Position numbers and translations under genes: made by a program. Under the pieces are notes generated by a model. That model was not told the DNA's origin and ran no database searches. It saw only the letters and a program-made list of their open reading frames with translations. Positions 1-64,000 of a DNA stretch of 64,000 nt are shown one piece after another. The DNA is from Dipteris shenzhenensis (taxonomy: Eukaryota). Position 1 is the first letter of the stretch. Each line of letters begins with the position of its first letter. The stretch lies in assembly GCA_047967505.1 (NCBI GenBank), contig CM106538.1, one strand, 5' to 3'.

Positions 1-206
1 AAGCAATCTCACTTATACATTACAGTCTCTTTTATTTTCTCACTTATACATTACATAAGCAATCTTCCATTCTCTTTTATATATGTGCCCCAATCAAACA
101 AAATTAAAATCATTAAATTAACAAGAATTAGAGATACCAAAAGGTGGGTGAAAAGGGGAGATTAAAGGGAGGTACACATTATAAGGAGGTGAGTGGAGGC
201 ATGTGC

Positions 207-208
<2 letters not shown>

Positions 209-269
<61 letters not shown>

Positions 270-286
270 TGTGTGTGTGTGTGTGT
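209..286. repeat. Compound microsatellite, (CT)n followed by (GT)n
   Basis: Directly visible dinucleotide runs. Confidence 0.95.
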
Positions 287-3246
287 ATGCTAATTCTCAC
301 CAAAAAAAATGTGTGTGCTAGTCCTTCCACCTTTTGATTTCCCCCTTCTTCTCCATTCATGCTACCTACCTCTTTGCCTCCTTTAGCTGCTCATATCCTC
401 CTTAGCATCCTCAAACCCCTAATCACCTCCTCTCCCTCCTTTGATCCAATTGTTGCCTTTCATCAACCCTTGCTGCCTCTTCATTTTCCCTTTGTGATTC
501 CCCTCTTGGCTTGAAAATTTATGTAATGGGTCCATGGTTCTAGAATAATCTTATTGTGTGTGGATTTTGTTTTAGAAATTAGGGGAAAATGAAGTTTGAA
601 TGCTTGTGTTACGTGTTCTAGATCAAAAGCTAGGGCGGCGGTCCTCCTAGGGCCCATGCATCTTTTGTAGCATGTGTGCCTAAGCAACTATATAGACTTA
701 TATGTTTCTCAACATATTTAGAAAAACTAGATCATTTTAATCGCATTTTAATATTTGAGTTCATAGTTATGATCTACACAATAATGCATTTGCTTCAAAG
801 GCATGAACATATTTATTTCTTTATCTATTTCAGACTACTTGGATAGGATTGCAGTTGTTTAATGCCATTTTTGCTAAAATGTTTAATTCTAGTGGGATCA
901 TAGCACAAACAAATGGCATAACTCACACAAACCCCAATCTTGCTAGTTGTATAAGAGAACAAGTAGAAATCATGGTACATTTGCCAAGTAAGAGTACTTG
1001 TTTCAATCTCACAGTAGTTGCACTTTGCACATTAGAATAATGCAGCACCTTATAACTCTTTCACATATCATACCTTCTTGTCTTTATATGTTTTACCAAA
1101 ATCGAATGGTAAAGTGGCATGCTTTTGTGCAAGGGAAAAATTTAACAATAGCATGACATTTTTTTTAAACTCATTCTTTCCATGAGCAAGTTGAGATTGT
1201 CACAAGTCCCATACACATTATGTGCACTTGAAAATTAAGACATTGTTATTCTCTAGGGATTCCGTTCATGTTTTCATGTTTGTGTTAATGCATCATTCAC
1301 GATCATCATTTTCGGCCCAAAATTGCATGAAAATAATATTATCATGTTGATAGCCTGGAAAAATCACTAGTAAATCACATAAAAATACCGGTAGCAACAT
1401 CTTTAATATTGGTAATGATACCCTTTGTACTTGCAATACAAGCCATGTACTGTTGGGCTTTTTAATATTAATCTTAGTATTATTCTTTATATTGCCAATA
1501 TTATGATTTATATCGAAAGCACTATGGAATTTATTCGCCAATATTTGTGATCAGCTTTCCCACCTATTTTTTAATTATAAAAAGGTTGTTAGAGCCTCAA
1601 GTGCTCTTCATTCGGCAAGATTGTAGTCCATAGCTTTGCACCTAGCGTGGTCGGGTAAGGTGGAGCACAAATGAGTAGTGAGAGAAAGAGGGAGATGAAG
1701 AGGCTAGTCATTGTGACTGCAGAAGTTTCCAGCATATTGGGGTAAGAGTCAACCACAACAACAAACCAATGAATGAGAAGGAGATTATGTGAGGTAATGA
1801 GACTTGCCAGAGGATTTTTTACCCAATGTTTTGGATTGGGGAGATGGCATTCTTGCCTTCATATTCATGTAAGCTACCAATTGTATTTGGAGAGATTGTA
1901 TTGATGTGTGTTTATGTATTTGGACTTTTGTTTGAAAACTAGATTTTCATTTAGTGCAACTTGTATTATGTGTTATTTATTGTTGTTTACAATAGCAATG
2001 GCCCCCACCAAAGTTGAGGGTTGCATGCTTACTCGATGCATGATGATGCAACCTGACCATGTAACAAGATGTGATGAATGATGATGCATGATTATAAGAG
2101 AGTAGACTCAAGAGGCTAAAAAATGAGACATGTATGTACAAAGAATTTTCCTTCTACTATAATTTACTGCTCCACAAACCTTAGAGCAAGATTCATCTCT
2201 TTAATAGGCCGCATAGCAAACTTCCCTTCACAACAAAACACCTAGAGTTATTGCATTGCATCTTTAGGTGTAAGCCTCTCAAATGGGTTTTTTGCCATCA
2301 TCTTAGATGAATGTGTGTTATAATTTTACTCAGAAGTACATGATTAGTATGTGAACACCCAAAGTGAAAGCTCCGAGCATCAAAGTGAAAGCTCCAAGCT
2401 TGGGGGTGCCACTCAATAATAGATGTGTGCTCATGATGAAAAATATGTCATTGCCAATCTCCTAAACTATCATCCTATATTTTACTGAAAGCCTTTCTAT
2501 GCTCCTCTGGAATATATCTTGTGTCATCCCTCAATCAATGATTCCAGCACCATTTAGAGTAAAATTGACTAAGATGTTACCTCGACATTACTAGGGTGCA
2601 ATGTGTGGAACCATTGGGCTTGATGCAATCAAGCTAGTCCAACCAAATCAAGCTAGTCCAACCAAGAGAGCATGCTTTAGATGTTTCAAATTGGAGCTTA
2701 AAAATTTACTTCTCTGAAGCATATCTCCTAAGCCTTTGATTTCATCCTCTAGTGTTCCTTCTGTATTCTTTGTTCCTCCAACTATACAACAACATAATAC
2801 CTAAAGGACCATTCATTCAATAGCAACTAGAGGAAAAATTGCGATAGATTACCACCATTGAAGTATGGTGTGATACTCTAGAGGGGCTCTTCTATGGTAG
2901 CTATCATCACTCTCATAGGGACAGGGTCTACTATTTGCATGGCCACCTTTCTTCATGCTTCCTGTCTAGGGGGGCAAGCTTGCAGTAGGCTAGAGGACAA
3001 ATGAAATTCATCCAAAAGGTCCCACAATGGAGGGAGCAATGCTTGGACATCGTGTTTCATCTGCGCTACATTAGTACATGTTTTCTTAAACTGTACGGGG
3101 ACATCACCATTTGGGATTCAAGACAAATGCATCAAGCTCCCAATCCACCTAATTGACACACTCAAGGGTTTGGGAATCTTGTTATAGCATTCTCTTTGTG
3201 TGCTGTATAACCTTGTGCAACCTATCCATGCTCTCTATTATGGCCT

Positions 3247-3249
<3 letters not shown>

Positions 3250-3315
<66 letters not shown>

Positions 3316-3323
3316 CCCCCCCC
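3250..3323. repeat. (CT)n microsatellite plus poly-C
   Basis: Directly visible. Confidence 0.95.
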
Positions 3324-3329
3324 TGGAAG

Positions 3330-3510
3330 CTATTTATTACTCTTGAAGCATCTCGCTAACTTGCTTGTTTTGCTCTAGTAGGCTATTTATTTGCTCTATT
3401 AAATGCTCTTGAAGTGCCTCATTAACTTGCTTATTTTGCTCTAGTAACTTGCTATTTATTTGCTCCAGTAATAACTGCTCTTGAAGCACCACGTTAACTT
3501 GCTTGTTTTT
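3330..3510. repeat. Degenerate ~70-bp tandem repeat (about 2.5 units)
   Basis: Recurrent 'ctcttgaag...taacttgcttgtttt' and 'gctatttatttgctc'; the minus strand reads repeated QNKQV..LQE..EQINS. Confidence 0.8.
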
Positions 3511-6500
3511 CTTTGCATTTAAGTCATGCCTGTGCTTAGAGCTACTGGAACCTAGAAGAATTGTGTGAAAGTTTGCAAATTGGATAACAATATCTACATA
3601 TGTAAAATCCATGGTAGTGCAACATGTACTATGATATAGAATGCATGCAAAAAAACAAACCAACAAAAAGTGTGATATAATGCATGATATAGAATGCATA
3701 CAAAAAAGAAAACCTAACAAAAACCACCTCCTCCTTTCACAAACTCTAGGGACCTCACCCGAGGAGTGGTCCCATCTAGCTCTTGTACCTTGTGAGCATA
3801 AGGGTCGGGGATTATTCTGTAACTTGCAAGCCAAGGCCCTAGCGTGGGGCTAATGATAAGAGATAAGAAATTACCTCTTGAATCAAAGGCAGTTACTATT
3901 AAAACATAGCATGCTTATATAATAGAGATTGTGGTATTTGGACCATTGGTAATAGACATAATGCTACCAGTAAGAAACCCCTTACTGATGATAAAACAAC
4001 TACTATCAATGGTAAAGCAATATGTACCACTAGTAATATTGATGTTGCCATGATGCAAATTCTTACCAATTTAGTCGTTTTGGTAGTAATTTATTTTACC
4101 GGCTAGAGTGCTCTGTTTTCTAACAAGTTTTGGCAACTTGCCAGTGGTATTTTTAGCATTACTAGCAATAAATGTCATTTTATTGGGTGGTTTTTGTTTT
4201 CTCATATCGAGAAGTTTTTGTCACCATTGCATGCATGATTTTTTTAAAACAATGTTCACGAATGTAAATCACATAGAAAGTGCACGTGATAATTATGGTG
4301 TGATTATGTGAATATGTAACCCTTGCTTCCAAAAACTAAGGCTTTATGTTACGTACAAGTCCAATATTTCCAAAATCATGATTATAGGGCTCCAAATGGC
4401 ATAGACCCTAGTGGTTGCATGAAACATGATTACAACAAGCATCCTAAGAAGTTTGGTCTTACTTAGATGTATGGGACCCTCTTTCACCATGTTCACTATT
4501 TTTTTGATGCCTAGTCCCAATTGCCTTTTAGGAAACACATGAAGCAATAGTAAAGGAAATGGGTAAAACATTGTAGTTTGGCATATAACAACTATAGTAG
4601 CAACATGCAACATGCCATATAATTTGATAAATATTGCTTTTTATAAGGGTTTTCTCTTAAATTAAACAAGCATCCCAAACTGATGCAATAAAGTGTAACA
4701 TTAAGATAATTTTTTTAAAATAAAAATAGAATTGCTAAGAGGTCTACTAGACCATCATTATAGGAATCACTATATGATGCTTATAGCAATTGAGAGCACT
4801 TGAATTAGAAAGAAGTGTCAATAATGCTAATCTGAGCTCAATCTCCTATGACTATCATTTCAAATTCTATCCCAACATTCACCACTTCGAACTTGTAGTC
4901 TCTTTTTCATCATCTTCTCTCCTGTATCCTTTAAGGTCATACATATGCACTATCTAGCATCTCTTAGCTTCTCCTATCACCACTCAGCTTACATGTAGAT
5001 CTTAACCTATTGCAAAGTCCCACTCTTATTCACTTATTTCTTTCTTTGCCTTGCACTGATATAGAACTGCTTGTATCCAATAACATGACATGCCTTTCGG
5101 AAGAAGAGAAAGGTCCTATGGATATGGTCGTGTCCTATATTGGAGTCTAAATTTGCAATTGGCAACCATTCTCTTTATCTTCGCCTCTTCATATCTTTGA
5201 ATCAACTTTTGCATGTCATTGCTATTGAGGATACAAAATTTATTGGTGTTATCCCCTAAAAAATTCACCTAGATATTTCTTATAATACCCTATCCCTAAG
5301 CAACCTCAACTTCCACATGAGAGTATCATCCTTGTTATGTTAAAGGAGTGGCATGCATACAAGAATCATTGGATGCAAGGAACTTTGTGATGTATACTAA
5401 TAAGTCCTACACCAACCAAACTTTTTCCATACTTCTCACATATCTTGATTTCGTCTCACAAATCCTTTATAGGTTTTCATAAACCTTTCAAGGAAAAACA
5501 TCCAATGACTATCACAACAATAGCTACCTTGACCACTATGTGTACAAGCAAGTATGCTAGAGTTTTGCCAATTTTCTCATACAAAATTTCTTCTAAATAA
5601 AATTCGACAACTTTCTCATATAAAATTTCTGTGTAATAAGACAAGGCCTCATAGTGTTTTTTAACATTAAAATAATTAGAAACTCTTTTATATTCATTGT
5701 GAGATGATATGGCAAAGTAGGCACTTCAATCTCCCAATCCATTGGATATTTAGCAAAGTTTTTATCCATGTCACAATAATGTGATTTTTCTTTTAGAATT
5801 GTAAGCAAGTATTTTATCTACCATAATCATGCATGATCAATGCCCTAGATGAGCTTGTCCAATTAAGGATCACCAAATGTTGACAACTCTTTTACCAATC
5901 AAAAGCATCTTTCAGATAAGACATGTAGATGCTCGATCGTGTCTCTAAAAATTGCATCCATCATGTCATTTATACCCTCCTCTTGGACATCAAAAAAGCT
6001 ATCCTCATGTGCACGTCTCCTAGGTTATTCTTGCTCAACAAGACATGTCTCCATCTCTCTAACACCTTTGGAAGCTTGCCAAAATCTATGTGATTGCATG
6101 GCTAAGTTGAGGCTAAGTCATGTGCAAGTACAAAATGGTCTACAACTCCCTTGTCATCGTCATCCTACATAGTGAAGCTCACACAAATATTAGCAATTGA
6201 AAAATGCAAACATACGCAATTTAAATTTTAAAATCATCGGGCCTATGACACAGCAATGAATCATCATCTAGCCTTTCAAAAATCATCCCTCAAAGAATCT
6301 CCACAATCTTATATATGTTGTGTGACAAATCGATGCAAACAGTCAATCTATAAGTGATTGCATTGTGTTCATGAAGAAGAAATCCTCTCATGAAGCCACT
6401 TTGAGCTTCCATGCATTAGTTTTTCAACTAAATAGGGTCAACTTGACATAGGCATCTGCAGGGCATCTGTACACAATGCAAATCCATGGCAAAGTCTAAA

Positions 6501-9017
6501 AATTTTCAAATATGTGAAAGTATCACCATAAGCGTCAGTGTTTGCATCAACATTCTAGATTTTTTCAATCCTAATATCGGTGAAATCAAAAGATTTTTTC
6601 AATGCTAATGTCACTGGAAATCACAATGATTCCTAGGGTAAAAAGATGAAATCAAAAGCATATGAATCACTTTTGCCTACCGCTTTCTACCATAGCAATT
6701 TCTCTTTCTCTCCCTAGGCCTCAAACATCCTCCCTCCCCTTACACCTCGTTACACCTACCTCTCCCGAGCCTCTTTCACTTTCTCTTAATGCTAGAAAGA
6801 CATAGCCTCTCCTTCTTGAAGTTTAAAATTTTTCTATAGTTATGAAAGAATGGAGCTTGTAGCAAGGGTTTCTTCTTCTCCCTCTTGTTTTCTTCTTCTA
6901 GATCGGTTCTAAATTATTCCTTATTTTTTTCCAAGTGTATTGTTTTGGACTCATACTTGAGTTCTTTTCTCAATCTTGAGATGTAGCATTTGCCAAAAGA
7001 AAAGAAGGAATTTTGGAGTAGATTATTTCTGATTTTTCTCAATCTTGAGGCTTTCCAAACTATTTCCTAGGATATAGAAGGGTCAAAGGAAGAAAATAGA
7101 GTAGGAACAAAGCTAGGAAAGAGAGGAAAGAGAAAGAAGTAAGAAGGAATGAAAGAAGAAAGAGGAATGCTACCTTTCATACAATGTAGAAGGAAAGGAG
7201 GGAAGGAAATAGAGTAGCAGGATAGATGGGAAAGAGAAACTAGTAAGAAGGAATGAAAGAAGATGAAGTTTGTGATTATCTCTTTCTTTGTCTTTGCTTT
7301 TCTTGATTTCTTTGTTTGTTGTTAGAGTTCTTTTCTTGCTATGGTCCTTCTTTACTTTGCTTGCTTTCCTTTAGTAATAATGTTTATGCCATGGATGCTT
7401 TGTGTAAGAAGTTCCCTATGGTTGCATGTGGATGCTTGAGCATGTGTGAGGGGTGATGACCCACCATAAATAAAAATTCAAGATCTAGTGAGAGCTAATT
7501 TCCATAGGAACCACTTTGTAACTAAAGATAATTGGAACAAGGTAAAAAATAGTTGGACCCTAAAAGTGGAGGCTACAATGACATGCAACACAAATCTGAC
7601 AAGAGAAGAAATAATCATCTCATGTTGGGAGTGGCAATCAGAATGGCTTTGATGCATACTTTATAAATCAATTTCTAATATTTTTTGCAATTATTTCTTT
7701 TTTTTTAATGTTTTATTTTCTTCTTATGATATCCATCTCACTCTAGTTTATTGCAGCACCATTGACTTGGGGAGATTCCAACCAAGATGAGTATGCACAT
7801 GGATTTATGCATAACATTGATACCGCTTTCACAAGCTTGAATCAGAGGGTGAAGTCAAAGCAAATGAGGTAAGTCTATCCGTCTTATTTCTTAAACTAGT
7901 TTCCTTTTATTGTACTAATGTTACTTTACTTAATAACATTCCTCTCTCATGTTGTGTGTAACATACACTAGTACCTACAGTAGAGCCGACACTAACCACT
8001 AGTGATGAAGAGGGCAGGGAGGATGAACTCTCCTCTTAGAGGATGACTTGGGATGGCCACAGCATTGTGATGACAGGGTGATGACCAACAACAATATCAA
8101 CACTATTTTTTATTAGACAACATCACTTGTGTAGTCAAGCATTGACTTTACTAGTGACATAAATTTTGTTAATACAATGGAGAATCGATGTTTGTATCAA
8201 TGTACTTGTATCAACAAAAATATTGATACATTTATACCCACATTTTCACAATTAGAAAAAGAACCATTTCTTCAAAATTTCTATTGGAATCTATGTCAAA
8301 ATCTAGCCAATATCCTATAGTGATAGAGATTGGAGTATTGCTTTTATATAGTGAGAGTCCTTCACTTTAATGAGATTTGAGTCCATGTCAAAAGTGGCAG
8401 GGCTTACAAGAGAGAGACTTTGCTAAGATAGGGGCCTAAGAGGGCTTTTAGCATGCCCATTGGGTGAAAGCATGTTAAGGTGGTACACTATTATTGTCCT
8501 AAATCTCCACTATTAAGGGATTTCCAATGTTATTACCACTAGTTAAACTACAAAGAGCCTTAAAAGCACATAATTTGTTTTAATTTTTGTTCAATTGTCA
8601 CATAATAGCATGAATAATAGTGGTGTCCCAGACACCACTAATTGTACCACCTTAACATGCATAGACCCCATTAAGGCTTCCCTTCTATTACAAACATTTG
8701 AAAGGAGTGCTTTACTATTGCATATGAAAACTTTTTGATATTCAATTAAGTTAGGAAAATTGTGATTGGTAAGCAGATAAGCTATAGGACCACAAACTTT
8801 ACATGAATCAATATCAGTAATATACATGAAGTGAGCATGAAGTACACATGCTTATTTATAAATACCTTTTATAGGAGATCTAATAGGTCATTTAACTCTC
8901 TTTTTTTCCAAATTGATGCATGATTCCCTTGAAGGGAGTTGCAAGGTTTAATTTAAATAGGTAGACTTGGTTTAAAGCTCATGGTGTGTTTAAGGATGAA
9001 TTGATGCATGTAGAACA

Positions 9018-9307
9018 GATACACAATTGATGTAGGCCCATACCACCAAATTGGACCATCTTACTTCATGGCTCTTACTAATCCTCAATTAATCAACCTA
9101 AGGCCTCTATGAGACATGGGCATTTTAGAGTAGTTAACATTGTACGTGCATAATCTATTAATCATGCTTATACCCTTGTAGGATTAAGGATTTTATAAAA
9201 GGGATACACAATTGATGTAGGCCCATGCTACCAATTGGACCATCTTAGTTAATGGCCCTCGCCCCTGATCAGTCCTCAACCAATCAACCAAAGGCCTCTA
9301 TGAGACA
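9018..9307. repeat. ~100-bp direct repeat, two copies about 185 bp apart
   Basis: 'gatacacaattgatgtaggcccat...aggcctctatgagaca' starts at ~9018 and ~9203. Confidence 0.85.
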
Positions 9308-9310
9308 CAT

Positions 9311-10397
9311 AGTTGGAAACATCACATGACACACGATTTTGCATAGGCACATAATAGATTGCATCAATAATTAATATGAGCAATAAAAGGTAATCTTTTC
9401 AAAGAGTAAAAATCTTGAAATGCAAGATGTCTAAGCAAGAAATGACCAAGTAGATGCTAGAAAAATGAGCATAGCAGACTGAAAATAAATCTTGGTCAAA
9501 CTATCAGTCAAACTTTGACTGTCCAAGGTCAAACTTAGACTTGCATAGTCAAGCTTTCATGACCAAAGACGCAACTCAGAAATCTGCTTCAAATCGTTAT
9601 GCAAAGGTTGGAATTCAGAGGGCTTTTATACTGGAGAGGAAGATAAATAGGTAGAGCTTCTCCCTCAGAAAGGAATCGCGTAGAAAACGGCCACGTCGCC
9701 CACCATTATAGAGGAAATATGGATTGGTTTTTCGACGAGAACTACCCGAATGCTGCTCCAAAAGAGCTCAGACTTGATGAGCAGGGAGGTCGTGATGTCG
9801 CCCAGCTGCCTCTGAAAGGAAATAGACAATGTAGCTCTCCACAGTGAGAACCAGGAAAAAGATCGTCGCGGCTTCCTGAGACAATGCCGCCCAGAAGATG
9901 GCGAGATAACTCGTGTAGCTCGTTTTGCAGATTCGCCCTGCCCTTGGGAAGACTCTCCTGAAGGATGAGATGCTGAGAATGCAGGTTTGAAGAGAACTTT
10001 CACTTCCAAAATCGACTTTGGAAGGGAAGGTGGAAGATGAAGGTGAAGAAGAAGATGATGATGTGGCACCTAACTAGGGCTCAAGGAGGATCAAATGGCT
10101 CTGATACCATGTTGGAATACTGAAAGGAAAGAGTAGAGTGGACACAAAATCAGAATACTTGCATATGGAATGAAGAAAAGTGAGGTCCTTAAGTAGGCAC
10201 CTCATACAAGGTCACTGACATCACTGATGACCTCAGAGCTCCACAATCATCTCCTCAATCTGCTCCTAGATTCACTCAATCATCCTATGTGGCTCTCCAC
10301 CACCTAACTGTGCTTGTGGGCACCTAACTGTGCCTCTAGCACTCACACATAGAAACATAAGGTGTGCCTGAGGCATACACCTTGAGATATCCCAACA
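9311..10397 (-). mobile_element. Truncated LTR retrotransposon 5' end: LTR 10110-10397, PBS (tRNA-iMet) 10098-10109, leader
   Basis: Termini TGTTGGAAT...ATCCCAACA; TGGTATCAGAGC on the minus strand directly adjacent; no coding domains or partner LTR recognised; left boundary approximate. Confidence 0.8.
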
Positions 10398-10713
10398 AAG
10401 AAATTTCATGAAGACCCTCTCTTGCTAGTCAGTTATATAATTCCTTCAAGTGATAAACAATATGAAGTAGCAGCTAAACCAAGTACCTTCATTTTGTTAA
10501 GAGCTAAATATAAATTGTGGAAGCTTGGATGGGAAGCTTTAAAGTGCTACAATAGTAGAAACATTCATTGAGTGCTACAAGTAGATACAAGTCAAGTCAA
10601 GAACTAATAGAAATAGTCAATGTCTATACCAAAGATAATGCAAGCCAAAATATATTATCTTTTAGGAATAAAGGCACTTAAACAAATATATGGTCTAGTT
10701 GTCTTCAAGCGTA

Positions 10714-10848
10714 GTGCCCAAGTCTTTGACTTGGTAGAATGATGCAACTTTGGTATATTAGTTGCATAAAAGGCAACTCATTTTAATGCCCAAGTCTTTG
10801 ACTTGGTACGATGATGCAACTTTGCTATATTAGTTGCATAAAAGGCAA
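10714..10848. repeat. ~72-bp tandem duplication
   Basis: 'tgcccaagtctttgacttggta..atgatgcaacttt...agttgcataaaaggcaa' occurs twice. Confidence 0.9.
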
Positions 10849-10904
10849 TGACGTGTATATGGTTCAGAGCAAACTTATAAGTTATTTTGGAAATTTTAAG
10901 AGGG

Positions 10905-11225
10905 GTGTGCAAGCGTGCACACGTGTGTGTACGTGTGTGTGTGTGTGTGTGTGTGCATGCACATGTGTGTGTCTATGCATGCACATGCATGATTGCTCGA
11001 TGCATGTGTGCTCAAGTGTGTGTCTGCACGGATGTAAGTTTGTGCATACATGTGTGCACACCCATGCATGTGCATGTGTGTGTCTACATGCATGCAAGTG
11101 CATGTGTGTGTACATTCACATATGCAAGTGGGTCTATGTGTGGGCATGTGTACGTGCACACATTTTTGCATGCATGCATGCGTGTCTATGTATGTGTGCG
11201 CATGTGCATGTGCCTACACACACAC
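10905..11225. repeat. Degenerate alternating purine-pyrimidine (GT/CA/GCAT) simple repeat
   Basis: Directly visible; accounts for the Cys/Val/His-rich ORFs in several frames. Confidence 0.9.
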
Positions 11226-11599
11226 CAATATAGGGCTAGCAAATCATGTGAATAACGGTCCAAGTTTATTAATGTAAAGTAAAACTAATGTTAAGGGGTC
11301 ATATGTAGCACACATCGGACAAATCATGAATGAGTTGACATGGAAACTTCCTAAAGACTTCATGAAATTCAATCTAGGTAAAGACTTCCTAAAGTTTCAT
11401 GAAATTGAATTGAGGTAAAGAGTTGTGTAGATGCATGTGTATTTGAGAGCATGCATGTGTGCATGTATGTGTGTGTATCATTTTATGTGATGTGAGGGTC
11501 ACATGCATCACCCATCACATAAATCATAAATAACTTTAGCTTTTGGAGTTGATATAGAAGCTTCCCAACATGACATGAGATTCAATCCTAGGTAAAAAC

Positions 11600-12135
11600 T
11601 TGTATCACAGATAATAAGCAAGTTGGGATATATCAAGTATTAGGTCTTTTGTCTTTAGCATTCATAAAATGTTTGAGATAGGATTGAATCTTCTAAGCAT
11701 AGTGACCACGTTTGCTCAATGACCTTGGTGCAAATTCTATAACCTTGTGTCAAGGGTACATGTAGGAGGAAATTTGTATACTATTATTATGTAGAAGAGC
11801 AAAGTATATTAGAGGAATTGGAAAAACATTAACTTTTTATAGAAACTTATTTATACCTCAGACCTCTAAACTTTGAAGAACATCCCAGAATACATACACA
11901 AATGAGAAGGTCATAGGTGCTATTGATCAAGAGCACTGAGAATACTCTCATCCCTATAATGGTTTACTTTATGCTCTTTGTGGCAAAAATCAAAGATGTA
12001 AGATATAAGATATCTTCTTTAACGTCTACGGTGCACCTCAAAAACATGTGTAAATGCTTAAAGGTGTTTGTATCAGGTATTTGATAATGAAGCATCATTA
12101 TGAGCAGGATAGGTTGATATGAAACATTGGAGCTC
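11600..12135 (+). mobile_element. Degenerate PIF/Harbinger transposase remnant
   Basis: VIGAID at ~11910-11927 (Harbinger GAIDGxH motif) and upstream KQVGIY..; otherwise heavily decayed. Confidence 0.4.
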
Positions 12136-12680
12136 ATTTCCTCTCCTCTGTTATTTATCTTCATGTATACAGTACATTTGTCTCTTATGCACCAATGTAT
12201 GCTGAAGAATTACATATGATATGCCATAATCTTTTGTACATGCAAGTGGATCACAATGGTATATAAAAAAGGTTCTTAACGTGTGTTAAAAGAGCTTTAG
12301 AGAATGTTTGTGGAAGCACAATAATAAAAAGAGCTTATTTCCTCTCCTCTGTTATTTATCTTCATGTATACGGTACATCTGTCTCTTATGCAACAATGTA
12401 TGTTGAAGAATTATATATGATATGCCATATCTTTTGTACACGCCAGTGGATCACAATCATATATAAAAAAGGTTCTTAACGTGTGTAAAAAGAGCTTTAG
12501 AGAATGTTTGTGGAAGCACAATAATAGAAACAAGCTATCATGTAGACTAAGTCAAATGCTAAGTTTAAAAAAGTTCTCATGAATAATTCTATAATATGAA
12601 CAAGCTAAAAAAGGTTCTTAACCTGTGTAAAAAGGTTCTTATGAGCTTTAGAGAATGTTTATGGAAGACCAATAATATGA
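12131..12680. repeat. ~200-bp tandem duplication (12131-12330 / 12332-12530) plus a partial third copy
   Basis: Near-identical 'tttcctctcctctgttatttatcttcatgtatac...gagctttagagaatgtttgtggaagcacaataata' twice; a partial copy at ~12606-12680. Confidence 0.9.
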
Positions 12681-12839
12681 ACAAGAGACTAAGTCAAAAA
12701 AAAAAGGCTAGTCTAATTTTGAGTTTTGAAATGAGGAAAGCTTTTGGGCAACAACCGTATCATATTGCATGGCTTGGCTGAATCTTGCAATTTTCATTTT
12801 GTAAAGCTTTATGTGTTTTGAATACTTATGAAGGAGTAT

Positions 12840-14560
12840 TCAATCAACGCGCGATTTCCTCGAGCCTCTCGAGGCTCAAGGCTTTTGCAGTTGCAGGCCG
12901 TTGCTTCCACGTAAATGAACGGAAAGTGTTGTTGGAGCCAGTCCAGCTTCGAAGCAACGGTTCGATCGAAATTTCACGCGAAAGTTTCAGTGGAGGCACA
13001 TATATATATATATATTCGGGTTGATCACCTATGGCTTCAAGGGTGTCTCCCAGATCTCGACACCACCATAATAATGTAAAATGGTTGGATTCCAAAAGTT
13101 TCCGCATAACTCCAAATTTTGTCACATAGATATTAGCTTGGGCCTCTTCCAGATCAGCTTGAATCTTGCTTCACGACTTTGTCCCGCTCTTTCATCGTCC
13201 TTTCAGTCTCTCATCTCAGAATTCCTTGTCTCCTTGCTTTGATTTCGCGAGCCCTAGGCTAGTCATAATTTCTTCGTCGTGTGTGTTGTGTACGCGACAA
13301 TATCTGCTTCTAATCTCCGCAGGCAGCCTAGTATCTATCTACTTCCTGGCAAAGTGCGCTACGTATGGACAAAACCCCCACAGCGTTGTTTCGCTGCACG
13401 CAACGCAATATAGGCCAAGTGTCGAGCCGATAAGTGGCCAGGGGGGACTATCTTCCGAGGGGACGCCTATTAGCTCGCGGGTTCTATCCTTGTAATACGA
13501 ACGGCGCTGTGAAAAAACATGGGGCTACATGGCAACGTTCTGCTACAAGTCCTGGGGTAAAACAGGAGGTGAACTGCAACTCTAACTTCCAACTGGGTCC
13601 GGATTCCAATTTCCAACTTCCAAAAACAGTGGGCAAGGCCAGCAAGAAACGAGCTGAACTGCTGAAGCCTGAGGGCCTCCTTTTCATTTGAGTCCCTCGA
13701 TTGACGCTCTTTTGGATAGTCTAGCCTGTAGAGTACCCACGGGACAGAAGAAAGGCATCGCATCACGGATTCACGCTGAACAACTGCTCGAGCGGTCATC
13801 ATGTCTTCTGTTTTAAGACGCACGGATGAGGTCACAGAAACAAATGCCATCGGCTTCCCGAGAGTCAGCTAGATTCGAGCTGATGGGCGCCGGCACCGGC
13901 ATGACTGCTGCAGGCGCGTGGAAAAGGTGATTGGAGCTCGCGATTCCTCGAACTAAAATAACGTGCTGCGGTAGTGATACAAGCGCTGATTCAATCAGAG
14001 AGATTCCAACTGGATTGGCTCCCGTGGGGGAATAAATGCAAGTGCGAATGGAAACTAGGCACTGGGCGATGGCAAATGGGCAGAGGGATGCAGCATTGCA
14101 GAGGAGGAGCCGAAAGGACGCCATAGCCAAAACACCCTTGAATCTGCAAAGGCTCAAAAGCTCCTCTGTGCGCCTAAGCACTATAAACTAGACAGTACAC
14201 AGTGAAGACGATGGCTGATGATGTCGGCGCACCCCTGCAAGCACACGCGCGTGTACTTCTCGGGGCATAGGAGTCAGCGCTGCTGCTGACGCGGCTCACG
14301 ATCCTGTGGAACTCGGGCGTGCGCTCTTGTGAATATCATTTTTAACGGTAGGCCACGTCATCCGTGAGCTCGCCATGCGGCGTGACCCTTGAATCAGCCG
14401 TAGGGGCAGTTAGCGCTGCCCTATCCATTATTATTATAATTGTGACATTTGGGACGGTTCCGGCCCCGGTACCGTACCTGCCTTGTCCCGAGGCTCGGTG
14501 CCTGCCGAGCCTCGCACGTTCTTCCTTTTTTACCATAATTTGAAATTCCAGCTTTTGCCC
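12840..14560. promoter_or_regulatory. CpG-rich non-repetitive island; putative unmethylated regulatory or ncRNA locus
   Basis: Up to 6-7 CpG per 60 bp (e.g. 14221-14340) versus mostly 0-1 in the flanks. No TE motifs recognised. Contains a (TA)n run at 13001-13015, CCACGTCA at ~14353 and splice-acceptor-like sites. Confidence 0.5.
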
Positions 14561-15311
14561 CACGCTCCCCACGCATGCCCCCATTCCTATGAATTTTGTC
14601 CTTCCAAGCTCCCCACGCACACCTTGCCTCTCTAAATGCCCCCCCTCATCCCCCTTACCCCTTTCTCTATCACATGGCAAATGCTTTCTCCATCACATGC
14701 CCATTGCTTCCTCCCTTCTCCTCATCACATGGCATGCTGCTCGTACTCCGCTTCTCAACCTCATAAGATTTCATTGCCTTGCATGCCTGAATCAACCTCG
14801 ATATCCAATAACACATTTTAATTCCCACTTTCCACACGCCCTGTTAGACCATTCTCAGCCACCACCATTGCACTTTTAATGCACTCAAGTGGCTTAGCTT
14901 CCATCAATGTAGTGGACAACTAATCATAAGGTGCAATGTCAACACCGACCTCGCCTTCAGCATAGATGTGCTTCCCCCTCTCCAAATTAAATTACATAAA
15001 CTTGCCTCAGTCAATGCATTATCGAGCTTCCAAATTACAAAGAAAACATTTTGGAAAGCATCTCCTTTCGATGGACTAAAGTAATGTCGGTATGCCATCC
15101 ATTAAATATTAATTACAAGCAAGTTGACACCTTGCTCACCAGAAGCATACTAAAGCACCAACTTTGGATCCACCATTTACAACAAAGACACATCAATTGT
15201 TGCATCGTATAAACACTTCACTCACCATGTAACATTAATGTTCACGTCTTGGTATACATCATGCATTACCTATGATTTTATAGGTCTTATCACAAATTCC
15301 AATGAAGAGAA

Positions 15312-15424
15312 CATCATCCTCATCCTCATCCTCATCCTCATTATCATCATTATTGTCATCATGTTGTCATCATCATTACCATCCCCCCCCCCCCCCCTCT
15401 CCCTCCCTCCCTCCCTCCCTCCCT

Positions 15425-15468
<44 letters not shown>

Positions 15469-15697
15469 CATGCACACACATGCATCATGCACACACACAT
15501 GCATCTTGCACACACACATGCATCTTGCACACACACATGAGCATGTGCATGCACACACATATGTATCATGCATACACACACATGCACATGCACACACACA
15601 TGTACATGCCTGCATAGACGTACATGTGCACATGCATAGGTGCTTACACACGCACGCAAAAGCCCACACAGAGAGAGAAGAAGAAGAAGAAGAAGAG
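15312..15697. repeat. Compound simple repeats: (ATCCTC)n, (ATC)n, poly-C, (CCCT)n, (CT)n, CA/GCAT, (GAA)n
   Basis: Directly visible. Confidence 0.95.
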
Positions 15698-17314
15698 TTT
15701 ACAATAGTTTATTCCAATTTTCTTACATTCTTTATGTGTGTCTAAATGGCAATTGTGATAGTTCTAGGAAGGGATGCATTTTTATTTTTGTCGCTATAAG
15801 AGATTTATAAAACCATCAAAAGTAGTAATCAAAATTTGAGGTAGATTTTTTGGTTTTGAGACCCATTCCTCCTTCAAATTTTAGTTTGTAGGGTCTAAAA
15901 TGGAACACTACAAATATTCGATTTGACAATGCATTTTTGAAGCCATGCCACCTGCCAATGCGATGACCCGAGCAATCACATGCCACATGCCATTAGTGAT
16001 GATCTGAGCAATCACAATGATATGAAAGATATATCAAGTGATGGTTAGGCAAGGTTCTTTTTTCTTTAGGAACTTTCAACATGAATGTAGGAGGTTTGCA
16101 TATACAACACCTAATTGGAAGCCACAAATTTCTCAATCACACCATTAGATTTAGCTACTCCTTTTGTATGAAAGGAGTGGACACGTGGTCGCAAGTAGAT
16201 AGTAGACCACTTGAGGACCCATCTCACTAACAAATGATGAGCAAATAGAAATAGGACACAAGTGCACTACTTGATGTGCCATGCAACAAGGGCATGCAAT
16301 CAACAATGGAACAAGTAATTAAAATACCAATAGACCATCTTGAGGGATGCAACCAACATACAGTTGAAAGCATAGCAAGGAATGGCCATGGACCCAAGCA
16401 TTGCTCAAACCCTCCAAAAAAGGGCCAAAGAAATCCCAGTCCGACAAGGATATGCACAATGCTTAGAGTACATGTTAGACCTTGTTGAGTTGCACAATGA
16501 CTTACTTATTGTAGACCTGATCACTGAGAATGAAGGAGATGTGAGAAGAAAGAGTAGGAGAATATTTTAGGGGAGAGAGGAGGTTGATGACTAATCTAAG
16601 GAAAAGCTGGTGGGAGAGGACCTCCAACAAAAGGAGTCCACCTAGACGAGGGTATAACATCGAGTTATAGTTCAAATAGTTTTGCTCGAAAGAAACAAGG
16701 GAGATGGTGGGAGCACCACCACTAGCAAAAGAAGTCTACCCACGAGGAGGGCATAGTAGAGCTAAAGTTCAAGAAGTCTTGTTTGAAGAAACTATAGTGG
16801 GATATGAGAAGACCATGATGCAAAAGATGTGAAAATGCATGGACCAAGTTCTCCTATGGACCCTAATCTACTCTAATGACAATACTAATCTAAGGTGGAT
16901 GAATCCTAAGAGTGATCATGATCTATAACTCAAGTCAATTAGGTTCCAAGATGGATTAGCTTGGACTAATAACGAGAATCTTGAGATAGTGCAAAGTGCT
17001 TGATTAATATTACTTCAAATGAACCTCCCTTTTATAGAAGTGGGTACTTACATCCATGTGCATGCTCACATGTGGGATATCTCCTCCATGCCATGTGGTA
17101 GCTTGCCCTTTACTCATATCTTTTCTCTACATGTGCTCATGGCACCACATCTCTCAAGACCTCCCCTTGGTGCCATGATACTTGGCTACTACAAGGTGGT
17201 CAAATGTGAGTTACAAGATCAAATCCTTCCCTAGGTGGTTACATGGCTACTCTCAGGTGGTCAGGTTTGATTACAAGAATATAGGCTAAAGGTGGAAAGG
17301 CTTTTGCTTCTCAA

Positions 17315-18611
17315 TACATGTTGTTCTTGTCATTCTACTCATGGCTTGATGATGACTCCACGTAGTTGACCTGCTAGTTCTTCAATATGCAATCTTCTTC
17401 CTTGTGTCCCATCTTCTTGCAATGGTGACACAGTGGTTTGTTCTTCAGTCTGCAATCACTTTGATAGTGACCCATCCTTTCGCAATGGTAGCACTTCGTT
17501 GATGTTTTACTAAACAATGCTTGTTCTTCATTATAGCTATTTTGTGTTGATGTAGATGTCAATGTCGATGCCTTTAACTCTTTCTTTTTCAAGAAGAGAG
17601 GATACACATTCCTCAAACTTTGGATCTATTAAATTCTTCAAAGTGGTTGTCAGTGAGCTATACTTTGTAGGCATGCTTTTAAGGAGAATCGCAAGTGCAT
17701 CTTTTTCCCCTACTTTTGCATTTATGCCTTCTAGTTGGGTCATAATGCTTTTTATTTTGTTGACAAATTGTGCCATGGATTCATTGAAGCCCATGTGCAA
17801 ACCTTAGGATTCAATCTGAAGATGGATTTTTTGGTTTTTGGCTTTTGCACCAAACACTGTGTTCAACTCATCCCATGCATCTTTGGCATGATCCTTAGAG
17901 TCTACATGATGAATTATGTTTGGTCCCAAGTGCAAACCAATGAGTGATAGTGCTGCTTCGTCTCGTACGAGAGCAGCTGTCCAAAAAGAGCATGCTAGTT
18001 TTGTTGCTTATGCTTTACTTGCTACAGCATGCAATGAAGAGCCCTTATGTCATCAAGATGCCTTTCAGAATGATTGTTGGATGAAGGCCATGCAAGGTGA
18101 ATTGGATTCTATCCATCAAAATAACACTTGGGAGTTGTGTGATTTGCCTTATGGCAAGAATGCCATTGGAACTAAGTGGATTTACAAAATCAAACGAAAA
18201 GCTGATGGTTCAATGGACTGTTACAAAGCCCATCTTGTAACTAAGGGCTATGCTCAGCAGCATGGCATTGACTTTGAGGAGACTTTTGCTCCCACTTCCA
18301 GGATTACTACTATTAACATTGTTAATGCAACTGCAAATTTTAAAATTGATTTGTAGCAGACATTTGCTATGTCTAATCTTGGTCTTCTGCACTACTATCT
18401 AGGCATCCAATTTGCTAGCAGTGAGGGGGGCATTTTGATATCACAATCCAAGTACAATGGATAGCTTTTGCAGCATTTTGGTTTCCTTCCAGGCATCATT
18501 TTGTGCAATGGGAATGTCTTCTTTTATAGTCAAGAGATACCTCATTTGTGTAGACCAGGTGTGAAATCCTTCCCCGGTGAACTTCTTAATAGTTGGGGTG
18601 CGTATTGCCAT
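17315..18611 (-). pseudogene. gag: Copia-type Gag with two CCHC zinc knuckles, interrupted by an antisense RT fragment
   Basis: MAIRTPTIKKFTGEGFHTWSTQMRYLL ... ALSLIGLHL ... AWDELNTVFG ... ILLKSMP ... CYHCERMGHYQSDC ... CHHCKKMGHKEEDC. Confidence 0.85.
17954..18483 (+). pseudogene. pol: Ty1/copia reverse transcriptase (RVT_2-type) fragment with an internal deletion
   Basis: WMKAMQGELDSIHQNNTWEL..AIGTKWIYKIK..YKAHLVTKGYAQQHGIDFEETFAP, then a jump to FAMSNLGLLHYYLGIQF..ISQSKY. Confidence 0.9.
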
Positions 18612-19336
18612 TGCAAACGTCTTATAGTTGAGGATACTTTCAAATTTGGCAGTGTCTAATTGCATACATAAAATGTGAGTTGACAGGCACACAGAGCTTG
18701 AAAAACTGATTATTTTTCCCTTTTGGAGCGCATGCAAATTCTTTCTGGATTGAGAGTTATGGCTTGTCGAAGCTTTTATGAAGAAAGAAGAGGCATGATC
18801 ATGTGGCACAAGGGGAATTCACATGCTGCCAATACACTGTGCTTAGCAGGGGCTATGGGCTTAGGTGGTTGCATGATGATGTGGCATTAACCTAACCCTA
18901 ATACTTAACCATGGTTTAACTTGGCCACACCCACACCAACCTTATCTGCCACGTGTCCTATCAAAGGACTACCACGTGGCCTAAGGTCTATACCTTAGGC
19001 AAATCTTTGCCAAGGAGCTAACATTGTGGAAGCTGTAGTCAATGCTGGATTTTTTGTAGTTGCACTATGAAAGCTGTAGTCGACGTCGGCCATTGGACCT
19101 ACATGTCGACCGACCTGCTCTAGGCTCTCCCACTATACCTTTTGTACTAGTTCAGGTAGCTTCTTTCTTGTTATGTATTGCCGCAGCCCTTGTGCCCATC
19201 GGCCAGCCATTGCTACTGGCATGAGTGGCCCATGTGGCTGCCCTAAATTCAATACAAGATCTATGTGCTGTCCATGTGGCAGCCAACTGCTACCCACATG
19301 GAATCCCTAAACCTCCCCTCTCCCCCGCCCCCCCCA

Positions 19337-20890
19337 TCATATACAGTAAGTCTTCCTCCCCAATGTCCTCCTCATATGGGAGCTCACAAGTGAAGAGGTG
19401 ACCATCATATTCCAATAGAAGGCTCTACGTCGCAAGTCCATGTTGTGTAATTTTAAGGCTCTTTCATCTCTCCTGTTCTCTGACCATATCTTGTTCCCCT
19501 CTAGCAGGAGTAGGAAATCTTGGTTTGCCAATCCCTTGCCCTAGGACATTTAGATCAAGATAAAGGGGATTTGGGACAATGCATTAAGAACACAAAAGGG
19601 TGGCCCTTTCTAGAGCAAAGAGAAGACAAGTTCTAGAAGATCAGTTTAAGGTTTTGACCTTGGACTTCTCTAAAGAGGGACAATCAAGACTAAGATTGAT
19701 AAAGGAGCATGTTAAGAAGGAATAGTCCATCATGATTCAGGAACAGAATATCTATATAAGAGGATACAGGTTCTAGAGGATCAGTTTAAGGTTTTGACCT
19801 AGGACTGCTCTGAAGAGGGACAATCAAATCTAGGAAGCCATCTCTTTTTTTCTCTACGTCTTGTTAGTGTGAAGAATTTATCTCTTGTGATGTACCTTGC
19901 TCCTCCTCATGTATGAAAATCAATCATGTATGGGGTTCTCATGTTCAACTACACAATTTTCTCAATCATGTTCCCTTACTATCCTAAAATCCTCAATTGG
20001 TAACCTTTTATTGCACAAATTAATGGAACCGTGCAAACAACAAACAACAAAGGTGCCAATGGGCATCCTTGCCGGATAGATCTATATAACTCAAACTTGC
20101 CCACCACACCACCACTGATACACAGAATGGTGGAGGCATTACCAAAGAGAGTACAAACCTTTCTGACTAGATTAGCACCAAACCCCAAATGTTCAAGCAC
20201 CGCCTTAAGAATAAACCATGAGATCCAATCGTAAGCCTTATCAAAGTATACCCCCAATACCATACATTTTCGACCGGAAGCCAAGGCAAAATCCAAAATA
20301 GAGGAGACGTTAAGGATATCTTCTAGAATGTCCTGGCCTTTAATGGAACCATTATCTTCTTTATCCACAAGCTACAAGCACACCGTTTGCACTCTGATAG
20401 TGAGAGCTTTAGCAATCAATTTGTAAGAGATATTAAGCATCGTAATTGGCCTCCAATCATGAACTCTCAGCCTGTCTGAATGCTTAGGGAGCAATTTGAG
20501 TAACCCAGCATTCATGTCCTAAAAAATACTACCCCGTTCCACTGAGGCATATGCCATATTAACAAAGTCACATTTAAGAAGATTCCAAAAATGTTTATAA
20601 AACTCAACCAAAAAACCATCGGGGCTAGGAGACTTATTCTTTCTCTTGAGACTCGCTGCATCCTCAAATTCTTGAAGAGAAAAAGGATGAGCTGAATTGG
20701 CTCTTTGTTCATCCGAAAGCCTCGGCTTAATTGGGGCCAAAATCCAATCCACATTCTATTGCCAATCCATGTCTATACCCAGTTTGGAACTAACCATAGT
20801 AGCCAACTCTTTTTGAAAGTCTCCAGCCACTTGTCAAAAGTCAGTTACTAGGTTACCATTCTCATCTTGAACCCTGTCAATTAGCTCACG
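19337..20890 (-). mobile_element. L1-type LINE ORF2 (RT) fragments
   Basis: KSPSPDGFLVEFYKHFW; WRPITMLNISYKLIAKAL; FDKAYDWISW; RSIRQGCPLAPLLF. A probable ORF2 C-terminal scrap lies at 19337-19560. Confidence 0.85.
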
Positions 20891-21030
20891 AACAATAGAA
20901 TAATTGTATGACTTCGAGGTGATGGACTCTCAACTATTCCAAAGTGAGATTTACAAGGTATAAATTGTGAACCCTTATAATTGAGCAACAGTATCCTTTT
21001 AAAGATATCATCGCACACTTGGCCAATGTT

Positions 21031-21199
21031 CATTCTTTCAAATAAGAATGTTGGGAGTAGAAGAATGAAATTCTAAATGGTTGCTTACACTAAAGAAGTT
21101 TGGATGGGTTTACCATTCTTTCAAATAAGAATGCTGGGAGTAGAAGAATGAAATTCTAAATGGTTGCTTACACTAAAGAAGTTTGGATGGGTTTACCAT
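21031..21199. repeat. 83-bp tandem duplication (one mismatch)
   Basis: 'cattctttcaaataagaatg[t/c]tgggagtagaag...ggatgggtttac' starts at 21031 and 21114. Confidence 0.95.
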
Positions 21200-22509
21200 G
21201 ATAATCTAGTTTAATTCCCCTGGGGTCAATGGGGTCTGGTCCTTCCAAATATGCATTCTGTTGCACTCTAAAATATACAGTGGTCCCCATCCAAGGGGTC
21301 AAATGCATACAAACCCTATCAACACTAGCACTCATAGTGAAATGAGAAATTATTTTAGAACCCGAATTGACTTTGAAAGATGTTGCTAAAGATTTGGTAG
21401 AGGATTCCAGGTCAGATGGTTTGAAATTTTGAGTATACCTTCTACTCAGCTTGCCTCCCTACTAAGTGTTCTAACTTTAGGAAGTTCTGGAGGTTGGGAA
21501 AGGGTTTCCCTAAACTGCCTGTGGGTGGCAACCAAAACTATTAACCCTATGTAGCTATAATCAACTAGCTCCTAAGCCTTATTATAATCAGTACATTCTA
21601 CAGTAATAAAGATAAGGCTACGTCATTGGGATCATCATTTAGGTATCTCTCATTAGCTTGCAAGCCTGGGGCACCAATAGGAGCATGGATAGGAGCCATG
21701 GGGAGATATGGAGGTAATGGGGCTGGATTTTGGCCCCAATGCTACACGAAGTCAGAGAGGTTTCTATACCACAAAGGTTGTGGTATGAGGGCTACGGTCA
21801 ACAGATTAGTGAGGCATCTATTTCCTAGGCATGCTTGATGAATCAAGTGGAGTTGATGGCCTTGTTTTGGCACTGGTTCTCCATCAAATCTTGCACAAGG
21901 CTAGTTGATCATGGGACAGGTCTCACACTTGCTTCTAAAAGTCAAGTACATTGCCTATAATTGTGCCTTTTCTACTATTTAGGTTCAACAGTGCCCATGA
22001 TGTGTAGATTGCAAACATGGTAAGGTCAGGGTTGATGTGGAGAAGGTGAAGTTGTGGGTGCACGATTTTGGTGCCTTGTTGGAGTCAAACTGATAGCTAA
22101 GAGACAAAAGTTGTAGATGCACAAGAGGAAGTGAGAGCAAGAACAAAGCATACATTGGACACCCTTGATTCCAGGTGAAGAAGTGAAGTGGCAAGGATAG
22201 GTGGGTTCCCGAAAACATGGGGACAGACACTGGAGGTAGAGTACCTCCAAACCTAGCTCTCTCACATGGTACTGTTGATGTGACACCACCTTTTGCATGG
22301 ATTCAACATGGACTTCTATGACAATGACATTTTGAATGGAGATCCTTCACAGTTTCTGCTACTAAAAGAGATAAATTCCTCACCACCTTCGAAGAATGGA
22401 TGATCAAGATCTCTCATTGCAAGCCCTCTCTCTCCAACCGTTGGTAGTAGAGACACCAAATAGATTGCAAGGCCCTCATACGTAGGGTGGTACACGCTTA
22501 TACCAAAGG

Positions 22510-24235
22510 AAGGGGACATGATAGTCTTTATAAATTGGAGCCCCCTCACTATGCTAAACTATTCCTATAAGATATATGCTAAAGCAATTGCTTTGAGACT
22601 AAGACACAAGATGGACAAGTGGATTCTAGAGGAACAGAAAGGATTCATCAAGAACATGCATCTATTAGAGGCAATTATCAACTTATGGGAAGGGTGTACT
22701 CATGCTGAAGAAAACAATCAAGAAATCTGTCTTATTAAAATAGACTTTGATCGGGCATATAATAGGCTGAATTGGGACTTTCTGCTACAGTCACTTAAGA
22801 TTGGGATTGGGAAAGAAATTCACCTCCTATGTAGCTCTGTTACTATCAAATGCCTCTGCAAAGGTGTGTGTGAATGTCAGAGCTTCATGTTGAGAAGGTC
22901 CATCAAACAAGGATGTCTTAGAGCTTCATGTTGAGAAGGTCCATCAAACAAGGATGCCCTCTAGCACCTCTCTTATTTGCTATAGCTATTGATGCCTTGG
23001 GATGGCTGTTAAGGAACAAGTGACTGTAGGAGAAATCAATGGTAGAGAACTCCCCTCAAGAAAGTAGCTTGCGAACCAGCAATTTGCAAATGATACTACC
23101 CTAACAATCAGAAACACAGATGTAGACATACAAAGAGCTATGGACTGTATGGATATATTCTGTAATGCATCTGGTTCAAAAATAAATCACTCCAAAATAG
23201 GTTATGCATTATTATCTGGTGACAACCTAAACCTATTAGACCAGCTTCGATGCAACAAGATTCCCCATGGTCAGATATTCAGGCTACTAGCTATTAAGCT
23301 TCGATGGCATGCTGGAAACAGTAAAAGACGGAGGCTGAATGCTAAGGAATCAAGGTTGCTGTAGCCAATGATGAAATGGGCTTCATGGGCTTGCTCTTAT
23401 ATAGCCACCAGTTGTAGTCAGTTAGGCTCAATTGGATGACCGACCCAGTCTGCCCAAAACGGTCGACGGGGGGTCGGTAGGCCATCAACCATATGATAGA
23501 ACCGGTGTGCAAAACAGAGCAACTCCTAAGGTCACCGTTCGGCCCACAGCCATTCGGGATCATCTGAGGCTCCAAACGGGCCCCGCAACTCAAGAGTGGG
23601 CTGCCCCGAGAAATGCTCCATCTACCCTCAGTGCGGTCAGTCAAGGGATGCCTTCCCACACTTGCATGTAGACTAGTTGGTAGTGTGCCAACTCTATCTA
23701 AAGCCGTCCAGCCATCAGACCACACATGGCCCCCATCTGGTGTCCAAACCAGGACCTACCGGATAACCGAGCTACTCAAATACCTTCTCCTCATATGGGG
23801 CGCTTACAAGTAGAGTTAGCTGGTTCCCGCATAGTTACACGACGAGAGTGGAGCATTAATATCTAACACTAAATCACTGCATATATCCAATTGCCATTTT
23901 TTAATCTCTCATGCTGGTGTCCCTCCAGAACAGGGTTAGAAAATTTCATAAGGATCTGCAGACCCTTCTTATGGGGTGGGAGTGACACTGGAAGAAGGAT
24001 AGCCAAAGTTAAGTGGGCTTTCTGCACTAGACCAAGAAAGGAAGGAGGACTGGGTGTCATAAATATCCAATTGGTAGCATACAAATTAGCAGCTATGTGG
24101 ATAATTAAAGCCATCACTAATCCTGAAAGTGATTGGGCTAACCTCCTTCTCAGGAACTTCAAGCATGTAAGACCTCTCAGAGCTCCTAGATGGAAGGACT
24201 ATCCCCTTTTAGTAGCCATTGGGAACCCAAAACCT
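22510..24235 (+). mobile_element. L1-type LINE ORF2 (RT) fragment, interrupted by a solo-LTR-like insert; possible ORF1 remnant upstream (~21200-22000)
   Basis: NWSPLTMLNYSYKIYAKAIALRL..EQKGFIK..KIDFDRAYNRLNWDFL; RSIKQGCPLAPLLF; FLWGG..KVKWAFCTRPRKEGGLGV. A 41-bp duplication lies at ~22880-22956. Confidence 0.9.
23292..23861 (-). mobile_element. Solo-LTR-like insertion in the LINE
   Basis: GC/CpG-richer 570-bp block with imperfect inverted termini TATTAAGCTTC / GGAGCATTAATA (consistent with deaminated TG..CA ends) and TATATAA on the minus strand; interrupts LINE ORF2; no clean TSD. Confidence 0.55.
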
Positions 24236-27200
24236 TGTGACAAAATATGAAGAGGGAAGAGGAGAAGAGTGGAGATGAGGAGAGAGGACACATCTAAAGA
24301 GCACACCGCAAATGACTAACTATACACTAGATTTAGTTGAAAATGTAGAATATATACAAACCCATTTAGGGTTAGGGTTAGGGCATCTAACCCTTTCCTT
24401 TATAGCACTCTATTGGGTTAGTGGTATGCACATATGATCACATGACGTTGATCGTGGTCTCTCAACACCTTCCCTCAAGATCAACATCATGAAGCAGGCC
24501 TTCCCTCAAGATGGTGATTCTGGGGAATCGAAGAAGGACTGAGCAGTACATTCCATCACACCCCTTTAATGGGAATATCCTTCCTTTGCATCAAACTAAG
24601 AGCTAGTCGGTGTTTCTCGAAAAGCTCTTTACCGAGTGGTTTGGTAAAGATGTATGCAACATTCTCTTTGCTATCACAGTGCTCCAGTGTGATGTCACCA
24701 AGTAACACTCTTTCTCTGATGAAGTGCTCTCTGACATCAATGTGCTTTGTCTTGGAGTGATATACTAGATTCTTGGCCAATGCTTGAGCTGATTGATTAT
24801 CATAGTATATTGTAGTTGGCTTTGACTCATCAAAGTAATCTATTTCTGTGAATAGTCTTCTGAGCCATATAGCCTCACATGCACCTGTATTGAGTGCTCT
24901 ATATTCTGCTTTAGTCAAAGACAAAGAGACAGTTGGATGTTTGTTTGACAACCCTGATATAGCACCTTGACCAAAGAAAAATGCATATCCATGTGTCGAT
25001 CTCTTGGTCTCATGATCTCCAGCATAGTCACTATCACAGTATCCCATGCAACTGTGGATGACTTCCTCTGTATTCTATCCCAAACTGTCTTGTCCCTCTG
25101 ATGTATCTCAAGACTCTTTTGGTTGCATTCTAGTGACCTTTCATTTGATGGGATCATACAACTTGTATGCTTTGCTTTCTTCACTGTAACCAACCATGAT
25201 GCATTTGTGTGACTTGGCATCCAATTTTCTACGATTGTATGTGGCCATATGCCATGCAACCAAATATGCAGAGATGCCCAATGTGTGGCTTATGTCTAGT
25301 GAATGCTTCATGAGGTGTCATGCCTTGAATCAGTTCAGTAGGAAGCCGATTAAGCAAGTAGTTTGCAATGGCTATTGCCTCTACCCAATACTAATTAGGA
25401 AGATGCTTCTCACTAAGCATTGTCTAGCACTGTTTGCTAAAGTACCATTCTTCCTTTCAGCTCTTGCATTCTATTGAGAAGTATCTACACAAGTGAATTG
25501 TCTTTGAATGCCGTGATTTCTGCAAAAGTTCATGGATGTTGAAGACATGTATTCACCTCCTCTATCTAATCTCATGACTTTGATCTTTCTGCCTGTCTGG
25601 TTTTCTACCATGGCTTTGAATTCTTGAAATCTGGAAAAGACTTTAGATTTCTCTTTGAAAAAATAGACCCAACAATATCTGCTGTAGTCGTCGATGAAAG
25701 TCAAGTAGTAAAGTGAACCATTGATGCTACGGGTCTGGGCATAACCCCATACATCTATATGTATCAAATACCTCGTGCTTGAGAGGTGCTTCTGCCAAAT
25801 TTGGTTCTCTTTTGTTTGCTGAAGCAGCATGCTTCGCAAACTTTTCCAAGAAATTGTAGCTTAGGAATCCCAATTGCCATATTTTGATTCCTAAGATCTA
25901 GCAAGCTCTTGAAATTGACATGACCATATCTCTTATGCCATTTTGTGAATAATGGCATCTATTGCAGTTGAGCTGACATGGCATGCTTCTTTGATACTAT
26001 AGCTAGCATTCTGTACAAGCATCCTTCCTTGACACCTTTTTCTACTATAGCTGACATCTTCTAGATTTGTCTCTGATAGTGCATTTATCTCTGTCGAAGA
26101 TGACTCAGTAGTTGTGTTTTGTCATTTGACCTACTGACAAGAGGTTCTTGCTGAGCTTAGGAACAAAGGTTATATCTTTCACCAGTCCTTTTGTACTAGT
26201 AAATTTATTCATAGGGATAACACCTGTCCCTTGAACTGGATTTGGTAAATTATTTATTGTGTAGATGACATTTTTTGAACTTCTAATGGTTTCATCTCTG
26301 TGAACCTTTCCTGATGATTTGTCATGTGAGATGATGCACCATTGTTGATGTACCAAGGATCCTATTTTGCTTGGTCGACTTGATAGCTAAAATCCTTTTT
26401 TGGATTGCAATCCATGTCTAGGTACACTGTATTAGTTTGCTGCATTTCCTCATTTGCAAGAAACATATTCCCATGTTCATTTGCAAAATGACTATGACTA
26501 GAATGTCCACCATGATGATTTCCTCTACCGTGGAAGTTCCCTTGATTACTGTGCTAGATTGACCACCTTAATCATATTAATTCGTGCAGCAATGATAGTA
26601 ATTGCACTGAATGTTTGACATGTTGGTTGATGCATTCCCTCGTTCTTGAAATCTTCCTCGATTGGAATGATTTTCTCTTTGTTGATTTTGATGTTACTGA
26701 GGATGATGCTGATGCTGATGCTGACTTTGTTGATGATGACCACTTTTTTGGAATGATCTACCTCTGCCTCTACCTCTGCTTCTATCTGAAGCTATGAATG
26801 CCTGATCATTTTTTGTGTGCATGAATGGCTTGCATCCTGAGTTCTTCACCAAGTAGGATTGACTGGAGCTCTTCCAGTGTCGGAATTCACCATTGAATGG
26901 AAATACTCTGGACTAGATTCTCGTATCCCTCTCCTAGACCATTCAGGATTACTTGAACCATTCTTACTGGATTCATGGTCTCTCCTACTACTGCGAGTTG
27001 ATTATTGTAGTCAAGTCCTTGATCCGGAGTACATAAGCATGACCAGTTTTGCTACTGTTGCAGAAACTCTGGTTGATTTGGTTTCTCAGTGTGAGAATCC
27101 TAAAAGTGTTCTTTGACTCATAAAGAGCTACGAACATATCACATGCTTCTTTCGATGTCTTGACTATGTTGAGCATGACATCTTGCACATTCTACTTGAT

Positions 27201-27498
27201 CAGATGATATGTGTACTTATCTTTCTTATCCCATTCTGCTTGAGCTCGGGCAATGGCAGGATCTGCTACAGGAGCGAAAACTATTTGTGTAGTTGGAGAT
27301 CCCGTATAGATCCCATTGTTGGTGCTATGACAATAGGTGGAGTAGAGCTACTGATGGCTAGATGGTCCAATGGTCTAGGTGTAGATCCATCACCATACTC
27401 CCATTTGTCCTGAAGTACAAGAATGGCCTCCATTCGGTATTCCATGTGCCGTAATTGGAGTTGTCTAGCTTAGCAGATTCCTCCAAATTGAGGTTGCT
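24236..27498 (-). mobile_element. Ty1/copia element lacking its 5' LTR and RT: gag-PR-INT, deleted RT, RNase H, PPT, 3' LTR 24236-24467
   Basis: KLDNSNYGTW (gag); WYINNGASSHMT (PR); LIHIDVWG..YLTFIDDYSRYCWVYF..LDRGGEY (INT); GYCDSDYAGD..TKHIDVREHFIRE (RH); PPT GAGGGAAGG then TGTTGAGA. The INT tail joins the RH linker at ~25135. Confidence 0.9.
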
Positions 27499-27957
27499 AG
27501 TTGTAGACATGGTGCAAGAAATGTACTCAAAGTGTCATGAAAATCAGTGTCTGAATGTGTAAATCCATATAGAAACAATGAGACACAAATGTAAATCTTT
27601 ATTCCAAGAGTGGTTACATATATAGGAAACTGCCTCCATGTAGGTAGATCCCAGATCCACAATCATCTCCTTGATTATCTCAATCAATCACCTCCTATGA
27701 TCACTCACTCATCACACCAACCTGACACACCTAACTAGAACCTTCTAGCACACCTACACTCACACACTTCTTGCATAGGACTCCAAGCCCATAGGCACAC
27801 ACACACACATAAATTTGCCCCTTCATTCCCCCTCACAAATTGATGACCTCATCCCTCAGCAGTAGTACATGGGATGTTCCATGGCTTGCCCACTATCATG
27901 TGGCAACACTCATGGCCCCAATGTGTGACTCACTCATAGGATTCTTGGTTTACAACA
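27499..27957 (-). mobile_element. Solo LTR, distantly related to the 10110-10397 LTR
   Basis: Termini (A)GTTGTAGAC...GTTTACAACA; TATA-like CTATATAT on the minus strand; shares 'aatcatctcct...cactca..catc' with the 10.1-kb LTR; no TSD. Confidence 0.55.
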
Positions 27958-28087
27958 GGGATATGGATATTGTCAATGTATGTAAAGCCCAATGAGTCCA
28001 GTAAAGAAAAATCTAAAAAGACTAACAATCATTAAAGGATGGACTATCGATGGCAGAGAACCATTATTTACCTCACACACACTTAAC

Positions 28088-28907
28088 TCAGAAAACATAT
28101 GGATCCTTACCCTTGTCAGATTTGACTTGGGTGTTGTAAATAGTGAGAGCTTTGACATTCTCTTGTTTTTCTTCTTCTTCGGTTTTTGCTTCCTCAACAA
28201 GATTGGCTAAACATCTCTTCTTGGCATAACATTCCTTTCCAAAGTGTCTAGGTTTGCCACAAAAGTTACATGTCATTTTGCTCTTTCCCTTGAAGTTGCT
28301 TAAGTTGCTTTTGGCCAAATATGCCCCTTCTTTGTAATCACTTCTTTGTTTGATCTTTCTCTCCTCCTCCAAGAGTGATGCTTCAATTTCTACTAGACTC
28401 ATCTCTGGAATATTGGTGAGTGTGGTTACAATAGTGCCATATTCTTCATTGAGACTTCTAAGTAAGATGGCAGTTACAATATCTTCATCAAGATTAAACT
28501 TGATGCCAAATAATTGTGTCAAAATGCTCTTCATTGAATTTAGATGTGAAGAGATGGACTCACCCCTATCCAATTGTAAGTCAAAGAACTTGATAAGCAA
28601 GCTATACTTAGAGCATCTTCCCTGTGCTCCAAACACATGCTCAAGATGAGTGAGTCCATGTAGCATGAGCAGTCTCACATCTATCAATGTGATGAATAAA
28701 GGAATCACTCAGACCAAGAGCAATTATAGCAAGAGCTTTTTCATCTTTTGGAAATCATGAAGCTTCTCCTTCTCTAGTTGTAGGTTTAGTTTCTTTGCCA
28801 TTTGCTACCTTCCATATTCCCTTTTTCATGAGAATAAACTTTAGTTTTGTTTGCCAAGTGTGGAACCCCTCTCCTTCAAACTTATCTATTTTCAGTTTGG
28901 AAGCCAT
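28088..28907 (-). pseudogene. gag: Copia-type Gag (one CCHC knuckle) ending without a protease; related to the 17-18 kb gag
   Basis: MASKLKIDKFEGEGFHTWQTKLKFILMKKGIW..KALAIIALGL..ILLRSL..LLEEE..CNFCGKPRHFGKEC..DPYVF*. Confidence 0.85.
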
Positions 28908-29859
28908 TTAGGAAGGTCTTACCAAATTAATGGCAGTGTCTAATTCCTTTACAAAAGGTCAATCTTTTTGAACAAAAAAATCACCTTCACCATATAGATG
29001 CAAATTGCAAGATAAGAATTCTAAAAAACCTAATTGTTTGGCATATTCATAACCAGTTGGCTTCTCCCACAACCTCTTAACTGGGTTCTTCTTTACATTG
29101 TACTTTGTCTTTGTAGTCTTCTTGGCACTTGAAGAAGAAGATTGAGAGTTTGGCATTTTGTCAAGAAATCAACATCAACTGAACTTCAAAGAGCATTCTC
29201 TTATTTGAACGTGTCAGTACGCCACAATATGGTTATGTTTGTTAATTGGAAAGAGTTTGCATTATGCACATGGAAATTTGCAACTATTAATAACCACATG
29301 TGTGCACGAGGAAGAGTAGGCATGCTTCCTCTCTTATTTGAATTCTAACTCCTCAAGCATCAACTTAGCATTTAGTGTAGCATCTATTTTCCACCAAAAA
29401 AAAAGTGCTTGTGGAAACAGAGTAACCTTGGAGGATTACCACCTCACACCACAAGGCATCAACTAGAGGGCATTTGCTGTGCAATTAATGATCCTTGGGA
29501 GTAGAAGACTCAATGCAAGTCTTAGACCAAAAAGAGCTTCACACCTCCAAGGGCAGCATCATCTTCTCCACCTCCAAAAACATGTCTCCTTGAAAAACCC
29601 AATTGGTTCTTCTATAGTTTCTCCTCATTCCTTGGTCCATTTGCTCTTAAAATTCACCAACACATAGCCCATAGGGTCGCCTAAGTGCATCTCAGACCGT
29701 TTTTAAAATGGTGGCTCCAACAAGCTGTATCATCAGAAATGGTGTGGGAAAGGGCGAGTGTAAGCATGGGCTGTAGAGGCCATAATCTTTCAATTCCTCT
29801 CAGGTGGAAGGGTGCCCTAACTAGGGGAATGCGCTCAGACCAGATGGGAACAATACTAA

Positions 29860-30480
29860 GCAATAGCATCAATATCATATATGTTGATTCATGTGCAAAG
29901 TATCATGCCGTTAGGATATGCTTTGGATGGTCAAAGTCACCACACCCCGCTTTTCACCGTGTTATGCACAAAAAGTATCTGAGTTGTGTTATTCAAATGT
30001 GCACATACCTAATGGGCATGATACTATGCACACACATGAATCCCACATATATTGAGGTGTGTGCAAATTATCATGCCCATTGGATATGCTTTGGATGGTC
30101 GACGTCGCTAAAAACCCTATTTTTCACTAAGATGTACAACTAGTAAAAAATAGTATCTCAAGTGTGTTATTCAAACATGCTCATACCTGATGGACACAAT
30201 ACTTTTCATGCAAATCAATACAACCTATGTTGACGTGCGTGAAAAGTATCATTCCCATCGGATATTCTTTAAATGGTTAAAGTCACCACATACCCCATTT
30301 TTCAACAACCGGCAAAAAATAGTATTTGAAGTGTGTTATTCAAATGTGCTAATACCTGATGGGCATGATAACTTGCACATGCATCAATCCCACCTATTAT
30401 GAGATGCATTCAAAGTATCATGCTCATTGGATATGCTATGGATGGTGGAATTCACTATAAACCCTCTTTTCAACAAGTAT
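29860..30480. repeat. Degenerate ~170-180-bp tandem repeat, about 4 units
   Basis: 'a(a)gtatcat..c..t.ggatat.ct.t..atggt' recurs at ~29897, ~30066, ~30243 and ~30412, with 'tgtgttattcaaa.gtgc..atacct.atgg' three times. Confidence 0.8.
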
Positions 30481-32449
30481 GATGTTTTTTTAGATTTGGT
30501 AAAAGAAACTATAGTTATAATAAAAGTTGAATTAATTGTAGTTGTAAAAAGATTGAAAAAAAGAGGCTTTAAATTAATAAAAGTTTTAAAGAAAATATTT
30601 TGTAAAAAAACAAATTATATTAGTATTAAAGAAAAAGATGGTGATTAATATTTGATGGGAGCACTAAGGCTTAAGTTATTTAAGATTATATTAATCTTTT
30701 AAAAAATTGGTGATTTTTGAGGGGAGCATTAAGGGGGAGGACTATTTAATATAAGAGAAATAATTCATGCGACTGTGGAGGGTTTATTGACTAATTTATG
30801 GGATGGCAGGAAGATATTGAAAAGATGGGATGAAAGAAAAGAGTTGAGAGAGAGTTGAGAAGGATCGAAAATTAGGCTTGATTAACTAATTCATGGGACA
30901 GTGGGAAGGTAATGAAGAGATGGGATGAAATAAAAGAGTTGAGGGAGAATTGAGAAGGAGAAAAAACTCAAGAAGAGAGTTGAAAGAGTTGAGGAAAAAT
31001 TTTAAAAATGGAAGAGAAACCCTAAACCTAGATCTTATATAAGGGACTTCTTCTCTCACATTCTCACTCATTCCAACTAAAAGAGAAGAGGAATAAAGAG
31101 AGAGAGATCACATCAAGAAGAGAGAACTCACTCGAGTCAACTAAAGTGAGTCCCTCTCTCCTCCCCTCTCCCAATGGAGATTCTTCCCTCCCCTCTCTCC
31201 TCCCTCCCTCTCCTCCCCTCTTCCCAAACACTACCTGCAGGACTCCCATGGGAGGACTGGGATCCCCTCCCTCCTCCCATTGCCGCACAAGGGAGGGGAG
31301 CTCCACCCCTTCGCCATGGCTACGGGTAGGGAGGGGGAAAGGGGAGGCGAGGGGTGCCCCACCCGACCTATGCATGGCCACGACCGCAAGAAGGCAGGGA
31401 GAGGGGAGAGGTGTCCTTTCCCATCTGTTCCCCACCCCGCCTACGGGCATGTGCGGCTACGTGCAAGCAAGCACATGGAGATGGGAGGCCCTCTCCCCTC
31501 TCTTCCAAGTCTCATGCATGCTAGGAGGGGGGAGGGGACGTTTTTCCCACCCCTCCCACTCCACATACGAGGGGGGGTTCTCCCCTCCCCCTCATTATGT
31601 ATCGCTTGGTTGCAGCCTCACGACAAGCCAGGAGGGGAGAGGTGAGGGGACCTTCTCCCCTCTCATGCATGCATCCACGGCCATGCACATGCCAGTAGGA
31701 GGGAGGGGATGTTTTCCCAATCCCTCCCATTTCAACTATGAGGGGGGGTTCTCCCCTCCCTCTCCTTGCATGTCATGCAGCCACCCACGGTCGTGTGATA
31801 AGCCAAAAGGGGAGGTGTGACTTTCCCCTCCTCCTCCTGACGACACCCCGTCGTGTCGAGAGGATGTGACCATGGATGCAGAACAGGGTGGGGTGGGATG
31901 GGGGTGAAATGGGCCTTGTGGTGGCAAGTTACCCTTAGGCCTGAGATTCCTTCCTTCCAAGAGAGAGACTTTAGACAAAATGATAAAAAATATTTTTTTG
32001 ATATATTTAGAAATAAAACTTAATTTTGTAAATATATAAATAATATTGAGTGATTTTTTTTTAAATATTATTATTATGTATTTAATTTTTTACTTAAAAA
32101 CATTTATTGTTTTTGTAATTTAAATTTGGTTAATTTCAAGTCAAAGCTAGCACTTAGGGTAGTCCTTGGTCCCTATGTTCACAAGGCATGGAAGCTAGAT
32201 GGGACCACTTCAAGTGTTTATGTCTTTGGGCTCTCTCAAAAGAGGGAGATTGTAGGGAGATTATTTTTGTGAATTTTTGTTAATGTCTTTAGAGGGATTT
32301 AGATGTAGAGATGTAGGAGATTCTTTCAATGAATTCTTGTTAATGTCTTTAGAGGGATTTAGATGTAGAGATGTTGGAGATTTTTTTCCTTAGTATTATA
32401 AAAATAAAAAATTCACAATTTGTAATACATTGTTTATCTAAAATTTTTA

Positions 32450-33470
32450 ATGTATTTTCATGCAGTTTTCAAGTCGTGGAGAAGTTTATTGACAATGACA
32501 TTAGAGAATGTCTCTAATGTGACTTTGGATTACGAAGGAAGAATAGCTAAACCAAATTCTTTTGGAAAATATATGGGACATCACATGGATAGGAGAGTTT
32601 GGTTTTTGCTTGTACAGAAAGACAAACTATTATGTGTGGTGTCTAGGAAAGATTTTGAAGAAAATGAGGAGCCGTGGGGTGCAACATTTGCAAAGAAAGA
32701 TATGATTTATGCCTATGTAGTAGGACTTATAGTTGAGAAGGAATATTTTGTGCACATCTTTACAAAATCAAGGGATGCAAAGGTTGGTGGTGAACGTTTC
32801 GTACTATCAATGAAAGATGCTAAACACTTTGTCATGCCACCTCCTAGACCATTGTAGTTTCCAGATCTTCAAAATGCATTGGAGGCTCTCACAAACATTT
32901 GCAAACAATATCTAGAGGTAGATTCAACTACAATGCATACAAAAATCATGCTTGAGTACTTCAAGGAAGCACAAAATGCAACTGGAGTTGATGCACCTCC
33001 AAAGGAGACCACCCATGCAAAAGATGATGCCACTCAAGAAAATGAAGAGCCAAAAGTCTTACCTGCACATCGATTAAGGAGGATAGAATACCACAAAAGA
33101 AGGTCCAATGCGGTTATGGTGCAACCCCTTAAAAATAAACCACGTCATCGAATGTAGAGGGCCAATACTTCTAGAGTGGTTGTATGAGCTACAAGCACTC
33201 TAGTCATAAGTAATCAGAAAAGGCATCACTCATTAGTGTTAAAAGCACAAAGAGAAATGTAAGAAAAAGAAGAGGACATGCATAATAAGAAAAATGAAGT
33301 GACATTGAAAAAGGCTCTAAATCTTTGTCTTAATGAGGTAGTTACTCAAGATGATCCCATATAGATTTGGGATCACTTACTCTATCCTGTGAATGCAAAA
33401 TCAATGGGGACGGCTAGACTTTATACAAATAGCAGGATACTTGATAAATCCTTCGCAATGAAAATTTTCA
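32450..33470 (+). pseudogene. Interrupted ~340-codon reading frame of unknown, probably TE-associated, function
   Basis: ORFs 32450-32857 and 32879-33157 are in the same frame and continue with only scattered stops; a splice-acceptor-like 'ttttcatgcag' ends at 32464; no recognisable domain. Confidence 0.4.
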
Positions 33471-33514
33471 ATACACTGATAAATGGAAGGACACCAGTAA
33501 CAATAAATGTAGTT

Positions 33515-33915
33515 CTCTGAGGTATCTATCATTGCATGAATAGTCCAACATAGGATTCCAATTATTATTCTCTAATTTGTTCCATATATTAGAAAAGTCT
33601 GTATCCTCTTGATAGGAATTCTTCATACCTTCGAAAGGCTGGGACTCTATAGCAGTGATGTGACTTATACTTGGCTTTCTGCTAAGAGCATCAGCAACTA
33701 CATTTATTTTTCCAGGTTGATACTGAATCATGGGCTAAAACCTTTGTATAAATGATGCCCACTTGATGTGCCTATCAAATATTAGTGGCTGAGTCAACAA
33801 ATGCTTGATACTTTACTGATCAGTTTTGATAAGAAACTCAACTCCCATCAAATAATGTTTCCACATTTGTAAGGTGTGCACAACAGTGGCGGTTAATTCT
33901 TTATCATATAACTCT
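33515..33915 (-). pseudogene. pol: Ty3/gypsy RNase H C-terminal fragment
   Basis: YDKEL..VVHTLQMWKHYLMG.EFLIKTD..WASFIQ..IQYQPGKINVVADALSR. Confidence 0.85.
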
Positions 33916-36079
33916 CTTTATACCCCATAGAATGGCCATGGATAAAGCTATTACTTTGAATAGTCCTAGAGTTTTCCAAGAAGTCTTCACCAAATTTCTT
34001 GGAACAAGAATTTCAGGTGCAGGTGTTGGTACATCCAGTGGGGGAATTTTTTCGTGAGCTTTTTATTGCAAGCTTTTTTGAGAAACCGGCAAGCCTTTTT
34101 AGATCCCCAATCACACCACTTTTAACCCAACACACACACATACACACACAATATGACTCTTTTCAGATGTGGACAAAAATCTACCATTTCCAAAGAGACC
34201 AAGAATCCTGCATTACATGAAGGATATTCTCTGTGAACTTTTTTGGCTTCCTGGAAAGTGTGCAAACCTTTTCCACACATTTGCACTTAGGACTTTAGCC
34301 ATATCTAAGGATTGCATGAAGAGATTAAATTTATCTATATCAATGCTAGAGATGCCTTTATGTTGACATATCAATTTCTCCATATACACCACGGTCAGGA
34401 TATCAAGGGTTGCACATGAGATTCAAAATATTTATTTATAGCCTAAATCCCTTACCAAAACTCCAACATTTTGATATATATGCATAATTTGGCATTTTTT
34501 ACACTTGAAATGAGCTAAGAAGGCCCAAAAACCCTGAAAAATGACTGTAAACATGGGTATCTTTTGATGATTTTTCAAAACCCATGTTAACATCCACAGA
34601 GTACAGCCACCAAATGCAGGGTAATCAGTGACTAGAGGTGACCAGGCCGCATGATCTACTTCAACGAACAAGCTCAAGGAGTTTGATCCCCAAATACCCA
34701 AAGTTCAAGGATTCCAAGCATAGGTTGTATGTTCCATCTAACACCAAGACCAAAGATTGTAGGCAATGTGCACATTTCAGATCCACATCCATGAAAATGG
34801 CTATAGCAACAAAAATAGCCATGAAAGGAGTAGAACTCAAACTCGGGGAATTTGATCCCCAAATATCCCAAGGCAAAAGATTGCAGGCAATGTGCAGGGT
34901 TACCGTTGAGTGTCTTGCAAAAGTTAAGCCTCGCCACTCTAGGTTTTGAATCGTGTTCACAGGGTCAAAGCCCCAAATGGTTTAAGGCGTGAGGGCCCTC
35001 AGGGAGTTTGAGCCCCAAATCACCTAAGCCTAGGAGGCACGAGGCAAACACAAGCACTATTTGAGAACCAATTAGGACCACCTCCTAATACCAGGTTTGT
35101 CCTAGGCACTTTAATATGGTGAACACAAGTGGTATTTCCACTAGTAGGGAGAGATGAAAAGAATAGAAATATTCCTTGGCACCCTATGGGCCCAAGAGCC
35201 TTTGGTTGTAAAAGAAAAGGAGAGTGCTAAAAAGGAAAAGGGTTGGCCCTCCCTTCAAAAAGTGACTAGTATAAAAGGCCAAATTGTTGACTTTGGTCTT
35301 CATTGTTGTTTGAACAAGTTTGAATACAAGCTCCCTCTTCTCTTCCAAGAGAGTGTTTTGGGTCTCTTGTTTCCATTGTAGTACCCTTGTGTTTGCCACT
35401 CCATCCCCCTTCACTCTCCTCTTCCCTTCTCCTTCTCCCTCCCTTCTCCCCTCTCCTCTCCCCTCTCCCCCTTCCCTCTTTCTCGCATGGAAACACATTA
35501 CAACACGCTGGAGGCTGCTTGAGTGACATTTGCAGATGACTCGTGCCTTGCATTGCTCTCACAAGGAGTAGCTCAGAGTGGAGGCTCCATTGGCATATCT
35601 TCAACATCCTCATGACACTGAGTCACTGCCAAGATCCACCACATTTTTGGCACTATTGCCAAGGAGAAAAGGTATGCTTTTGCATTTGCACTTGTTTCCC
35701 TTCGATATCTACCCATTGCACAAGTCTTCAAGCCTAACTTGGAGCTTGTTAGTGGTGTTGTAGGAGAAAAGCAAGGGAGGAAGTGAGTGTGGATGGAAAA
35801 GTAGGAAAACTATTTTTCTTTCTTGTTGGAATGTCATTTGGGAGCATTGGAAGCTTGTTTTTTATGCTTTTTATTGTTTTAAGTTGATAGGAACATAGTG
35901 GGTGTGATTGTTGAGTGTGGGAGGTCCAATTCCATCAAAAAACAACCAAAATGTTGATTCTTGCCAAATCTTGAGGTTGTTTTGTGTTCTAGAACTCACC
36001 CTTCATGAAATTTTGCATTTTTGCTTCCAAAAAAAGTTTCTTCTTCAAGTTTTTTTCATTGTATAGGTGAACTAGGTAG

Positions 36080-36884
36080 TGTAGCACCCCCCTAGCATAA
36101 CAAATCCAGGACAGAAATGCAAATCCTACAAAAAATCCACAAAAATCAGTCAGCGACACTATGTTTTCCTATCCCACTGACTCGACACCATAGAGCTATC
36201 CCACCGACCAAATATTTCACTGCCCAATGCATTAGTCATATCCCGTAGGTCAAATCTAGTGCCATAGAGCTATCCCACTAGCCTAACTTCTAACCACATC
36301 CTAACCCATTGCCCCGATTAAATGCATGTCAGAGTTGCTATCCCGCTAACCTGATAGCTGTTGACCTAGCACTATAGAGCTATCCCACTGATCGTGCTAT
36401 TCTTCTATGCCATCACGATGCGGTGAACCACGCCCATGCTTGTGCTCATATTCGTATCCCTCTGCCTGTTGCATTATGTCGATCGTACTGCCTGTTACTA
36501 TTTCATTCCACTGATTGTCGCTCTGTCCCTTGCACTGATTGTCACATTATGCTTATTCTGCCGATCATCATTTCACTCCTATCATGTCGCTTGGTGCGAT
36601 TTTTGATCCCCACACTCGTCACGATAACTATACCGCCGCTCGGTGCTCCATTTGTATCCCATTGACTTGTGATCCTGCCGACTTGTGATCTTGCCAACTT
36701 GTGATCCTGTCGCACACTTGGCAAGATCTACCCTGCCGATCATCGCATTATGTCGATCTTGGTGCTCGTGTCATTCTACTCTGCCAAGGTCGCTATAGAG
36801 CTATCCCATCGACAGTCGCGATACCTTTGGGGTAGCCAAAGAATTAAAAAATTCTAGAACCTCAGTTCAACCTGGGGGTGCTCA
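36080..36884 (+). repeat. Putative 5' LTR of the gypsy element, with internal 'atagagctatccca' repeats
   Basis: Inverted termini TGTAGCACCCCC / GGGGGTGCT(-)CA; the repeat recurs at ~36190, 36264, 36374 and 36795; no canonical PBS recognised. Confidence 0.6.
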
Positions 36885-37879
36885 GCTGAAGGCCTCCCAC
36901 ATGTACTTGAGGTCTGGAAGAATTTTGCCAAAGGATTCTATGTCGCAAGAGAGTGCTTCAAGCTATGCTCAGCACACCCTCTGACCTAGCTAGGAATCTG
37001 GGAGCTCAATCCCTAGCCTCCACTCTAGTAGGCCCCCAGCCAGAGACTCTATCTAGTTCCGATGAAACAGAGAGTTTGGACGAAGTGATGCAAGACCCCT
37101 CGGGTCCAAGGGCATCGAAAGCTCCATTCACAAGTGTAGCCCCTCCCAACTCGCCTACACCTTTGGTTGCATCCAGGCTTAGAGGTACATTCTCCAACAT
37201 GTTCGATCGCTTAGGCCAAATAGGGTTGGCACACATGGAGAAGAGAACCCCTTCATCGGCATGTTTGCAAGGAGGGAGGGCCAACAACATCTAGTGCCAA
37301 ACCACAGACCAAGACGAAAACCACCTTCGCTGACCTAGGACCCTCTGCCTATGCCAAGCCTTCCCAGTGGGAAAACATGGATGATGAAGATCCATGGATG
37401 AGGGAATTTCGAAGGCAAGATCCAGCCGAAGGATCCAGCCGAAGGGTACTAAGAACTTCCAAGGCAGAGCGCCTTATGAACCTCCAATAGTCCAGGTGCC
37501 GCCAACCTTCGCCAACTATGGGACACCATAGTTCCTCCCTACTACCCATCGCATGGAACTAACATCCCCATGCCCTAGGACCCACCCCCTTTGGGAGTAC
37601 ATCCCTTCACATCCATACTAGTTGCACCAATGAATGTAGGCCTTAGCACATTCGTCCCAATGCCAGTACCATCAACCACGTGGATACCACCACCTAGGCC
37701 AACCTTAAGGCCAACCCTGCACCCCGTCAGGCCCACAGCGACACCACCTTTGCTAGCCACTCAAACGGTGTTAACTAATGAGGCAATGCATATCTCGGTG
37801 AACGCCCTAGGAAGGGAGGCCACACCACCTCCACCCACCCCAGTATTTTCCCATAGGGATTGTGAATCCCTCGAGGAGT

Positions 37880-38630
37880 TGACCCATAGCCATCTCCAAC
37901 CTAATGACCAAGTTCCTTGGAGAAGAGGATGGGGTCTCCCACGCGGAGCGATTTGAACAAATTTGTGAAGCCTATGGCACTCCCAGAGACCTAGAGATGG
38001 CTAATGCATTTGGCCTCATCCTAGATGACAAAGCAGGCCAATGGTATAGGGCTCTCACCCCAAAAGAAAAGATCAACTGGGAGACATTGAGAAAGTCCTT
38101 TATTGTGGGGTCGCCCCCAGCAGCCATAAATGGAGCTCGATCAACCAATTGTATGGTGTAAAGTAGAATGATAAGGAATCCCTAAGGGATTACATTGCCA
38201 AGATCAAGCACCTCAATGCCTGCTATAAACCGTACGATCGGATGAGCGACAAATGACTGTTGCCTCGCTTCCTTATCGAATTGGCAGACTCGAAGGTACA
38301 TGACCACCTCATGGTGATGAACCCTACCTCCTTTAATCTATGCAGCAAGGTGGCCATCTACATATGTGACAGCATGATGGACAAGGTGAATTTGAATAAA
38401 GCCCCAGCTCCCTCAAAAATAGCTCCATCAGTTAGGTCTTCAAGTGTAGAATCGATCAAGAAAGAGACTAACGAGCCCAAGGGCTTGGATATGAGGAAGC
38501 TGGCCTCTAATCTGTTAGATCAGCTAGGCCAATAGTGGAGGACAGGAACCTCCAAGGAGCTACCAAGCAACCCCCACTTGTTTCTGTGGAGAGAGAATGC
38601 TGCCTGGTTTGGGTTATGCAATGGCAACCA
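37880..38630 (+). pseudogene. gag: Gypsy Gag capsid region (Retrotrans_gag-like), continuing after the insertion at 44649
   Basis: KFLGEEDGVSHAERFEQICEAY..AFGLILDDKAGQWYRAL..INWETLRKSFI; ESLRDYIAKIKHL. Confidence 0.8.
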
Positions 38631-41600
38631 TGTTGAGATATCGAGCTCCACTCATGATATGCCAGGGTGACCGTTGTGTATTTATGTCACCGACTTGTTA
38701 GCTGTAGATGCGGTTGGTACACCGCCTGTTGAGATATCGAGCTCCACTCGCGATATGCCAAGGTGACTGTTGTGCATTTATGTCACCGACTTGTTAGCTA
38801 CAGATGCGATTGGTACACCGCCCACGAATAATAGCTGGATGATAGCTATCCTTATCTACACTAGTTCGTGGATCAGTTAGTATGCCACCTTAGTTAGTTG
38901 AGTTTGGTTTGAGACCCACATATAGGGTTCTTCTATTTCTTTGTACTTGAGTTCTTTTGGCTTACACAACTAAGAAGAGGAAAACTATTTTCAGCCTCCA
39001 CCTTTGTGTGTATTCCCCCATTGTGCATGTGAGAAAGCCACAAGTGAGACTCCTTCCCTCTCTCCCACTATCTTCACATGGTATTAGAGCCTTGTTCGTG
39101 GTAAGGAGCTCAAGAAAGCAAACCAAGTTCACGGTGTCCTAGTAAGAGGACCAATGTTGCTTTCCTATTTCGATTTTGGGAGCAAATCTCTACAGGTAGT
39201 ACAGCCAGAAGTGCAAGAGTGCACTGTCTCAGATTGAGACACCCTTTGCGGTGTGGCAAGAGGGCAGTATATGCTGCGGGTCAGGGCGAAGCCCTATGTG
39301 ACTTTATTTTTCTGATTCGAGGCCATTTCGGGGCCCGTTTTGAAGGCGGAAGTTCTTCGCAGGCACTCAGAAAAAGGCTTGGCAAATAACCCAGTCTATC
39401 ATGCTAGAACAAAGCACATTGAGGTGCATTATCACTATGTGCGGGAGAAGGTTTTACTAGGTCTTATTGATCTAGTTTATGTCAGCACAGAGGATCAGGT
39501 CGCTGACATATTCATGAAGGCATTGGGCACAGAGAAGCTGCGCAAGTTCGGAGACCTACTTGGTGTACAAGAATTGGGATTGAGCTCGAGGGGGAGTGTT
39601 GAGATATTGAGCTCCACTCATGATATGCCAGGGTGACCGTTGTTTATTTATGTCACCGACTTGTAAGCTGCAGATGCGGTTGGTACACCACCCACGAATA
39701 ATAGCTAGATGACAGCTATCCTTATCTACTCTAGTTCGTGGCTCAGTTAGTATGCCACCTTAGTTAGTTGAGTTTGGTTTGAGACCCACATATAGGGTTC
39801 TTCTATTTCTTTGTACTAGAGTTCTTTTGGCTTTCACAACTAAGAAGAGGAAAACTGTTTTTAGCCTCCACCTGTGTGTGTATTCCCCCATTGTGTATGT
39901 GAGAAAGCTGCAAGTGAGACTCCTTCCCTCTCTCCCACTATCTTCGCACGGTATCAGAGCCTTGTTCATGGTAAGGAGCTCAAGAAAGCAAACCAAGTTC
40001 ACGGTGTCCTGGTAAGAGGACCAGTGTTGCTTTCCTATTTCGAGTTTGGGAGCAAATCTCTGCAGGTAGCACAGCCAGAAGTGCAAGAGTGCACTATCTC
40101 AGATTGAGACGCCCTTCGCGGTGTGGTGAGAGCGCAGTATATGCTTTGCGATTTGAGGCCATTTTGGGGCCTGTTTTGAAGGTAGAAGTTCTTTGCAAGC
40201 ACTCAAAAAAAGGCCCTGTTTTTGCTGTGCGACCACTGCTCTGTTGGTCAGTGAAAAGTTGCCGCAAAAATTGCATCGTATGCCTGTGTGTAGAGATATT
40301 GGGAGTTGCAGAATCATGCTTGTTGCCTGTTCATGCAAAATCATCACTAGGAAGTGATTGTGTGGTCAAATACCACTTTTGTCAGTTTTGCAAATCTGCC
40401 CGTGTGAGGCAAAAGCTGTGTTTTTTTGTAGTGACAATATATTTTGCAGTGTTCTGTAATGGCATCTGATTCTCTTTCATAGATTGTCACTGAAAAGTTT
40501 GACAAGAACAACTTCCAGGCATGGAAGTTTAGAATGACGAATTTCCTTATGGGAAAAGGCTATTGGGAGTTCATTACAGGAAATGAAGAAGAACTAGTTC
40601 TTCCTATCGTTCCCAATCAATAGAAAATGCAGGCATTTAAAGGATGGCATGAGAGAGACAAAAAAGTTATGTACTGGCTGTCTATCAGTATTTCAGATTC
40701 TATGATTGTGCATATTCAGGATGCAAGTACGCCAAAGGAGGCATGGGATACTTTGGCCAAAATGTACAGCACAAATATGCAAGCCAGGAAAATGCATCTC
40801 AAACAGGAGTTGCACAATGTGCAGAGAGAAAATTTGAGCATCAACGACTACCACATGAAGGTGAAGAAAATTGCAGATGCACTTGCTTCCATTGGGTCGC
40901 TAGTGGAAGATGATGATCTAGTTTCTGTGACCTTGAATGGTCTAGGAAAGGATTATGCACAGTTCTGGACATCCATTGCCGTCCGTGAAAAATTTCCTGA
41001 TTTTGAAGAGTTGTTTGCTCTTCTAATTTCTGAAGAGCAGAGAAATGGGGGTGCATCTTCTTTAGGAGAAACTTCAAAAGAAATTGTCTTCTACTCAAAT
41101 GCTGGAAGAGGTAGAGGCAGAGGTAGAGGAGGCCGATCTGTAGGCTGTGGTAGAAATCAAAATATGCAGCAAACTCAAGAAAACCAGTCCTATGGAGGAG
41201 GACGTGGTAACTCTAGAGGCAGGGGGAGCCAAAGAGGCCGTAGTGGATGGCAGAGAGGCCAAAATGCAAACAACAATGTTGAATGCTACTACTGTGGTAA
41301 AATGGGTCATATGGCTAAGGACTGCTACAAAAAGCAGAATGACATTATGAATGGAAAATTGCAGCAAGGCAATTATGCATCTTCCAGTAGATAGGGCGAT
41401 GACAGAAATGAGCATCTATTTATGGTGCAGCACATGACCAATTCTATGACAAGTGCAGAAGAATGAAATGATGTGTGGTATGTTGACTCAGGTGCATCAA
41501 ACCACATGATAGATCATGCAGAGTGGATGCAGGATGCAAGGAAAATGGAAAAACCAAGATTTGTGGAGACTGGTGATGATACTGCACATCCTATTGTGCA

Positions 41601-44600
41601 GATTGGTAAAATTCCTTTGTCTATGTAGGATGGGAAAAAGGAATATTTGTCCGATGTATTTCATGTCTCGAACATCACCAAGAACCTGGTTTCTATTGGT
41701 CAAATGGTTGAGCAGGGCTTGCAGGTTAGATTTAATCCTCATGGATGCTTTGTTGAGGATTTGAAAAATAACGGTCGCTTGATAGCAAAAGAAAAGAAGA
41801 AGGGCAGGATGTTTACGTTGGATGCGGACATGCCTGAATTGAGTGCAGCAATGTTTGCACATGGGACCGGTGTAGTTGCAGATATTGATATGTGGCATAA
41901 ACGCATTGGTCATGTTAATATACAGCGACTTAAATCAATGCAAGTCCAAAATATTGTTGCAGGATTGCCTAAATTCAAGGTTGCAGAAAGGCATAAGGTT
42001 TGTGAAGCCTGTCAATTTGGAAAATAGGTAAGGAAACAATTTCCTAGGCATGTTCAAGAGAGTAAAAAGCCATTGGAATTAATCCACTCTGATGTGTGGA
42101 CTACTAAAGCTACATCTATTGGAGGCTGTCACTATTTTGTCACTTTTATTGATGACTTCAGCAGAAAAGTTTGGGTGTATTTTATGAAAAAGAAAAGTGA
42201 AGTGTTTGGGCACTTCAAAGATTTTAAAGCTATGGTTGAAAAAGAAACAGGCCTACAAATAAAATGCCTAAGGTCAGATGGAGGGGGAGAGTACCTCTCA
42301 AATGAGTTTGCAAGGTTTCTACAGGAGCATGGCATAAAGCAGCAATATTCATGCAATCATACCCCACAGCAAAATGGACTTGCAGAAAGGAAAAACAGGC
42401 ATATTGGAGAGGTATCTCGGGCCATGCTAAATGAGAAAGATCTACCATATTATTATTGGGCTGAAGCAGTTGCTACAGCAGTTTACATAATGAACAGACT
42501 CCCACTGCAGCAATACATGGCATGATGCCAGAGGAGATGTATACTGGTAGGAAACCAGACATTTCTCATTTGAAAATTTTTTGTTGCATTGCCTATGTTC
42601 ATGTGCCAGACAAGTTGGGGTCCAAGTTGGATCCAAAAGTTGAGAAGTCCATCTTTATTGGTTATTTTCTATAGCAAAAGGGTATAGATGCTATAACCCT
42701 TCTTCTCATAAGTTTACAGTGAGCAGAGATGTTGTTTTCGATGAGATGAGCAGCTGGTATAAACCAGTAAATGTGATGATTGATGTAGATGCACAAAATG
42801 GTAATGCTACACATAATTCACAGCAGCAATCACAAAATATCAGTGGACCTATAGTGTCCTCTAGCAGTGGTTCACATACTTTGCCATGGACAGGCAGATT
42901 GAGATCAGGAGAATCTCCTCAAAGCAATGCAGATAGTGGTACACAGGTATCACGAAAAGGAAAAGAGAAGGTAGATCAGCCCATGTTTGATGTGAATGCA
43001 GGTCACTCTTATGTGGATGGTGAATCCAGTGGCTCAGAACACAGCATTGATGATGAGTTGGGTATTCCTTCTGTTGTTACACCTAGAGTAAGGAAGACCA
43101 GGGATGTTTTGAGAACACCTGGAAGTGAGCCTATTTTGCATAGGTCTACCAGAGCTAGGTATCCTGTGGATAGGCTGAAATATGATGGATTTATAGCCAT
43201 TCACTGTGCCTATATGGTCAAAGTGATACAGGAATTAGAACCCACTTCCTTTGAGCAAGCCATGGGAAATGAAAAATGGGAGAAAGCCATGGATGAAGAA
43301 ATGGATGCCTTGGAAGCAAATGCTACATGGGAATTGGTTCCTTTGCCTAAAAACAAGAATGCAATTGGCTGTAAGTGGGTTTATAAGATCAAGCACAATG
43401 CAGATGGTTCTGTGAATAGATACAAGGCAAGATTAGTTGTCAAGGGGTATGCATAGACATATGGCATTGATTATGAAGAAACATTCAATCCGGTTGCAAG
43501 GATGGCAACTATAAGAGCAATCATTGCTATGGCTGCATCAAAGGGATGGTCTTTACATCAGATGGATGTAAAGAATGCCTTCTTGCATGGTGATTTGCAA
43601 GAAGAGGTCTTTATGGAGCAGCCAGCAGGTTATGTTCATGCTATTCATCCTGAGTTTGTTTGCAGGTTAAAGAAAGCCTTGTATGGCTTGAAGCAAGCAC
43701 CTAGAGCATTGTCTGACAAGATAGGACATTATATTGTCACTATTGGCTTTCAGATTTCCCAGGCAGATTTCTCACTCTATGTGAGAAAAATAGAGAAAGG
43801 GATTATGCTACTTGTCATTTATGTTGATGATTACCTGGCCAGATTTAAGCTATGCTGTTGGATTGGTAAGTCAATTTATGCAGGCTCCAAGGAAACCGCA
43901 TTTGGATGCGGCTAGATGCATACTCAGGTATGTGAAGTCCACATTGCAATATGGACTATTTTATGAGGCTGGGGTTCAGATACACTTGCATGGATACACT
44001 GATGCTGATTGGGTTGGTAGTACTTCTGATAGACGATCTACCAGTGGATATGTGCTCTCTTTTGGGAGTGCTGCAGTCACTTGGAGTAGCAAGAGATAGC
44101 CTACAATTGCCTTGTCGAGCATAGAGGCTGAGAAAAGGGGTGCAGCAATGGCTCCATGTGAGGTAGCTTGGTTGCATACGCTACTTTATGATATGCATCA
44201 GTCTAGAGATGGGCCAGTTGTCATTTATTGTGACAACATGAGCAGTATACACTTAGGAAATAACCCAGTCTATCATGCTAGCACAAAGCACATTGAGGTG
44301 CATTATCACTATGTGTGTGAGAAGGTTTTACTAGGTCTTATTGATCTAGTTTATGTCAGCACATAGGATCAGGTCGCTGACATATTCACGAAGGCATAGC
44401 TAGATGACAGCTATCCTTATCTACTCTAGTTCGTGGCTTAGTTAGTATGCCACCTTAGTTAGTTGAGTTTGGTTTGATACCCACATATAGGGTTCTTCTA
44501 TTTCTTTGTACTAGAGTTCTTTTGGCTTTCACAACTAAGAAGAGGAAAACTATTTTTAGCCTCCACCTGTGTGTGTATTCCCCCATTGTGTATGTGAGAA

Positions 44601-44643
44601 AGCTGCAAGTGAGACTCCTTCCCTCTCTCCCACTATCTTCACA
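38631..44643 (+). mobile_element. Compound Ty1/copia block (same family as 52161-57710) with four LTR segments; TSD AACCA
   Basis: LTR fragment 38631-38726; LTR 38727-39078 + PBS + leader joined to an RH tail and PPT; LTR 39597-39948 + PBS; internal region; 5'-truncated LTR ~44396-44643. AACCA at 38626-38630 and 44644-44648. Confidence 0.95.
40459..44397 (+). pseudogene. gag-pol: Copia gag-pol polyprotein, disrupted by stops, frameshifts and a ~310-bp RT deletion after YVDD
   Basis: CYYCGKMGHMAKDC; WYVDSGASNHM; ELIHSDVW..FIDDFSRK..SDGGGEY; HQMDVKNAFLHG; YTDADW. Confidence 0.95.
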
Positions 44644-46289
44644 AACCACCCCTCCAATGAAATTCTGTGCCTAAGGGCAAGGCTGGTGCTCTACTGCACA
44701 CACTGCTATAGGTGGGGAAATCATGATACCTCCCAAGGTCAATTTCTGAGTTCCCTTCCCCAACCCATGTATCAAATGAGACCTCCATTAGACCTAATAG
44801 CCCTGCCTAACCCCTTGATCACTCAAGGTGGTCTCGTGGTTAGTTTTAGCCATTACTAAACTCAGCTAGCTCCGTTACCACCACCCATATTGGGTCCATA
44901 GCCCCCGCTACCTCATATAGCCCTAGTCAATCAAGTGTTGGTGGAAGAAGTGCCCAACAACTAGGAGGAGACGGATCTTGATCATGGACCTCACGAGTAC
45001 TACCCCTATGAGGAGAGAAGTGGCACCCTGATCCACTACCTCCTACCAGAGGATCAATAGGTTCCTATATTCTAGATTGCCCCTGTAAATGCAAGGGCGA
45101 GAGACGTGAACTCAATTTCTCGGAGACCCCTGCTCTAGTGCTACACCTGCTAAGGCCCCCATAGAGCAAGTGAATGCCCCTACCAATGTCTTATTTCAAA
45201 TGCCAAGACCCACACTTCTTCAAGGACTATCTGTACGGGGATTCATACCCCTGTCACTCAAACCATGATCAACCCCACACCCTTGTGTCCAAGGTGTAGA
45301 ACCGAACATCTGTTCCAAGACTGTCCCATGAGGAGACCAACCACATCAATCATCCCGCCAAAGAGTACCAACCTTAATCTACTTAGCATCATGTAGGGCC
45401 ATGTGGCCATAGTGCCCCTACAAGTCATCACGAGGATGCAAGCCAAGGCATTAGGCAAAGCAATGAGGAAGCTCACAAGTAAGGGTAAGGGATCCCCGTT
45501 GCCCGGCCTCAAGATTCCCCCACATCCCCTAACCCGATCTAAGAAGGTCATTCGAGTAGGTGATGGTGGTGCTCATCCACAACGGTTTTGATGAGGAGAC
45601 AAGTACTCTTGCCACCTCCTCTACTTCTGAACAATCTTCCACCCAGGGTGACCTTGAAGTGCCCCCGATCCCAAAGGTAAACAATCCAGCGCGGATGCAA
45701 GGCCTAGCACCCTTGCCCTCCTATAAGGAGACCTATCCCGATCCGGTCTTAGAAAAGCAATACATAAAAGATGCCCAGAACTTGGTATGGGGTTGCCAAG
45801 AGAAGTTCAAGCATCGACTAAAGGCCAGTAGAGGGTCAGATACTATTCATCTAGCCCACTTGATGGGTGACCGAGGGGAAAAATCACTCAAGGTACCAGA
45901 GAGGGTGGAGGAAGAGAAACACCTCACCTTCGAGCAATCAGAAGCTCCCGATCTGATGCAAAAGATGTTCCAGGAAGACCTAGTGTTGCATAACCTCCAG
46001 GAGGAAGGAGACCTGTACAGCTTCAAGGACATGTTGTCCATGGAGGAAGAAGCTTTGCAAGAGCCCTATGACAGTGCTAGGTTGGCTGCCTTCCTATTGA
46101 TAGAGATGAAAATGTTGATCACTTCCCTGCTAAGAGGAAAGCCCATCCTATGGCATGATCTATCCAATTGAATGAATAGACCATTCTTACCTCCAACCCC
46201 TATTAGCTCTAAGCCTAACCAATTGACGATAGAAAAGGGGCAAACCAGACCTAAGGTTCCCATCAATAATCTAGGCTAGTACTTCGAGG

Positions 46290-46640
46290 GTAATGACATG
46301 AACACTTCTATCCCCGTAGTCTATCAAAACCAAAAGGTTGAAGCCATCCTGGATGGGGGAGCAGGAGTGAGTGTTTGCACCAAGCAATGATGGGTGAAAT
46401 GGGAAAAACCCACACTCAAGCAGACCCATCTAGTAGTAAAGTTAGCTGATGGGGGAATTGCCGAACCCTGGGAGTGCTGACTGGCATAAACATTAAGGTA
46501 TTTGGATTCACATACCCCATCAAGTTCATAGTCATAGACTTCACTCATCGATAGCCAGAATATGAAGTTATCCTAGGCAGGCCCTTCTTACAAATGTCCA
46601 GACTCGTGCATGACTGGCGTAATGATAGCATCTACTTGCG
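46290..46640 (+). pseudogene. Gypsy retropepsin (canonical position)
   Basis: VEAILDGGAGVSVC (Asp codon 46352-46354) ... YEVILGRPFL..VHDW. Confidence 0.85.
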
Positions 46641-47410
46641 GCATGAGGAGCAAACCATGAGAGTGGACTTGCGCACCTACAAGTCCCACCCATTGTCAGG
46701 ACACCTCTTTGCCGTAGAATCTGACACCACTACCCGAACCGCCTCTGTAAAGCTATTCCAAACCTGTGACAAGGAAGAGGATGAGAAGGAGTCTGACGAC
46801 TTCTGGTATGCACATCTCACCAAGCTGGAATTCTCGTAGAACTGGATGCACATCTTAGCCAATATAGATGTCCCAGAAAGAGTAGGGTTTCATATCACCA
46901 CTCCAGAGCTCGAGGGTCTAACCCCGATGGTTTCCCTAAGAATGTTTAACATGCTCAAACACTGAGAGGTAAGCAAGGGAACCGTGAGGGTAAAATCAAA
47001 TCTTCACTGGCTATCCTACGTAGGCACCATGACTGCTCACCCCATGAATTCTCCTCCAACTGGGGAAATGGGATGAGTAAGGTAACCTCACCCATCAGCT
47101 CTATAAGCACAATGGAAGAGCCCCCTTAAGGTCCCAAATCCCCTGTATCCAAAGGCATGGCTAAGGCAAGCCAGAGGCTAAGGCCAAAAGGACCACTGCT
47201 CCGATAGAGATAGAGGAAACTAAAGATAAAGAGGACCTACGGTAGGTACCAGCCCATTACAAGGCCTACATGATTCAGGATCATAAGATCTTATACCAAC
47301 AAGCCAAAAGGTCTCGAGAGGATGGATGTTCTCAAGGGTGTGATGGGCCAGCCCAGGTCAAGGAGGTAAACCTAGACCCAGAAGGGCAAGACCCCCAACC
47401 TGTATTTGTT

Positions 47411-49117
47411 GCGGATTCAAACCCAAGGTTAACTAACCTAACCCGAGTAAATTTTTATCTTGCCATGTGTCTTTGAACCTTAGGAAGAAAGGCTTTGTAA
47501 AAAGAAATCTAAAGCGATGGCGATGACGGAGCTGTTGTCGACCGTGATGGCGACGATGACGACAGAGCTTCTAGGTTGGCTGTGCATGCAAGAGGAGAGC
47601 TTAGAGCTCTCATGTAGGTTGTTGATGCAGTGTTGTTGTTGATGCAGTTGGAGGCATAGCTCCATGGAAGGAGCTTGCAAATCCTTCGTTGTTGCCTCGA
47701 CTTCATAGCCAGTGTGCAAAAGAACTAAGAGCTCGAATCGCTAAAGGAGACGGAGCTGCTGTAGACCACGCTCTTTGGATGAGGTCGATGAGTTCGCAGA
47801 GCTATAGTTGCTGTGAAGCAGCTGTTCATATCAGGAGGCTGGCTCATCATCAACAGTTGGAGCCACGGCATTGAGAGCTGTCTTGTTGAAGCCATAGGAG
47901 CTGCTCAGAGGTGTTTGAGCCTTCTTGTTTCTTGAAGTAGCACTATTTGGAGTAGCAACTAGTCATAGGTGTTCTCAGAGTTGAAAATGAAGAGGGTGTT
48001 TGCCCATCTTTTGCTCCTAATCATGGTGCTTCTGATTGCATTTTGGTGCATCTTTGGCAGTCACAGCTTCTTGGCTTATATGAAGATCGTGAGGTCCTTG
48101 CATTGCTCTACCCTTGTGCTCATTGATAGTGGCAGCTGTGCTACCTTCTCTTGAAGGGCTGATGAGGGAGCCGATGGTTCCATTGATGGATGCACTCGTC
48201 GAATGGGCTATGGAGCCTAATTACTGTTGGCCCACTGAACGAGGTGTTGGCTATTTTCTTTGTTGCTTCTACCTCCAAACATGGTGGCCATCACGATGGT
48301 GATGACAGCATAAGAAGAAGAAGAACTATCACTATTGCAGCTATGACTACTGCATCGAGACACTAGTAGCATGCCAACAACAACTGCTTGAGAGCTGCTA
48401 TCATGAGCTTGGCTAAGAGGTGACTAGCATAGGAGCTATGGCACTGTAGTTGTCGTCATAGAGTAGCTATAGTTGAGGTGTGGAGCCTTAAAGGTTCTGA
48501 AGCTTGCTTGTAGTGCTATTTTGGCACTGGCTCATTGGCATTTGTTCTTGAAGGCTAGAAGAGCTTATTTAGGGTCCTTGGGGATCTCCCTTAGAGGGAG
48601 AGCTCACAACACTCACAAGAGAATGTTCAAGAACCACTCACATTCTCTCATACTTCTCCCAAAAACTAAACAAGGGTAACCACTATCTCTCTAAAACTAA
48701 TCTAGAAGAAAACATGAGCTCCTAATGCATGCCTACAACAAATCTACTAGGAGACTAGACCTAAGCTCTGATACCATGAGAAAGTGAGGATCGTGCTAAA
48801 CCTAGTGCACACAAGATCAGCAAAAGAACTAAGGAGGCTCAAAGCACACTAAATAAGACATGAGAGGGAGATATCAAATCTATATCTCTTGCAATGTGTG
48901 TTTATACACAACAATACATGATAGGCCTCTTTATAAAGAGAGTGCCCTTTGAATAGTCAACACATGTGGGATCCTCTCATTCACATCTCTCCTTGTGGAT
49001 ATCCTCAATCCACATCTCCACATCATGTAGTCCACATCCTAGGGTGGCTACTTTAATTCTTTCCTTTGGCATACCTTATCCTCTAATTATGTGCTCATGG
49101 CACCACAACTCTCAATA
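47411..49117 (-). mobile_element. 5' LTR (48777-49117), PBS-iMet (48765-48776) and non-coding leader of an LTR element inserted antisense into the gypsy pol
   Basis: TGGTATCAGAGC abuts the LTR; the LTR terminus matches 17130-17159; occupies the position of RT-RH-INT core. Confidence 0.85.
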
Positions 49118-49118
49118 G

Positions 49119-49380
49119 TTGCGTGCACCCTACTCTCTCCAAGTAGAAAAGGCCCAATGTAAAAAGTGGTTTGATCGCAACCTCAAGAACAAGGACCTAG
49201 TAGAAGGAGATTTGGCACTCCTATACAACGTCTGTAATACTAAACGTAAGCCTAAGTACCGAGGTATGGGTCCCTACCACATAGTTGAGATCTCTCCCCA
49301 AGGGTCGTGCTGTATAGCCACCCTTGATGGGATAGAAATGGATGCTACCTTAATGGGAGCAAATTAAAAAGATACTATGG
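49119..49380 (+). pseudogene. pol: Gypsy integrase C-terminal (GPY/F) module
   Basis: KKWFDRNLKNKDLVEGDLALLYN..GPYHIVEISPQGSCCIATLDG.. then (frameshift) YLNGSKLKRYY. Confidence 0.85.
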
Positions 49381-49570
49381 ACCACCACTCACTCTCTCCA
49401 CCCTTCAAGCTGTGCATAAAGAAATAGAAGTCAAGGCCGAGGTGGCCAAGATGAAATGCCAGGCCATTGAGGAAGCCAAAATCCATAATGCTAAACTCCG
49501 AGAGCATGAGCAAATGACATTGCATAAGGCAACGACTGAACAAATGCAACTAATGGATGAACTAATGGTA

Positions 49571-49900
49571 GAGCCATCTAGGTTGCTTGTTCAACTATAG
49601 GTCCCGGACATGCGCATCAAAGCACTTGTGGATCCAAGAGCGTGAGCCACAACTTCCTCTCCCGTGAGGTATGGGAAAAGCTACAAGCACCCCTAACCCT
49701 CACTGTCACTTCAATAAGAGCTATAAACGGCCAACTCCTACAAATTTTGGGTTTTGTGAATTTAAGTCTAACGGTTGTTCACCAAGTAGTGGATATACGA
49801 TTTTACATTCTCCCCACAGAACAATCGAAGGACAGATTATACTAGGAAGAACCTGATGCTATGCCATGAACTGTCAAATTGACTGGTGCACCCAGAATGC
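49571..49900 (+). pseudogene. Second retropepsin-like domain downstream of integrase
   Basis: RIKALVDPRA/(fs)SHNFLSREVWEKL..IRAINGQLLQILG..FYIL../(fs)GQIILGRT*CYAMNCQIDW. Confidence 0.75.
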
Positions 49901-52160
49901 TTCACTCACCAATGGTGGCCAAATGGCAGTAGTTTCATTGTGTGGACCAAGTCTTGCTTCTTCAATTCCACCTCACTGATCCACAATAATGAAGCAACAC
50001 AGCAAGGCAAACCGGAAGCCGTAGCCACCACCAACACCCCACCAAAAGTCCTAGCTCAAAGGGGAAAGAAAGTTAGCTACAATGGTAAACCAGTGCCATT
50101 GCCCGCTCCACTGATGTCACCATCGTCCGCTCAGGAAATCCGTGAGTAGCAAGTACAAAATTCTATCCTCTGTGCCCAACATCACTTCGATCGGACCCAA
50201 CTCCCAAAGGATGTCAAATCAACAAGGCAGGCCCCGGTCGCCCCAAGGATGCCTTGTCCGAGGCCACCCATTACTAGAAGAAAACCACACTGCTAGCCTG
50301 CACCCCCACCTCATCCACCACCACACCACCCCACCAATAGCACGGTCAACCAACCACTTGGCTGGCCAAGGCAAGAAGGTTGCCTGGGAAGTCAACAGTG
50401 CAAACCTTGAAGGTCTTGAAGGCAACACCACAAGAACTTGTCTCCTCGAGATACAACACCACAAGAACCTATCAATGAACCAAATTAAGCACACTATCCC
50501 CAAGGTACCGAGTATGCACTAGTACCACACGGATGGTCTGACTCAACACAAGTGTGACCCCAAATAGCTAGGGAGTGCCATAGAATTGACCCCTCCCCTA
50601 TGAGGAGTTCCACAATAACCTCCCTCTAGGGATAAACACACGAAAGAAATGGCAGACATACCCCCTCGGACGGTACCGTTCTACTCAAGGAAGCAAGGGT
50701 CTGCACCAAGGGTGAACTCATGAAAACTCACTTCTTCCAAGAAGACAGACCACACTGCAACAACTAAGCCCAGTGCAAATGTGCCCCTGGCATCCAAGGT
50801 AAAAAACAAACTGGACACTTACTCTACATGGCTTCTTACATGCTATGCAAAAGCCGCATTCCTCATAATCATCGAGTCTAGGTCTAGGTGAGTCAATATG
50901 GTAGGCATCTCACCCGATGCACCCACAGCCCACTAGTCCCTACCGAACATACCACACACCCACAGTTAGCACTAAGTGATTAGGATCAGCTGTCCATTTT
51001 TGCATTTGTTCATCATCTTGCATGCTGACCTCACAATCATGCCTACACCACACAAGTGCACTCTACTCACTCACTCTTTCCTCCCCCCCCACACTCTCTC
51101 CTTCTTTTACTCCTTTACATAGCCAGTATCCTGTTGGCCGTCACCATAGAGGTATCCCACCGACTGTCATGATCCCAACATCCCACCGACCACCACCATA
51201 CCCAAATCACACCGATCATTGCCATAGAGGTATCCTGCCAACTGTCACGATCCCAACATCCCGTCAGTTGTCGCCCAAGAAGTATTCCACTGGTTGATGC
51301 CAAAGAAAGACCCCATCGCCATTGTCAGATCGCACCAACTGTCGCTATCTATTTACCTCACCGATCGTCACTATACCCATATCCTGCCGATCGTGGGGAT
51401 GTAAAATCTATATAAATAGGCCTATCCCATCGGGTTGTCACCGTAGCAGTTGCCCCCAAACTCTTGCAAAATTTGCCCAAAATTCTAACAATTTCCTACT
51501 CTCTTCCACTACCATCTAAATAGCTTGTTTATGTCCTCTCTGTCTTCCTCATCCACCGACTCCCTCGTCACTCAACTACCATCCCTCTTTTCGATGGATC
51601 CCGAACGCGAGTTCTTTGAGTTTGAATCAAATTTGGGACTCCACCCTTGCCCTATCCTAGAAGCCACTAGCCCCTTGAACTCCCAAAGCACTCCATCTTC
51701 CACAATCCGCATGCCTTCCAAGATCCCCTTGGAAGACTTGCAAGGAGAAGAAGAGACATCCACCACCAAGCAGGCCACTCAAGAGGGTACCCCCATAGCA
51801 GGCACGCCTCCCTTGAGATCAAGAAAGCACACCTTAGTGCCATCAACAGGTGAGTACAAGGTCATGCACTCCCAAGCACACTCACCACTTGGAGAAGCAT
51901 GGCTCCAAGAACTAGATGCTTGCATTGTACACTCGTGCTTTGCATATGAGGGTCACAACTACACCCTCCACTACCATATAGTAGCAGCATATGCCGCACT
52001 AAAGGTGCCATTGATCGAGGAGGCACTCAAAATTACCGGCATGAGCAAAGTGGCAGAACACCTCCCATGTCACCTGGACATGAAGCTACTAGCAGAATTC
52101 CTCCAGGCATACAATAGCAAGACCAGCGTTGGTGTCTTGTGAGATGCAACAGGCAATCCC

Positions 52161-55100
52161 TGTTGAGATATCGAGCTCCACTCGCGATATGCCAAGGTGA
52201 CTATTGTGCATTTATGTCACCGATTTGTTAGCTGGAGATGCGGTTGGTACACCGCCCACGAATAATAGCTGGATGATAGCTATCCTTATCTACACTAGTT
52301 CGTGGCTCAGTTAGTATGCCACCTTAGTTAGTTGAGTTTGGTTTGAGACCCACATATAGGGTTCTTCTATTTCTTTGTACCAGAGTTCTTTTGGCTTTCA
52401 CAACTAAGAAGAGGAAAACTGTTTTCAGCCTCCACCTTTGTGTGTATTCCCCCATTGTGATTGTGAGAAAGCCTCAAGTGAGACTCCTTCCCTCTCTCCC
52501 ACTATCTTCACATGGTATCAGAGCCTTGTTCGTGGTAAGGAGCTCAAGAAAGCAAGCCAAGTTCGTGGTGTCCTGGTAAGAGGACCAGTGTTGCTTTCCT
52601 ATTTCGAGTTTGGGAGCAAATCTCTGTAGGTAGCACAGCCAGAAGTGCACGAGTGCACTGTTTCAGATTGAGACGCCCTTTGCGGTGTGGCGAGAGCGCA
52701 ATATATGCTGCGGGCAAGGGCGAAGCCCTTAGTGACTTTATTTTTCTGATTTGAGGCCGTTTCGGGGCCCGTTTTGGAGACGGAAGTTCTCCGCAGGCAC
52801 TCAAAAAAAGGCCCTAATTTTGCTGTGTGACCACTGTTCTGCGGGTCGGTGAAAAGTTACCGCAGAAATTGCATCATATGCCTTTGTGCAGAGATATTGG
52901 GGGTTGCAGATTCAAGCCTGTTGCTTGTTGATGCAAAATCGTCACTAGGAAGTGACTGCGTGGTGAAATACCACTTTCGTCAGTTTTGTAGTTCTGCCCG
53001 TGTGAGGCAAAAGCTGTGTTTTTTGCAGTGACAGAATATTTTGCAGTGTTGTGTAATGGCATCTGATTCTCTTTCACAAATTGTCACTGAAAAGCTTGAC
53101 AAGAACAACTTTTAGGCATGGAAGTTTAGAATGACGAATTTCTTGATGGGAAAAGGCTATTGGGAGTTCATTACAGAAAATGAAGAAGAACCTTTTCTTC
53201 CTAATGTTCCCAGTGAACAGGAAATGCAGGCATTTAAAGGATGGCATGAGAGAGCCAGGAAAGTTATGTACTGGCTATCTATTAGTATTTCGGACTCCAT
53301 GATTGTGCATATTCAGGATGCAAGTACGCCAAAGGAGGCATGGGATACTTTGGCAAAAATGTACAGCACAAATACGCAAGCCAGGAAAATGCAACTCAAA
53401 CAGGAGTTGCACAATGTGCAGAGAGAAAATTTGAGCATAAATGACTACCACATGAAAGTGAAGAAAATTGCAGATGCACTTGCTTCCATTGGGTCGCCAG
53501 TGGATGATGATGATTTGGTTTCTGTGACCTTGAATGGTCTAGGAAAGGATTATGCACAGTTTCGGACATCCATTGCCGTCCATGAAAAATTTCCTAATTT
53601 TGAGGAGCTGATTGCTCTTCTAATTTCTGAAAAGCAGAGAAATGGTGGTGCATCTTCTTCAGCAGGAACTTCAAAAGAAATTGTCTTCTACTCAAATGCT
53701 GGTAGAGGTAGAGGCAGAGGTAGAGGAGGCCGATCTACAGGACATGGTAGAAATCAAAATATGCAGCAAATGCAAGAAAACAAGTCCTATGGAGGAGGAC
53801 GTGGTAACTCTAGAGGCAGGGGGAGTCAAAGAGGCCGTGGTGGATGGCAGAGAGGCCAAAATGCAAATAGCAATGTTGAATGCTACTATTGTGGCAAAAT
53901 GGGTCATATGGCTAAGGACTGCTATAAAAAGCAGAATGACATTATGACTGGAAAATTGCAGCAAGGCAATTATGCATCTTCTAGTAGGCAGGGTGATGAC
54001 GGAAATGAGCATCTATTTATGGTGCAGCATATGACCAATTCTGTGACAAGTGCAGAAGAACAAAATGATGTGTGGTATGTTGACTCAGGTGCGTCAAACC
54101 ACATGACAGGTCATGCAGAATGGATGCAAGATGCAAGGAAAATGGAAAAGCCAGGATTTGTGGAGACTGGTGATGATACTGCACATCCTATTGTGTAGAT
54201 TGGCAAAATTCCTTTGTCTATGCAGGATGGGAAAAAGAAATACTTGTCTGATGTATTTCATGTCCCGAACATCACCAAGAACCTGGTTTCTATTGGTCAG
54301 ATGGTTGAGCAGGGCTTGCACGTCAGATTTAATCCTCATGGATGCTTTGTTGAGGATATGAAAAATAATGGTCGCTTGATAGCAAAAGGAAAGAAGAAGG
54401 GCAGGATGTTTACGTTGGATGCAGACATGCCTGAATTGAGTGCAGCAATGTTTGCACATGGGACCGGTGTAGTTGCAGATATTGATATCTGGCACAAACG
54501 CATTGGTCATGTTAATATACAGCGACTTAAATCAATGCAAACCCAAAATATTATTGCAGGATTGCCTAAATTCAAGGTTGCAGAAATGCACAAGGTTTGT
54601 GAAGCCTGTCAATTTGGGAAACAGGCAAGAAAACCTTTTCCTAGGCATGTTCAAGAGAGTAAAAAGCCATTGGAATTAATCCACTCTGATGTGTGGACTA
54701 CAAAAGCTGCATCTATTGGAGGCTGTCACTATTTTGTCACATTTATTGATGACTTCAGCAGAAAACTGTGGGTGTATTTTATAAAAAAGAAAAGTGAAGT
54801 GTTTGGGCACTTCAAAGCTTTCAAAGCTATGGTTGAAAAAGAAACAGGCCTGCAAATAAAATGCCTAAGGTCAGATGGAGGGGGAGAGTACCTCTCAAAT
54901 GAGTTTGCAAGGTTCTTGCAGGAGCATGGTATAAAGCAGCAATATTCATGCAGTCATACCCAACAGCAAAATGGAATTGCAGAAAGAAAAAACAGGCATA
55001 TTGGAGAGGTATCTCGGGCTATGCTAAATGAAAAAGATCTACCAGATTATTATTGGGCTCAAGCAGTTGCTACAGCAGTCTATATAATGAACAGGAATCC

Positions 55101-57710
55101 CACTGCAGCAATACATGGCATGACACCACAGGAGATGTATACTGGTAGGAAACCAGATATTTCTCATTTGAAAATTTTTGGTTGCATTGCCTATGTCCAT
55201 GTGCCAGATGAGTTGAGGTCCAAGTTGGATCCAAAAGGTGAGAAGTGTGTCTTTATTGGTTATTCTCTGCAGCAAAAAGGGTATAGATGCTATAACCCTT
55301 CTACACGTAAGTTCACAGTGAGCAGAGATGTTGTTTTTGATGAGATGAGCAGCTGGTATAAACCAGTAAATGTGATGATTGATGTAGATGCACAAAATGG
55401 TAATGCTGCACAGAATTCACAGCAGCAATCACAAAATATCAGTGGACCTGCAGTGTCCTCTAGCAGTGGTTCACATACTTCGCCATGGACAGGTAGATTG
55501 AGATCAGGAGAATCTCCTCAAAGCAATGTAGATAGTGGTACGCAGGTATCACGAAAAGGAAAAGAGAAGGTAGATCAGCCCATGTTTGATGTGAATGCAG
55601 GTCACTCTTGTGTGGATGGTGAATCCAGTGGCTCAGAACAGAGCATTGATGATGAGTTGGGTATTTCTTCTGTTGTTACACCTGAGTAAGGAAGACCAGG
55701 GATGTTTTGAGAGCACCTGGAAGTGAGCCTATTTTGCGTAGGTCTACCAGGGTTAGGTATCCTGTGGATAGGCTGAAATATGATGGATTTACAGCCATTC
55801 ACTATGCCTATATGGTCAAAGTGATACAGGAACTAGAACCCACTTCTTTTGAGCAAGCTATGGGAAATGAAAAATGGGAGAAAGCCATGGATGAAGAAAT
55901 GGATGCCTTGGATGCTAATGCTACATGGGAATTGGTGCCTTTGCCTAAAGGCAAGAATGCAATTGGCTGTAAGTGGGTTTATAAGATCAAGCACAATGCA
56001 GATGGTTCTGTGAATAGATACAAGGCAAGATTAGTTGTCAAGGGGTATGCACAGACATATGGCATTGATTATGAAGAAACTTTCAGCCCGGTTGCAAGGA
56101 TGGCAACCGTAAGAGCAGCCATTGCTATGGCTACATCAAAGGGATGGTCTTTACATCAGATGGATGTAAAGAATTCCTTCTTGCATGGTGATTTGCAAGA
56201 AGAGGTCTTTATGGAGCAGCCAGCAGGTTATGTTCATGCTATTCATCCTGAGTTTGTTTGCAGGTTGAAGAAAGCCTTGTATGGCTTGAAGCAAGCACCT
56301 AGAGCATGGTCTAACAAGATAGGACAGTATCTTGTAATTATTGGCTTTCAGATTTCCAAGGCAGATTTCTCACTCTATGTGAGAAAAACAGAGAAAGGGA
56401 TTATGCTGCTGGTCATTTATGTTGATGATTTGATCATCACAGGTGATAGTGATGAAGATATCCTTCATGTGAAAATGCTATTGAGGCAGAAGTTTGAGAT
56501 GAAGGATTTGGGAGAGCTGCGTTATTTCTTGGGCATTGAGGTGATTAGATCACCAAGTGGGATACAGCTCTTGCAGAGGCAGTATGGATTGGACGTGCTG
56601 TCCAAATATGGGATGACAGGTTGTAAGCCTATTTCAATTCCTTTAGAGTAGAATGTGAAGCTGAGCGCAGATGCAGGTGAGCTTCTGGAGGACCCTACTA
56701 TGTACAGACACATAGTAGGAAGTTTGATTTACATGACTATTACCAGGCCAGATTGCTGTTGGGTTGGTAAGTCAGTTTATGCAGGCTCCAAGGAAACCGC
56801 ATTTGGATGCGGCTAGACGCATACTCAGGTATGTGAAGTCCACATTGCAGTATGGACTATTTTATGAGGCTGGGGTTCAGATACAGTTGCATGGATACAC
56901 TGTGGTAGTATTTCTGATAGACAATCTACCAGTGGATATATGTTCTCTTTTGGGAGTGCTGCAGTCACTTGGAGCAGCAAGAAACAGCCTACAGTTGCCT
57001 TGTCGAGCACAGAGGCTGAGTACAGGGGTGCAGCAATGGCTGCATGTGAGGTAGCTTGGTTGCATAAGCTACTCTATGATGTGCATCAGTCTACAGATGG
57101 ACCGGTTGTCATCTATTGTGACAACATGAGCAGTATACATTTGGCAAAGAACCCAGTCTTTCATGCTAGAACAAAGCACATTGAGGTGCATTATCACTAT
57201 GTGCGGGAGAAGGTTTTACTAGGTCTTATTGATCTAGTTTATGTCAGCACAGAGGATCAGGTAGCTAACATATTCACGAAAGCATTGGGCGTAGAGAAGC
57301 TGCACAAGTTTAGAGACCTGCTTGGTGTGCAGTATTTGGGATTGAGCTCGAGGGGGAGTGTTGAGATATCGAGCTCCACTCGCGATATGCCAGGGTGACT
57401 GTTGTGCATTTATGTCACCGACTTGTTAGCTGGAGATGCGGTTGGTACACCGCCCATGAATAATAGCTGGATGACAGCTATCCTTATCTACACTAGTTCG
57501 TGGCTCAGTTAGTATGCCACCTTAGTTAGTTGAGTTTGGTTTGAGACCCACATATAGGGTTCTTCTATTTCTTTGTACCAGAGTTCTTTTGGCTTTCACA
57601 ACTAAGAAGAGGAAAACTGTTTTCAGCCTCCATTTTTGTGTGTATTCCCCCATTGTGATTGTGAGAAAGCCTCAAGTGAGACTCCTTCCCTCTCTCCCAC
57701 TATCTTCACA
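52161..57710 (+). mobile_element. Structurally complete Ty1/copia LTR retrotransposon (5550 bp); TSD ATCCC
   Basis: LTRs 52161-52512 and 57359-57710 (352 bp, TG..CA, 7 transition differences by eye); PBS TGGTATCAGAGC 52513-52524; PPT GAGGGGGAG 57350-57358; ATCCC at 52156-52160 and 57711-57715. Confidence 0.98.
53056..57398 (+). pseudogene. gag-pol: Copia gag-PR-INT-RT-RNase H polyprotein, inactivated
   Basis: All domains in copia order, including YVDD. In-frame TAG at ~53113, 54196 and 56649; frameshift at ~55684; 8-bp and 13-bp deletions near 56752 and 56902, the latter removing RNase H DADW. Confidence 0.97.
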
Positions 57711-59249
57711 ATCCCCACCTCTATCAAATCAATCAAGACATGGTACGGGTAGCCTTCAACCTACCGGTCGTTAGCAAAAAGTATTCCAAAAAGAAAAAGC
57801 TGGATGCCCTCAAAACGGTCTGAGTACGAGTAAAAAGCACCACGGCTTCCAATTCAGAGAAGAGATAATTTTTGAATCAAGAAAGCAGGTGGAATTTAAG
57901 AGAGTTGCATGTAACGACTTCCTAAGTGATAACGCGGCATGGAGCAGGCCTCAGCTCTTTTTCATTGATAAGATACCACCAACAAATATCTTGCAATGTA
58001 ATGATAGAATATCGCATACCACAATTACCAAAATGGGATTGTGCAATATTGTCGTATTTGTGAGTAAAGAAAATGAAGAAGTCATGCTGCATATTTTACA
58101 AAATTAGTATAGCAATGAGCTCAAAATATACATTGGTGTGTATGCAATGACAAAAGATAAAAGAGAATATGGCTTGAAGACACATACGTTTGAATCCTTC
58201 ATCATGCTCATGAAGACCATTGACCCAGACCTCCAAAGTAATGTAAGAGGTAGCACAAAGCACTTGCATCTCATGCTTGAAGAGCATGCCACTTCTAAAT
58301 ATCATCATCAAAAACCTCTTTACCATTCAAGTCCATCTAAAAGTGGTGGTCTGTTGCTTAATATGATGGGGAATTTTTACAACCGCATCGGGATGGGAGG
58401 TCACCTTGATTTGGATGGGATATTTGTTTGAGGATTTTTTTAAGAAAAGGATACTCCACAAATATCGTTGTGAGAAGGATGGAGATTGCAATATTACAGC
58501 ATCTAGATCTTCTAGATCATTGAAGAATAGTAGCTTCCTAGGGTGCTCATCAAGGATGTGGAGGGGTTTGCTTAACCAAGTTTGTGACTCTATGAGCATC
58601 TTAGATTTATTGAGCCACTTCATTTGCAGTGTGTTGACTTATGCTCTAAAGAAGTCCTATTCTTGAGCAAAAGTAGTTGTATCAAGCACTAATGGTAATG
58701 TTGTTGCCTCATCTTTTAAGTTGTTTGCATTGCCTATTCTTTGCCTTTCAGCATCCACAATATTTGCCTTTGATTTGTTACTATTGATGTTCATCACAAG
58801 TAGAGTGTTGCTCCTTATTTTAAGAAAAGGCTGGCCATCTCCTTGGTGAGATCAGGAGGTTGGAGCTCAAGATTACAATCACTCTATTTTGCTTTAATGT
58901 CATTGAAGAATATGATTTTGGGGGGATCCAACTGTTGGCACAATGTTGTAGGACATTGATGACTTTTGAAGCTTCAATGGTGAATTCCATCCTTACCTAT
59001 TAAAGCTATGGGATGTGCCTACCTCAAAAAAGGAGAGGATCTCTAGCACCACAAAGTCAAGGGGGGCATCAATTGGTAGATAGACAATGGCCTTCATGGC
59101 ACCACTTGTATTACTCAAAAAATGGAGCTAGAGCTACCTAAGGTGGTGACATCCCGATTGGATTCTGGCACTTGAGTGGTGGACTATCAAAGCTTGGCTG
59201 ATACTCAGTTGATATGTTCATTGAATTGAGGGTGAGAAAAATGGATGCG

Positions 59250-59900
59250 GTGCTCACAACAATCCAATTAACACACCTTCAAACAACCATAGTAAGCATG
59301 GGCATTGAGCAATCGAGTCGACCCTCACATCAATCCAAATGTTTGCTTGGTTATAAGAAGCAATGCCTTGGTTCTCCAAATTGAAATAAATCCATCAATA
59401 CATAGCTTGAGCTAGTGTTAGGGTCTACTTTGTGACTAGGACCAATGATTTTTTTTTCCAAATCTAGTGAAACAAACCTCAACAGCAAGATAGCAATAAA
59501 TGGAATTCAATAACTAACTTGACCATTATGCTTTCATGAGGGTCAAATTGGTCACAAGGACTTGTATTGTTTTCCTATTTCAAAAAGAAGCACAAGATAT
59601 TCATTAGGAGAGAGAGTGATCATGAGATCACAAAGGTCAAGGAATACTTAGAGAATGTTTGATACAAATGCATAAATTAACATGTCAAGATAGAGAGAAA
59701 CAAAGAGACAACAATGGTCCAAAAATACTAGGACAAGAAAGTAGCAACTCGCCATTTTAATGACTTCCACTGAGTACCAATCAATGAAGTTAAGTAATGA
59801 TGCTAGGGTGGTGTAGGTGGTAGAATATGGAAAGATAAGAGACAGGTGATAGATCCAAAGGTTAATATCATCCAAGCACACTACAATCTCGAACTTTGTC
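59250..59900 (-). mobile_element. Possible decayed LINE ORF1 remnant
   Basis: Weak: ID.EG..C..C..YG-like zinc-knuckle lead-in at ~59290-59340; heavily degenerate. Confidence 0.3.
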
Positions 59901-61329
59901 AGCTATGTAGGGCAAGACTAAGAGCTTTAGAAGGAATACTATCAAGAGTTGTTGAAATAAACAATCGAAGGTAGGAGATGAACCTACCATAAGTCTAGGA
60001 CTAAGAGAATATGAATAAATACTTGAGAGTTTGAAAGAAACAACCAAAGGTAGGAGAGGAAACTACCATGAATTAGAGGGAGGAGGGAAAAGATTGGATA
60101 TCAATGCACCAACTAATGCTTGTAATTTCCCACCATCAAAACATTATCTATAGCTCAAGAAATGAGCTGAGCTGTAGTCATCCAACTGGCTAATTACAAC
60201 CGTGCATTTATTGCAGCCTTACTTGTTGCAAGCGGTTACTCTATTTCAAATGCCTTATATTTTTCAAGACCTATGGGATTTCCTCGTACATAGACAACAC
60301 TATTTCCTTGATTTATTTGTGCTCAAAAACTCCTAGTTCATATTTGAAGTATGCCTTGCATTTGAAATGGATAGCATTAGTATCTTTGGTATAGAAAAAG
60401 AACTCGGTGTTATGGATAGTGATGCATCCTCCTTAACATATGTGCGAGAGACCTTTTTAGTGCCCTTCTTTAATGTGGATATTCATTCCTTAGAGCTTCA
60501 CCATCCTATAAGCATTGCAATGTTAAGCACACCCATCTCGATTCCTTGTGAGGTGTTGTCTTTAACAAATGAAAAGGAAGTCATAGGGGAGCATTGGTAA
60601 AAAAAAATGCAGTACCCTCTATAAATGCTCTCATAAGCAAGAGTGCAAAGTAAAAGAAAAGGATTTTTCATGCAATGAAAGTGGCAATGTGGGGAGTCTG
60701 AACTTGGATGAAATAGCATCTCATGATTCTACATTAGAATCTTGTGGCTCTTCCTTTATTATGCAATCAATTTCAGTGTTGTGTCTCTCACTACTACATC
60801 ACTAGACTCAAGTATACTCCAAATATGTGTGAGAAATAATGAACCTTTCTCAAGTTATTGAGCTTCTTGTTGTTTGATCTACCAGCCAGCCGATGAGAAA
60901 TAATATTTGATGCATGGAATGGAGAAAATGTTGATCCTTGGGATTGTTACACTATAACATTAATTGATACTTTCTCAAGTGACATTTGGGTCTCCTCATG
61001 TGAGGATTTTGTTTTTTTTTAAGCAGAAAAAAAGTGGTTGTATATTATTCATAAGTTATTACAAGTAGCTTCCATTTTCCCACACAAAGAGTTACAAAAA
61101 ATTTTCAAACATTTGATATCTATTGAGAATAGCAAAGTGGAGATAAGGGTATTAGATAACATGAGAGGTCACAGGCTGAGAGCATCAAAGAGAATGGACT
61201 CAAAGAGGTTCTTCCTTGACTTCAATATTTTGCCCATTTGTAGAGAGACGACTGCCTTCATTATTCCCATTCACTGAAATAGCAGAGCCTATTTCTCTTT
61301 TAGGAGAAGAAAAGGGAGGGGGTACAATG

Positions 61330-64000
61330 ATTCTTAGTCCATTTCTAGAAAATTCCTCCATCTCATCCTACAACAACTAGTCCCATAGTTGTTGAAGATG
61401 GTTAATGCATTGCTGAGTCTCACTTGTTCCTGAACCACCAAGATACAAAATCCATTTCTAGATTAGTATCACTTGGTTAAATGACACATTATTTCTAGCT
61501 ATCCAGATACACAAGGCGTTTTCTCTAATTATTGTCCAATATTCCTCTTTGATATTTTACATGCATCTCCCAAACAGATTGACTTCCAATTTATTGGCTC
61601 TCCTGTATTGATTTGGATATATTTCCAAATTGCTCTTTAGCAAGGGCATGCCATGAAAAGATGAAATATGTTTTCTTTGTAGTTGCACCTTCTACAAAGT
61701 CTATCCCCTTTGCTTATTTGGAGGCTTCTTGCATTGGTCCAAACTACCATGTATAGAATGTGCCAAAAGAGGGTGCAAATTTTCTCTTGGATTTTCCTAG
61801 ACCAAGTTTTTTCAAACCTACATTTCCATTTTTCCATACTGTAATGTAGGTTCCACCTACTACATAGCACTCTAAAAAGATCATCTATAGATAGAGAGGG
61901 TGTGGGTATAGAAAGGAAGTGTACACTGCCTATCCAATTGAATTCTTTGTTGTAGTTAGATGGGTTTCCCCTCTCCACTATTTATCACCATCCCATAGCT
62001 CTATTCTTCCCATAACTAGTGCTTGTAGATTGTTGTTCAAGGCAAACTCCCTTCTTATCACTAACCAAGTTTTCCATATTAGATTATCTTTGTCCCAAAA
62101 TTGAGACCCCAAGTCTAAAGGCCTTTCTTAAAGAGAAGTCTGGCTACATTCCAATTTTGCATCTGTTAAGGAGTTGTTCTTATGTATTACAGAGATCTAG
62201 ATGGAGTCCATTGTCATAAAAGCCCCCTTCCCTCAAAGCAAAATCTAGCTTGTTATATCCTCTACATCATGCCATAGGGACCTCTAGAATGGTGGGCTTC
62301 CTTTGGTAGAACATGGCTCTGATCCACGGATAGGAGAGAGTAGTGAAAATGTTTTCCATTTGGGGACCCTTACTAGTCTAATGTGTTTAGTGTTTCTCAT
62401 TTAGTAGCTGTGATGAGTCTTTGTCTAGAATTTAAACTACTTTAATAACTGATGTTGTTGCTTGCTTCTTGGTTGCTTGGTCTATGTTCACCACCCCTAA
62501 ACCACCATTAGTTTTTGGGGTTATACATAATGACCACCTGACTTTTGAGATTCTATTGTTACCTCTCCAGAAAAAGGATCTGCATAGTCTAATGAATTTC
62601 TCAAGTAGAAAGAAAGGTAGATGCCTATGGGATAAATATAGTGGTTAAGGACTAGCTTCCTTTTTGCTCCCCTCCACCTATCCAACTTTTTCTTGAATCT
62701 TTCTAGGAACCATTCCCATCTCTATTTCATGGTAATATGAAACCCCAAGGGTATCCCCAATAATCTAAATACTATACCTTTGGTAGCATGGTTGATAATT
62801 GAGCCAGAAGTAGATCAAAATGTGTCTAAATAGTCCATTACACCTTGAATATCCTGAGCTATGTTCTGTGGAGTGAGGTTTGTGTCATCTACAAACTGTG
62901 CCCATTTAGGAGTTCTATGCCTTTGGTTGTGCACTCTTCAATTTTCTTATAAAGTAGCCAGCCAAGAGCACCATCAGCAATTGCATATAGTAGGGGGGCT
63001 AAAGGAAGAACTTGCCTAATTGACCTTTCCAATTGAAAACGCTGTGTCATTTCTTCATTGACAAAGACCTTACCTTAAGCACTATTAAGAAAAGTTGCAT
63101 CTGAGACCCAAGAATAAGTCCTAGGCCCACGTCTTGAAGAGACTGTATAAGAAAATTGCACTCAAGCCTATCATCGGCTTTTCAAAATCCACTTTAAGAA
63201 AAAATATGTCATGTTTGGATTCTCTCGCATACTCACATCCTTCCCATATATCTATTATAGCTTCAAGAAGGTGCCTCCCTTTGATAAAGCCTTTCTGCTC
63301 TTTAAGTATCCATCTATCCATTCTCTTCTTAATTTTGAGGGCTAGAGCCTTTGCCAAAATTTTATACATGTAGTTTAGCATGGTTAATTTCTTCCTTGTT
63401 TCCCTCCTTGGGTATCAGCTTGATAATGCCTCATTAATGTGAGCTGGCAGCTATTGATTTGCCACACTCTTATTCCAAAGCATTAGTAGATGAGGCCCTA
63501 TGAGCTCCCAAAAAAACTTGTAGAACTCAATGGGGAGTGCCATCCTCACAAGGGGTCTTACTCTCATCCATTACATCCACATCCCTTTTAAGGTCATCAA
63601 ATGTGAGAGGAGTCTCTAGGCAAAAGTTGTCAAAGTTTTGTGTAGTATTTTGCCTAGCTTCTTGGCATATCTTCCTTTCCGTCTACACAAACTCATCAAG
63701 TACAGTGGGTGTAGAGAGCAACTCTCAATGGTCATATAGAGTATGTTTATTGTCCTCAAATTCTATGGATATTGTTCCATCCTTTTTCTTAAGAATAGGT
63801 ATTTCCTCATTTGTTCCCTTTCTTCTAATAAGTTTAAAGGTGTCTTTTGTAGGTCTGTCCATTTTTGCTGCCCACCATTTTTTGAAGTAAACCTTACTCT
63901 CATTTAGTCTTACTTTCTCTTGAGTTCTTAAAACTCTTTTGGCATTTAGTAGCTATTCTTAGCCCTAATTTTGGCTCTTCTTTTCCTTGCCATTTTTAGT
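61330..64000 (-). mobile_element. L1-type LINE ORF2 (RT + zf-RVT), degenerate, runs off the window end; related to the 22.5-kb LINE
   Basis: DGTPIEFYKFFWEL-like; MLNYMYKILAKALAL..EQKGFIKGRHLLEAII..KVDFEK; QFVDDT; FRLLGIPLG; GGLGV; CRRC..ENIFHLFMACP. Confidence 0.9.

Follow-up and report, generated by a model that had tools for sequence, protein, structure and literature searches.

We analysed a 64,000-nt stretch of Dipteris shenzhenensis DNA (assembly GCA_047967505.1, contig CM106538.1; hereafter the window), which is eukaryotic and in which LTR elements of plant type are abundant. It holds two copia insertions: an upstream cluster made up of a partial and a full copy with a common 352-bp LTR (found by self-comparison), and a second copy further downstream. 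Between them lies 7.5 kb of old, much-decayed sequence (44644-52160), which contains the stretch of interest, 49119-49976; the cluster itself is outside the finding, yet it shapes the locus. The features, in their order along the window, are:

37900..38726, + strand: gag capsid-like remnant (weak Retrotrans_gag match, E 0.13), separated from the parts below by the copia cluster
38727..44643, + strand: copia cluster, inserted in an older element (self-BLAST; RVT_2 E 5.9e-55)
45139..45177 and 45286..45324, + strand: two CCHC-like gag nucleocapsid knuckles (regular expression on the translation)
46337..46680, + strand: protease-like stretch, called PR1 below (ILDGGAG at 46346-46366 to ILGRPF at 46570-46587; weak RVP match, E 0.13; link to the same element unproven)
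49119..49361, + strand: integrase C-terminal tail, from after the rve core, in frame 3 and ending in a frameshift
49346..49600, + strand: integrase end (LNGSKLKRYYGP) and charged linker of ~70 aa, in frame 2, up to a TAG at 49598-49600
49601..49645, + strand: N-terminal strand of a retropepsin-like domain, with D-P-R-A at 49631-49642, followed by a frameshift
49645..49842, + strand: body of the retropepsin-like domain (SHNFL..AINGQ..RFYILP), in frame 1 (phmmer match to P0001, E 6.9e-7)
49827..49976, + strand: C-terminal part of the domain (IILGRT, TGA, CYAMNCQIDW) and start of a tail, in frame 3
51127..51408, + strand: sub-repeats of ~40 nt, possible LTR/UTR flanks of the old element, which recur only at 36170-36825 (weak, best E 7e-4)
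52161..57710, + strand: second copia copy (LTRs 98% identical, ATCCC on both flanks)

We ran Pfam searches on translations with X at the stops, a procedure that recovered the copia RVT_2 domain as a control (E 5.9e-55); 44401-51602 matched no family on its + strand (E<=0.1), nor did 44642-52161 on its - strand (E<=1). Pfam searches of 28001-38802 and 57601-64000 gave nothing at E<=0.01.

The stretch at 49119-49976 reads, in order, as an integrase C-terminal tail, a charged helical linker and a retropepsin-like domain, interrupted by three frameshifts (near 49346-49361, 49642, and 49812-49827) and two in-frame stops (the TAG at 49598-49600, and a TGA at 49854-49856, which takes the position of the W of ILGRTW in relatives); the window copy is a dead fragment. 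An earlier, sequence-only reading of the window had spoken of "a few stops and frameshifts". KKWFDRNLK lies at 49161-49187, and the motifs that this reading quoted are all located as claimed: LNGSKLKRYY (49349-49378), ALVDPRA (49622-49642), SHNFL (49645-49659), AINGQ (49720-49734), IILGRT (49836-49853), and QIDW (49875-49886). Its description of one frame running from the integrase tail into the charged linker is also accurate, since 49328-49600 is open over 90 codons.

Proteins of the same family, described below, connect these pieces. Residues 1-267 of one of them (P0005) fall on 49137-49928 in four collinear HSPs (tblastn, frames 3, 2, 1, and 3; E 1.3e-50), and all 21 family proteins match the 64-kb window only within 49119-49976, likewise collinearly. 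In tblastn the integrase tail shares 65% identity with P0005 residues 1-75 and 72% with P0020 residues 208-260, and it is matched in phmmer by the integrase of a metagenomic locus, L001 (E 4.3e-12); the integrase end and linker align with P0005 residues 71-171; and the C-terminal part shares 49% identity with P0005 residues 229-267, the match to P0016 reaching 49970. The N-terminal strand aligns with SLIDPGASHNFIS of the relatives. When an HMM of the relatives' domain was run against the six-frame translation of the window, it matched only 49642-49836 (E 1.7e-9), 49815-49904 (E 2.3e-6), and 49556-49645 (E 0.37). The window pieces of 49119-49976 alone have no relevant Pfam match, and a word-based protein search with the window linker (49328-49645) confirmed 0 of 125 candidates. 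Beyond 49976 the tail of the relatives shows weak collinear matches to the window (E 0.6-2), for which we claim no homology.

We searched 1.84 billion representative proteins by phmmer with the 66-aa domain body (49645-49842) as query. Three matches had E<=1e-3; P0001 was retained, and the other two, P0002 and P0003, are repeat proteins and were discarded as spurious. P0001 (130 aa, E 6.9e-7, 40% identity) contains LIDPSASHNFIS ... IRAINGT ... VRFYVMP ... HVILGRTWCYLTNCQVDW. Onward searches from P0001 and P0005 yielded 2 and then 20 proteins, and cluster look-ups added others, including P0031; the relatives all come from gene prediction on short contigs, of 0.5-18 kb. P0031 is a single uninterrupted ORF of 685 aa, which holds an rve core (Pfam, residues 9-109, E 1.7e-11), a linker, the protease-like domain (gag-asp_proteas at 377-455), and a disordered tail. 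Its integrase C-terminal part ends in YINGSKLRRFYGP, and the charged linker follows, and then SLVDPGASHNFIS ... HVILGRTWCYLTNCQIDW; in its Ser/Thr/Pro-rich tail RWIPKGLLQAQGYFEGEKNVWLPRQ is repeated as RWVPVPLLEGQGFYQGNDQIWVPKQ, and an atlas look-up with this tail gave no usable match. In eight ORFs (P0031, P0005, P0007, P0008, P0011, P0045, P0015, and P0021) the protease motif is in frame with the integrase end (YINGS..); some of them fall in the same 90% cluster, so that not all eight are independent. No stop separates integrase and domain in any of them, in line with the fusion proposed by the sequence-only reading.

A metagenome scan with integrase-tail patterns found four loci. L004 has RVT_1, RT_RNaseH_2, Integrase_H2C2, and rve, in the order usual for Ty3/gypsy elements, followed by an integrase tail of the family kind; it starts inside RT, and its contig terminates within the linker. 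L003 is broken by a frameshift and an in-frame stop within its integrase tail and early linker, and its downstream ORF holds the remaining linker, with ALVDTGADVNAIS ... SVILGQPW after it. The other two, L001 and L002, stop 5-6 residues after LKRF[HY], without an extension; they share 53-54% identity over the matched integrase stretch and 38-53% in the tail matrix, with 41-53% to both groups of extended sequences (see below). The module is therefore dispensable, or has been lost or gained, the comparison spanning 62 aligned residues on which loss and an ancestral state are not separable. Further scans, of metagenomes with an alignment of the protease-like domain (A2; 100 pattern matches, 0 confirmed), of viral contigs with alignments A2 and A3, and of genome contigs with A3, added no member.

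Copies are also present in public sequencing data. Eight runs were listed, each at a small share (0.05-0.07) and none of them RNA, and we aligned contigs of four runs at 80% likeness. In run X7, a 514-nt contig (record 28) is continuous over 49316-49626, across the junction, and a 1586-nt contig runs from the integrase tail through the protease-like part: it aligns with 49184-49344, has a linker that is diverged but similar in length, takes up the window again at 49511-49703 and 49826-49923, and continues beyond. Run X2 has a 151-nt contig on 49316-49468, and a related contig differs in length at the frameshift site near 49642. In run X4 similarity ends at the integrase end (loose ends at 49352 and 49385), which fits other families that may have only the integrase in common. 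Related copies with the domain thus occur both in sequencing contigs and among the database ORFs.

The extension-bearing sequences form two deeply diverged groups, 36-52% identical to each other in the integrase tail: group A, with P0031, P0005, P0011, and the window copy, and group B, with P0015, P0018, P0021, L003, and L004. Both groups are extended even at this level of identity, and the arrangement is old.

Profile and structure comparisons both identify the post-integrase domain as retropepsin-like. The L003 ORF is above the Pfam cut-offs for Asp_protease_2 (31.5 against 24.3 bits), gag-asp_proteas (29.9 against 28.2), and RVP (21.2 against 20.7). Seven of the 21 members align with almost the full profiles of gag-asp_proteas and Asp_protease_2, below the curated cut-offs; the best scores of group A, also under the cut-offs, are 24.2 against 28.2 bits (gag-asp_proteas) and 23.5 against 24.3 bits (Asp_protease_2). 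A profile of the family matched ASPRV1 in the PDB (E 8e-5), the family Asp being aligned on the catalytic Asp. The second retropepsin motif is present as well, as IILGRT in the window and as HVILGRTW, HVILGRLW, and SVILGQPW in relatives, together with the C-terminal strand.

In the AF2 model of P0005 (mean pLDDT 71.8) the integrase tail is beta-rich, residues 86-128 form a single long helix, and the domain after it is confident, with pLDDT of ~78-92 in 10-residue blocks; that of P0031 is similar, with the domain at pLDDT 82-92, a helix at 299-342, and a tail under pLDDT 50. With the P0005 model, Foldseek gave 46 matches at E<=1e-3, headed by the Ddi1/DDI1 RVP domain (E 4.9e-6); the matches listed are almost all retropepsins or RVP domains of Ddi1, with one DUF785 protein of unknown function among them. 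VIA-align scored Z 12.7-14.0 against Ddi1 RVP (best rmsd 2.3, 115 residues aligned, model residues 142-273) and Z 9.4-12.1 against retroviral proteases (EIAV 12.1, XMRV 11.8, HIV-1 ~9.5). In an atlas look-up with P0005, the leads scored 0.75-0.76, and all were retropepsin clusters. The fold of the domain, modelled on this relative rather than on the broken window copy, is that of a retropepsin. The proposal, made from the letters of the window, that both halves of a retropepsin follow the integrase is therefore backed by Pfam scores above cut-off (L003) and by a structural match at Z 14.0 (Ddi1 RVP).

The active-site triad varies. Fourteen relatives cover the motif, with D-P-G in seven, D-P-R in two (P0011 and P0045), and D-P-S, D-L-G, D-S-R, D-S-G (P0015), and D-T-G (L003) in one each. 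The window has D-P-R-A, and the catalytic D-[ST]-G-A is found in group B only. Since D-P-x recurs among the relatives, it is a feature of the clade and not the result of decay alone, and the oddity to which the sequence-only reading drew attention is genuine, with D-P-G in half of the sequences. To our knowledge, D-P-G matches no known active-site variant. Pairs of group A sequences are on average 85% identical over the integrase tail, as against 77% over the domain, 63% over the linker, and 58% over the tail; a domain better conserved than the linker or tail around it fits a constraint on the domain, though it is no proof of one. Conservation within the group could also stem in part from recent amplification.

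The PR1-like stretch lies ~2.4 kb upstream of the integrase tail; no likeness to RT, RNase H, or an integrase core was seen from 47480 to 49118, and the relatives' integrase core, RNase H, and RT found nothing in the window at tblastn E<=1 or phmmer E<=10 except the tail. A few motif-like traces can be seen by eye upstream of 49119, from which we claim nothing. One of the CCHC-like knuckles at 45139..45324 contains a stop, and one has CX2CX3HX4C spacing. An HMM of the second, post-integrase protease (PR2) does not match 46337-46680 at E<=10, and the two stretches are thus not recent duplicates. The sub-repeats at 36170-36825 and 51127-51408 are a hint that one old element may extend across the whole region; self-comparison detected no LTR pair for it in the window. 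The sequence-only reading had assumed a normal protease upstream, and its motifs ILDGGAG and ILGRPF are indeed present, with weak support from the profile (RVP E 0.13). It went on to propose a polyprotein with two proteases: the in-frame fusion of integrase and domain stands (eight ORFs), and an N-terminal protease in the same polyprotein stays an inference. The lineage probably does have an ordinary N-terminal protease as well, the relatives examined beginning no further upstream than RT.

Our preferred reading, to which we assign a probability of roughly 0.8, is that 49119-49976 is the dead remnant of the 3' part of a Ty3/gypsy (Metaviridae-type) element, from a lineage whose Pol frame runs past the integrase into a domain of retropepsin fold. 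The arrangement is a genuine variant of Ty3/gypsy Pol that has probably gone undescribed. The upstream remnants bear on another possibility, that the protease after the integrase is a relocated and only one, with a Pol of RT-RH-INT-PR and none before RT. This would accommodate a furthest-upstream relative (L004) that begins inside RT, a weak PR1 (RVP E 0.13), a gap of ~2.4 kb from PR1 to the integrase tail without detectable RT, RNase H, or integrase core, and the canonical D-[ST]-G kept in group B. We nevertheless consider it unlikely, given that gag-like knuckles and a PR1-like ILDGGAG..ILGRPF stand upstream in the expected order, that the same sub-repeats occur at both ends, and that the D-P-G of group A is hard to square with a sole processing enzyme. 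We know of no Ty3/gypsy element without an N-terminal protease.

Somewhat less probable again is a chimera with a passenger, in which a one-off recombination or nested insertion placed the protease fragment of another gypsy element behind the integrase, to be copied from then on without function. LTR elements are very often nested or chimeric, the window locus is itself a mosaic with two copia insertions, the triad of group A is non-canonical, and close relatives without the extension exist (L001, L002). With a 5'-truncated gypsy element behind the integrase, however, one would expect gag or a zinc knuckle on the upstream side of the protease and RT on its downstream side. The low-complexity tail that follows the domain has no RT match in L003 (over ~175 aa further) or P0031 (~200 aa), and no gag or zinc knuckle precedes it, its place being taken by the charged helix; the domain is therefore not a nested element, and it occurs without accompanying gag, LTR, or RT and without flanking gag or RT remnants. 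A functionless passenger is also difficult to reconcile with a frame open from integrase to domain in eight ORFs (685 aa in P0031), with an architecture common to groups only 36-52% identical in the integrase tail, with the structural motifs and canonical D-T-G or D-S-G retained in group B, and with a domain conserved above its linker and tail. Host genes derived from gypsy proteases (ASPRV1) and from integrases exist, and ASPRV1 is the best PDB sequence match, but a non-mobile, domesticated host gene family derived from a retrotransposon is very improbable here, considering the many diverged or decayed copies (a 19-member cluster; the frameshifted L003, L004, and window copies), the multi-copy depth in run X7 (depth values being sums over contigs), and the RT and RNase H upstream in L004. 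Chance resemblance of the window motifs, for which the want of Pfam matches to the window pieces might speak, is the least credible, and is ruled out by tblastn (E 1.3e-50), the family HMM (E 1.7e-9), and phmmer (E 6.9e-7 against 1.84 billion proteins).

Returning to the Pol frame that runs past its integrase, we can suggest how such a protein might work, starting from what is established (the fusion in one frame, the fold and motif pattern, and the occurrence in two groups that are deeply diverged). Intact relatives continue in frame from the integrase C-terminal domain into a charged segment of ~45-60 aa, predicted to form a single long helix, then into a domain of ~110 aa with the retropepsin fold, and lastly into up to ~200 aa of Ser/Thr/Pro-rich tail, predicted to be disordered, in which RW[IV]P..LL..QG..G....W[LV]P is repeated. 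Retropepsins act as homodimers, and the Ser/Thr of their D-[ST]-G holds the two active-site loops together. The domain may dimerise in the same manner and, tethered by a rigid helix, would do so jointly with the integrase. With an intact D-[ST]-G-A in group B (L003, P0015), a working second protease tethered to the integrase is plausible there. In group A, Pro stands in place of the residue with the Ser/Thr hydroxyl, and the D-P-R copies lack the Gly too. We are therefore slightly inclined to see the domain of this group as a non-catalytic or weakened module that dimerises and binds peptides at the position of a chromodomain. A fuller scenario, to which we give even chances, would be an old, undescribed Ty3/gypsy clade with a second retropepsin fused to the integrase by a rigid charged helix, ancestrally working with D-T/S-G, in which one branch changed to D-P-G and kept the fold, now reused as an accessory to the integrase that serves in dimerisation, tethering, or targeting, a functional counterpart of the chromodomain.

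Accessory domains at the integrase C-terminus govern the landing sites and the classification of retrotransposons, the chromodomain being the known example. A retropepsin after the integrase would add a new lineage-defining domain, one that annotation tools would otherwise call a nested element; for genome annotation it is a warning against taking every "INT followed by PROT" for an artefact of nesting. The series from D-T/S-G to D-P-G would also be a natural one, of a protease fold turning into a non-catalytic module. Literal matching in open-access full texts turned up no paper that describes a protease downstream of the integrase.

Among known systems, chromoviruses likewise have an accessory domain fused in frame at the integrase end, and it defines their lineage; they carry a chromodomain, whereas here there is a retropepsin fold with a long helix and a long disordered tail. 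No Chromo-family match was found in P0031, P0004, P0005, or P0015 (Pfam E<=0.1) or in the L003 ORF (E<=0.01). The REXdb survey of plant elements names eight polyprotein domains, the only extra ones being aRH, CHD, and CHDCR (PMC6317226), and the ICTV Metaviridae profile places only env downstream of the integrase (PMC7879559). For the Tat lineage, a 2026 paper describes an additional "post-integrase" RNase H (aRNH; PMC13468544). It is likewise a second enzymatic domain of pol type after the integrase, but Tat's is an RNase H and the one here is protease-like; no RNase H lies downstream of the integrase in P0031 (E<=0.1) or the L003 ORF (E<=0.01).

The canonical retropepsins of Ty3/gypsy elements and retroviruses share the fold and the order of motifs (hydrophobic-D-x-G-A, ILGR, C-terminal strand), but they sit between gag and RT, and the present domain follows the integrase. 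Unlike them, the window's group has D-P-G or D-P-R and stays under the Pfam cut-offs, whereas group B has D-[ST]-G, with L003 above them. The best structural match is the RVP domain of Ddi1/DDI1, and the best PDB sequence match is ASPRV1 (SASPase). Both host proteins raise the same question, of a protease fold becoming a non-catalytic module; they are encoded by single-copy host genes, have other partner domains, and share 11-19% identity with the domain, while here the partner is a retrotransposon integrase.

Young copia elements occupy two places in the window, and an open frame and several repeats were found besides them:

12130-12530, tandem duplication of 200-nt units that are 93.5% alike
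21031-21199, tandem duplication of 86-nt units that are 99% alike
29828-30476, tandem array with a period of roughly 170 nt
38727-44643, copia array of three LTRs, with a deleted internal part between the first two and a full one between the last two
51144-51385, three copies of a ~40-nt sub-repeat, starting at 51144, 51222, and 51345
51489-52142 (+ strand), frame of 217 codons that runs uninterrupted between two stops
52161-57710, second copia copy (LTR pair 98% identical), with the 5-bp flank ATCCC at either side

The members of the copia array have 352-bp LTRs in common, and a search for matching flanks around the array found none. The 217-codon frame ends 18 bases short of the second copia copy and has no match in Pfam; its end may resemble the start of a plant mobile domain. 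The ~40-nt sub-repeats occur in only one other part of the window, around 36170-36825, and may be LTR or UTR remnants of the old gypsy element. Summed contig depth in the public sequencing runs was very high at 47154-47404 and 46150-46400 (5914 and 327 in X4, 127 in X7); what it marks are short stretches common to high-copy repeats of other organisms.

The disordered tail of the gypsy relatives contains a conserved motif, RW[IV]P..LL..QG..G....W[LV]P, found in the database proteins P0031, P0004, P0014, and P0016 and in the extension-bearing locus L003 (491-1441), with two copies at about residues 555-640 of P0031. Family and fold matches to this motif were sought and none was found; the motif is kept across both groups of extension-bearing sequences, A and B. 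The related gypsy integrases L001 (1-939) and L002 (472-753) end 5-6 residues past LKRF[HY], without the extension, and their integrase tails share 41-53% identity with group A and group B alike.
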